The notes: generated by a model from the sequence alone, not told the origin. 64,000 nt of DNA from Trichoplax sp. H2 (GCA_003344405.1 NOWV01000140.1:1-64000), one strand, 5' to 3'. Positions 1 through 64,000 are shown, counted from the stretch's first letter. Numbers and translations: made by a program.

Positions 1-347
1 TAGATAGTAGTTTGGTTATTTTTTAGCAATACAACACTGTAAACAATCTTGATGCATCCGGTCAATCGGTTTTAAGTCTAAGTAAATCATAAAGTGTCAT
101 GATCGTAGTACATCGGAAGAGAGCTATTGAGCATCATCTATTGGAGAATTTGCTAGCTGGCAGTAATCCAAAGAGCGACTATGCCTTCACCAGATAGTAA
201 TTTGGCTACATTTTAGCAATACAACACAGTAAACAACCTTGATACATCCTTTCCATTCGTTTTGTCTCTAAGTAAATCATAAAGTGTCATGATCGTAGTA
301 CATCGGAGAGCTATTGAACATCATCCATTGGAGAATTTGCAAGCTGC
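1..347. repeat. Two tandem copies of a ~190-bp unit; the array may continue left of the window
   Basis: AGATAGTA.TTTGG...TAGCAATACAACAC.GTAAACAA...CTAAGTAAATCATAAAGTGTCATGATCGTAGTACATCGGA...TTGGAGAATTTGC.AGCTG occurs at ~2-160 and ~192-347. Confidence 0.85.
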
Positions 348-1860
348 TAGTGGTCGACAGATCGGTCTTCGCAGCGTGCAGTATACTGTATTCCTCCTAT
401 CCGTGTCAACACTAGTACAGTACAACAAACTACTGCTGCCGTTCATAAGTTTACTACGAATATATCGGTGTATGGATAGTACTTATGTTGCATTTTAGCA
501 ATGCAACACTGTCAATAACATCCACTTCCCCTGGATATTTTTATTCCACCTTCAAGCCTTCAGGCCATGCTAACCAGGGAGGCGAAATTATCAACATGCG
601 CGCATCAACACGATACAACTGCGGTGAGAATACCATATCGTATTCCATGGATTTTATTCTTGATTTACTCTTTCCTGCGATCATCCATAAAACAGGCAGG
701 AAGTTGAAGTGTTGCAGGACTAAAGTATGTAGTCTGATGTTTTGCAATGCCATGTTTTGCTCTATCATCATCATCATTTAGATGTTATTCTCGCAGTTGG
801 CCCTCCGGCAAAACTCCCGCCAGGGGCTCGCACTTTTCTAGCCAACAGTATAGTGTTCACAACACCTTGTTGTGCTCCATAGTTTTTATTATCCCTGAAC
901 GCCCTTCGACGATTGGATATCGGAGAATCGGCAATCTGTCCGGGAGTTTTTTTTACGAAATATGCTATCATAGGCAGTAATGTGTTTAAAACATGATGTT
1001 ATACAAGTGGCTTTTCTATCAATGGCTGGTACCAGTAAAGCGCCAAGACTAATCCTATCCATTGGGTAGGCTTTTGGGTACCGCCCCTTCGAATATGCGC
1101 AGTTGCTTTCCATCATATTTAAATTAGATAACTATCCATCGAACGGTTAACCGTTGGGCATCGTTCCGATTGATCATCTCTTCCAGCGAGAAAATGATCA
1201 AAATTGACCAAATTAGCTTCAGGAACAAGGACCGCCAGCTTCTGTTGGCATCATTCAAGCACAGTTAGGACCTTGGTTATACGATCGATCGTAAGTATCA
1301 TGATGAATGATGAATTGATGATGGTGAAGTGGATCGGTCAATCAACAATTTTCCTATCCATTTTCTGTTCATTCCTATTGAATTCCACTGTCTTGCTTAT
1401 AGCATTGCATTAGCTAGCAATAGGAAATGATGGCTGATATTAGCCATCATGTATTCACGATCCATTCGAATGAAAGATTATGAAATCATTTGATCCCATG
1501 TATTGGGTATCTGGGATGTACTATGTCTCACTTACAAGGGATTTGTTTTCAAATCGTCAATATTGCCAACGAGCAGTACTGATCCAATATCTTTTCTTGC
1601 CGCCTTATTAGGAAAAGCGGTTTGTATACCAGTGCGCAAAAAAGATCAACCCTATATCTACAGAGGCGTTGACGACAATCAAACAGCAGCTGGTAATAGA
1701 ATTACTGATTGCAGATTAGAGTTCCATTGGGATTTCGATCAATGGGCTTCGATCGAGAGTGAACATTGACGTTGTGCTCGATCGTTGTAGCTCGATCTTT
1801 CCTTGTTAACTTCTTCCAACATTGCAACAAGTACTCGTAGAAATAGCGCTATCCAAGGAA

Positions 1861-4800
1861 ATGGTTGCCTTAGCGATGGAAGACATTCGAGCCCGTATTG
1901 AGACTTTAGACGATAACGAATTAAGGCGAGAATTTAAAAATTTGGGTATAGATATAGGCCCCATTACTGCTACTACCAAAGCAACTTTTATCGGCTTATT
2001 GGCTAAAAAATTGCATCGATTAAATGGAGGTGAAGTTCCGCCCGACAACGATCAAGACACGGATGTTAAGGTAACATACTGTGCTATAATCTACCATATC
2101 CTATCATTCACTTGCTATCAGAACCATCTATTTTCGATACAGTCGTCCTACCATGTTATAATTTGATTATCATCGGTTCATGACCATGACAATTGATGTA
2201 CGTTTACATTGAAGCAACAATTGTTTTGATACCTTCAGGCCGTTTCAAATAACTCTATCAACAGCTCTGCCGTTTGCCGTAAGAGCAATTCTGATCAGAA
2301 GCCATCGATTTACTACGGAGTTTGGTTAGGTGATGATCAGCAATCAACCGAGTCTGTACCCACGACTCCACTAGTTTTCGATCGAAAGAGTGATTTAGAA
2401 AAGTACTTGAAAGGTCATAAAACTGCTAGGTTTAGAACTTTCAAGAGTAAAAACGACGCAGAATGTTATTCTTTATCGACATCGCAATATGTAGTCAACT
2501 CCTCGCTCAATGGCAGCAGTCTCGATACTGAACCCCCACAACAGTACCATGGTCCATCTCGGACGATCATTAGTCACTTGCAACGTGCTGCTAGGTGTGG
2601 CTTGCTAGAACAGTATTCTGATCTAGTGGAGCAAAATCCTCGATGTTTACTTACTGCAGGTTAGAAAGGAATATTAATAGACATTTTAACTGTAAATTTT
2701 AAATTTTATCAAAGCCGTTCATAGTAATGTGTATCATTTACTGATGAAAAAATTGATAACGAGTAATTACTTTATACGTGCAACTGACTATTCCATCAAT
2801 CCCAACTCATACCATGGCTAGTAATACAGTACTTCTGCAGGGACACGATCGTTTCCTAGTCACTGAAATGATTCCCATCCATATTATAAAATTGTTACGT
2901 AAATTGTACTGCTTAGGAAAAATGGATGCATCCCTTACTGTGACTAGTGTCTGCAATTTTTGTCTATGTGAAATCCGAGTTCAATTATTTTAAAGTTTAA
3001 AGTTACTATTACGTGTCTTATGTTATGAAATGGATTCTTTTTATGGGCACTAGTACATATCTTGCTTATACTTATACTTGGTGTTTATTGATGGAATAGC
3101 AAAGTACATACAATTTGTTGATGGGATGAGTACATTATGTCAACATGTTATAGATTTGTCATTGTTTTTATTGAGATACAGCGATTGATATATAAAGGTT
3201 AACTAAAACTACAAGTTGTGATACCTATAGTATAATGTACCATAATAAGTGATATGTTGGTAATAATGGCAGCTTCAGCATACTTGCAACTTAGCATTTG
3301 ATCAATCCAAGCTCATACCATGGCTAGTAATATAGTGCTACTGCAGCAACGCTCTAGTTTACTACTGACTGAAGAGATTCTCATGCGTATTATAAAATAG
3401 TTGGACAATGGTAGTACTTAGGAAAATGCATTGATCGTTTATAGCCGCTGTATGCAATTTTATCCATATGTAAACCTAGTTGAAGTATTTTCAAAGTTAT
3501 AACTAGCCCCTCAGGTTATAAAATGGATTCTTTTCAATAGGTAGTTAATGATGGACTACAAAGGTACAAACAGTAGATTGATGGATGAATACTTTACGTC
3601 AACACATCTACAGATTTGTAATTGTGTATAGTAACTCCAAGTATGAGATACTGCGATTGATGACATGCTATTCTAAAGCTAGATTAGGTTAATGTTTACG
3701 AATGATCAGATGATATGATCGCGTGCGATTTTGTATGAGTAAACAATACGAGTTTTCTAAATAACTCGTTTTATTCATTTTTTGGTTAGTCTTTACGATG
3801 ATCAGATGACACGGTAGCGTGCAGTTAGTATGAGTCAACAAAACCGAGCTAAATAACTCGATTTATTCGTTTTTTCTTGTAGTTGAAACCCCGGTTATTC
3901 TCCAAGAAGGCTTACGTTATAATGCAATGCACTTTGGATCACATTATAATCAGCCTGAAATCTGCCAATATGTTATTGATAAATGTAAAGATTTGCAATT
4001 TTGGAAAAAGTTATATCCCAACGATGATTCTGAACAGCTGGGTCAAAATTGCATCAACATAGCTCTGGATCGTTACTTGAATACACCGGACAAAATGGTT
4101 ATAAATCATACTATCTAATCTTTATAGCAGATGCTTTAAGGATGCTTACTTTAATGGCATTCGTTTTGCTTGTTTAGTGTAGAATTCTAATAAAAAAAAT
4201 CTTATTACTATTCTCGGATTTAGCTGGCGGAGACACCGCTACATTTTGCTTGCAAGTTTGGTTTCACTGAGGTGGTTAAGAATCTACTCCATGAACCTGC
4301 AACCTTGAGAAATTGTAAAAATAAACACGGCAAGCTACCATTCGACGTAAGCCATTTTATAAAGTAAACTTTCAAACTTACTACACTAAGTGCACATCAA
4401 GTCCCTTCACTCTAAGAATTACGTATCGTGAAAAAAGTACCATTACCATAGGCATGGGTTCTCCAAGTAGAACGTATTGTAGCGTATTATTTGCGCCCAA
4501 CTGATGCCACTGCAATAGTCTCGTATTAATAATGTTATGAGTTCACTAATTAATTATAGTCTCTTTTTAAGTACACAAGCAGAAGTTGCATAAATCCTTA
4601 TGGCTTATTCAGTACTTTCTTATTCAACTATTGTGTATGCCTATTTTTATGATTTGCTTTCCACGCATTTTGATATGGGTTCTGTATAGATTATCATTTG
4701 AGCAATCATATTCCTTTCTGATTTTTCTACACAGCTTATATGTACCCGATACAACAATGAAGATAAACAAGAAGTTAAAGAATCGATAGAAAATTTATTT

Positions 4801-6470
4801 ACAGGTTACATATTAAATTACTCCTTAAAACAATTCGATTTTGCACATGGCCTATTCGTGAGATAAGGTAGTTAATCTTCCTATGATCGTACACATTTAT
4901 GTAGAACATTACTTTGTCCCAATTTACCGGGAAGATGATAATGTTGTACCGCCAAAGCTTGGTACGCCGTGCAAGTCAGATCAAATTAATTTGAGCTTTG
5001 ACGAAAGTCTGTTAGACAAAGCATTATCACCAATCGATCCCAAGCGAGTCCTAAGAGCCTACGCAGGTCCAACTTCTCCTGCTTTGGTAAGCTTCAATTA
5101 ACCTATGGTATAGTTAATAGATGAGTTTATTATTTAAAATGAGATTAGAAATACTTCTGGATCGTACTGTACTGTACATAAGTACTGTATTCTTTTGGCG
5201 GATAAACATTGCATTTTATAATATTAAAAATCTCTTTTCCGTTATCTGTATTTATCAATAACATAAGGCAAAGGAATTTCATAAATTGCTGGTAACTCCA
5301 TCGAGTATAGAAAAACGACGGGCTTACTCTGATATCAAGTGCCGAGATAGCGAGAAAGGAATCGAAAGAGTTGCCAGGTATGGCCGGGTATTCGATGATA
5401 GTTGGGACTTTAATGATGCCTATATATGTATTCTATTATCCAATGTTGTTACCCGTATGTACGTAGATTGGTTAGTCAACGTTCTGCCATTGATTCACCT
5501 CTGATTATTATATGCTATGATATTTCTCGATCTAGATCACTTGCACGAGATATGCAGGTTCCTTGGAAAGAATATTGGAAATTTATGGATGGTTATGCAG
5601 ATTTTATGACTTCTGATGGATTAATGAAGCTAGAGAAATATCTAAAAGAATCGAAAGCAAAGACATCAACCGCCAAAACAACGGGTTCGTAGCATGATTT
5701 TATATTTTACTTATCATCCATGTGCATTGTACGGTATAAACATCAGATAGATAGTTTGCAGATATTCGACATTATATATTTACGGTATGGGAAATATAGG
5801 TATTATTTTACTACTAGTAAAAGCTTGAACTGAAAATTACTCTATCTTTATTGCATTGGGCTGCATGCGTTTCCGTAGAATTAGATAATGTTACATCCAA
5901 GCTGGATACTATGAATTTAAGCGGTACTCCTGAAAGCAACACAACACCTCGACGTGGTGAATCGGACATGGAGACGGAAACAGATGAAAATACAGATGGA
6001 TTTCTTGTCGGGTAATTAAATTTCATTTTATTCTCAACCGGAGAATTTCATAGCAAAACATAGCAATAGCCATATTAAATAAGTTAGTATTTCAATTTTG
6101 ATGTGGTATTCAATTAACATGCCTGTATTCAAATGCATTGAAGATACAGTTGTATTTATTGTATGGATATCTGGCTTTTTAAGTAGAAAAATTGCTGGTG
6201 TCGATTTGGATGTAATGCGAGCAATAAGGCCAGAAGATCTTGATAGCAATAAGTATCCACTTGTAACTGAGTGGTACAATAAAGTTTCTTCCAAAGCCAA
6301 TGCAGATCAAAGTTACGATAGGTAAATGCATTGATGATAGTAGCATGCATGAAGTAAATGTAATTTAACTACGTGATCATTTCTCTGTTGACATTCTGAC
6401 TGTTATGCCAATTTTGAATTACCACAGGTTGAGAAAGAAACAGCTTGGTAAACGGATCTTATTCAAGTAA
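1861..6470 (+). CDS. ANKLE2: Ankyrin repeat and LEM domain-containing protein 2 (about 11 exons)
   Basis: LEM domain (LDDNELRREFKNLGIDIGPITATTKATF) in exon ~1861-2070. RNaseH1-N/caulimovirus-like segment KTARFRTFKSKNDAECY. Ankyrin exons ETPVILQEGLRYNAMH, YLNTPDKM|LAETPLHFACKFG. Conserved motifs YFVPIYR, AYAGPTSP, DSEKGIERVAR, VPWKEYWKFMDGYADF, YPLVTEW. GT-AG junctions, stop TAA at 6468-6470. Start ATG could be 1861 or 1877. Confidence 0.92.
2796..3660. repeat. Diverged ~400-500 bp direct duplication in ANKLE2 intron 2
   Basis: ATCAATCC.A.CTCATACCATGGCTAGTAATA.AGT.CT.CTGCAG at ~2796 and ~3301, followed by collinear shared blocks (TTAGGAAAA, AATGGATTCTTTT, GTCAACA...AGATTTGT, GAGATAC.GCGATTGAT). 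Confidence 0.75.
3695..3875. repeat. Two ~97-bp tandem copies at the 3' end of ANKLE2 intron 2
   Basis: TTTACGA(A)TGATCAGATGA...GCGTGC...TATGAGT.AACAA..CGAG...AAATAACTCG.TTTATTC.TTTTT at ~3695 and ~3792. Confidence 0.75.
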
Positions 6471-8696
6471 CTTTAAAACGGAAAGGTTCTGCTAATAGAG
6501 CATAAATAATAATATACATAGTACAATATGGTATACCGTCATCTTATGCATGACATTCAATTCTCAGAGATCTGTATCCTTTGAATTTAAATTTCAAGCT
6601 ATAGCACTTTTGCTAACTCATGTACAGGTGTATTGATCATGTTAGATCACCATCAACTTGCACTGTTTTCTATATCGTATGGTACTTTATTAGATTGTAC
6701 AGTAATCATTTTCAGCGATAGTGAACCATAACGGGTAATTGGACAGGGTAAATGTAAATTTAAAACTTAATCCTACAGGCATATTGTACTGTACTTTGGT
6801 GTCATGGATGTGATGTACCTAGCTGTACCATACCTATCAATGTCAAAATTTTTTCTCACTTTAATGTTTATTTTTCACCAAGCAATGGCTAATACACCAA
6901 ACACGTTTGAATTCAATATTGCCTAACTTTGTTTATTCATTTCTGTCAAGAAATAGATGCATATACCATAATTTATGGTTGTTTATAAAATAGATACGTT
7001 CACAATATGTAAAATAGTACTAGCGATAAAGATTTATTCTACGTTCTAGATTGAACGCTTGCGAATAGTATGTGATTGTATTACTCTCTCGATTTATTGT
7101 GGAATGGTCAATTTAATTTAGAAATTCTGAACATATCCAAGTATGAATTATATACCAAACACGTAAGTTGTCCTTTGATGAATAGCACTAGGATGACTTG
7201 GGTTAATCATTTCTGATGTAATCGCCATACCTTTTTAAAGTTCTAATGGTACTACTAACACCGTTTTAAAAAGTATTTTGAAATAAAATCTATTCTCAAA
7301 AATTGGTTAAACTTCGCTTATCGTGGTTTATGGCGATGTTTGTATGATGGTCAGCAACCATATCTGCTTGCACTATCTATTTATCCAAGGTTTCTAACAT
7401 TTTATGACAATAAGCGTTTGGAGAATTTAACCAACTTGGCGTAAAACGCTAGAACTATAGCCAATGAAAAAGTATTAACATTTTAGTCAATGATCTTTGA
7501 GAGCATTTGCCAGTTTATTTCTTTCGCGGTCTCTGTCATTGAGAAAATTAGGCCCATCTTTTTTGAGTCCTTAGCTAAATTATATTCTATACTGGGTGAT
7601 GAATACTGTAATACACATAAGTGCTCGATATTGACTATCAGTATCATTGCAAAGTACTGCTGTAAAGCGATGACGGATTGGATGTGACTGATAAATTCGA
7701 GCAATTTCCTTCTACTTTTTCAATTGCCTGGTGTGTGTACGATTTTAGCCTTATGTGTTAGACTTTCTTAACGCATTTAGCTCCTATCAGCTTGTGATTT
7801 TGTTTTGTTTTCTCGTGATGATTCCCTCAACTGTTCTGCTGCATATCTATATGATTTTGATGTGCTAGACTGCACGTTTAGTATCTATCCTTGCACCAGG
7901 CTGCGGTCTTGTTTCTTTTGTATTGATGATGTTGTAGGTATTTCTTATTGATGATCACTGCATAGAATCAAGTCTTTCCTGCTTCCCGTATGCTTAGGGA
8001 TATCGAAGCGGTATGCTTGTATAGTATAGAGACTGTATAATTTCTTTATTGACAAAATCTATCGGATTGTTATCTTCCCGAGCGCGATGGATGGAGACGA
8101 TATATTTTGTGAAATAAGGGACTCTGGTTAGCACGCCATTTATCCATTCTTGGATCGTATGATGGAATTGAGTTTAACTAGACTGTAATGTAGTAAACAT
8201 AGAATTAAGCAATAGCTGGACACGAGAGTAACGAAATAGGAATAAAGAGCGTATTCAATTGCAGCCTGAGGAAGTGTCAAAGCTGCTTGAAACATATATA
8301 ACGATACATTCAGAAAAAACTATATGGACGGAATAGATTGTTCATTTCAGGCTAAGTTGGATAATCACTCGGAAAATACGTTATTCATTTTCGTCAAGGT
8401 TAAGAGGGTAATAGCTCACTTTGCGTAGCACCTCTCTACAAACGTACAAACGATCGCTATACTTGTTATGGCTGAATACTCCTTTTGCATCTTGTCTAGC
8501 CTTGGCAACGATATGTTTGATCATGAGAGAAATGATACATTTTCCCTATTATTATAATTTTGTAATAGGAAGACCTTTACTTTGCCTATCTCATGCTATC
8601 GCAAAGTTGCTTATGACTGCAACTTTTGACAAGTGCTAGTAATACTGTACTGGACTACTAGAAAAAAGCCTTTCTTCTATTCCATGGCTAATATCA

Positions 8697-9003
8697 AACC
8701 TCAAGCAAAGGGAAAGCAACTTTCTCTTTGATACGACTCTGATTGTGTGAGTAGGACTGACTTCAGCTGCAAGATTCCATGCACTTACAGTAGTATCTAG
8801 CGTTGGAAGCGGAAGGCTACCATGTGCGGCTGTGCCTTCCTAACTATGCCTACTTTGCTTTACCCATATCTTCCGAAATCATGCTTAACATGGCATGTAA
8901 TCTCCTGATATCAGGCTATATCGAGACATGCATAGACTTTGCTTTGTCGGCATTTTGCTCAAGCTTCAACTATTCAACATTGCAAACTCAAAGTATGACC
9001 TGA
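8697..9003 (+). pseudogene. Decayed BTB/POZ-domain (BTB-Kelch-type) coding relic
   Basis: NLKQRESNFLFDTTLIV*VGLTSAARFHALTVVSSVGS resembles the BTB N-part (L..QR....CDVTL.V...F.AH..VL...S). After a frameshift, NYAYFALPISSEIMLNMACNLLISGYIETCIDF resembles the BTB C-part (Y.YT..L.I....L..A..L.I......C..F). Contains an in-frame stop and a frameshift. Confidence 0.5.
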
Positions 9004-9223
9004 CTTCAACTGGCAGATAGCATTCGCTCAAGATTAATTCGTCCACTGTTCTGTGCGTCTAACAAAGACGATAATATTATTCTGGCAGTAATATAATGCT
9101 TTAGAGTAGTGCTAGACAACAACGGCTACTGAAATACGATCACACAGGTAAAACATGGCCTCGATGAACGGGTGTTGATAAAGTTTTAATGTTAGGCTAA
9201 AGAGAAAGTTGGGTCATCAAGGA

Positions 9224-10080
9224 ACGGAAAGTCAAGACTGCACATTGAAGGTATCTATTCTGTGGAACAGAAATGTGTGAAATAAATGTCGCCCCTTATA
9301 GTATAGTGTCAAGATTTTCTACGCCATCTCCTTTACATCTTCTGATACACTGCGCGATGAGTGGGCTGCGCTTTCTTCGCAGAGGCTACAGTGTACAGTC
9401 ACGAACTTCTACAGTGTACTGTACTGTACAGACACCAGACAAGTACAAGATGTACTGTACAGTCTGTACAGTATTAGTAAAGACCCGCAGAGTACTGAAA
9501 TTGTGGTCTCCAGTCCACCGTCCGAACATCCTGACATCGAAAACACTTCATTGACTGATTGTGGTCATTTCAGTACCCCTTTTGTTATTGACGTGGTTGG
9601 ACTGTCCAGTGACGGAAAGTCAAGACTGCACAGCGCACAGTGCACATTGAAGGTATCTATTTTGTAGAACAGAAATGTGTGAAATAAATGTCGCCCTTAT
9701 AGTAGAGTGTCAGGATTTTCTACGCCATTTACTTTACATCTTCGGATACACTGCGCGATAACTTGTCTGCGCTTTCTTCGCACAGGCTACAGTGTACAGT
9801 GTACAGTCACGCACTTCTACAGTGTACTGTACAGTACAGTACAGTACTGTACACAAGACAAGTACAGTACAAGATGTACAGTACATGTACTGTACGTACT
9901 GTACTCAGTGTACTGTACTGTACTGTACTGTGTACAGCATTAGTAAAGACCGGGAGAGTACTGAAATTGTGGTCTCCTGTCCACCGTCCGAACGTCCTAA
10001 CATCGAAAACATTTCATTGACTGATTGTGGTCGTTTCAATACCCCTTTTGTTATTGACGTGGTTGAACTGTCCTGTGACG
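9224..10080. repeat. Head-to-tail duplication of a ~390/470-bp unit with an internal (ACAGT)n/(ACTGT)n microsatellite
   Basis: ACGGAAAGTCAAGACTGCAC starts both copies (~9224, ~9612) and both end TTATTGACGTGGTTG.ACTGTCC.GTGACG. Copy 2 has an expanded pentamer tract at ~9790-9935. Confidence 0.9.
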
Positions 10081-10466
10081 ATTGTCAGCCAACGAGCCCC
10101 ATACAGGTCGTCTGCGATGTGTCACCTATCGGTGTAGTCACTCGCCCGTGGCATCGTAGTCCAAGACAACACTGCTTTCTTCTTGCTTCTCTTTGAATTC
10201 TTTCTCTCTTTGCCATTTTACTCTATTCCGTTGATTGAAATTTCTTATTTTCGGCCTTCTTTCCCTTGGATTAGACACTTCTCTCGGCGTTATTGCGTTG
10301 ATCTGGCCAGTGGTGATCAAGGTAAGCAACAACGTCTTGAAAGATTGATTGTTTCCATTGGCAAGGAGCGAGAGAACATTACGTCAGCAAAGGCTTGCAA
10401 CTTACATTCATTGAATTACAAGCGTTGACAATTTCCTTCATTGGCGGTCCATGATTGCTCGCAATC

Positions 10467-14879
<4,413 letters not shown>

Positions 14880-17147
14880 GTCATATTTTGATGCAAGTAC
14901 TTAATTTTCTATTTATGGTATGTTTAATAACGGTAATATAATATTACTATAATACTTATCATGATTTTATCATCTCCAATCTTGGAAAATGTCATACTAA
15001 ATCCTTCAAGAAGTTGCATTTATAGCATTTACATAATTAGATAATTTCATATTATTGTTCGAAAACGTGGATCGTATCTTTAAGCCTAACTTTTAATTGT
15101 GTATCATATCTGTAACATAGAAATCAAATTTAAAACATCGCACCTATTACGTAACATATTTGATACAATTCTCGATTCTTGACAACATTTTAGAGCACAG
15201 TTTGCACTAAAAGTGCAAGTTAATTTAATTTATTATTGCCTACCCTATATTGAAATTCATCGCATATTATTTCGAGATTAAAACTGGGACTATTACAATG
15301 CATAGGTAATCAGAAAATGCACGCTGTAAAATATCCCCTGAAATCTTTATACTATATTATCGTTATTTTCTTGACTATAATTTATCAGCACATCTAGTCT
15401 ACTATCCTTAATTACTGAAATGCCTTCGCACAATTGTGTCATGTCATATAAGTTACTTTATATAAGATTGATATTCTAACGCGGTTCAAATTTAACTATA
15501 TCATGTAAAATATTTTACTAAAAGGAATGAATTGTATCGTTTTGTCCCATAATTAGGAAAGTTTATAATCCAATTTATAGCCTGATTTAAAGACAGATTA
15601 CCATAATCACACTTTGCGTCATATCTGCGTTCTTATTGTCGTTGTGATTCTACTATTAGAACATTTCATCTACTCGTATATCTATGTATTATTTCTGATT
15701 TATTCATTGCCATATTCTATGAAACTGTCTGAAAATTAATAAACATATTAGAAAGAGCGGTGATCAATTTTTATTCTGTATCGATGGATTCTATGTCTAG
15801 TTTCTGATGCAGTTACCTTTTTTCGCCATCTTTGCCTTCATCTAAAAATAAGCTACTATAATATTAATGAAAATAAACGTATATCACTGGAAAAGCTACC
15901 CATGCATTGCTTGTGACGAGGTAGATCAAAATCTCATGCTTTATGTACAACAATGGCCTAAATTTGAGCATATGCTCTAAAGGTGTTCGCTCCAATAAAA
16001 TTAACTGACCAAACCAATGTAGGTATTTCCGTTACCAGTTATAAAGATTCTATAAAGCTATTTTCTCGCATATATTTTGATGCAAGGGAAAACTATCAAG
16101 AGAAATACGTACTTTATCGGTATCAGGAATAAGGAAATGATGATTTATATATTTGGAGTTAGGTAACGGTTAATAAATGCTCTATTAAAACAAAATTATA
16201 CTTGCCTATAAAATTAGCTGTACAGTAGTGTCAAGGCAGAATGTTCCTACATTTACAGACACTTGCACGATTGATTTGTTCCCGTCAACTATTGAAAAAT
16301 TCCTTTATTTAATTGTTGCATATTTTAAATACCATAATAAAATTTGATGTATACGCGTATACAGAAAGAGTTTATTAATATCATCCCGCAATTAAGCTTT
16401 AATTTATTTAAAATAAACTTGCTTTCATGTTATAATATTGCGGTATTCAAATTATTATCGCAAGTATTGCAAACTTCATGTAAAAGTTGGAAGACCACAC
16501 AGAACATGAAATTACCAATGACAAATCGTTCAGGACGACAAATAGTATATAAACTTAATACTCAGTCAATTTACAGCAGCCAGCGTTGTAATTATAATGT
16601 TCTAGGGTTAATGTGATATTTTACGGGATATTAAGTTTATAAATCAATTAATATCACTCTCAAGATAACAGAATGCTGTATTGTCATATTAACTAATCCT
16701 GACACCAAACAAAAATCAATCCTATAGAATACTATGTAAAGTATTTACTCAGTATAGTAGACTGACGTAAAAGTACTTTGTCTAAAAATTGGATGAATAC
16801 ATTTCATTTTCTGTCCGTAAATTATCACAACAACAAAACTATTAACTACGCGATCAGCCAGAAAAATCCAATCTTAATGTGTTCCTTTAATGAAAATATA
16901 ATCATGTAATAAAAATTCCTGACAGTCCAACAACTATACCAAAAATTGAATAATTAAATCCATATTGAGAAGTGGTTACATATAATTGTACTAACATAAA
17001 AAAGGGATTCAATGAATTTTTTAGTTAAAGATGCTTAACAGGAAAACTTTTACAAATACATGTGCATGAATCTCCGCCAAATCGAAAGTATTATTGAAAT
17101 AAATATGAAACTGGATTGTTACAGAACAAAGAATTTCCAATGGGCAA

Positions 17148-20100
17148 TTATACACGAGTTTGATTGAATAGCTTTGAATGATTCGAACGAACAGAGCCAT
17201 CCATCTCCTGTTTTACAGCAGCAATCTTTTCCATAAGCTGGTTGTATTCACGTCCAATTGGAAATAATAACGGCAGATAGTTACAAATACAATACAAAAA
17301 TAATCATTACTATACGAAGGTATATAAAGCCATTCGATAAACTTAAGAATTGCATGATGTGTAAATACTTGCATATGATATAAACGTATACGAGTAGTTC
17401 TTTACCTTATTGCAAGCATGTTCTACAGATTTGTAATGATTATGCTCAGATTCCTAAACATAGACAATTAATATCAACAATCGAAGAATGGCTTCATCAT
17501 GATCAGATAGCATAATGCTACCGATCAAAAGCAACATTATACCTGTCGCCTTGTTCGCGGATTCCATCGTAGGTAATACGATGACCAAAGACTGATGTAA
17601 CGAAGGCTAGCATTTGGATATATTACCTATTAATACGTAAAGACAAAATTAGTTTGGAGTCGTTTTATCCACATACCTAAAACCTTCACATCATTCTAAT
17701 ATATGCCATAACTTACATGCTCATGTCTTGTATATTGAACATTTTTATAGTCTTCAACCTATAGGACGACAAAAAAATATAACTCATTTATTAATCAAAT
17801 AATATTACAAAAATTTAGTATCAAAATAGAATCTACGTACATTTAGATTAATATAATCCCATAGAGAAAATGTTTTAGTCTTCAAATTCTACAAAAGTAA
17901 ACCATTACGTTTGACTTCTTAGTAACAACATACTATCAAAGTTAGAATCCCTGGACAATTTTAGCTTACATGCTCTTCTCTAACTCTTTCACAATCGTAC
18001 AAGAAAGTGCCAAATAAGCAACTGCAAGTTATAATGAAAGTAGGATTAATAAGGATATTCAATATCGAATAATTAATTGCCTTATTAGTATTACAACCTA
18101 TATAAATGGTCCAAAATAGCTATAAGAAGACGTTCATTGAATTCAAATGCGCACGGAAACTAAAATGTAGCATAACAATAACAGTCGAGGGTGAAAAACT
18201 AACGCATATACCGTCATTAAAGCATAGCATAACTTAAAGTCAGACCAATTCATTGTAATGTCAATATCCTCAATTTCTAACCTGCTGTAACACCTGCCAA
18301 ACACAGTCCATAAATTGAAGAAAGACCGGTGAGCGTTCGCTATCGTTTGGCTTATTTTCACCATGACCAATACGCTATTATAAATTAAATCGTATTTAAG
18401 TACGCATTAACCTTGAAGCCATTACAGCATTAATGACGGTACCTGTGCAAATTTATGACCAAAACTTAGCCACTCTTTTTCAATTAGAACCTAGACATAA
18501 ATTATTCATAACAACCTGTGTGAGACAATTATACTTGTAATAATTATACTAACATCACTGCATCGTAGTAGCACATGTTATGGTCAATAAAGTGATGCAA
18601 TAGGCATTATTACTTTGAATCTATTACCTGAAAACCATTGATAGTTCTATATTCGGGGTCTAATAGTAACATGCTAAGACCGGTCAACTGAAAGAAAGCA
18701 TACGAAAGATTTTATTAGAAAAATTGACTGCAATTTTGATTAAAAAACTACTAGTAAGCATATTACTTATTTACCTGTGCCGTTCTATCCCAGCCATCAC
18801 TACAGTGTACGATTACAGAATGGTAACGTCTCTCGACCAAATCAACGATGAAAATAGCTCCAGCAAGAACCAACTAAAATGTTAACAGAGTGAATAATTA
18901 CATACACCACTGTTAATGTGAATGAACTTCAGTGCTAGAACATCCAAAACTATGTTGCAAATTATGCTGTATCTACCTTGATGTGTTCCAACCACTTTGT
19001 TGATTCTAAATTAGCATACCAATGCACATCGTCAATTGCGTAGCATACATCGCGTAATTTATTCATACTAAATGGAAAATGCAAAAGTAATAATTTATAA
19101 CTTTAGGTAAAACTCTCCGAGTCTCAGCCAGGCAGCATTTTAGACATTGAATAATAAATCGTTTTACCTATCTCTCATTACATGGATATTTTCTATATCT
19201 AAGAACTCCAATTCCATATTTTTATATTTTTCATTAGCTTCAAAACCTCCACCTTTAAGCTAAATATTAATATTACCATTATTATCTAACCTAGTATTTA
19301 ATAGCCCGTACTAATTTGATGATGTAATACGCACATCTAATTTTTTGCATACCTTATTTGCGACGGCATTCTTCTTTGGTCTTGCATCGACTACGTAAAT
19401 CTTTTGATCGCTATTAGCCTCCCAGATGAGCTGAAGAATAATACAAAAAAGGCAATTTTATGATACTGTTAATCCTGAACCATTTCATTGTACCCGCTAC
19501 GAACTTAAAAGAGGAAATTTCAATATATACCCTAAAATAATTCTTATCTTCCTCACTAGGCTTATCTATCAAACCACTTGTCGGTTGACTACATCTAAGA
19601 ATTACTGGCGGATGTTCAGGATGCACCCATGTTAACACCTATATAGCCAAATATAGCAAAGATTAGCTCAATAGTCAATTTAATACGAAGCAAATTCGAT
19701 AGAATAAGTATAGTTTACAGGCAATCGATTCCTAGTACGGTGCTCCGCCACACTTTTAAGATTTTCTTCATTTGCCGCATCAGGAACTACAAGCTAAGGA
19801 AGATGAAATAATTTATTGTCAAAACATCAAGTGGTTGCAAATTTGTTAGCCCTTTGTACATACTACAATATATTAGAACAAACTACAGTATACTACTTAG
19901 ACCATCTAGAGCGAACAAACCAGAGAGGGATATGAAGAGCAGAATTTATAATCATTATTGATATCAGTGGTTTTCCATAAGCCACGACGAGTCTGTTAAA
20001 AGATTCAGATATCATATTTATTCTATTTTAACATTTAAGGCTAAAGTATCACACTTGATTTAAACACGTACCATTCTTCCATATTCTACTTGTGGGTCGA

Positions 20101-22979
20101 ATATTTTCCATCCGGTACTTTCAAAATCGGGATAGTTTCCTTTAAATTTATAGGCAAAAAATTCCTAGGCGTGCCGTGTGATCATTATAGTTTATTTTAG
20201 TTCAGTGGATAGAAAGGGTAGTAGGTCAATTGGGTACTTACATCTTTACGAGTCACGGGAAATGCACTAATCTATAAAGACCGTTTGTTAAATAATACCA
20301 ATATGCCCTTAGTTTGAGTAAACGGAATGCGTAGTAAAAGCAAGCTGTCGTGGTCAACATGCGGACAGCTATATCGAGAAAGTACTTCAATATACTAAAA
20401 GTAGACCAATCTGTCGATGTCAATACTAACCATAAGTGCGCTGTAGACAAGTCGACGTGAAGTAGCTTCAGCCTTGTGGGAAAATCGCAACACTCGCAAA
20501 TCCTACAATTAATATTATCGTTATCAATTGATAATACGGTATGATTCTTTGGAGGTCGTTATTACATTTTCCTGCCAGAATAATTATGTATTATTTATAA
20601 TACATACCTTACATACGATATCTAAATTATAAGAATTTTCGCGATTCTTTGTATAACTAACTTTCTTTACTTCTGCTATACAGCCCAAAGGAACTAAAAA
20701 ATTGTGTTGAGCTAACGATGGTATAAATCTTGCCATCTATTATATATAGAATGAATAAGATGAAAAATTGGATGAATATTGGTGCCAATGATTCCGTAAC
20801 ATCATGCTTTATATTACACAAGTACAGTAAATTTATTAGAATTATCAATTACTACGTCTAAAATATGATTCTTTATAACAGAATGACTTGCATGGATGGC
20901 CATTTTTGCAAAATGATCCTTGATTGATTATATGTTACGAAGGAGTATCGATATCACTTGAAATATCGCAGAAAATGCAAACTAATACCCTGAGAACTAA
21001 GCGATATAGCCACCTGATGTAAGAAAAATTTTAATACTATGCAAATGGTTTGCACGATAATCAAGCAGACTACAGTTTACAAGAAAACTAAAGCATGTAC
21101 AGTAACTAATATTTATGAATAACAGTACTGCAAAATGACTAGAACTAATACTGTCCGTTATCTTGCCATGCGATCGTACTGTTAGATACAAATATTTAAG
21201 AATAACAGTATTGCAAAATGATTAGAACTAATACTGTCAGTTACCTTGCCATGCCCCAGCATACTGTTTGTTACAAATGTGGATAATTAACCCCGACGTC
21301 TAATTGCTTATAAAAGTAGCTAGAACGCTGTAATTACAATCGCACTGATGATATACAAGGGAAACGAGTTGAAGTTATTGTCAAATTAATTCATTTTCTC
21401 TTTCAATTTACTGACTACTTTTAATGATGATTTATGACGATAGAATGGGAATGACAGAATTTTAATAGGTACATCGACAGTAAAATTTGAAGCCCCTTTA
21501 TTATCATATAGGACATGCTGAAATCGATGATATGTTGGAGTGAAATATTGTAGAACTTACCCCTTCATCTGCGCTGGTACATTTAAAGAATAATTTGTAG
21601 TTAGTAACGATAACATCGCCTTTCAGCCGACCAGCATAAGGGCATAAATAAGTCACGTCGCTCACTATCGAAAAAGAAAGCATACCATGATTACAACTTG
21701 GATATCCATAAATCACGATAAATATAAGTTAATACCTATATCTGGATGATACATCGATAGTATAATCTACAGCTCCTCATATAACTCCTTTATAACGTTA
21801 TTACAAGGAGTTTTAGACTGTTATAGTACTAAGTAATGCTTAATTCTACCCTATTGCAACTCCAACTGCGTTCCTAGTACAGTATAGCTGTAGAGTCAAT
21901 TAACGATAGACTGTAGGTACATAAGCTTCGACTATGACTAAATCATGAAAACAGTATAATATGTAAAGCAGCGAATAGTATATTATCAAACCATGAGCTT
22001 TGACTTCTTCTCCTTTCAAAAGCCACATTGCATCCGTTTTATCGAGATCAATGTCCTTAAAATATTCCTACATTAGGAGTAAAAAAATTCAGTGACTGCA
22101 GTCGCGCACTAGTCAGCAAGATCATCATCATTGCAAATCATTTTATCATCATCTCTCTTTCTGGCTGTAATACGCCAATTTTAATATTTTAATATAGCTT
22201 CTTGAATCTCTATTATATGCATACTATTCACTAAGAAGTTTATGTCAAGGTACGACGAGTAAACTATTATCATTGCATGAAAACAACAAAATCAATCGTC
22301 CCACTACATGATTTATGATCGGCCTTGTCGTCTAAGATAGGCGAGACGTTACCATGGGCGTTTTTATTTCATATGGAATCCGTTATTACGTTAAGAAAGA
22401 AGGTTAATAACCCACATAGAATTGATTTTCAATCCATAATTAAAAACGGAATTAGACTGCAGGATAAGCGATCCCTACATTAACAAGCCTCGGATTAGAG
22501 AGCAGAGTGGACGATATTGTTTGATTGAAAATAGCTTGACTGCAGTAGTGCATGCCTCCATAACGTTGTCAAAACGTGCATGTCCAGAATAGTTCTATCT
22601 CAATATACGATTGATTTGATGCTGTAATCAACCTATCGATGCTATATCGTTATGGTTGAAGAGTAATTTTGATCGAGTCAATCTTTCTTCTCCTTTCCCT
22701 CCCTCTCCACTAAAACAGAAAAGAAATCATAGGAATATTTACCATCACTGGAAATTTGGATATTTTACCACTACTTTCTCCTTCTCGAGTAGGCGATGAT
22801 GTCATTTCCTTCTCATCACTTCTCTTACTAGAAGTACTATCACCATTGGTAGTAGTTTCCAAAGGTGCTGCAGAAGTTCCACTAGCACTAGCAGCCGCAG
22901 TAGCAACAGTAACCGCTTGAACACTTGCCGTCACTTGATTGGCGATAATTTCACCAGCACTTGATCTTCTCGACGCCAT
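17148..22979 (-). CDS. MTMR2: Active myotubularin-related phosphoinositide 3-phosphatase (MTM1/MTMR1/MTMR2 clade), multi-exon
   Basis: GRAM-like exons [26 protein letters not shown] and [11 protein letters not shown]...[29 protein letters not shown]. Catalytic [14 protein letters not shown] (~18775-18820). [37 protein letters not shown]-terminus ...NQTRV* is a PDZ-binding-type end, stop at 17148-17150. Confidence 0.93.
21121..21278. repeat. Two ~83-bp tandem copies in an MTMR intron
   Basis: AACAGTA.TGCAAAATGA.TAGAACTAATACTGTC.GTTA.CTTGCCATGC...TACTGTT...TACAAAT at 21121 and ~21204. Confidence 0.8.
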
Positions 22980-23414
22980 ATTTCTTTGTATCCGTTTTCG
23001 ATGCCTCTAACTTGGATTCAATTTCTACCCTATCTAGTTTGAATATTATCCAAGACAATAACTCATTACAATGACAACATCATTCAGCCATAATTTGATC
23101 GCTCATGGACTAGATTAACTTACCAATAAAAGGAAAGAAGCCAAAAATAGTGGAAGAGAAATGGCGAGAAAAGATGGAGGTCGGCGATTCGATTTGGCCT
23201 AGCAAATGTTTCGATTATGAAAATAAAGGGAATTGACCAGGAACTCCAGCAAGGACTAGTAGCTAGTGGTAGGTCTCGACGTCTTAGCCACAAGTTAATA
23301 AGATTACTATAGGCTACACTTGAGTGTCTGAGACACAATACTCTCGTATGTTGACGACAACAAGCTTTTGATACAGCACGTCATTGTGCAGCTGCGCAGT
23401 GGGTACAGGTCTGA

Positions 23415-23423
23415 ACCGGAAGT
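23415..23423. promoter_or_regulatory. ETS-family consensus site (ACCGGAAGT) upstream of MTMR2
   Basis: Perfect ACCGGAAGT about 440 bp upstream of the MTMR ATG, in a locally GC-richer patch with CTGCGCAG nearby. Confidence 0.4.
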
Positions 23424-23485
23424 TTTCTCTTATAGCTCGACAAGGAACTACAAATTAACCAAAAATGACGTGTACTCCTCTTGGC

Positions 23486-24860
23486 CATCCAATCAATACA
23501 GCACTATAGAAATCATGGCAAGTCACATCCACTCAAATACAGTACTATAGAAATCACGGGAAGAACATGCAAGTTACTACGGTAATTTGCGAAATTCATC
23601 AAATGCTGTCAAAATGCAATTATAAGTACAGTATGTATATTTATATATACATCTATATATATATACTGTATATTTGGTCATCCACTCAATACAGTACTAT
23701 AGACATCATGGGAAGAACATACAAGTCACATCCACTCAAATACAGTACTATAGAAATCACGGGAAGAACATGCAAGTTACTACGGTAATTTACGAAATTC
23801 ATCAAATACTGTCAAAATGCAATTATAAGTACAGTATGTATATTTATATACATGTATATATATATATTTGGTCATCCACTCAATACAGTACTATAGAAAT
23901 CATGGCAAGAACATGCAAGTTACTACGGTAATTTGCGAAATTCATCAAATACTGTCAAAATGCAATTATAAGTACAGTATGTATAATTATATATATATAT
24001 ATGTATATATTTGGTCATCCACTCAATACAGTACTATAGAAATCATGGCAAGAACATGCAAGTCACATCCACTCAAATACAGTACTATAGAAATCACGGG
24101 AAGAACATGCAGCTACTACGGTAATTCGCGAAGTTCATCAAATACTATCAAAATGCAATTATAAGTACAGTATGTATATTTATATACATATATATGTATA
24201 TATATATACTTTGTCATCCACTCAATACAGCACTATAGTAATCATGGGAAGAACAGGCAAGTTACATCCACTCAAATGTAGTACTATAGAAATCACAGGA
24301 AGGACATGCAAGTTACTACCGTAATTAGCGAAATTCATCGAATAGTGTCAAAATGTAATTATAAGTACTGTACAAGTGGACTGTACAGTATATATATTTA
24401 TACATATTATATATATATACTTGGTCATCCACTCTTTACAGTCCTATAGAAATCACGGGAAGAACATGTAAGTTACCTCGGTAATTTGCGAAATCCATCA
24501 ATTAGTATTAAAATGCAACCGTAAGTACAGTATATATGTTATATATACTTGGCCATCCACTCAAATACAGTGCTATAGAAATCACGGGAAGAACATGCAA
24601 GTTATTACGGTAATTTGCGAAATTCATCAAATACTGTCAAAATGCAATTATAAGTACAGTATGTGCATTTATATATATATATACTTGGCTATCCACTCAA
24701 ATACAGTACTATAGAAATCACGGGAAGAACATACAAGTTACCACGGCAATTTGTGAAATTCATCAAACAGCGTCAAAATGCAATCATAATACAGTACTAT
24801 AGAAATCATGGCCATCCACACAATACAGTACTATATAAATCACGTCAACAAGTTACATAG
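23486..24860. repeat. Minisatellite/satellite array, ~6-7 units of ~150-230 bp with nested ~40-45 bp subrepeats and a (TA)n spacer
   Basis: Recurrent CATCCACTCAA(A)TACAGTACTATAGAAATCA(C/T)GG(G/C)AAGAACATGCAAGTTACTACGGTAATTTGCGAAATTCATCAAATACTGTCAAAATGCAATTATAAGTACAGTA followed by a variable TA tract. Confidence 0.95.
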
Positions 24861-25121
24861 CGTATTTTGATATTTTAATTAATATAATATGAGATTAGTA
24901 AATAAGTGTTACGTAAATATCTGATATATAGTACATTACAAAATAAGTTAAAATGCAGATCATATTACACCTGATAGCCTTCGTATTATATTCGAAACAT
25001 TCTTTCAGGATATAGTAAGTACGCAACGGATTCAAATTGAACTCCGGTAATCGATTAAAAATTAATGACTATTTATTCATAAGCGACTGAAAGCACTGAT
25101 ATTATCTCTGCATTATTTTAC

Positions 25122-25630
25122 CTCTAAAATCTTTATTTTCGTTTTCACGTTCAACAACGACTTTTTCACGAAGCTCTGTTATATTAGTCAATTTAATACT
25201 TGCTAATATGAGTCATGACTAATCTAAACTATAAATTTAGATATTGACCTTGTAAATTGTTGCGATATAATTAAATAATACTGGATGTGACTAGTTTTTC
25301 ATTAACATGTTTTTTCTGCTATTTCGCCCTTTTACAGATCGTATGGTCTAGTCATAAATATTGATAGGTGACACCTGTGAAGGACTTCTCTCCTTCCAAT
25401 AATTTAGCATGCTGGCAGATATGGGTAAATAAATATTTGAATTTTCATATTGTTGTCTAAGATATTCAATATCGCTATCAGAAAGATCTAAATCCTTTAC
25501 TAATCGAATCCATCCATCTCCAATAGTCAATTATAACAACTAAGCATTTTTATAACCATATTTTTCGAATGCTCTTTAATTGAATTAAAATTTGAACAGA
25601 TATATCACTTGAGGTTGAATTTTTCCTCTA
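25122..25630 (-). pseudogene. Relic death-domain exon plus 54-nt acidic linker exon, paralogous to exons 3-4 of the adjacent Roco gene
   Basis: KCLVVIID[frameshift]IGDGWIRLVKDLDLSDSDIEYL...MLMKN*SHPVLFNYIATI aligns to exon-3 KCYSVIKNKIADGWFQLARYLGLS...MLLQNQSNSLLSNYVAEIL. It has in-frame stops. A downstream AG/GT-bounded exon 25122-25175 reads ELREKVVVERENENKDFR (phase 1-1). Confidence 0.7.
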
Positions 25631-25860
25631 CAGGACATTCTTTGCAAGATTATTTTATTACACTAATGGGTGCTAGAATCTTTGATAAGCTGAAACATCT
25701 ATGTAGCTTTTGGCAACTTAGTATGCTACTTGTTAATAACACCCTTTATCAAAATAACTATACAGCGTACGTATGTCATATATTATATATAGTCGGATGA
25801 TATAGTTATCATTTGGTTATAAGATTTCTAACTAAATAATTTTAGACAAAATTCATGTAA

Positions 25861-28800
25861 TTAACTATGCATGGCTACTTGAGATCCCTCACTTGCATTT
25901 GCATAATCTTTTATTTTTGCTTCGATTTGATCTGCCAAAGTATTGATATTCATCTCGCGTATTACCGAAACTACTTTAAAAATATCAGGTTTAGAACCAG
26001 CCTTTTCTTTCCACAACAATAGAGCTCGAATCGTCTTTTCGTAAGGAGTATGAAACTCAGGATTCAATCTAATTTCATCTATTTCTTGGATCGTTAAGCC
26101 CAATAACATTTCCAAATGGAATAATCTATCTTGTTTAAGTTTACCAGCTATGATATTGAAGCATAAGTCAAACATTCCTAAGTTAAAATAAAGTTGATAA
26201 CATTAAGAAATTTTGCTCTTCAACGATTCAAGTTTGTAATATGATCTAAAATAAATGAAACATTAGCCATAATGTTTCAACAATTTCATTTCATGATGAT
26301 TTTAACTTTAACTCACAAGGTAGACTGTAACGCAATGGTTATTTTTGTTGTAGCTAATACTGTCTATTAGTATACATAGTTTCATAATTTATTGCAATAA
26401 CTCGCTTTAAATATAGTTAATCAAATGACTAGAAACAGTGTCTTTTTAGCCATCCTTTTTGGCTGGAAAATTATGACATATTATTTTACATGTATATTGC
26501 AGTTACTATTAAAAGAAAAAGCAGTGTAATATATTCTCAGTTAATTTTTAAAAATACCAGTGAATATATTACCTTGTCTGCTAGATGTTAGTGTCGTTTG
26601 ATGCTCTTCTTGGGATTGTTGTGATTGATCTTGATTATGAAAAATATCATTAACTAAATGCTTTCAATATTCATGATAATAATTTTGAATAAATAGAAGC
26701 TACGCGATCAAAATTTGATCTGACGTTCGCCAATAACTTATCTTTGTACAGTGAATTGTTTCAGTTAATCAATAATAGAACTATCATCTGCCATTTTGGG
26801 GCTAATTAGTCTTGTTCTAGCTTCATATATACAATTATACATTATTTACTGTGGGATTTGCTTATTAAAACAACTAGAATTTAAGATATACGAGTATACT
26901 GTGAAATAAAGAATGGGTATACCATACACATTTAATGGCTATTTATGATCGGAAACCCAAAGATTTAATATAGATGCTATTTAACATAAGTTTACGTTGC
27001 TATGATTACATATTTTGTAAGTATGAAATCTTTTTAAAACCTAAAATTTAAATCTTCATAGACATTTTATGTAATTAAAGTAATTTTATGAAAGAAATTC
27101 TTCTATTTAGGCGCTATTATATTATAAACTCGTTTGCAGTATAAAGAATTTAAAAATTAAGATAAATAAAACGAATTAATTTTAACTCGAAACTTTATCC
27201 TACCTGCTAATTTCTCCTGCTCAAAAATCTGCCACTCACGTACTGATTTCGATTGAAAGTAGATACAACACGCTGAACACTTGATAGCATCCGTCTTGCC
27301 GATTAAATGAGTAATCACTTTTGTTAACTTTTTACAAGCAGAGCACTTTACGTAAAATCGATATTTAGAAGATTTCAACTTTGGCATTCTGTCACTGACC
27401 ACCTCTTTTAGCTTTTTCTTTATCATTATATGCGGTTTAATGTCGTAAATAAAACGTTTAACATTTTCCGCAACATCCTTGATTAAATCTTCCGCCGGGA
27501 TCTTATAGCAAAATTGCAGGCCAATATAACAATCTATTTTCTTGATAATAATCTCACATGGATAATCTACTAAGCGATATTTTGCACATCGATGATAAAT
27601 TTCTACTTGCGGATTGCTCCATATTTTTAAACATGCGGATAAATGGCAATGAAATATTCCCATCGGTATGTAAGACACTGAATCATATCCAATATATAAC
27701 CAATCTGATTGGTAATAATCTGCCAGCTCTAGCTCAGTCGATGAACGTAGTAAATACGGTACAAAGTATTGACGTTCAGCCGTATTTCTATCATCGCAAT
27801 TTTCACTCTCAATCTTACAGATGATGTGATAACTTTCCATTAATTGTAAAATAAACTCTTTCTCAGTTTTATTTAATTTAAATTCAGCTGTGGCGTAATT
27901 TAAACATAATTCTGGCATTTTACCAGTCTTATAAACCATTTCAAAGCAATCCTGTATTCCAGAATTCATAAATTTGCTTGTTTTATCACCAATTTTAATA
28001 ATTGATTGAAATATTCTGAGTAACCAGTCAAGATTGGTTACAATCATTCCATCTAATCCTTTCTTCTTACAAAATACGATTTCGCCTATATCACGTAAAT
28101 AGAGTAGCATACTACGTAATGTTGCATCGTCTTCATACAATCCGCAGTCTGTAGCTAGCTGTTTGATTTCATCAAAGGTCATAATGTTACGTATCCTACG
28201 TGCAATATCACCGAAAGGAGATTCCGATATAGCTGCACCAGCTTTCCTAGATTTAAAGTCGGTGGATGTATGTAATATTGATGCTAGAATATACCATCGA
28301 ATAGGAATCGATTGTCGCATAAATTTTCGATTGGTGGCAAATTGTTTGATTAGCTCATGGAGATCTCGATTAGTGTTTTGACGTCGCTCAATGGCTGTTT
28401 GGGTATTATCTTCGCAATTGCAGTGAAATATGATGCCAGAACTGCATATATTATATTTATAGTCTGGCATAGCTTCGGTTAATGATTTTGTAAATGTATG
28501 AAATTTTCGTTTGCGCTCCTCCTCATCTATTATCTGATCACCGTGTGATGCAATCAAAATCACAACTGGTAAATTATATTCTATTTCTATTCCGTTATGA
28601 GTTACGTTAACTTTATCTTGACCGTCATAACTGCCAATAATCGATGTAAGCCATTCTTGCATGGCCTGTCGATAAGTCATATTAATGGGTTTGTTATCTC
28701 GATCGATAATAGCATCATCAATATCGCGTAAGATATTAAATACTAAGATATAAAGACTATTTCCAGATAGAAATGGACGATGAGCCACATAGTAGATAGC

Positions 28801-31800
28801 CTGACCTCCCAAATCGGTCAATTTTCCATAGCGATCATCGGTGTCGCCTTCAATTTTGCCCTTTAAACCGGTCAGTGTTCGCATAAATTCTTCATAGATT
28901 ACAATCTTGTCACCTGGCTTTGGCATTGAATCTCTCGTTGGCTCTATATCATTATCGGGAATAGCTGTAGATGAATTTAGATTGATATTTTTCGACATGC
29001 GATTTTTAACTAATTCCATTTTTGGCTCTTTTGCCGTAAATGTAACCATGTGGCTTCCATCTTCCTCTATTTTCCGCATGCTTTGGCAATTAATGACGGT
29101 CTCTTCATTATCGATTAGAATATCTGTTTGGTCTAATAAATAAGTTGAATTTTCTTCATCTTGAACATTCGAGTTATTAATATTCATTGTATTTTTTAAC
29201 TGTTCGATTACTATCAAGACCTTTTTATGTAATATCATTCGAAAATCAGCTTCTGTCTTATCAAACATATTAAATATGATCAGATTTGACAATTTCTTAA
29301 CTTCGTCCGCAATAATAGTTTCGCTAGTAAAAGTGATATATCCATTATTTATGAATGCACTTATAATAGATGTTTTACCAACATTTTCAGGACCAGCAAT
29401 AACAATTTTGGTAAAATCATTGCGACACTTTCCGATTTTCAACGCCTTGTCATAAGCCGATAAATATTCTTTATTATCTATAGCTAGCGATAAAAAGATG
29501 TTGGCAGAATTATGAATTAGATAAGCTTGAGAAATACTCTGCTATTAGCCAGTATCAATTAACATTGTAAATTTAATTCTTAAGCTATTTCTAGCGAGTT
29601 ATTTTACATAACATTGCCAATATTGCAATACATTATCGTAGGATTAGTATATAATATCTTCATTATCTTACTTTTAGAATCTTCATCATTTTCTCCATCA
29701 AAATTTGCAATGATGTTTTCAAGACTAAGATCTATTTTAATGAATCCATAATGAACAAGGTTATTATTACGACTTATACGAATTAGAAATTAAAATATTT
29801 ACCTAGTAGAATTTCCGCAACGTAATTGGATAATAGTGAATTTGATTGATTTTGAAGTAACATTTCATATAGAATATCTGCTGTTTCTTTCCTTTTTAGA
29901 CGGTAGAGACTGGCTATTAATGTTGAAAGGGAATACTGTGAAAGAATTCTCTCCTGCAAATAATTTAGGTTTTGAACGGAAATAGCCAAAAGGGATTGAT
30001 GACTTGAATTTTCGTCCTGTCGGTCAAGATTCCCAGTATCATCAACTGAAAGGCCTAAATACCTTGCTAATTGAAACCATCCATCTGCAATTTTATTTTT
30101 AATGACGGAATAACATTTGTCTAATGGATAAATAAAATTAGCTTCTAAATATTAGATAACGGCCAAATGAATAAACCTACATAGTTTATTGAATTAGGAT
30201 TCCCTTAGCAAAATTGCTTATAAAAACCATTCATATACTTTTATAACTAGTCGCACTAATTTTTACGGTGTGAAGATAAAAAAAATTGACAGCAACAATA
30301 ATGTATACTAATATTGAAAGGCTATTAACATTGTAAGTAGCCTAGTAGAACTAACCAACAAATTCCTTTATTGCTTTATCTTCTTCATTTTTCATGCTTA
30401 CGGAACTTGCACCACTTGTTGCTCTATATTCGTTATATTCTGCGCCTACAGTATACGTACAATATTAGAACAAACTTAAGTAACATTTGCTTACTATAAT
30501 AGTTTACTCTAATATTTTTTAACTAAAAATTAATGAAATTGTAGCATAATTATCAAAATTAGCAAATACACTAGTGGATACCAATACGAAAGGATCATCC
30601 TATGGATGGGAAGGACTTTGATAACACAAAGTTACTGTAATATCTCTCTTATTTGAATAAATGATTGTTTAATGTACTAATAATGCCTAATGCAACATTT
30701 TATATATGTACAGTATATGTTGAATTCTTTGCATAATAATTAAACTAAGAACCAACCAATAAAACTATCGCTCTTTAATTACTGAAACACTTTGCCAATC
30801 AATTAATATGGATACTCTGCGCAATATTATTGTTATATTCATGTTATAGTGTTTACTGCTGATGTAATAACTAACATTAGTCTTAATTGTTAAGATTTAG
30901 ATATGACTGCTTATTTAATGTAATTATCGATATTTAGTAACTTATAATAAATATGAGTACGTAATAAAAAACAGTATTTAAGGCTGTGCAAGCTAAGCAC
31001 GAGAGAGAGTTATTACGAAGAGTTGTAGATTAGATCGGATCTTGTTACTCGTTGGTAAGATATCGCTATTAATTTAGTTTTGTTCAATTACTCGTTGGTA
31101 ACTTCTATTTTATAACTAATAAATTGTATATAGCCAAATGTAGATTCTGTTTTTATTATTTATTACCAGATCCCAACAATTATAAAATGTAAAGAGCTCT
31201 TAAAACGATCGATCATGTTTTTATTTTTAAGCCTGCGTATATATAATTAAGTAAATAGATCTGGATGGAAGATTATCTTGTTGACAACTAGAAAAGAAGT
31301 AGTGCAATCAATGCCATACTGGTACGCAATCTTACAATATATGTGGTTTTTGTTAATTCTTTTTTTGTCTTGCATACTGAGTTATATTTTTACATATTAA
31401 ATCATTTTCGTTGTCTATGCACAAAAACACTTTATGAAGGTATTGGATAGCGGACAAATTACGATTTTGCATACAAATACAGAAATTACCTTCTGATGTT
31501 GATGTAGAAAGATTGATAATGAGTGACTGATTGATTTTGTCATTTTGTAAAGGAAGGTGAATCATTTTTGATGTTTGTGGTATAGCAGCGGCCTTTCTGT
31601 TTTTTTGTTTTTGATTATTACATTGAGTAATTTTTTCTTTAGCCCTGGCAATTTGAGGGTGACTTTTTCCATAAAGATTGCTTAGGCTAGTGATAGATTT
31701 ATTATAGAATAAGATTGCTTGATCATAATTAGATTTTCGATAATGGACATGTGCTTGATTTCGAAAGGAAAGCGCTGTATTAGGATGATTGTTACCTAGG

Positions 31801-32822
31801 GTTTTCAAGTAGACTTGCGATGCCTTGTCATACATAGATAGCGCCTCATCGTATTTCTTTTGCTTATCATAGACGAACCCAATATTGTTATACGTTGTAG
31901 CAATACTTGGATGATTTTCATCAAGCTGTGACTTTTTAATCTCTAGTGATTTGTTATACATTGATAGAGCATCATCATACTTGCTTTGATTCAAATAGAC
32001 ACTTGCAATGTTGCCATATGTTGTAGCAATACTTGGATGACAGTCGCCAAGTTGTTTTAGTTCAATCTCCAGCGATTTGTTATACATTGATATAGCATCA
32101 TTATACTTGCCTTGATGATCATAGATTTGCCCAGTGTTACTATATGTTGTAGCAACACTTGGATGATTATCACCAAGTTTTTCTAGTTGAACTTCTAGTG
32201 CTTTGCTATTCATTGATAGAGCATCATCATACTTGCCTTGCTTAATATAAATATTTGCAATGTTACCATATAATGCAGCAGTATCTGGATGCTTGGCGTC
32301 AATTTTCAGGTTAATCTCCAACGATTTGAGATACATGTCCAAAGCCTTATCATATTTACCTTGGTCAAAGTAGGCTACGCCAATTTTACAATATGACTCG
32401 CTGACATTAACATGCTCTTTTTCTGGAAATTCTAATTTCATTTCAAGCGATTTGTTATAATCACTCAAAGCGCCAATCAGATCACCTTGTAATCGTTTAA
32501 TATCCCCCTGGTTATCTAAGCATTGAGAAATTCTCTTTTGATCTTTTATTTCCTTGGCTAATTTCTCTGCTTTTCCTCTCCATTTGTTTGCTTCCATTAG
32601 TTCACTTTTTTCCCGAAAAGAATTAGCCATATCAAGATAAATATCACATTCAAGTCGAACATGATCCTGGCTAATTTTCGGTATAGATTCAATTTGAATT
32701 GCAGCCTGTTGATAATAAGTTAATGCGAGCTTATAATTGCCTTTCTTATGACATTTTCGACCACTTTCGTGTTTAAATTGAATTTCCTTGAAGCTAGTCG
32801 ATTTGGAAGTCCAAATGCCCAT
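25861..32822 (-). CDS. Roco-family protein: TPR array - death domain - Roc GTPase - COR - CxxC/CxxC - death domain (7 exons, ~1492 aa)
   Basis: Exons on the minus strand: 32822-31490, 30445-30356, 30120-29803, 29731-29672, 29483-27204, 26653-26573, 26177-25861. All are GT-AG, in frame and phase 1. P-loop GPENVGKTS, G3 DLGGQAIY, Roc-type G4 ASHGD. COR hallmarks IPIRW, LLYLRDIGEIVF, VTNLDWL, YFVPYLL, IPMGIFH. Death-like W..LARYLGLS and LGLTIQEIDEI...LLLWKEK. 42-aa TPRs HPSIATTYGNIASVY..QGKYDDALSMYNKSLEI. Confidence 0.8.
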
Positions 32823-33659
32823 ATTACACTTTTCAGCAACAACAAAGCAGGTAGTTTAAGAAAATAGTTACAAATTCTTCGCTTGCTACTAGCTTCCAAT
32901 TTTGATATTTGTACGAAAATTAATATTATAGAGATATTATACCATCTGAAATGGATATTTCTTCCGCATTCGATCAAGACTTCAACGTCTATTTCAGTTA
33001 ATAACCTACACCAATCCTCAAAATTAGGTACGCCTTCGTTCGTTAACGGTCATTAATTATTCGTCAATTATTCGTCAACTATTCTTTTACAATTAATAGA
33101 GACAAAATAAACTAAATTGCCCAGACCCTCTTATCAACTCTTCTATTTATTCTCTTTTCTACTTTAATAATGTAAGGAATTAGTGATTATAATAATAATT
33201 GAAAATGATCATTACCATAATACTGGCACTGAAATAAATGAATCGCTTCGCATAAGATAAATAGACGATCAACAAAGGTAAACAAAAGGAGATCGTTATC
33301 ATATAATATAATATAATTCATTTCTTTCATGCAAATAATGGATAAATTAATTTGCATACTTGACAGACTTTCGTTGCAAATTACTACTGCGCTCTACTCA
33401 AATTTTATGGATCGCCAGCAGCTTTTAAGTACAGTATTTCCCATCGTTGCCTTGTAGCAATGCCAATTAAGACTATTTCATTATTGATTTTCTTGATCGC
33501 AAGTCAACTTGTTTGATTCGAGTTCATGCTTTCAGATTTGTAAAAGAATAAAGAAATAAAGTGTGTTAAAATAAACTTAGAGGATTATTTTCTCCATTAC
33601 AGTAAGACTGAAATGTCTATTCGCATAGAAAATAACGGTATGAGTCTTGCAAAGTACGG

Positions 33660-34690
33660 TATCTTAGGGTTAATGACTGATTGATTTATGGTATCTTGTT
33701 GTAAAGGGTGATGAATGATTTTGGAGGCTTGTGGTATAGCCGCAGCCTTCTCAATTTCTTATAGTTGATGGTGACATTGAACAATTTGTTTTTCATCTTT
33801 GACAATTTGAGGGTGATTTTCTCCATAGAGATGGCGAAGGCTATTGATGGACTTTTTGATAGAACGAGATTGCTTGACGATAATTAGATTGCTGATAGTT
33901 GACTTGAGCTTGATTTCGAAAGGAAAGTGCCGTATCAGGATGATTTTCGCCTAGTGTTGCTAAGCGAATTCGAACAGATTTCTTATACATGGATAGTGCA
34001 TCGTTGAAGTTGTCTAGCTTATAATATGTAAGTCCAATGTTACATGTTGTAGCAATTCTTGGATGATTATCACCAAGTTGCGCTTGTTCAACTTTCAGCG
34101 ATTCCTTGTATACTGATAGTGCGTCATCATATTTGCCTAGATAATAATAAACTAGCCCAATTCCATTGTATACTGTTGCAATACTTGGATGATTATTGCC
34201 AAGATGGGCTAATTTAATTTTGAGTGATTTGTTATACATAGATAGGGCCTCATCATACTTGCCTTGCTTACTATAAACAAGTCCGATGTTGCCATATAAT
34301 GTAGCAATTTCGAGATGATCATCACCAAGTTGTTCTAGTTTAATCTGCAATAATTTATTGTAACTATTAGAGCGTCATCATATTTGCCTTGTTCCTCATA
34401 GCCACTTCGTCTAGCAGTTTCTTACTTAATATGTCAGCTATTTCTCTCCGAAGACTAGCTTTCATCAATTCATTTTCTTTTAGATAACAGTTAGCCATGT
34501 CGAAATAAAGATCATATTCAAGATAAAGACGACTCTCGCTGCTCTCTTGTATCGATTGGATTTGAGTTGCAGCTTGTTGATAATAAAATAATGTGCGTTC
34601 ATAATAGCTTTTCTTATCAAATTTTACGCCCGTTTCGTATACAGATTTAATTTCGTCAAGGGTAGTCGATTTGATACTTTGATCGTCCAT
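33660..34690 (-). pseudogene. Frameshifted paralogue of the TPR exon of the Roco gene
   Basis: N-terminus (YYQQAATQIQSI...LEYDLYFDMAN) matches 32822 onward (YYQQAAIQIESI...LECDIYLDMAN). Internal deletion and frameshifts at ~34350-34400, another frameshift at ~33855. It continues LRHLYGENHPQI...QL*EIEKAAAIPQASKIIHHPLQQDTINQS versus intact LSNLYGKSHPQI...KAAAIPQTSKMIHLPLQNDKINQS. Confidence 0.85.
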
Positions 34691-36166
34691 ATTTCACATT
34701 GGAGCTGTACTGAAGTGTCACGAAGCAGCCTTTGTGAACAGACCAAAACTTTACTATCTACTCTAAGTTGATCTTAGTTTAACTCTCAAAGACCTACAAC
34801 GGAGGAAACTAACCTATTGCTGTATTTACTGCTAGCTAGAGATAAATGGTAGCGTTTACAGTCAAGGTATTTATTGAGCCAGATAACGAAGTAGCGCAGT
34901 GTTCTTTACTACAACCTGATTGAGATTCTCTTTAAAAGTAAGATATCCAGCCTTTTATATAGTTCTATGATTTTACACAGTGCACACTTGTGCCAATGAT
35001 CACAGCACATGAAGCGAACTCCGTAACATGAAGATATGTAGTTTTGGAAAAAGTAGTCATAAATTCTCGATTGGATATAGTTGGTAAAATTGATAGTTAT
35101 CGGAATGAGTAATGAAATAGATGTATAGTATCATGAATGGATGTCTTATATTTTAGAGCAAGATTATAAAAGTCAATCGGCGAGATTGGATAAGCTTGCA
35201 TTAGTTAACCTTCATCAGTCTTTCGTAAATAATACTACTAAAATAAATAGAGGTGAAGTAAATTAAACTGCACAAGTGTCCTTATCAAGACTTCTTTCTT
35301 TCTATCTGCTGACTAATATCAATAATTAATTGAAGTCATGCATGATCACAACTAAAAGTCAGATAATAGCCTAATATTGCCATTCAAATGTTTTTGGTTT
35401 AGAATAAAATGAAGATTGGCGTTAACATAAGTAAAATATTATCGTTACAATGGCATCCATGCATATTAATAACAATGATAAACCAAATAGAGATCTCGCT
35501 CAATTTGTATACTGTAGCTATAAATTAGCACGGTGTTCGACTCAAATTGAGAAGGAGCACCTGTTGCTTTCGACTACTTGCCGTTGTCACCTTGTAAGAA
35601 TAGTAAGCTAAACTATTTCATCAGTTGCTTTCATGGCGGATAGTCTACTTGATAAATTACATACTGCGTTGATCTATTGCTCATGTTTTCACACTTGTAT
35701 AGGAGTGAAGAGATACAGTAAAATGATTAAAGAGATTTAATAGATTTATAAAATTATTTTCTGCTTTACATCAAGGTTGCAAAGTCTATATTCTAATTAG
35801 ATAGGAATTACTTGAATTTTATTTTAATGATCCATGAAATTGCCAATAAAATTTTTTCAGCTTACAGGGAAGTAACGAAAAATTGTTTATATTAGAAAGA
35901 AATTCGTACATACATTTCACTGTTAACAAATACTTAAATAGTGTATTGAGGTCAATGGCTCTTGATTAAAAGAACACATCCCAAACTACTATCAAGTTAT
36001 TTTTATTTATTACTTACTAATACTGCAAACCATAGCTAACCGAAAATCGTAATAAAATTACCGAAATCACTCTAACAATAAAATGAATATATTCTATTCC
36101 ACTAACTACCAATACTATCAAACATATAATATAGGTGTAATTTCACTTAAAATGATTTTATCGAAA

Positions 36167-39100
36167 TTATAAATCAACAGTGTACACCAGATCTGTTCCA
36201 ATGACAAGTTTTTGGCTACCCATAACTAAGACCAATTCGCCGCTTTCTCTATAGAAAGTAGCACCGTCAGCAATTAATATTTTGCCTTCTAGAGGACGTG
36301 ATAAATTAGGCATCCTTCTAGAACCACCAACTGCATCGTTATAATAATACAGTTTAATTTTGTCCGTAGATTCTATTAATAGGGAAAACGGTAATGTACA
36401 TCATCTTAGCATACGATCGCCGGTAAGGCATAATTCGATAGTATTATGATTAACAAGTGTACCTTTAGTTTCAGTAGATATACGACTGATAACATCATTT
36501 ATAGACTCCTTATCACGAATATCGGCGTAAAATGAAAAATACGGTTTGCAGACTTGCGGATTAATAAATTGCACAGTAACCTAGTATAAGATAGTCGTGG
36601 ATTTAAGTATAGTAAGGATTACATGTTATATCATACGAGTGCCAATTATAAAAATTTTATATCTATATACCGCTTCAAAGAAAACAGAGTACGGCCTCCC
36701 AGGCACACTGGTGTCGCGCACTTTACTATCGCTGGCATCATTCACTAATTTTATTTCTAATCCCGTCAGCTGCATTGCAACAAATTTAACAACATCAGTT
36801 AAAATCAAAAGCCTTAACCCAACATTACTGCACGATAAGGCACTTATAACATTTCTATGCAAATGTCATCAACTTGCCTCTAATGACTTTCTAAGGTAAT
36901 TTATATTTTCCTTAAGTATAGTGACTTCATCAAAGGGCATCTTAGTATCTAACGCCTGGACTCCTTCTTTAGCAACACTTTCCTACAGCAGGCGTCGCAA
37001 TTACAAAACAATCAGTTTTTGGATAACTTGATAAGCTATACTAGGAAACTATAATACCTTTAAGAATTGCACAAACGGCATCAATTTTTTCATATTTTTA
37101 GCAACAACTGGATCACCCTTAAATTTAGCTAAGACTGTTTTATTTTCTGGGAAGGTGTTTTCATTCTATAATCATTAATGAGACATAATAAACAAAGTTA
37201 TTCTACAATTAGACTTTAAAATATTTTATCTATAACATAAAACCTACCTTCTCGTATTCTATCTTTAAAAATTTTAATATTAGTTCTTGCCAAGCAGGAT
37301 ATGTTTGTGCAACGAAAAGAGTTCCATGTGTTGGCTTAGCAGTTGCTTTAGCTGCCTGCTTACCTTTCTAATGATTACGTAATATCAGCATATAAGCAAG
37401 CTAATATCTATTGCACCTCCTAGAATTTAAACGAAACCAAAAACATTTAAATAACAATTTACCTTCAGTGCCAAAGCAATTTGATTCTTGATTCGTAAAC
37501 GGAAATCATGTGCACCGTTCATAAGATAGTCAGAAGCCCGCAATAAAATTTTATCTACAGGCCCAGCAGTAGGCCAAGCTGCGGACATAATACTACCCTT
37601 CTATATAAAATAAATACGTGATTTCAATTAGAAGCACTGTCTACCTTTGTTAAAGTAGCCAAAATTTTGACTTTTACGAAAAACTAATGGAAATCGAACT
37701 ACAAACCTTCCCAATCAACGCCCAAACATGTTCACATAAGTGAGGGCATATAGGAGCCAATAAAAGAATTTGCACCTTAATAAATAATAAGGAACAAAAT
37801 GTCAATCAACTGGATACTTAGAATCATGGGTAATAGCGTTAATTTGGGTTGCTTGTTCTACTTCGACTATATTTCATTAAAATATTCAAAATCCTCACCT
37901 CAATAAATCTAAATATCATATCTTTATGCATTCCTTCCACTGCAACTTCTCTGTATTTATCCCTAAAAGACTGTGAAGAAGAATAAATACTATAGTTTAA
38001 CAGTCTACCGTAAAAAAATACGAATGACTGAAAAATTAATGCCTTATTTGAAAAAAATATACCTGCAACTCGTAAAAGCCTGTCTTGAGAGCCTCTCGAA
38101 ATTGCATTTGCTCATAATTGCGATCAGTCTGAATTATCGCGCTATTTATTTCACTATAATGGTGATAAATGTGAACGCAATAGTATCAACTTTTCTATAA
38201 GTTTAGGTTAAAATCATTTTAAACGAATGTCCGATATTACCTTGAAAAGACTTTATCGTTAAAGGTATCCATTGGCCCAGTCCTTAATTCATTCTGTTTT
38301 GCTAGTTCGAGCATATCCTAACAATATAAATCAGCACAAATGTAAGCACTACACTTTATATTATGTCAGCTAAAAAAAATCATACCTTTGTCCATTCTAG
38401 GAACGTATATAATCTCAAAATGCCACCATCGGCCATTTTTTCAACAAAATTTGCGTCTTCAACGCTATCACCAGCATCTGCAAGAGCAAGTCTCATTCCT
38501 ACAATTAATGAGATAGCATAAAATTTAACGAGAAAGCAATGGTACTAGATCTAAGAATAGCAATAAATAAAATTATCTACTAAGCGCATACCATCGGCGG
38601 AAAATCTGTCAACGCTTTCAAATAAAGTTAAAAAATTCCCAGTTTGCTTCGACATCTGTAAGTAAAATGAATAGGCTTAATATACAATGCGCATGTGGAT
38701 ATTATCAAAAAACACTGCATATATGTCTTAAGGAATTACCTTTTCCGAATTTAGCAATAAATGCCCATTAATTCGTAGATTACCGGGCCAACTTTTAGAT
38801 ACCAAAAATGATACATTAGTATTACAAACAATGTTATTGATCAGAAAAGTAAAGAATCACTAATTAATATAATGAATTGCTAGTTTACCGATGAGGTTCA
38901 TCAGGCCATATTGCCACGTGATTGAACAGTAAATATGTCAAATGATTGGGTAATAGGTCTTTACCGGAAGATCTTAAATCAAATCCGTACCAGTACTGAA
39001 ATTCCTGCTTTAATTTCCTATGTAACAGCATCATCATTTTTGTGAATTAATCATCAGAAAAACTCCAGGGCCATTCATTCAAATAGTATTTTATACAGTT

Positions 39101-42100
39101 TCTTAACATAGACAGATAAAACAACATGTGTACATACTTCAAACTATCTAGAGGAATGTCGGTTTGCGGTACTTCCGCATTATCATGAAATATATAATCC
39201 CAGATCTCAGGAGTCATTTGATCGGCCCTATCACAAATTTTAATATATGCAATTACAACATCAAATCGTTCAAGTATACAGATTATTTAATATCAAGTTG
39301 ATATAACATACTTTATATTTAGTGGGCTTTCACCGGATCCATCAAAGACACCGCCTTGCAGCAAATGACAAACCGTATAAAATGCCATGTAAATAGTGGA
39401 ATCAGATAATGATTCGATTAAATATTGCTGATCACACGGAAGTAAAGTTCCAAGGCCGTACGATCGCGAGCATGCATATTCATGTAATTCAGTAATGGTG
39501 CGTTCAAACCCCTTGCGAGAATTTTCGGGATAGCTATACATAAGTAAACGTAAAGACAATTAATTTAATATCGATAACTATACGCGCTACTTGAAAATAT
39601 TTAATAAATTTAGATTAACTCTTACGTATTAACTCGCTCAAGGCATTTGCGAGCTAAAGCTTTCCAGGAATCATCGCCATAGTCTAAATACCTATTGTTG
39701 ATAATTATTTCTTTAAGATATTCTCCATCATTGAAATAGTTGAAGTTGTTTAACTTACCATTGATCACATAACGCCATGACACATTCATCCCCTGATCGT
39801 GACATTACTTTCTTCTCCGTTTCCATGTATATTACTGCTCCATTCTGATATATTTAATTATAAGTATTAGCTAATGATACGCAAAGTTTAGGAAACTTTT
39901 TTCACAATACTGCCATTTCAATCAAAATTTATTAACCGTATCGACTAGTAATTTCTGTATCTTTTTCTTAATGTCTTGAACTTTTTGTCCTTTGAAATCA
40001 CCAACTAACATTACCTAAGTATTAAGAGGAGTTAGGAATAAAGTATCTTCTATGAAAGAATATTCACCAATTACATTATCGTCCGTTCATCAGAGTAGAT
40101 AATTAACCAAAATTAATTCCTTAATCTTATTTAGCATTTATGTTACTTTTTTACCCCATGATAAAATCCGCCAAGATATGTCATTTCCTTGGCCTTCGCT
40201 AACTTCTCCTTATCATTTTGGCTAGTAATTTTTAATTTTTCATACGCAGCAACAGCACTTAAATCACCGAACTCAGGGACGTTCATAATGGGAACCTAAA
40301 GTGTTATAATGGTTAACAAATAGTTTACAGTAATTGCCTAATAATAGTAATTGATAACCAATAAACATCATCTCTTACGGGATCAAATGGGAGTACTTTA
40401 TCATCCGATAAATTGAATTTAGCCCTAAGATCCTATATATTAATTCAAGAGTAAAATCTTTGTTGAATACACAGATGTATTCCTTTAAAAGCTATTTTTA
40501 ATAGGGTGCATTAATCTGAATGCATTCGTTAAATGTGTATGCACACTGTATGTTATGGATATATATTCCATTCCTGAATACGGTAATAGTAAATAAAATC
40601 AAAATTGAGAATTTTAAACGACAATAGCATTGTTGTCTTACTTTTTTTCTCTTGATATCGCAAAGAGCAGCGTAATCATCAGTTGAATCTGACGGAACAG
40701 ATGTTACAATTCCAGTACCTATACCAAAAGATATCCAAAGGCTGTTAAATTGCCTTACGAAATATGATTACTAAAGATACCATTTCCGCTGACCTTTTCC
40801 TTCTAGAATGGTAAACATTGGCCAAGCATAAACTTTCTCATATGAAGACAACGGAGCCTTCAATCCAGCGCCGATAAGGTCCTATATGTTGACACAGAGT
40901 ATTTATCTTAGGCTTTGTTTAGTCTACAACAGTAAATGTATAAGATTTTTATTAGCAGCACTTACCTCTCCAATTAATTTTTCAACAACATCAATTACTC
41001 CTTCTTCTGGGGTAAACCCTTGATAGGAAATGTTTCTGGCAGCGCGATGGGTGGATACGTAAATTTCGTCGTTATTAACACGGTAAGCTATATACTAGAT
41101 AGGTTAAAAGTATAAAAAGTTAGACTTAAAGAATGCAATATAAATACCTATCCACTGCTAATGTAGTACATGTGCCAACTACACAGTGCTGCATACAAGC
41201 ACGTAAATCAACATGTTACGCTGCTTGTATCTATTGTATAAATCAATACATAGCATTGCCAATTCGTTTTCATTAAGCAGTATCCAGAATTTTTAATCTT
41301 TGTCAACTTTTCAAGTGTTGCTTGCTTTATGGCAATCAATACTTACCTCCATATCTGGCCTAACCCAGCAATTTGTCTGGCCATACATTGTTTCCGGTCT
41401 CAAAGTTGCTGCGATAAAAAAAACTGGCTTGTCTATAAGTTTCCTATTGATTAAATTAAATTTATATTACGACACTAATTGCATCAGTAAATACTATTCA
41501 TAAATGTCTTTTGCGTACCTTAATTTTTCATTTTCACTGCTAACTACCTTCATCTTAATTAACGTATATTCTTGTCCGCCAACATTCTATAGAAATTATA
41601 TAATATCTGTAAATGATATTATGCATAAACATGGCAATCGCTTGCAACCTGAGAATAAACTTTTAAGTATGTAAACAGGATCGATCAATTATTTTGCTAA
41701 GATACTCTACAACAGTCAATCATAAAGAATTCGGTATTATTACCTCTCCACTAGCGCGATCATGATCCATACAAGGTTGACCATCCTTGGGTGAATATAC
41801 TGTGTATCTGTTTTTGTTAAAATAATAGCAGACTTAGCAAGGAATACCGAATAAATTTCATAATATATATCTCGTTTCAAACTTTTTCATGTCAAGATCC
41901 TACTCAGCAATATAGACAAAGATCATTAAACCTCTTTCCAAATTTCACTTTTCCTTGCTCTTTCAGTCTTATAAATTGCCAACGAACAAACGAATTATAA
42001 TATGGATTAGCATCAGTCGTTATAAAACTCCTTCTCCAGTCGACCTAAATTTTAAATTGCACGATCGTGTCTTAATTTAGTAACACTAGGCAACCAGTAC

Positions 42101-45100
42101 CTCGAATTAACCGTTATCATTACCAACCTTTAAGCCCATATTTTTTAAATCTTTCTTGGCTAAAGGAGGGAAATAGCCTAGCCAATGTTTGGGATCAGCA
42201 AATCTATAAAGATACAGAGTTTCGATTAACGATCATGAAACAACTTTCACTTTACAGCAAATTAAAGTGAAGTACTTTTTAATCTCTTCATCCTTTAAAC
42301 CTAAAGATCGCATAATTTCCCATTGGAATTTAGCCCCTCCAGTTTTGGCCAAGACTTTCGATTTACCCTATGTAAGCAAATATAAATTCATCTTACACGA
42401 TTGTCAAACGTAATCATGGAATTAATACAAGATCAATAGCTTGTATTTTACCTTTTTCTTGCGTTCTCCAACTTCAGCGGGATTAAATTCTTTCTTACTT
42501 TCTTCTTTATCGTTCGCAGAAGATTCGTTACGACCAGGGAATACAGGCGGATAGCCGAATGTTTCCATTTCGTATTTTAATTTATCAGCCGATGCCTTGA
42601 ATAAGGTTTAAATGTAACGTCGTCAATTTATCAAGGATGCCGCAATATTTTAGAATAAGTTGTCATATACCTTGATAGGCATTCCAGTACAATGTAGTCC
42701 AAACGGAAATAGACATCTTTTGCCTTTAAGACGTTGATAGCCAGAAATGAACTGTTATGAAATAAATTGACACTTTTTAATTTTTTAAATACGCCTATTA
42801 CACAGTACTGAATTTGCCAATACTGTTGGCATCATACCACTAAACTTAGCTACGAAAAGATGCACTGACCTCATTCTAAAAGTATAGCCATCGTGTGACA
42901 TAATTTTGGATTAAAATCGATGCCAAGGTAACGCATTTAATTCAAAATAAAAGTTAATAACTAGATTAGTTGTATATCATGTTTCGTAATTATTTATGAA
43001 GGAGTGATGATTCGGGAGAGGCTATGATAACGTAAATTAATTCATCATCACTATTATTATATTATTTTTTTGTCTACCTTTGATATGGAGAAAGTATGGC
43101 CAAGATGTAATCTCCCATTCATGTAGGGGTATGGAAAGCAAGTGAAATATCGAGGTTGGCTATTTAATGAGGCACAGTAGGCGTTAATATACGTATGAAG
43201 AGCGTAAATGATTAATGATACAAAAGCAACTTTTCGATTAAAAAGGAAATAGTAAGCAAGAAATATCGAAATTTGATCGATACTGTCGTAAATACATATG
43301 AATAGATGCGTTTACAGCTAAATTATTATCATGAGTAGTAGTAAGCTTACTTCCAGTCTTCACTGTCGCGCTAGATAAAGAGAGAAAATAATTAATTTTT
43401 TATTATAATGCTTTATATTGATTGAAAATACAGCTACTTATTTTTGCAATAACAGATATTTATCAAAAGTTTAATCTATATTATTTATCGCATAAAGAAA
43501 GACAAGAATGCCAATTATCATATTGCACTTACATCAGGCGCGTCTACTTCGAAGGTTTTTTCACGCTCCCATTTGGCCTGAATCTCAATTTCGATAGCAC
43601 GTAAGGTATTGACTTTAGTCGTTCCTTTACGACTTTCTTGGATTGTTGTCTAACAGGGAAACATAAACCAGTCATTCTCTACCATCAAACAACATTTACA
43701 ATATCATTCATCATGCACATAGCAAATTCCATGATAAAAATAGCAATGATAAAGCCAGTATCCACTGCTGCTAGCTAATGCATAATGTATTGCACGATTG
43801 TATCAATCATTCCGCCATTCGATCAGTATCTCTAGGAACTCTTAGAAGAGTTGCATCATCACGATTTTAATTCAAATACCATTCACCCTTATGGCAACAT
43901 CATCGATACCATTTCGGAAATCACTCTTAATTACCATAAATGAATTTTGAATAGCTACCGAACGTTGTTCTAATGACTGCATATGGAGTTAGTGATCAAA
44001 CTAGTCAGCAAAAATACATGGCTATGGTAGGCTACAACTAAACAGAGAATCACTAAACGTTGTAGCATTGCAAAGCATAGCATATCATGTCGAAAAGAAA
44101 TAGAATTGGCGAAACAGGAATGAATGGAGAATCAATCGTAAAGTAATTACAGTAACTTGGATGATATTTTGCATCCATTCCTTGACATGTTAATCATTGT
44201 TGTTATTATAAACATGACATCAGGCATAGACTAGCGAAATACTAGACGTGAGACATTAAGCACGTAGAAGAGAATTTACTGCACGATGGTAACCATGACG
44301 AAAGAGAATTCAGATTGGTAAAACAGAACCGATTGGCGAACCGATGTAAGACAATTACAGTCACTTGAATGGCATTTTAGCATCCATTTCTCGATTAATA
44401 GTATGGTATAATCCTCTATTCATAAAACTTGTAAAAGAGCAGAACATGACATCGAGAAGAGTATTCAATTGTGGATTATGTATGATAGATGAGAGTGGAG
44501 ATTGATGGACTGGAGATGAATAGACAATCGACACTTGCATGGAGGACTAGAATGATTTTGCATCATGTCCTTGATGTAGTCAGTCATAATGCTACGCTGT
44601 ATAATTAATTTATAAAATATCCGATGAAAAAGAGCCTCATTGGACTACACGTTTCATTGCTATATAACACGCAGAAGAGTATTTATTTATTGTCAGCATG
44701 GTCATGGAGACATGGAATTACTAAAGCAGAACTTCATCAAATAACTAGAATGGTATCTTGGATCCATCCCTTGGTTTGTTCACCATTATCATAGTATGGT
44801 ATAATCACGAGATTGAATATCAAATGAAGAATAGGACTATTTGATGGCATGATAAAGTAATGATCCAACAAAAGCAAGAGCAATTGCAAAGGAAAGAAGA
44901 TTGATTGAGAAGGACTGATTGGAGAAATGGTGTTTAAGCAAAACTCAGGACGGTTACTTGGCTGTACTCTTGCAACCATTGCTTGACTTGTCCGCCATGA
45001 TAATCGTGTAATAAGACATCCAATGAAGAGTAATAAAATGGAATAACATGATCCATGAGTGGTACAACATATAGGTGAGTGTTGATGAAAAATAGAAGCG

Positions 45101-45146
45101 GAAAAATGAGATCAATTCGAGAAGATTAAGCATGGCTTACCGTCAT
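36167..45146 (-). CDS. LARS1: Cytoplasmic leucyl-tRNA synthetase, many short exons
   Basis: [44 protein letters not shown] (HIGH-type motif); [67 protein letters not shown] (editing domain); [43 protein letters not shown]. Stop TAA at 36167-36169. Proposed first coding exon ATGACG|GTAAGC at 45141-45146 is less certain. Confidence 0.96.
44040..44740. repeat. Strongly diverged ~200-210 bp tandem units in LARS intron 1
   Basis: Related blocks AATTACAGT.ACTTG.ATG..ATTTT(A)GCATCCATT at ~44146 and ~44354, a weaker GAATGATTTTGCATCATGTCCTTGA at ~44550, and AACATGACATC at ~44211 and ~44442. Confidence 0.5.
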
Positions 45147-45187
45147 GATGGATGGAGGAAAATGGAGTCCAGGCACATGGATACCAC

Positions 45188-45197
45188 TGCGCATGCG
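45188..45197. promoter_or_regulatory. NRF1-like palindromic site (TGCGCATGCG) in the divergent LARS/NUDCD2 promoter
   Basis: TGCGCATGCG about 45 bp upstream of the proposed LARS ATG; the genes are head-to-head ~1 kb apart. Confidence 0.45.
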
Positions 45198-46197
45198 ACA
45201 TGCATTTTCCAGGTAGTTAATTTCCGTGAAGCCAAAAAGAGAAAGTGTGCAAAATGAGCTGTCATGTTACCTCAGCCCATATCCTAAACAGAGCGTCAAT
45301 ATTCATACATAATACTGTAGATAAAATCGGATTTGTTATCACTATACGAACTCGATATGGACACTATTCTGCACATTGTTTCTACTACCTATTGCGCAAT
45401 ACTGATTGTCTGTAATCCATCGCTGTTGCGCCTAGTGTAGTTCCAACTTGAGCACTTTAATACAGGTTACTGACTAGATTAAGCGGCATGTTTGCGTTGC
45501 TTATCGACGGATCAATCGCTCCATCCTTTTGCCAACTCGAAATTGCTATCATTCCAGTGTAATCCATTTATGCTAAAGGAATGTTTGCTACAGTGGACTG
45601 AAAGCGTTCAACACTGTCCTTCTCTGTTCCTGAGCTTAAACTATGGCCAAAATTCGAATATTTCTTCATATAGCCTAGTAATTAAACTAAACTCTATATT
45701 TGCATTAGTTTGGAGGACTTTCAGGTAGTTTTATAACAGCAATATTTTCATACAGCTTTTTGACTAGACCAAATGATCTACTTGCGTTAGTGGGGTATGG
45801 TTATACCGCGATTGGCTAGCTCGATGGATAGCTTGCTCATCGATTGTTGTATGGAAGAGTCGTATTTCCTTATAGGTTACTGGGTAGACTTGATGGCATG
45901 TTTGCGTTAGTAGAGTATATATACGAAACTGACAAGCAACTAAGTTAAGCCCTTGCACATCTAGATTGACCTCCATGATTGCAGTATAAAGCACTTATTG
46001 CTATGGAGTGTTTGGTATAGTAGGTTAAAAGCATCCATCTTGCTTCTTCCCAGTTCCTCTCCGCCATGTTCCAGCTGACTGGATGCCATCGTTGATTCTG
46101 TGAAATTCGCTCTTTTACACGCTTTCTTTTTGCAATAATTAGTTTAGGAAGTATCTAAAAGGCTTGTTTCCAGTTCTTCTTGTTATGGTTAGTCAGG

Positions 46198-48526
46198 ATG
46201 AGCCATTTCGATGAGAAAACGCAAATTGTCAGCAGTAAAACCGAGTGGGGATTATGGTACCAAACCATCGATGAAGTTTTCATTGAAATCAATCTTCCAC
46301 CAGGTACTAAAGGAAAAGATGTTGCCTGCAAATTGACCGCTACAGATATTCAAGTTGCAGTCCAAGATCAAGTTTATATCGAGGTATGGAATAGATTGAT
46401 TTCATTGGTAGGCTGTAAGCTACATATTGGGTTGGATTAGAATTAAAATTGAGCTTCGAGACAGTCCATGGAGTGCCAGTGTTGATTACATATGACTGCA
46501 AATCCAATTATGCTGATGACAGTGGGATAGCATAGTGCGATTGGATTAAAATGTAGGTCTCGCCTGAGGTATAGCGATACATGGTTTGGTCAATAAGATG
46601 CAATGGATTCGACGACATGATACGATACAATAGTCTCGTAAAAGAACAAATGGAGAATATAGCTTACAGAGCATGATGGATGGGAGAACAATCAATAACA
46701 TCCAGTGTTAATGCGAGTGTTAATCGAGGCTAGATTCTATCGTAGATTGCATTGCCAATGTTAGATTTCATGTTACCGTAGAGGCAAAATTTAGCATCAA
46801 CCTTGCACTAGATAGTTGGTTGTGGAAGAGCCAAAATTCAACCTCAATGGAGGTATTAAGATGTGCCTGATACCTTGTTACAAAAGAGCCAAAATAGAGT
46901 GCCAGCTAAGATTGAAATCGAGTGTAGATTAGATAGCATGATGTACAATATATATAGGTTAATTAAGAATCAACCTTGCACTAGATAGTTGGTTGTGGAA
47001 GAGCCAAAATTCAACCTCAATGGAGGTATTAAGATGTGCCTGATACCTTGTTACAAAAGAGCCAAAATTGAGTGCCAGCTAAGATTGAAATCGAGTGTAG
47101 ATTAGATAGCATGATGTACAGTATGTATATATATAATATATACAATGAAAAACTCAAGTATCAGCAATAATTAGAATAAGCTGTGGATTAGATATACGTA
47201 CATTATATTGCATATAGTGCAAAATTGAGTCTCACAGGTTGCAATCAAGTATGCTGTCGATGACATATTACATTGCAATAGAGTCTAATTGGGTATTGAA
47301 GTAGTTGCTATGCTACGTTGATGTTACTATGTACAATAATGAAATTACCACCACAATATTGGTATAAAATTATGGATATTATGTTGTAAAAGTGAAGATT
47401 GAGTAGCTACAGAAGTTAGAATATCTTGTGAAATAGCTATCGTGTTGTAGTGAGATATCACAATTGTAGTACAGTCAATGATCGAAGTTGCGCAACATTA
47501 GCTCTGATCGAATAAGCACAGTCCTACGGGGAAAGAGATTGAAAATGACAAGCTTTTATAATTTTAACGACTGTTACAGAGTGGCATACTAATATTATAA
47601 TAAAATCGATATAGGGTAAATGGTTCAGTAATGTCGTCAGCGAGGATTGCGTATGGACAGTAGGTAAGGGAAAAGTAGGGATACACCGTATTTGAAATCT
47701 TGTATATAACTACTATCCTGTGATACCTTCAAAATATCGTAAAAATATTGACTTGGATATGCATATCTTTTGACTGTCCACTCCACGACTCCTAAAACAA
47801 AAAAATGGGCTCGTCAATGGCTATAGAGGATAGGAAGTTGTTAAGGATAATTTGCCAAAAATCCGTGCGAGATCCTGGTAAAGGATGGAAGTCTTTAACA
47901 AAGGATAAGTACCAAGCTGATGTTTGGACAATGACAGAAATGGAAAAGAAATTAACTTTAGAAAGATTTCAAAGAGAGGTTAACTTATAGTAAAAACAAA
48001 ATTTTATTATTATGATAGCTGCTCTATAATACAACTTTCCTGACTTACTAATGAAGTAGATGGGTGCATGGTCTAAGCTAGTCCTGTAATACGATCCATT
48101 TTACTGAAAGGATTTTAGAGTAAACTTAATCTGTAGATGACCGCGAATAAGAATTAGTATAGAGCTTGCAACAAAGAAATCACGCTAAGGATGATTTACG
48201 TGTTGTAGCTGTAGTAATCTCCATAAGATTCATTAGAGATATCGAGTTGGAAATATCGTAGTGTAACTGAGATCATGACATTAGTGAAAATAGATATCAT
48301 TGCTATCGTAGTAAAATAACTGTGCTACTGCCGCATTACTAGCAGTATAAAGTACAATGTTATTTAATTAGATACATAAACTTAACAATTCTTGCAAAGC
48401 TCTTTTATTTTATTGTCTTCTAATAGTATGATTTTGCCTATGGTATAGAATCCTGGTTTCGATTTTAGTGGAGCTGAAGTCACAGGAAATTTTGCAGATG
48501 GCGGACCTAAACTACCTGAACGATAA
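46198..48526 (+). CDS. NUDCD2: NudC domain-containing protein 2 (4 exons)
   Basis: MSHFDEK...TEWGLWYQTIDEVFIEINLPPGT (46198-46383); GKWFSNVVSEDCVWTV (~47615-47663); EDRKLLRII...EMEKKLTLERFQRE (~47827-47978); NPGFDFSGAEVTGNFADGGPKLPER* (48449-48526). Confidence 0.95.
46796..47130. repeat. Near-perfect 173-bp-period tandem duplication in NUDCD2 intron 1
   Basis: ATCAACCTTGCACTAGATAGTTGGTTGTGGAAGAGCC...GATTAGATAGCATGATGTACA at 46796 and 46969, almost identical. Confidence 0.95.
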
Positions 48527-50143
48527 ACTCATAAAAAAATAGGATGTGTTTTATGTACACTAGTAGAATTGCGTCTATGAAATATTATGGTAATATGATC
48601 AAACGTATTCGTCACATTACGGTACACAATTGACTTATTTAGTCTATCCAGGCAAAATATCGCTTTATTAAAACTACCTGTATACTAAAGATTGAAGTCA
48701 AATTCTACAGCGATACGGACATTCATAATTCATTTACTTAATCTACTTCTTACGGGTTGAAAATGGGTAACTGAAGATTTAACGCCTAACGAATTTAAAC
48801 TAAATATTTCAGGCATCTTTGACTAAGTTGTTCAAATTATATTATATTACATGCTATATAAAGCACAGTGTATTATACAGTAGATAGTAGTTCGGTAAAT
48901 ATATTCACAGCTACTTCAAGGTTGAATAAAGATTTACAAAAACCAATCACAACATTGGACTAAAATGTAGGATGAACTTTAAGCATAATGTAAATCATAT
49001 TCGCGAAATAATTTACGCTAAATTGCTATGCATTATTTTAGACTATAGTAGGGCTAATATAAATTTTAGCAAATACCGAATTAATTGCATCTTAAACGAT
49101 GCCAATTCAGTATTGTACTTAGAAATTATGCTAACTTTAATTATGTACTTTCAATTACCATAATATAAACAACTCGACGTCAGGAATGCATTGATCAGGA
49201 TATTGTCCATCTTTATTCTTTAGCTTGTAAATATTGGTTAACCTTATGAATAATTTGAAAGACATTAATTCTCTTAAACTACTGACCTGACCATATTGTA
49301 TACGTACGTATATATCCACGTGCATTGTTATAAAAATTTTGTGTCGATCTGTTCTAAATTCCACTGTTATTTGCAGCAAAGGTTTACTACCCTTCAAGTT
49401 ATTACGTATCTTACCCTATAAACCCGACTTATTAGCAAATTAGATGAACTGTTTTTCTAATTAAATAGGAATGTATCAGCATCAAATAGGAATTGATACA
49501 TTTCTTATCTATAATCATCACATACTGCATGTCTGCTGAAATTTAAAAGTTATCTTTAAATGTCAATGTTTTGAATGTGATACGCTTCATTTCATTAAAC
49601 TGCAAACTGAAATGTGTATAAGTATCATAGCCAATAAAGAACATGTTTATTGCAATTATCCAACTCATTTTGAACTGAACTAGTCAGTGCAATACAGCAT
49701 TATAAAGGTTAAAATGGACTGATTAGGATCGATACGGAGAAGTTATTTAGATTACTAATGCACAATTGCTATAAAAACCTGAAGTGCTATGCTATAGCAT
49801 ATTTACGCAAATCATTTCACTTCAACAATACAACTAAATTAATCCAAATGAGGCTAAGCAAATGAAGTGATTGTGATTCCCTAACTATTGGGGTATCAAC
49901 AGATAAACGAAGCTTTAGTTTTGAGAATGGTTTGTGATCTCAGGGCAATCGAAACTAAATATGTATTTCTAGATTCTATAAATGCCTACAGGCTACAGTA
50001 TAATAAAGCCTAGAATACAGCAACAGTGTTCATCTGATTTACAATTACAGTACTAATTATTGAATAAGACTTAGACTTAGCATCCTTACTTCCGTAACAT
50101 TTAACAATTTAATTTATTTGGTATTATAGAATTAAATCAATTC

Positions 50144-50230
50144 TATCATCTAGAACTCTCTGCTAGGGGTCCATTAATTGTATTCTTTTTATCATCTAGA
50201 ACTCGCTGTTGAGTGTACATCAATTGTTAC
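50144..50230. repeat. Short ~46-bp tandem duplication
   Basis: TATCATCTAGAACTC.CTG...G.GT.CAT.AATTGT at ~50144 and ~50190. Confidence 0.6.
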
Positions 50231-50533
50231 AAAGTATCAAAAATAAATTATACCAATTTTCATGCATTACCATCGCATAAAAGTCGTTAGAATATGCCGG
50301 TCAACAATGAATTGAGAGTTTATATACACACTCATATAATTTTAAATCCATATAAGATCCTATATTGCATATCAGGATGAAATCGTAAGCATGACCTCTA
50401 TTACAATACGATATATCTTCAAATTAACCGTATCTTCCTGTAACTTTAGCACTCACTCATCAAACATATCTATAGTAACGCATGCACCATATAACTTATA
50501 TAAATATACTGAATACTAAAGCATTTCACTGAT

Positions 50534-53500
50534 CTACTTAATATTTGAATATTTTCTTAAATAAAAGACGTGCTCCTTTGTATAGCATTTCGGTAAAGCC
50601 CATTTGGAAATTTTTTCCCGTACTTCTGATAGACAATTTTTTCCTTCTTCGTCCGGCCAAAATTTACACAGATGAGATATAATTAAAGCGCATTCGATTG
50701 GATCAGGGAAATAATTCATCTGCATAAGGCAATGCGTAATTTTATTCGTTAGTGATATATTTGGAGCTTGATACAATCATGCAATAAAACAATTAATAGG
50801 GTATTGGTCTATAATTTGATCATGACTAATGAAACTACTCAAATAAAATATCTCTTTTACCTTAATGATTTTAGTTATGGAATCAAATTGTTCCATAATA
50901 TTTTGTTCTTCTGACTTTAAGTATTCTAATGTCACAGATGGATAAAAGTATTTGATATCTGATGTCACATCAAATTCAGGATCCATTCTTTCTTTTTGTG
51001 GTATGATGACCGGGTCATGCTGGATCTTACACATTTCTTGAAGGCCTTCATGATAATTTGCAGATTTTTGATCATTCAATTCCTCTACTAATATATCTAC
51101 GGCAGTACCGCTACACTCACTTAGCTTATTAGCATCTTCAACAGCATTTTTGTTAGCTGTACCATCTGATCCCTCAGGCGAATCAAGATTCTTGATACCA
51201 TCTTGAGCTTCCAAATTGTCGTCAACTTGAGACAATAAATGTGCATTATTTATCCCTTCTTTACTGGTACTTGCACGTATATCAATGTCCGATGCAATTG
51301 AATTCCTACTTGAATCCTCCTCTTCATTGATACTCTGCTTGATCTCAAACGTTCGTTTTGTTTTACCTGCTTGCTTAATGGAATCCAATCCTTGAGCACT
51401 TTCATGCCGTTCAACAGCGATCGCAACCTGCTCTAGTTTAAATTGGCAGCTTAAATAATTTACACGAGACTCGACGAGCAACGCTGCCATTGCATCTGAT
51501 AATATTCGAATAATTTCTCCCATCGTTAAAATATTATTACTGTTAACATCTAATTGTTGCGATACTGCTAAAGCAACTGGCTGCTCTCCTATTTTATTAT
51601 TGCTGTCCTGCAGCAAGCTCTGAATTGCAACATCTTGTCGATTATCTACCTTATTACTGCTATTATTTTCCACATTCTGAGAAATACCAGATGGCATCCT
51701 ATATTCTGTTGTATCGTCTTGTGTAACAGGAAATAAACTCGTATTATATTGTACGCTTGATTTAGGTAGTGCCCACCACAACCAAAGCAGTATGTAATAG
51801 TAATAATATTGAAGTGGTACACAATCTTCGCTATTTTGCTCAATCAAGTATACGGTTATGTAATTCTGAAAAGAATGAGGACCACTAGGAAAAAACGATA
51901 GCAAAGCATTTCCCATGATATCATAAGCTCCATAAGATAAACAAGTTTTAACTATATTCTGAATAGAGCTGAGTGCCCCAACACCATCTGATGCTAGTAG
52001 ACAAAGTAAACAAATTGATAGCTGATACGAAGTAGATAAAAGTACCTGCAAGATAAAACAAAACGAGAGATTAAAGATTTAAATTTAAGACATTCCGCCA
52101 GGTTAAAATCCAAACTAATGTCAGAACTTGCAAAAAGAATTACTTACGTTAGTTAAGTTTCCTAATTTCCAATTCGAATTGCTTACGTGTTCAGATAAAA
52201 CAATTTGATACTCTTTAACTTTATCCATATGAAAGTCAACATGTGACATCCACTTTTTCAAAATTGATACGAAGATAGGTCCATTGATCAACTTTTTAGT
52301 ACTTATTCGAGCATAAATGCTTTTGTCACTCTTCTTAAAATAGTTCAAGGCTGCTAAATCATGTTTTAAATAAATGATTTACATCAGAGTGAGAGGTACA
52401 GGTAGCAAATACTAAACATTATATTATTATAATTCTCACCTTTAGCAATAGGTGGTGTATCATCGTCAGTTACAGCGTCCTTACTACTTGATGAATGTAG
52501 TAATTCGTGATCCAATTGCTTTACTTCTAGGTCTAGAGTACTAACTAACTCATACCATACAATAGCATTTAACTGGAAGGGCTACAATGAAATAAATAAT
52601 AAAAATCCAAGAAATCTGAGAAAGAATGTTATTAAAACAAATATCGATGAATTAATAATTCCATTATATGTTTGTTAACCGTTAGCTCGTTCGTTGTTGT
52701 ACATAATGATAACGCATCATTAATTGAAAGGACTTGCAATGACGAATCGATACACGTCTTAATCCAAGCAGTGGATATTGGTATTCCACCCATCAGTCGA
52801 GCAACTTTAACAGCGGCTATAGCAGCAGTATGCTCTTTACTTCTGCTTAAAGCACTAACGGCTTCCGAATGTAAACCTATGGCTAAATAACTAGCCGTAA
52901 CACAAATGCATAACACTAAATTAAATTTGTATATTTATGCAAAAGTTATTTATATTGAGATATGGCAAATGTGTTACCAACCATTTAGCAGCTTGCTCAA
53001 AACGTGATTCTTTCTCTAGACTTCTGGCCCAGGCTAAATAAATATCTGATATTACCGGATCATTAGAAGATAATCGACACTGGGCAAGGCCTATCGCTTC
53101 TCTAATTGAAGGAAAGAAAATTAATGACGTCCTGTCTCTGAAGAATCTATAAAAAATGACTATCAAGCAGATGTTACACCAAATATTAAATTAACCTGTA
53201 CATTCCATTTTCTTTGAAGCAATCTACTGCTTGATGAGTTTCATGGCAAGCTAAATAATAGACCGCAGCTTTCTGTGGATAGCCATTACTCATGAGTTGA
53301 TTGGCATAATTCTTAGCAGTTTCTAGCCAAACATCGTAACCCCCTATGATAGAAAAACCATATCTCCGATCAGCTAAATAATTAAGTAGCAATTATTCGA
53401 TCATAATAATATTAAATTCTTATTTGCAACAAACTAATTCACCTGCAATGCTAATAGAAACGAGCCAATCCGTTAGTTGGCCGTTTTCAGTTGCAAAGTG

Positions 53501-56500
53501 GAGAGCATTGCCTATATCACCAGTCCAAATGTTCAGTTGAAGTGATTGCTCCACATTTCCCAATGACAAATGCCTCTCTCCTAAATGTGATACGATCATA
53601 AAATCATTAACTAAATTGTAATAATTGCCATGTGTATCAGTTCAATCGCTAACATTCGTAGTACATATGTATATCTTGTATATTACGTACGTTCAAAGTC
53701 AATGGCTCTCATAGCAGTATGACGATCCGAAAAGAGAGCGACACCGAGTGCAGATTCAAAATTATCAAAGGCAGCATCTACATGTTTACCTATAACAGCA
53801 ACGAGATATCAGTAGCGGCCCTTCTGCTATATTGCAGCAGCTAGTCTAACACAGATAAGCAAGAAATGATACCGTTGATGATTTCAGCTAATTCAACACA
53901 TTCATTGCGTTGAATTATCTTTGGACGGGAATCTGCATTTGCACACGAGGGTAATAAGGACCTTTGTTTACCTTTTTTCTTCTTTCCAGAAGAATCTAAT
54001 AAAACAAAAATATAAAGTGTATGCAGTAGTTAAAGCTAAATGAATACAATCACTCTGTATAGTCCCGTTATCAACAGTAATAAAAAATTGTTTACTTTTC
54101 ATTTGCTCTTCTTTTACACTCAAATGTAAATCATTATTAGTACAGTCCGCAGATATCGACGGAGTTTCTGTTGTGTTAACAACAGATGCTTCAGGTAAAC
54201 GATTTGGTAACTGTTCAATTTTGGGTAATACTGGCACTTCAGGAAGTTCGGGCTTATCCCATTTGGCAATGGTTACGTTTTCATCTTTGACAGGGAATTT
54301 ATTAGTGCTTTTGCGCTTTTTTTTGGAGCTTTTGCTGCTAGACTGTGATTGCTCTGTTAAAGCAATTAAAAAGGTTTCTACCGAATACTCAAGTTAACAT
54401 CAATTACAAGCAGAGAAATCGCAATTCTTACCAGAGCCTGAAGCTGACACTCTGTCCCCTTTATGTTTGGAAACTTTCCAAAAATGCACAGAGTAATCCT
54501 GACTACCAGAATATATTAAATCCTGATCTCGAAAACTCCAAGCGACCGTTAGTATTCTTCCCAAGTGGCTAACGTAACTTGCGATAATTTGACAACTGGT
54601 AATATCCCAGACCTATACGTATAACAAAAATTTTATCACTTACTCACAAGCATAATGAATAGAAAATGTTTGAGAATTAACCTTAATCGACCAATCAAAA
54701 GACGCAGTAGCAATTTGATACGCGTTGTGAGGACTCCAACTGATGTCAGTAACGCGATGTTGATGACCTCGTAACTGTTTATAACTTGTTGTTACAACAG
54801 TCGATGATTGCACTATATATCAGCAGTAACATAAAAATAAATATAATGTGAGTAACACTTTTTAACAATATCAAAAGCACAGAAATGCTAACTAACGTTG
54901 TAATTGTTTAATATCATGGATATAAACGGTCATAGAGTTTGATCCGGAAGCCAACCAACACGTCACGTCTTGCTCTAACGAATAAAACAGTCTAGAATAA
55001 ATTTTCTCTTCCTGCATTACCATCACCTCATCATTACCACTTAAATTGTGTAAGTCTGACAAATATTTACTAACCAAGTTGTTCATCATTAGCAAAGTGT
55101 TGATGATGCCATTGCAAGCAGTTTACGATTCTACTCTGGCACTGTATTTTTAAAAGGCTTTCGAGATTGGGCGCTTGAAAAATTTCGATTAATCTGTCGA
55201 AATACAACATCCATCCTATATTAATGTCAGTTTTAAAATCGATCAAAAATTAAGATTTCACTCACCCATCATCATTGCCAATAGCTAACAAAGTCAAGTC
55301 GGGTTTCCAAGCTAACTCGCTTCTTAAAGGAAATTTTTGCTATTGACATTGCGTTTTGAAGATATTACATTACGTTTCATCAATAAGAAAAGTTTTCAAT
55401 AAAGAAAATATTAAATTTTAATAACTGTGTAATACCTGGATATCATTCGTTTTGGCAATAATATCATTAATATTAGAAGCATGACTTTCCATATGCTGCG
55501 TATTATGTTGTAGAGCTATACCATCTCCTCCAACACTATATAACATTAATTTAGTACTGGATGATGTCAATTCTTTGTCGCTAAAAGTACACTGTGGTCC
55601 CCAACTTAAGGAGTACACTGTGCCCTTGTGATATGACCAAGAAGCACTTGAACTGCAATACAGAAATACGAAATTATATAGTATTTATTAGTGCATTAAT
55701 TAATTTAATTAACATCTAAATTCAATTTTCAACAACTACATCAATTTGATCTATTTGTTATATCAATTCAGATATGTACCTTTGAGATAGTATATTGTAG
55801 ATACCGACTTTGCCTTTATCAGTCCCAAAGGCTAGCAAGCCTTCTTTTTCAGGATGCCAGTTAATCTATTGAATATGTTAGACGGTACAATCAAATCCAT
55901 GTCCATCCTTGAAAAATTAACTTATAACAAGGACTGTAATCGATCTAGCTTCAATAATTGGTATGGAAGGTACGTAGAAAGGCTAATAGTTAACACTAGA
56001 AAGATTCAACTCTGGCTAAGCGCATTCGTTTAGCAACTAATGAAATGCTTACCACGGTAACTTTAGAGTCTATGCCTTGCCATAGTATGCGACTGTCGTA
56101 GCATGTTTCTTTATCTGATACTTTCCAAGTAATAATGCAATTATCGCCAAGACCACCAGCTATTAAAGACGACGTCAGTGGACTTATTCGAACGCAATGC
56201 GCCCAGCCACCTAAGGTTGGTAGGACAGAAATAGGCTGCAATTTAATTGCATCCCAACAGATGATCTGAAAAAGTTACAATTATTCCGCATAACTTTAAA
56301 GGGAAGATTGTTGTTTAGCCGCGGTAATGAAATTAAGAGTCTAAGAATGTAAAAGCAGATCCATCTCGAATATACTAAATAATAAAACGTGATCATTGAT
56401 TTCAATATTAACCAGTGGCTATAGAGTAATCTCTGATGTGCAGTGATACATCAATCCTATAGCTCACCTGTCTGTCTAATGAGAACGTTACTAGATAGTT

Positions 56501-58462
56501 CTGTTGTTCAGATGAATAGTAAGAAATGTTGAATACTGGTCTGGTATGACAATGATTCACTTGATCGTCAAAGACAGTATGCTTTGGCTTTTTATAATGT
56601 GTCAAGTCCCATAGCAACACATTGCCTCTAAAGAATTTGAAGCATTTAATTCCGTCATCAAACCCATTTTAAAGGTGTCATGCAAAGGTGCCAAATAATT
56701 TATCAAATATTTTGGTAAGGTTCAAATTTTGACAATAAGTACAATAAAAAGGCAAGCATTGTTACACTTACGTATGATAATTGGATACAATATGATTCAA
56801 GTTCCAAGGTAACCATAGCAGACTTATCCAGTTCTTTGCTTGCTTTTCTAAATCAACCGTCTTTGACCAATTGCGTGCGCCACCATTAATTTTGTTGGGC
56901 ATTTTAACAACTGTTATAACTTCTCTCTTATAAACATTCCATATCCGAAATAATCTATCTCTCGAAGCAGAGGCCAGTAATACGTCTACAGTGAGATGAA
57001 TAAAGTAGAGTATTTCATAATGTGTTATTAACTTCAATATCACTTGTTCATAATAAGGCAACCTTCCCTACACAGTCTACAACGATCTGAATTTTACCGT
57101 ACAATATAAAAAGTTACCTCGATTTGAGCCGGTTTCGAAATGATCTCCAACCACAGGGCACCAATTTAAGCAAGTGATTTGCCTTTGATGTCCTTTCAGT
57201 TCTAGCTTGTGGGAAATGTGCCCACTTTCGGCATTAATGTTAGCAACGATGATAGTTCCATCGTTGTAACCTAACGCAAAGTCGCTCTGATCGTGAGGTG
57301 ACAACTGAATACAGCTAATTGAGTCTTTTCTTAGTGAACCAATGATAAATCGTTGCGCCGCTAATTCCCAGCAAACAATATTACCTTTTTCATCACCTAT
57401 TAATTATAACATTAACCATTCGTTAGCACCCAAGCAGATGAAGCAAATAACAGGTAACTTAAGATGGTATCAGTCGAGTATGTAAGCCATCAAGGCTAGT
57501 TAATGCAGTTTGCTAAAGTTTCAATCTGACAACACTAGTTAGCTAATGAACAACAGCAATACATCCTAAGAATGGTGCTTTATTTGCAATCCTGTTAGTG
57601 AAGTAATCCGCGTTGATTTAATTGGCTGCAGAGCAAGTATGGTAGCTCAACTTGCACAAAGGGTAAAGGGCTTTGCCGTTGCAAAGAGTAAACTCTGACC
57701 CCATTGCCAATATGCGCTGAATAGCCAACTTAATTACGCTAATCATTTTCCTTACAAGAGTATTTCGATACCTGAAATGATCCATTTGCTGGTTGATTTT
57801 GAGACAGACAAGGATGTGATTTTAGCCTAATGAAAAATGATAAAATCCTTACGTTGATGCAGTGAACAATACTTTATTTATATTCAACGCTTGCAAGTAT
57901 TCGACTACCAGCCATGTACCGTTGTAACAACTAAAGGAGATTCCATGCAATGGAACGCCTGCTTAAGTGCATATAGTGTAATAAACATCAAATTGACTAT
58001 TTGTTATTGTGCAGAAATTCAGGCAATCCTTTTTTCATCGATGGTTATCCACTCGTTGAAGATAAGGCAGTCGTTGCAACTGCCCTATCTCGCTAGACTT
58101 TTGCATAAGTATACCTGATGTTTTTCATGTTTTGCAATAAAATGGCGTGATTCTATATCCCATAGAATAATTTTTTTGTCTTCTCCACCACTAACGCATA
58201 AACGCTGAGCACCATTTCGGCTAAGTTGCAAACAAGTAATACGACCAGTATGCAACGACATGATCCCAATCCACTGAAATTGAGCTGGTCCTAATCGATC
58301 ATCTCGTTGTGGAAGCCGATACAAATAAATATCGTTTCTACCTCCAAAAACATATATTCCGTTGTCCGTGCATTGGCTGACAGTAGTGCAATACCAATTT
58401 GCCGAAGCAGGTAGCATTCCTTCCTGAATTTTCCCATCGAATGTGTCCTCCTTGTTCTCCAT
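50534..58462 (-). CDS. GEMIN5: Gem-associated protein 5 (WD40 repeats plus TPR-like dimerisation region), multi-exon
   Basis: N-terminal [11 protein letters not shown]40 exons [46 protein letters not shown]...[55 protein letters not shown]. Helical region [10 protein letters not shown]...[39 protein letters not shown]. Terminal FPDPIEC exon ~50534-50719. ATG at 58460-58462. 3' end less certain. Confidence 0.9.
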
Positions 58463-59719
58463 GGCTACAACTGGATGAATTGCTGTGACTTTTCCTTGAC
58501 TCCTATCACCTGCAGTTGCAATTTCGCCGAATGCAAAGCTCGAGCACCTTCCTAGCTGTATAACTGCAGACGCTCTGCTACGGTACAGTACAGACGGAAA
58601 GACAATGGTGCAGCTAGGCCTGGAGACTGGTGCTCTTTGGTTGTCACCCCTTTGCCGACTCGGTGGAATAGGCAAGTTGTCGAGTCAACCGATGTCATCA
58701 ACAGCTCAATTGCATGGCTAGTATGACTTCTAGAGTATGTTTAAAGGTAGAGTACCCTGAACACTATACAATATTGACAACAAAATCACACCTTACAAGG
58801 GTGACAATAAAAGGGCACTCGACTCGATCGTCTGTATGTCTATCTATCCGTATCGATCTGGACCGGTTCCCTGGTACCAGTTCCGGATCGGTCCGCGGAT
58901 AGGTCTGATGTAGTACTCAACTAGTACCCTCCGGGCTGGTTCTACTTCGGCAACATCACGTTGAGGGTAAGGTATTAAACAGTAGCACAAGATGATACAG
59001 AATACATCAATGATCTAGATAAATAGGCTGAGTATAGGAAAGAAGGAGAGCTTTTGGGTACCCAATAATGTGGGGACCGATCATTTTTCTGGTCAATCTA
59101 TAATACGTTATCACTGAGACCGTACACTATACTGTATAAAACCAACCAAGCAGCTCATCTTCAGGACCAATGGTAGACTGCAAACTCGACACTCAAGTGT
59201 TTCATTTCAGACATACATTGCAGTTGATTTGACCAGTAGAATAGTAGGCCTACATTTGGAGTATTGGAAGTAGCCGTTTTCTGTCCGTCTCTTTCTTCGG
59301 AGGAGGAGGATTACGATCACCATGGCGACCAGGTGGGTTGATACTCTTCAGAATCTTTTACTCTCGATGCTCCTGTCTTGGAAAAAGCAGAGGAAGTGCT
59401 CGACAAGTTATTTAAAGCGACATCCACCATCTCGTATCTAAATACCCTTCGATCCTATCTTTAAGCCTATGACTAATCCATAAGAAAGGCACTTATATCA
59501 ACACAAGCACTCGAGAGCTTGGTAGCCCATTGGATATTGATCATCGGTCGGTTTCGCTCTATTGCAATCTGTTATTTTCGACTGGCTACCTTCCAGCCCT
59601 TGAAAAGAATCAAGGGAAATTAATAAAATGGAAGACAAATTGCTAATTCAATTCGTAAAGGACACTCGATTTCAGGATTTACTTCAATTGATCCAATAGG
59701 TCTATCCTCCAGTTCACAT

Positions 59720-61060
59720 CACCATGGAATGCATTATGATATATCATGCAAATCACATTTCATGATAATAACTTGGATACTGAAATAATCATCATTTAAT
59801 TTGTTGATTCATCTTATGATGCACCTGTATGCCACACAGTGCATTAAAAATCAATCAGGAAACGATATTTAATTTCCACTTTCATTTGACATGATCCAAT
59901 ATCTTTACCGTCTGTTTTTCATCACTGTGGCATCCACGATGACATCATAAAAAATTACGCTTCATGATTATAATTTCCGCACTGAAGTAATCATCATTTT
60001 ATTTATTCGTTTATTCATTCCATCTTTATGCTACACAGAAGATTAAAAATAATCAATCAGCATACTATATTCAATTTCAAGATTTATTTTACTTAATCCA
60101 ATATCTGATCGTCTCATTTTCATTACTGTACCATCCACTATGACATCATAGAAATCACCTTTCATAATTACAATTTCGACATTGAAATAATCATCATTTT
60201 ATTTATTTAATTAAATCATCTCATACTACATCTTCTTTCTGCCACACGGTCGATTCAAAATAATCAATTAACAAATTGCATCTAATTTCTACATTTATTT
60301 GACCCGATCCAATATCTATATCGTCTCATTTTTATCACTGTGGCATCCACTATGATATCATGCAAATCACATTTTAGGATTCAATTTCGACACTGAAGTG
60401 ATCATCATTTTATTTCTTTATTCATCTCATCATTATGCCACACAGTCGATTAAAAATAATCAATCAGTAAACTGCACTTAATTTCCACATTTATTTTACA
60501 TGATCCAATATCTCTATCGTCCAATATGCGTCATCATATGCAGATCACATATCATAATTACAATTCGGCATTAAAAATTACAATCATCTCTTTACTGTAT
60601 TTATTCATCTCATCATCATGCGCCTTCTTTACCCCGCGTAGTAGACTAAAAATAATCAATCAGCAAACTGCATTCAATTTCAAGATTCACTTTACTTGAT
60701 CCAATAATTCCATCATCTAATTTCCATCACTATAGTTCTCATCATGTTATCATGTAAATCACACTTTGTTGTTACGATTTCGTCACTACAATAATAATAA
60801 GTAATCATCAACTTATTTATTTATTTATTTCATGATATGCGTACAACTGAGCTACGCCACTCTGTAGATCGAAAATAATCGATCAGCAAATTATATTCAA
60901 TTTTAAGATTCATTTACATGATCCAATAATTCTAATGTATGCGCTGTGGTATGCATCTTAATATCATCTAAACTCCAACTTCATGATTATAATTTGGACA
61001 ATAAAATAATCATCTCATTACTGATTCATACCGTTATGCACCTTGTTCATGCTACACAAC
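59720..61060. repeat. Diverged tandem array of ~6-7 units of ~200 bp
   Basis: Recurring TGAAATAATCATCATTT...ATGCCACACAGT.GATTAAAAATAATCAATCAG...TTTACATGATCCAATATCT...CATCACTGTGGCATCCAC at ~200-bp spacing. Confidence 0.88.
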
Positions 61061-61668
61061 CAATTTATAATAAACCACGTAAGAATTCTAAAAGGATAAT
61101 GATGTATTCTTATCTTTGTTTATCTTTATTATTATTCTTGTATCGCATCATAGAGTAAATGATCCAATTTATGCGGCATAAGCAGTATCCGTTATCAATA
61201 AGAAGAACAACCTATTTACCAAGTGCACCTAAGTAAGACGTTATTGAAATGAAATACAAAAGCGGAAAATAAAATAAACATAAAAGTGATTTATAGCCTC
61301 TTTACTGTCACATAAATTCAAATATTACGACATCAAGGTTTGTATAAAATTGCCGACCTAGCGTAGAACCTTATACTCACTTACAAGTTGCATCTACACG
61401 AACGATTGTTGTCCATTATACAATCAAATCAATCGATTGAACAAGAAAATTAAATCTTAATTACACTATAGACTACTAGAATATAGGTGCATAGACTTTT
61501 TACTTCAATAACCATAGTTTAGTAAGTAGCAAGAAAATGATGCAAAAATAATAATCTTAGCTTAGCTTTCGCTCACAAATCATTTTATCACTTTAATAGA
61601 GCATTATCTCCATAAGTAATAAAAAATGTTTAAATTACAAATATCATTTTTATAGGAACATCAGAACT

Positions 61669-63648
61669 CTTAAAGCGATCTTTTCATAAGATTAAAGCTG
61701 TCAACGATTGCCAGCTTAATGGAAATTTTGTCTGTTAAATAGAATTATATCTACGTATGTAAGCATTGAAAAATGTCTAACATGCAAAGCTAATTGAGTA
61801 GCAGCATCAGATAACTTAAAAACAAATTATCTATAGATTAAAACTACCTGCAATCGCCAGCTTAATGACTATAATGATATCATATATGCCTTCATAAGCG
61901 TATTGATGATGAAGTAAAATGCGCCCTTTGTGGCCATTAGTAAAGCACATATGCAAAATGGGGTTAAAAAATTATTCATTGCAAAAAAAGTAAGTTGAAA
62001 TTACAATTCATATTGATAGTATTTTACCTCTATCGTATACTTGATCTGCTTGTAGTGCATGCATATGATACTTTAGGGATAAAACCAAAGTCTCAATTGA
62101 AATGATTTTCTAACGAATAAACGTATGATGCTCCAAACTTGAATCAAATTGCCACTATATCGATTTTACATTCAGGTGGAATATACTTCATTTTCTTTTT
62201 GTCTTGAATGAAAATTTTTCCTTGGCTGAAACAAACCAAGGCAGGATAGTTTTTTTGATGACGTGTTTTATAATTAATCAACACGAAAGAATCGTCGGAG
62301 TCGACAAATTCGAAATTATAGCTGCATATGAATCTGGGGGGAATTTTCTTTTCGATGTGACGAATTTTTTCTTTTAGAGCCGTCGAGTTGTAATGGTTAG
62401 GGATTGCCTTGGCGCTGTCTCTCAGTAGTAAATCCTGCAACATAACAGATAAAATGCATTATTGTCATTAGCTTCTTTCAACCTGTAAAATTCTAGTAAA
62501 AAGCCATGTTAAGTACGAATATAACTATACTTGTAGATGTGAATATTCCTATCATTCAGCAAGTAAATCCTACTTAGTTTAATAATTAAGAATTTTAACA
62601 TAGACTAGCCATTAATCCTCAAATCACGGATTGATAAAGTTGTCAATAGCAAGTTCATGTTCATCTCTATCACTAGTTGATTTTCTCTACCAACCATCGC
62701 TATCAGAAATAAATTTACTGGCATATCTTATGCTATGCTTACCACAAATACCAAATCGTAATAATATGGATCTTGTCGCTGCTGAAGGCATAATAAATAA
62801 GATGGCTTTCTATCAACCATATGCAATATCCAAATAATGCTTATAGCGCTACGTAGCATCGTGAAATGTCCTAGAATAATATGATAGGAATTTAAAAGCA
62901 TAAAATCGATAAGAATCAGTCTTCTATTCGTATTGTATTGCACGATTGATATGCTCTAGCTTAGGTATTGACTGAATCATGATCAAAGAATAAACGTAAA
63001 GTATGCTAGCGTAGACTTTTCATCGAAGCAACAGTAGTTCATAATACGATTATGCAGAATCAAGTATAAAAATACAGACTGCAATCGTGGAGCACCTCTC
63101 CATATTCCCGAGCTCTAATCTTAATTTCCTGATGATACCATAATTGAAGCGCTTTTACTCATTTATGCTAGTAGAAATGATCAACTTACCAATATCGGGA
63201 TTGAGAGAAACTTGAGGTAGATTTGTATCTGATTCACCTAAATAACCAGCCCTATTTCCAATAACGAATGCTTGATCACTTTTACTTATATAGCCATCCA
63301 TACTCCGGTACGCGAATTCATTATTGCGTAGAAGATCTGTAAAGATAAATATTTCATTGATCTTACTTGGCCATTAGCCAAAACTATTCCGATTAGCGGC
63401 GCATTTATATCAATTATTGTTAATACAATTAAGCAAGCATGAGATCAAGTAAAAGGAAGTAATGTCATGGAAATAAAGGAGTAAAGTAAAAATAGATACC
63501 GTATCTTTAATTAATAACAGCCAAAATAGAGTGCTTATTATACACACAGCTTTCTATTAAAAGATTCATGAGCTACTTACGATTTTTATGAAGATGAGAA
63601 CGCATTTTTTCTTCAATTTGCCGTGGATGCACCGTTGTAAACTTCCTG
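61669..63648 (-). CDS. Unidentified multi-exon gene, 5' part probably beyond the window; exon chain not fully resolved
   Basis: AG/GT-bounded exons: ~63581-63645 KFTTVHPRQIEEKMRSHLHKN joins in frame to ~63190-63337 LLRNNEFAYRSMDGYISKSDQAFVIGNRAGYLGESDTNLPQVSLNPDI. Also ORF 62144-62443 and candidate exons YHMHALQADQVYDR, RILLHHQYAYEGIYDII and DKISIKLAIVDSFNLMKRSL*. No family recognised. Confidence 0.4.
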
Positions 63649-64000
63649 TTAAAGTGCTGATATTTCAATACTTTATAAACACTATGATAGTTAAATGATT
63701 TTAGGGAAAAATGTATTTGAAATTTCTTTGTAACAATATAATCCGCTCAATAGTGTAAATTAAAACACCAATGCAAATAATAGAACTAATGGGCCTGATA
63801 ATTTTATACTCCTACAAGGTGCTAAAATGCAATGGAACGATTTCGGCAGTAGTTCTGTTTAAAATTCTTTCTTAGCGATGTAATTCTCTCAATAACGCCA
63901 ACAAAAACTAATCTAACGATCAGATTTATGAGCTTTACAGTTATCGCCTCATTGCTTTATATAATCTACTTAATATGTCAGTTTTAATTCCACTCTTGCT

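What the first reader, a model, noticed from the sequence alone, without database searches (positions are those of the whole stretch)
25861..32822. Hidden single gene: TPR-Death-Roc-COR-Death, an NLR-like architecture built on a Roco GTPase
Seen in sequence: four separately listed ORFs (489, 68, 761 and 104 aa) plus three tiny unlisted exons (90, 60 and 81 nt) join at canonical GT-AG sites without a stop into a 4479-nt CDS (~1492 aa). Established knowledge: Roc-COR is the GTPase/dimerisation module of LRRK2, DAPK1 and MFHAS1; death domains nucleate homotypic signalling complexes; 42-aa TPR arrays act as sensors in NB-ARC/NACHT-TPR proteins. No kinase domain is visible. Inference: a sensor (TPR) - switch (Roc-COR) - effector (death folds on both sides of the GTPase) receptor, working like an NLR in innate immunity or cell death. 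I recall that expanded Roco repertoires with TPR/death domains have been noted in placozoans, so the family may be known. This spliced architecture is likely split or missed by automated annotation and is functionally uncharacterised as far as I know.
Basis: partly seen in the sequence, partly recalled or inferred. Interest (0 to 1): 0.88.

Follow-up and report, generated by a model that had tools for sequence, protein, structure and literature searches.

The report
Placozoan TPR-Death-Roco GTPase gene
This is a real, expressed seven-exon Trichoplax gene for a kinase-less Roco GTPase flanked by TPR repeats and two death domains, but it is already in GenBank as one gene and belongs to a placozoan Roco expansion noted in 2014, so it is well described rather than new.

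Summary
The gene is real. Spliced contigs from three studies confirm 5 of its 6 junctions. The exon-6 acceptor is 26629, not 26653, so the RNA-supported CDS is 4455 nt, 1484 aa, with all introns in phase 1.

Pfam and profile searches support TPR_12, Death, Roc, COR-A and a second Death domain, with no kinase.

The gene is not hidden. The window is Trichoplax sp. H2, and GenBank RDD39303.1 ("Nephrocystin-3", 1524 aa) is a single model of the same seven exons. By inference, two of its splice sites disagree with the RNA.

The family is in print. Civiero et al. 2014 listed at least 17 T. adhaerens ROCO genes with TPR, death, CARD and AAA modules.

I also found four invariant cysteines after COR, and decayed TPR and death-domain relics flanking the gene.

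NLR-like sensing remains inference: the protein has no NACHT or NB-ARC domain. Structure and complex jobs never ran.

The parts
32823..32997 (-). 5' UTR, at least this long
   Evidence: X4 record 20 runs unbroken from 31995 to 32997. An in-frame stop lies just upstream of the ATG, because the stop-to-stop ORF begins at 32855.
31490..32822 (-). Exon 1 (1333 nt): start codon and TPR array. About 9 units of 42 aa, of which 6 are canonical, followed by a polar linker.
   Evidence: Pfam TPR_12 at 6.1e-78. 126-nt tandem period at 31890-32271. 42-aa rows. Donor 31490 confirmed by the joint 30444/31489 (cut +1) in X4 and X6.
30356..30445 (-). Exon 2 (90 nt): linker with no family hit
   Evidence: Joints on both sides in X4 and X6. 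No Pfam hit.
29803..30120 (-). Exon 3 (318 nt): first death domain (DD1)
   Evidence: Pfam Death at 1.8e-4, 22.0 bits, just under the cut-off of 22.6. blastp 3e-14 to P0004 residues 582-685, which Pfam calls Death at 30.5 bits. hhalign against the DD2 profile gives 97.6%, E 3e-12. In the ESM Atlas, 29 of 30 nearest named clusters are Death. Acceptor 30120 and donor 29803 are confirmed.
29672..29731 (-). Exon 4 (60 nt): acidic linker
   Evidence: Joints 29731/29803 and 29483/29672 in X4 and X6.
27204..29483 (-). Exon 5 (2280 nt): Roc GTPase, COR and a Cys4 motif in one exon
   Evidence: Pfam Roc 31.0 bits (cut-off 27) and COR-A 36.0 bits (cut-off 35.3). The family profile hits C. tepidum Roco 3dpu_A at 1e-16, M. 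barkeri Roco2 4wnr_A at 1.3e-13 and LRRK2 at about 1e-4. X4 record 19 covers the exon without any joint.
29371..29394 (-). Roc G1 / P-loop, GPENVGKT
   Evidence: Motif scan and alignment. Coordinates computed from exon-5 residues 30-37.
28837..29256 (-). Insert of about 140 aa inside Roc, between the beta2-like strand and G3. It is retained in mRNA.
   Evidence: C. tepidum Roco aligns to profile positions 5-75 and 201-242 with about 7 residues between. Insert length is 98-164 aa and mean pairwise identity 0.15, against 0.28-0.43 for the other segments measured. No Pfam or Atlas look-alike. No splice joint lies inside it.
28801..28815 (-). Roc G3, DLGGQ
28537..28548 (-). Roc G4, SHGD. The family form is [ST]HGD.
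27748..28200 (-). COR-A
   Evidence: Pfam COR-A on residues 428-578 of exon 5. 17 of 19 family members match COR-A.
27268..27345 (-). CxxC...CxxC, a zinc-ribbon-like motif after COR
   Evidence: C713, C716, C735 and C738 are invariant in the 19-sequence alignment A3. Pfam zinc_ribbon_6 reaches only E 0.029, below its cut-off.
26573..26629 (-).
   Evidence: Joints 26629/27204 and 26176/26572 (cut +1) in X4, X6 and X11.
25861..26177 (-). Exon 7 (317 nt including the stop): second death domain (DD2)
   Evidence: Pfam Death at 5e-5, 23.8 bits, above the cut-off of 22.6. The best solved-structure sequences are Fas DD (0.016), FADD and ankyrin-3 DD.
25574..25860 (-). 3' UTR, with AATAAA at 25654-25659
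   Evidence: RNA contigs end at 25574 (X4) and 25638 (X6). The sequence was read.
33660..34690 (-). Decayed relic of a paralogous TPR first exon, not part of the transcript
   Evidence: tblastn hits to paralogues. Three frames are needed and there are several stops. 126-nt period at 34048-34278.
25351..25530 (-). Isolated 60-aa DD1-like relic downstream of the gene
   Evidence: 42-46% identical to DD1. Stops appear when it is extended to 25249. blastp to the DD1 region of P0003 and P0004.

Best explanation
The locus is one expressed, seven-exon gene of Trichoplax sp. H2. It encodes a 1484-aa, kinase-less Roco-family GTPase.

The layout is: N-terminal 42-aa TPR array, death domain 1, Roc G-domain, COR, Cys4 zinc-ribbon-like motif, death domain 2. 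The Roc domain is split by a variable insert of about 140 aa. Each module sits on its own exon, and all introns are in phase 1.

Shown here: the gene model, its transcription and splicing, the domain identities, and intact G1, G3 and G4 motifs.

Inferred: it works as a nucleotide-gated scaffold. The TPR array binds a partner or ligand, in the position that LRRs hold in simple Roco proteins. Roc-COR cycles between GTP and GDP states that change self-association, as in C. tepidum Roco and LRRK2. Because there is no kinase, the output is the exposure or clustering of the two death domains, which recruit other death-fold proteins for a cell-death or immune-type signal.

It belongs to a placozoan-specific Roco expansion that evolves by exon and module swapping and by birth and death of copies.

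Confidence in identity and gene model is about 0.95. Confidence in the sensor-switch-death-domain mechanism is about 0.35-0.4.
For: Gene model:
- The joined frame is open.
Single contigs link exons 1-5 and exons 5-7.
- The same seven exons appear in GenBank RDD39303.1.

Domains:
- TPR_12 at 6e-78, Roc 31.0 bits (cut-off 27), COR-A 36.0 bits (cut-off 35.3) and Death 23.8 bits (cut-off 22.6) for DD2.
- Death scores 35.3 bits on the whole protein.
- DD1 is tied to Death.
- The family profile hits solved Roco proteins: C. tepidum 1e-16, M. barkeri 1.3e-13, LRRK2 about 1e-4.
- G1 is GPENVGKT, G3 is DLGGQ and G4 is SHGD. G1 and G4 are conserved across the paralogues aligned; G3 varies (Q, H or N at its last position, DFAGH in some).

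Expansion:
- 395 representative proteins at E <= 1e-3 and 45 at E <= 1e-30.
- All 5 looked up at E <= 1e-32 are Trichoplax. The next named ones are Owenia and Branchiostoma at about 24-27% identity.

Modularity:
- All introns are in phase 1.
- The nearest Roc-COR relative, P0005, carries Death, NB-ARC and APAF1_C instead of TPR and DD. Support is SH-aLRT 99 on 23 rows.
- Decayed TPR and DD relics flank the gene.

Mechanism background, from papers:
- DAPK1 has Roc-COR followed by a death domain that mediates its partner binding (PMC4917528, passages).
Against: - No functional or structural test was possible.
- Pfam's Roc model matches only its first 39 of 119 positions in this protein, because of the insert. 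GTPase competence is therefore unproven.
- DD1 alone scores just under Pfam's cut-off: 22.0 against 22.6.
- Nothing links the gene to infection or cell death.
- Civiero 2014 speculated on chemotaxis and phagocytosis instead.
- Kamm 2019's placozoan immunity survey does not mention Roc in its main text.
- Of the 18 coding differences shown between runs, 13 change the residue. The table was truncated, with 72 rows not shown. This could mean relaxed constraint rather than diversifying selection.
Confidence: 0.55

Rival explanations
1. The molecule is the same but the job is different. It would be a constitutive scaffold for trafficking, cytoskeleton, chemotaxis or phagocytosis, closer to DAPK1 or to LRRK and MFHAS1 cell biology. 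The kinesin-light-chain-type TPRs would bind cargo or motors and the death domains would act as general interaction modules. It would not be a pattern- or danger-sensing receptor.
For: - The TPRs are of the TPR_12 / kinesin-light-chain / NPHP3 type. TPR_NPHP3 scores 123.6 bits against a cut-off of 100.
- GenBank names paralogues 'Kinesin light chain'.
- Civiero 2014 linked the placozoan Roco expansion to chemotaxis and phagocytosis.
- DAPK1's Roc-COR overlaps a cytoskeleton-binding region, and its death domain binds ERK, UNC5H2 and TSC2.
- The neighbouring genes are housekeeping: LEM-domain and Gemin5-like.
Against: - A lineage-specific expansion with swapped death, CARD and NB-ARC modules and pseudogene relics is more typical of conflict or immune gene families than of core trafficking genes.
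- No orthologue was found outside placozoans.
Confidence: 0.3
2. The Roc domain is a pseudo-GTPase. The insert of about 140 aa between G1 and G3 would prevent a normal switch cycle, so Roc-COR would serve only as a static dimerisation or structural core for TPR and death-domain interactions.
For: - Pfam Roc aligns to only 39 of its 119 positions.
- The G1-G3 distance is 193 aa here, and 133-217 aa in all but one of the paralogues whose motifs were matched (P0015: 77, an off-register DISGQ match). In C. tepidum Roco only about 7 residues separate the aligned blocks.
- Several paralogues have H in place of the G3 glutamine.
Against: - G1 and G4 are conserved across the paralogues aligned, a conserved threonine sits at the switch-I position in most of them, and this gene's own G3 (DLGGQ) is intact. 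Conservation of nucleotide-contacting motifs argues for nucleotide binding.
- The insert falls in what should be a surface hairpin and is the least conserved segment. That fits a tolerated loop.
Confidence: 0.12
3. The locus is a decaying or non-functional paralogue whose open frame is incidental.
For: - Decayed TPR and DD fragments lie on both sides.
- 13 of the 18 coding differences shown are non-synonymous (truncated table).
- No close T. adhaerens protein model was found.
Against: - A 4455-nt frame is open across seven exons.
- It is correctly spliced in contigs from three studies.
- All catalytic and structural motifs are intact.
Confidence: 0.03

Closest known systems
Trichoplax ROCO expansion (Civiero et al. 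2014, PMC4104024), for example TRIADDRAFT_61714 (P0002) and the H2 paralogues RDD40155.1 and RDD40336.1
   Same: The family and the architecture are the same. P0002 carries TPR_12, Death, Roc and COR-A and is 48% identical over the Roc-COR exon. The paper lists at least 17 T. adhaerens ROCO genes with CARD, death, TPR, LRR and AAA modules.
   Different: This is a distinct paralogue: no other protein exceeds 50% identity by BLASTP. It has fewer TPR units, with 4-6 TPR_12 stretches against 11 in P0002 and P0006. The passages I read do not mention the Roc insert or the Cys4 motif. I could not see the paper's Figure 1 or its supplements.
DAPK1, the third Roco group (Wauters 2019, PMC6337361; PMC4917528)
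   Same: A repeat array, then Roc-COR, then a C-terminal death domain. There is no LRR. It is a metazoan protein with a cell-death context.
   Different: No kinase or calmodulin-binding region matched. It has TPRs where DAPK1 has ankyrin repeats. It has an extra death domain before Roc, an insert in Roc and a Cys4 motif. Sequence closeness to DAPK1 itself was not tested, and no DAPK1 chain appeared among the solved-structure hits.
Group-1 kinase-less Roco proteins: LRR-Roc-COR, such as C. tepidum Roco and MFHAS1, and the brown-algal ROCO candidate immune receptors (PMC11378527)
   Same: An N-terminal repeat sensor is followed by Roc-COR with no kinase. The best solved-structure matches are C. 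tepidum and M. barkeri Roco. An immune-receptor role has been proposed for the algal expansion, with phase-matched exons that shuffle.
   Different: The repeats are TPR rather than LRR. Death domains serve as the candidate output. The insert in Roc is absent from C. tepidum Roco.
Placozoan NB-ARC/NACHT-TPR 'NLR' and Apaf-1-like proteins (Kamm 2019, PMC6321704)
   Same: TPR repeats are combined with death-fold effector domains and a central NTPase switch. The families are expanded in a lineage-specific way: 3 NACHT and 39 NB-ARC genes. One Roc-COR paralogue, P0005, even carries NB-ARC and APAF1_C.
   Different: The switch here is a Ras-like Roc GTPase with COR, not a STAND ATPase. The TPRs are N-terminal instead of C-terminal. 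The resemblance is analogy, not membership.

Membership tests
Roco (Roc-COR GTPases) | A Roc G-domain followed directly by COR in one polypeptide | tested here: met
   Pfam Roc 31.0 bits (cut-off 27) and COR-A 36.0 bits (cut-off 35.3), both on exon 5. The family profile hits C. tepidum RocCOR 3dpu_A at 1e-16, M. barkeri Roco2 at 1.3e-13 and LRRK2 at about 1e-4. Of 19 family members, 15 match Roc and 17 match COR-A.
Roco (Roc-COR GTPases) | Intact guanine-nucleotide motifs G1, G3 and G4 | tested here: met
   GPENVGKT, DLGGQ and SHGD are present. G1 and G4 are conserved across the paralogues aligned; G3 is intact here but varies among them. The G-domain is interrupted by an insert of about 140 aa, so Pfam Roc aligns to only positions 1-39 of 119.
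Roco (Roc-COR GTPases) | [quoted passage not shown] | tested here: inconclusive
   The segment is conserved among paralogues, with mean pairwise identity 0.40. It has no Pfam match and did not align to solved Roco chains. The fold and dimer jobs did not run.
Roco (Roc-COR GTPases) | GTP binding and hydrolysis, and nucleotide-dependent dimerisation | not testable with these tools
   This needs biochemistry.
Death domain (Pfam PF00531) | A profile match above the curated cut-off | tested here: met
   DD2 scores 23.8 bits against 22.6. The whole GenBank protein scores 35.3 bits. DD1 alone scores 22.0 bits, just under. DD1 is joined to the family by blastp to a Pfam-positive paralogue domain, by hhalign at 97.6% and E 3e-12 to the DD2 profile, and by 29 of 30 nearest Atlas clusters being Death.
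Death domain (Pfam PF00531) | Six-helix death fold | not tested
NLR / STAND receptors | A central NACHT or NB-ARC STAND NTPase | tested here: not met
   No NACHT or NB-ARC hit in any exon or in the whole protein. The only NTPase is Roc. It is not an NLR, and any likeness is functional analogy.
DAPK1 group of Roco proteins | An N-terminal Ser/Thr kinase with a calmodulin-regulated segment, plus ankyrin repeats | tested here: not met
   No kinase or ankyrin family appears. TPRs occupy that position.
DAPK1 group of Roco proteins | A death domain C-terminal to Roc-COR | tested here: met
   DD2 on exon 7 follows COR after a 19-aa linker.
Nephrocystin-3 (the GenBank product name) | Similarity beyond the TPR region | tested here: not met
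   Only the TPR exon matches TPR_NPHP3: 123.6 bits against a cut-off of 100. The remaining 1040 or so residues match Death, Roc and COR. That NPHP3 lacks these domains is my recollection, not a call result.

The most novel reading that the evidence does not exclude
Placozoans lack LRR-type NLRs. They may use an expanded set of TPR-death-Roco proteins as a GTPase-based class of intracellular danger or microbe receptors that is not built on a STAND NTPase. In this reading, ligand capture by the variable TPR array flips the Roc-COR dimer switch and unmasks two death domains, which seed a death-fold signalling complex. The lineage-specific Roc insert and the Cys4 ribbon would be added regulatory handles. 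The sister position of a Death-NB-ARC-Roc-COR paralogue would then mark direct module exchange between the Roco and Apaf/NLR systems.
Probability: 0.2. Interest if true: 0.7.

Novelty: new member of a known kind. Interest (0 to 1): 0.3.

Why it matters
For annotation, the public H2 model should be renamed from Nephrocystin-3. It should also be corrected at two splice sites, giving 1484 aa instead of 1524.

For biology, kinase-less Roco proteins whose only visible outputs are death domains are a simple setting for asking what a Roc-COR switch does by itself. The placozoan expansion, with TPR, DD, CARD and NB-ARC swapped around one conserved Roc-COR exon, is a candidate early-animal immune or cell-death receptor family. 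The published placozoan immunity survey did not cover it in its main text.

None of this is established here. The gene itself and the family were already public.

Tried and rejected
Structure and complex jobs:
It had not finished at any of 19 collection calls, the last being.
- Because no model existed, no fold search was possible.
- Complex prediction for two copies of COR plus the Cys4 region was never accepted.

Unavailable resources:
- No whole genome is held for this window, so paralogues could not be counted genome-wide and their exon phases could not be compared.

Weak or uninformative results:
- Single-sequence phmmer of exon 5 against solved structures gave only 4wnr_A at E 0.014. The family profile was needed.
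- The first mixed death-domain alignment, A2, was too poorly aligned to use.
- The Roc insert has no Pfam match and no Atlas look-alike; the best score was 0.79, which is noise level.
- An N-myristoylation-like start (MG..., pattern recalled) occurs in only 2 of 24 long paralogues. I rejected it as a family feature.

RNA details not used:
- An alternative joint 26820/27204 would end the protein before DD2. It rests on one contig in one run with 28 letters on its shorter side, which is too weak.
- A non-canonical joint 32363/34216 (GT..TT, one contig, shorter side 21 letters) is most likely an assembly chimera between TPR repeats.
- Stretches without RNA cover in X4 and X6, namely intron 1 and the downstream DD relic, are not evidence of absence.

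Literature searches with no result:
- 'Trichoplax' plus 'Nephrocystin-3' found 0 papers.
- 'Trichoplax' plus 'ROCO' found 7 papers. Only Civiero 2014 and a 2024 paper that cites it describe placozoan Rocos.
Full report
**What is there.** Every border is GT-AG, and the joined 4479 nt translate into 1492 residues with one terminal stop.

**Organism and public annotation.** A search with the large exon returned a 100%-identical protein. It is RDD39303.1, "Nephrocystin-3 [Trichoplax sp. H2]", 1524 aa, with TPR, Death, Roc and COR-A Pfam hits on record.
- GenBank has 32 extra residues after exon 1.
- GenBank has 8 extra residues before exon 3.
- GenBank has 8 fewer residues at exon 6.

So the gene is not hidden in the H2 annotation. 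It is a single model with a misleading name.

The GenBank splice coordinates that I give (donor 31394, acceptor 30144) are inferred from that alignment and from reading. No tool reported them.

**RNA evidence.** I searched for runs and laid four on 24500-35500.

X1 covers exons and introns alike, with a 4635-nt piece over 25515-30147 and no joint. It behaves as DNA.

X4, X6 and X11 come from three studies. X11 is on record as RNA. They carry these GT-AG joints:

| Joint | Runs |
|---|---|
| 31490/30445 | X4, X6 |
| 30356/30120 | X4, X6 |
| 29803/29731 | X4, X6 |
| 29672/29483 | X4, X6 |
| 27204/26629 | X4, X6, X11 |
| 26573/26177 | X4, X6, X11 |

The exon-6 acceptor is 26629, as in GenBank, not 26653.

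The RNA-supported CDS is 4455 nt, 1484 aa, with every intron in phase 1.

One 3522-nt contig (X4 record 19) links exon 5 through exons 4, 3 and 2 to exon 1. X6 record 21 links exons 5, 6 and 7. X4 record 20 extends the 5' UTR to 32997, past an in-frame stop. Contigs end at 25574 and 25638, near an AATAAA at 25654-25659.

No joint lies inside exon 5, so the whole 2280-nt exon is in the mRNA.

Two minor joints are too weak to use. The joint 26820/27204 rests on one contig and would truncate the protein before DD2. The non-canonical joint 32363/34216 is probably a repeat chimera.

**Domains.** Pfam results per exon:
- Exon 1: TPR_12 at 6e-78.
- Exon 3: Death at 1.8e-4, 22.0 bits against a cut-off of 22.6.
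- Exon 5: Roc at 31.0 bits against 27, and COR-A at 36.0 bits against 35.3.
- Exon 7: Death at 23.8 bits against 22.6.
- Exons 2 and 6: nothing. Exon 4 (19 aa) was too short to scan.
- No kinase, NACHT or NB-ARC in any exon.

On the whole GenBank protein, Death scores 35.3 bits.

The weaker first death domain has extra support:
- blastp to the Pfam-positive domain of paralogue P0004, at 3e-14.
- A profile-profile match to the DD2 family at 97.6%, E 3e-12.
- 29 of 30 nearest named Atlas clusters are Death.
- The best solved-structure sequence is the ankyrin-1 death domain, though only at E 0.39.

DD2's best solved relatives are the Fas, FADD and ankyrin-3 death domains, with Fas at 0.016.

The TPR array has a 126-nt DNA period. 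It has about nine 42-aa units, six of them canonical.

**Roco membership.** I built a profile of 19 Roc-COR-only relatives (A3). Its hits among solved structures were C. tepidum Roco at 1e-16, M. barkeri Roco2 at 1.3e-13 and LRRK2 at about 1e-4.

G1 (GPENVGKT), G3 (DLGGQ) and G4 (SHGD) are present. G1 and G4 are conserved in the paralogues; G3 varies among them.

1. **A Roc insert.** A segment lies between the beta2-like strand and G3. C. tepidum Roco has about 7 residues between the blocks that flank it. In A3 the insert is 98-164 aa long, and about 140 aa here. Its mean pairwise identity is 0.15, against 0.28-0.43 for the other segments. It has no Pfam or Atlas relative.
2. **Four invariant cysteines.** They form a CxxC...CxxC pattern after COR. 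Pfam zinc_ribbon_6 reaches only E 0.029 there.
3. **An unrecognised C-terminal half of COR.** It is conserved but matches no profile, so the dimerisation part is not verified.

**Family and surroundings.**
- *Size and range.* Exhaustive phmmer found 395 representative proteins at E <= 1e-3 and 45 at E <= 1e-30. Of 10 looked up, the five with E <= 1e-32 are all Trichoplax. One has no name. The rest are Owenia and Branchiostoma at about 24-27% identity.
- *Possible orthologue.* No protein in any length class exceeds 50% identity by BLASTP to exon 5 apart from the H2 model itself. A T. adhaerens orthologue model is therefore absent from that collection.
- *Tree.* A quick ML tree used 23 rows, with the insert columns removed and one of 24 rows dropped for under 60% coverage. 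It places this exon as sister (SH-aLRT 99) to TRIADDRAFT_62071, which Pfam reads as Death, NB-ARC, APAF1_C, Roc and COR. That model could also be a merged gene prediction.
- *Relics.* A frameshifted, stop-ridden relic of a TPR first exon lies upstream at 33660-34690. A 60-aa DD1-like relic lies downstream at 25351-25530.
- *Neighbours.* Other neighbouring genes are ordinary: a LEM-domain gene and a Gemin5-like gene.

**Literature.**
- Civiero et al. 2014 (PMC4104024; passages and figure legends read) reported at least 17 ROCO genes in T. adhaerens. Their Roc-COR is surrounded by CARD, death, TPR, LRR and AAA domains. The authors speculated on chemotaxis and phagocytosis.
- A 2024 brown-alga paper repeats this and proposes algal ROCOs as immune receptors built by exon shuffling (PMC11378527, passages).
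- Kamm et al. 2019 (PMC6321704, passages) catalogued placozoan NACHT and NB-ARC proteins.
- Wauters 2019 (PMC6337361) and PMC4917528 supplied the Roco groups, COR-mediated dimerisation and the DAPK1 layout.
- The searches found no functional study of these placozoan proteins.

**Interpretation.**
- *Secure.* This is an expressed, kinase-less Roco with TPR and two death domains, and it belongs to a known placozoan expansion.
- *Most likely mechanism, by inference.* A TPR-gated Roc-COR switch controls the availability of the death domains.
- *Comparison with known families.* It works like an NLR only by analogy and fails the NLR membership test. It shares the repeat, Roc-COR, death-domain order with DAPK1 but lacks the kinase.
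- *Selection.* Of the 18 coding differences shown between runs, 13 are non-synonymous. With 72 rows hidden, this cannot separate diversifying selection from relaxed constraint.
- *Missing evidence.* Structure and complex predictions could not be obtained.

**Verdict.** The reading of the sequence was good, apart from one acceptor that is off by 24 nt. The gene and the family were already public, so interest is modest.

Noticed in passing
window 31394-31489 and 30121-30144 (GenBank RDD39303.1 model): Compared with the RNA contigs, the deposited protein carries 32 extra residues from reading into intron 1. It also carries 8 extra residues from an upstream exon-3 acceptor. The product name Nephrocystin-3 rests on the TPR exon alone.
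   Followed up: yes
window 33660-34690 (-): A decayed copy of a paralogous TPR first exon. It needs three frames, contains several stops, and has a 126-nt period at 34048-34278. The DNA-like run X1 shows indels here, at 33853 and 34037.
   Followed up: partly
window 25351-25530 (-): An isolated 60-aa fragment resembling the first death domain, 42-46% identical to DD1. It lies just beyond the gene's 3' end and runs into stops when extended.
   Followed up: partly
P0005 (TRIADDRAFT_62071, T. adhaerens): The nearest Roc-COR relative is modelled as Death, NB-ARC, APAF1_C, Roc and COR. That would put a STAND ATPase and a Roco GTPase in one protein. It could be a true fusion or two genes merged by the predictor.
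   Followed up: partly
window 23486-24844: A satellite-like tandem array with periods of about 51, 136-143, 199-203 and 337 nt, about 1 kb downstream of the gene. Depth in run X1 rises over 24500-24866.
   Followed up: no
window 30570-30973 (intron 1) and 26731-27000 (intron 5): Short RNA-library contigs lie inside introns: X11 in intron 1, and X4 and X6 in intron 5. They could be retained intron, pre-mRNA or DNA carry-over.
   Followed up: no
window 32802-32822 (N-terminus): The protein starts MG..., which fits a recalled N-myristoylation pattern. Only 2 of 24 long paralogues share it, so it is probably chance.
   Followed up: yes
window 1810-2163 (+), 50780-52078 (-), 58088-58684 (-): The neighbouring ORFs match LEM, the Gemin5 RBS domain and WD40. 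The Roco gene therefore sits among ordinary genes, not in an intact paralogue cluster.
   Followed up: partly
window 25861-32822, differences between runs: Of the 35 differences shown, 18 are coding (13 non-synonymous, 5 synonymous) and 17 non-coding. A further 72 rows were not shown, so no rate can be derived.
   Followed up: partly
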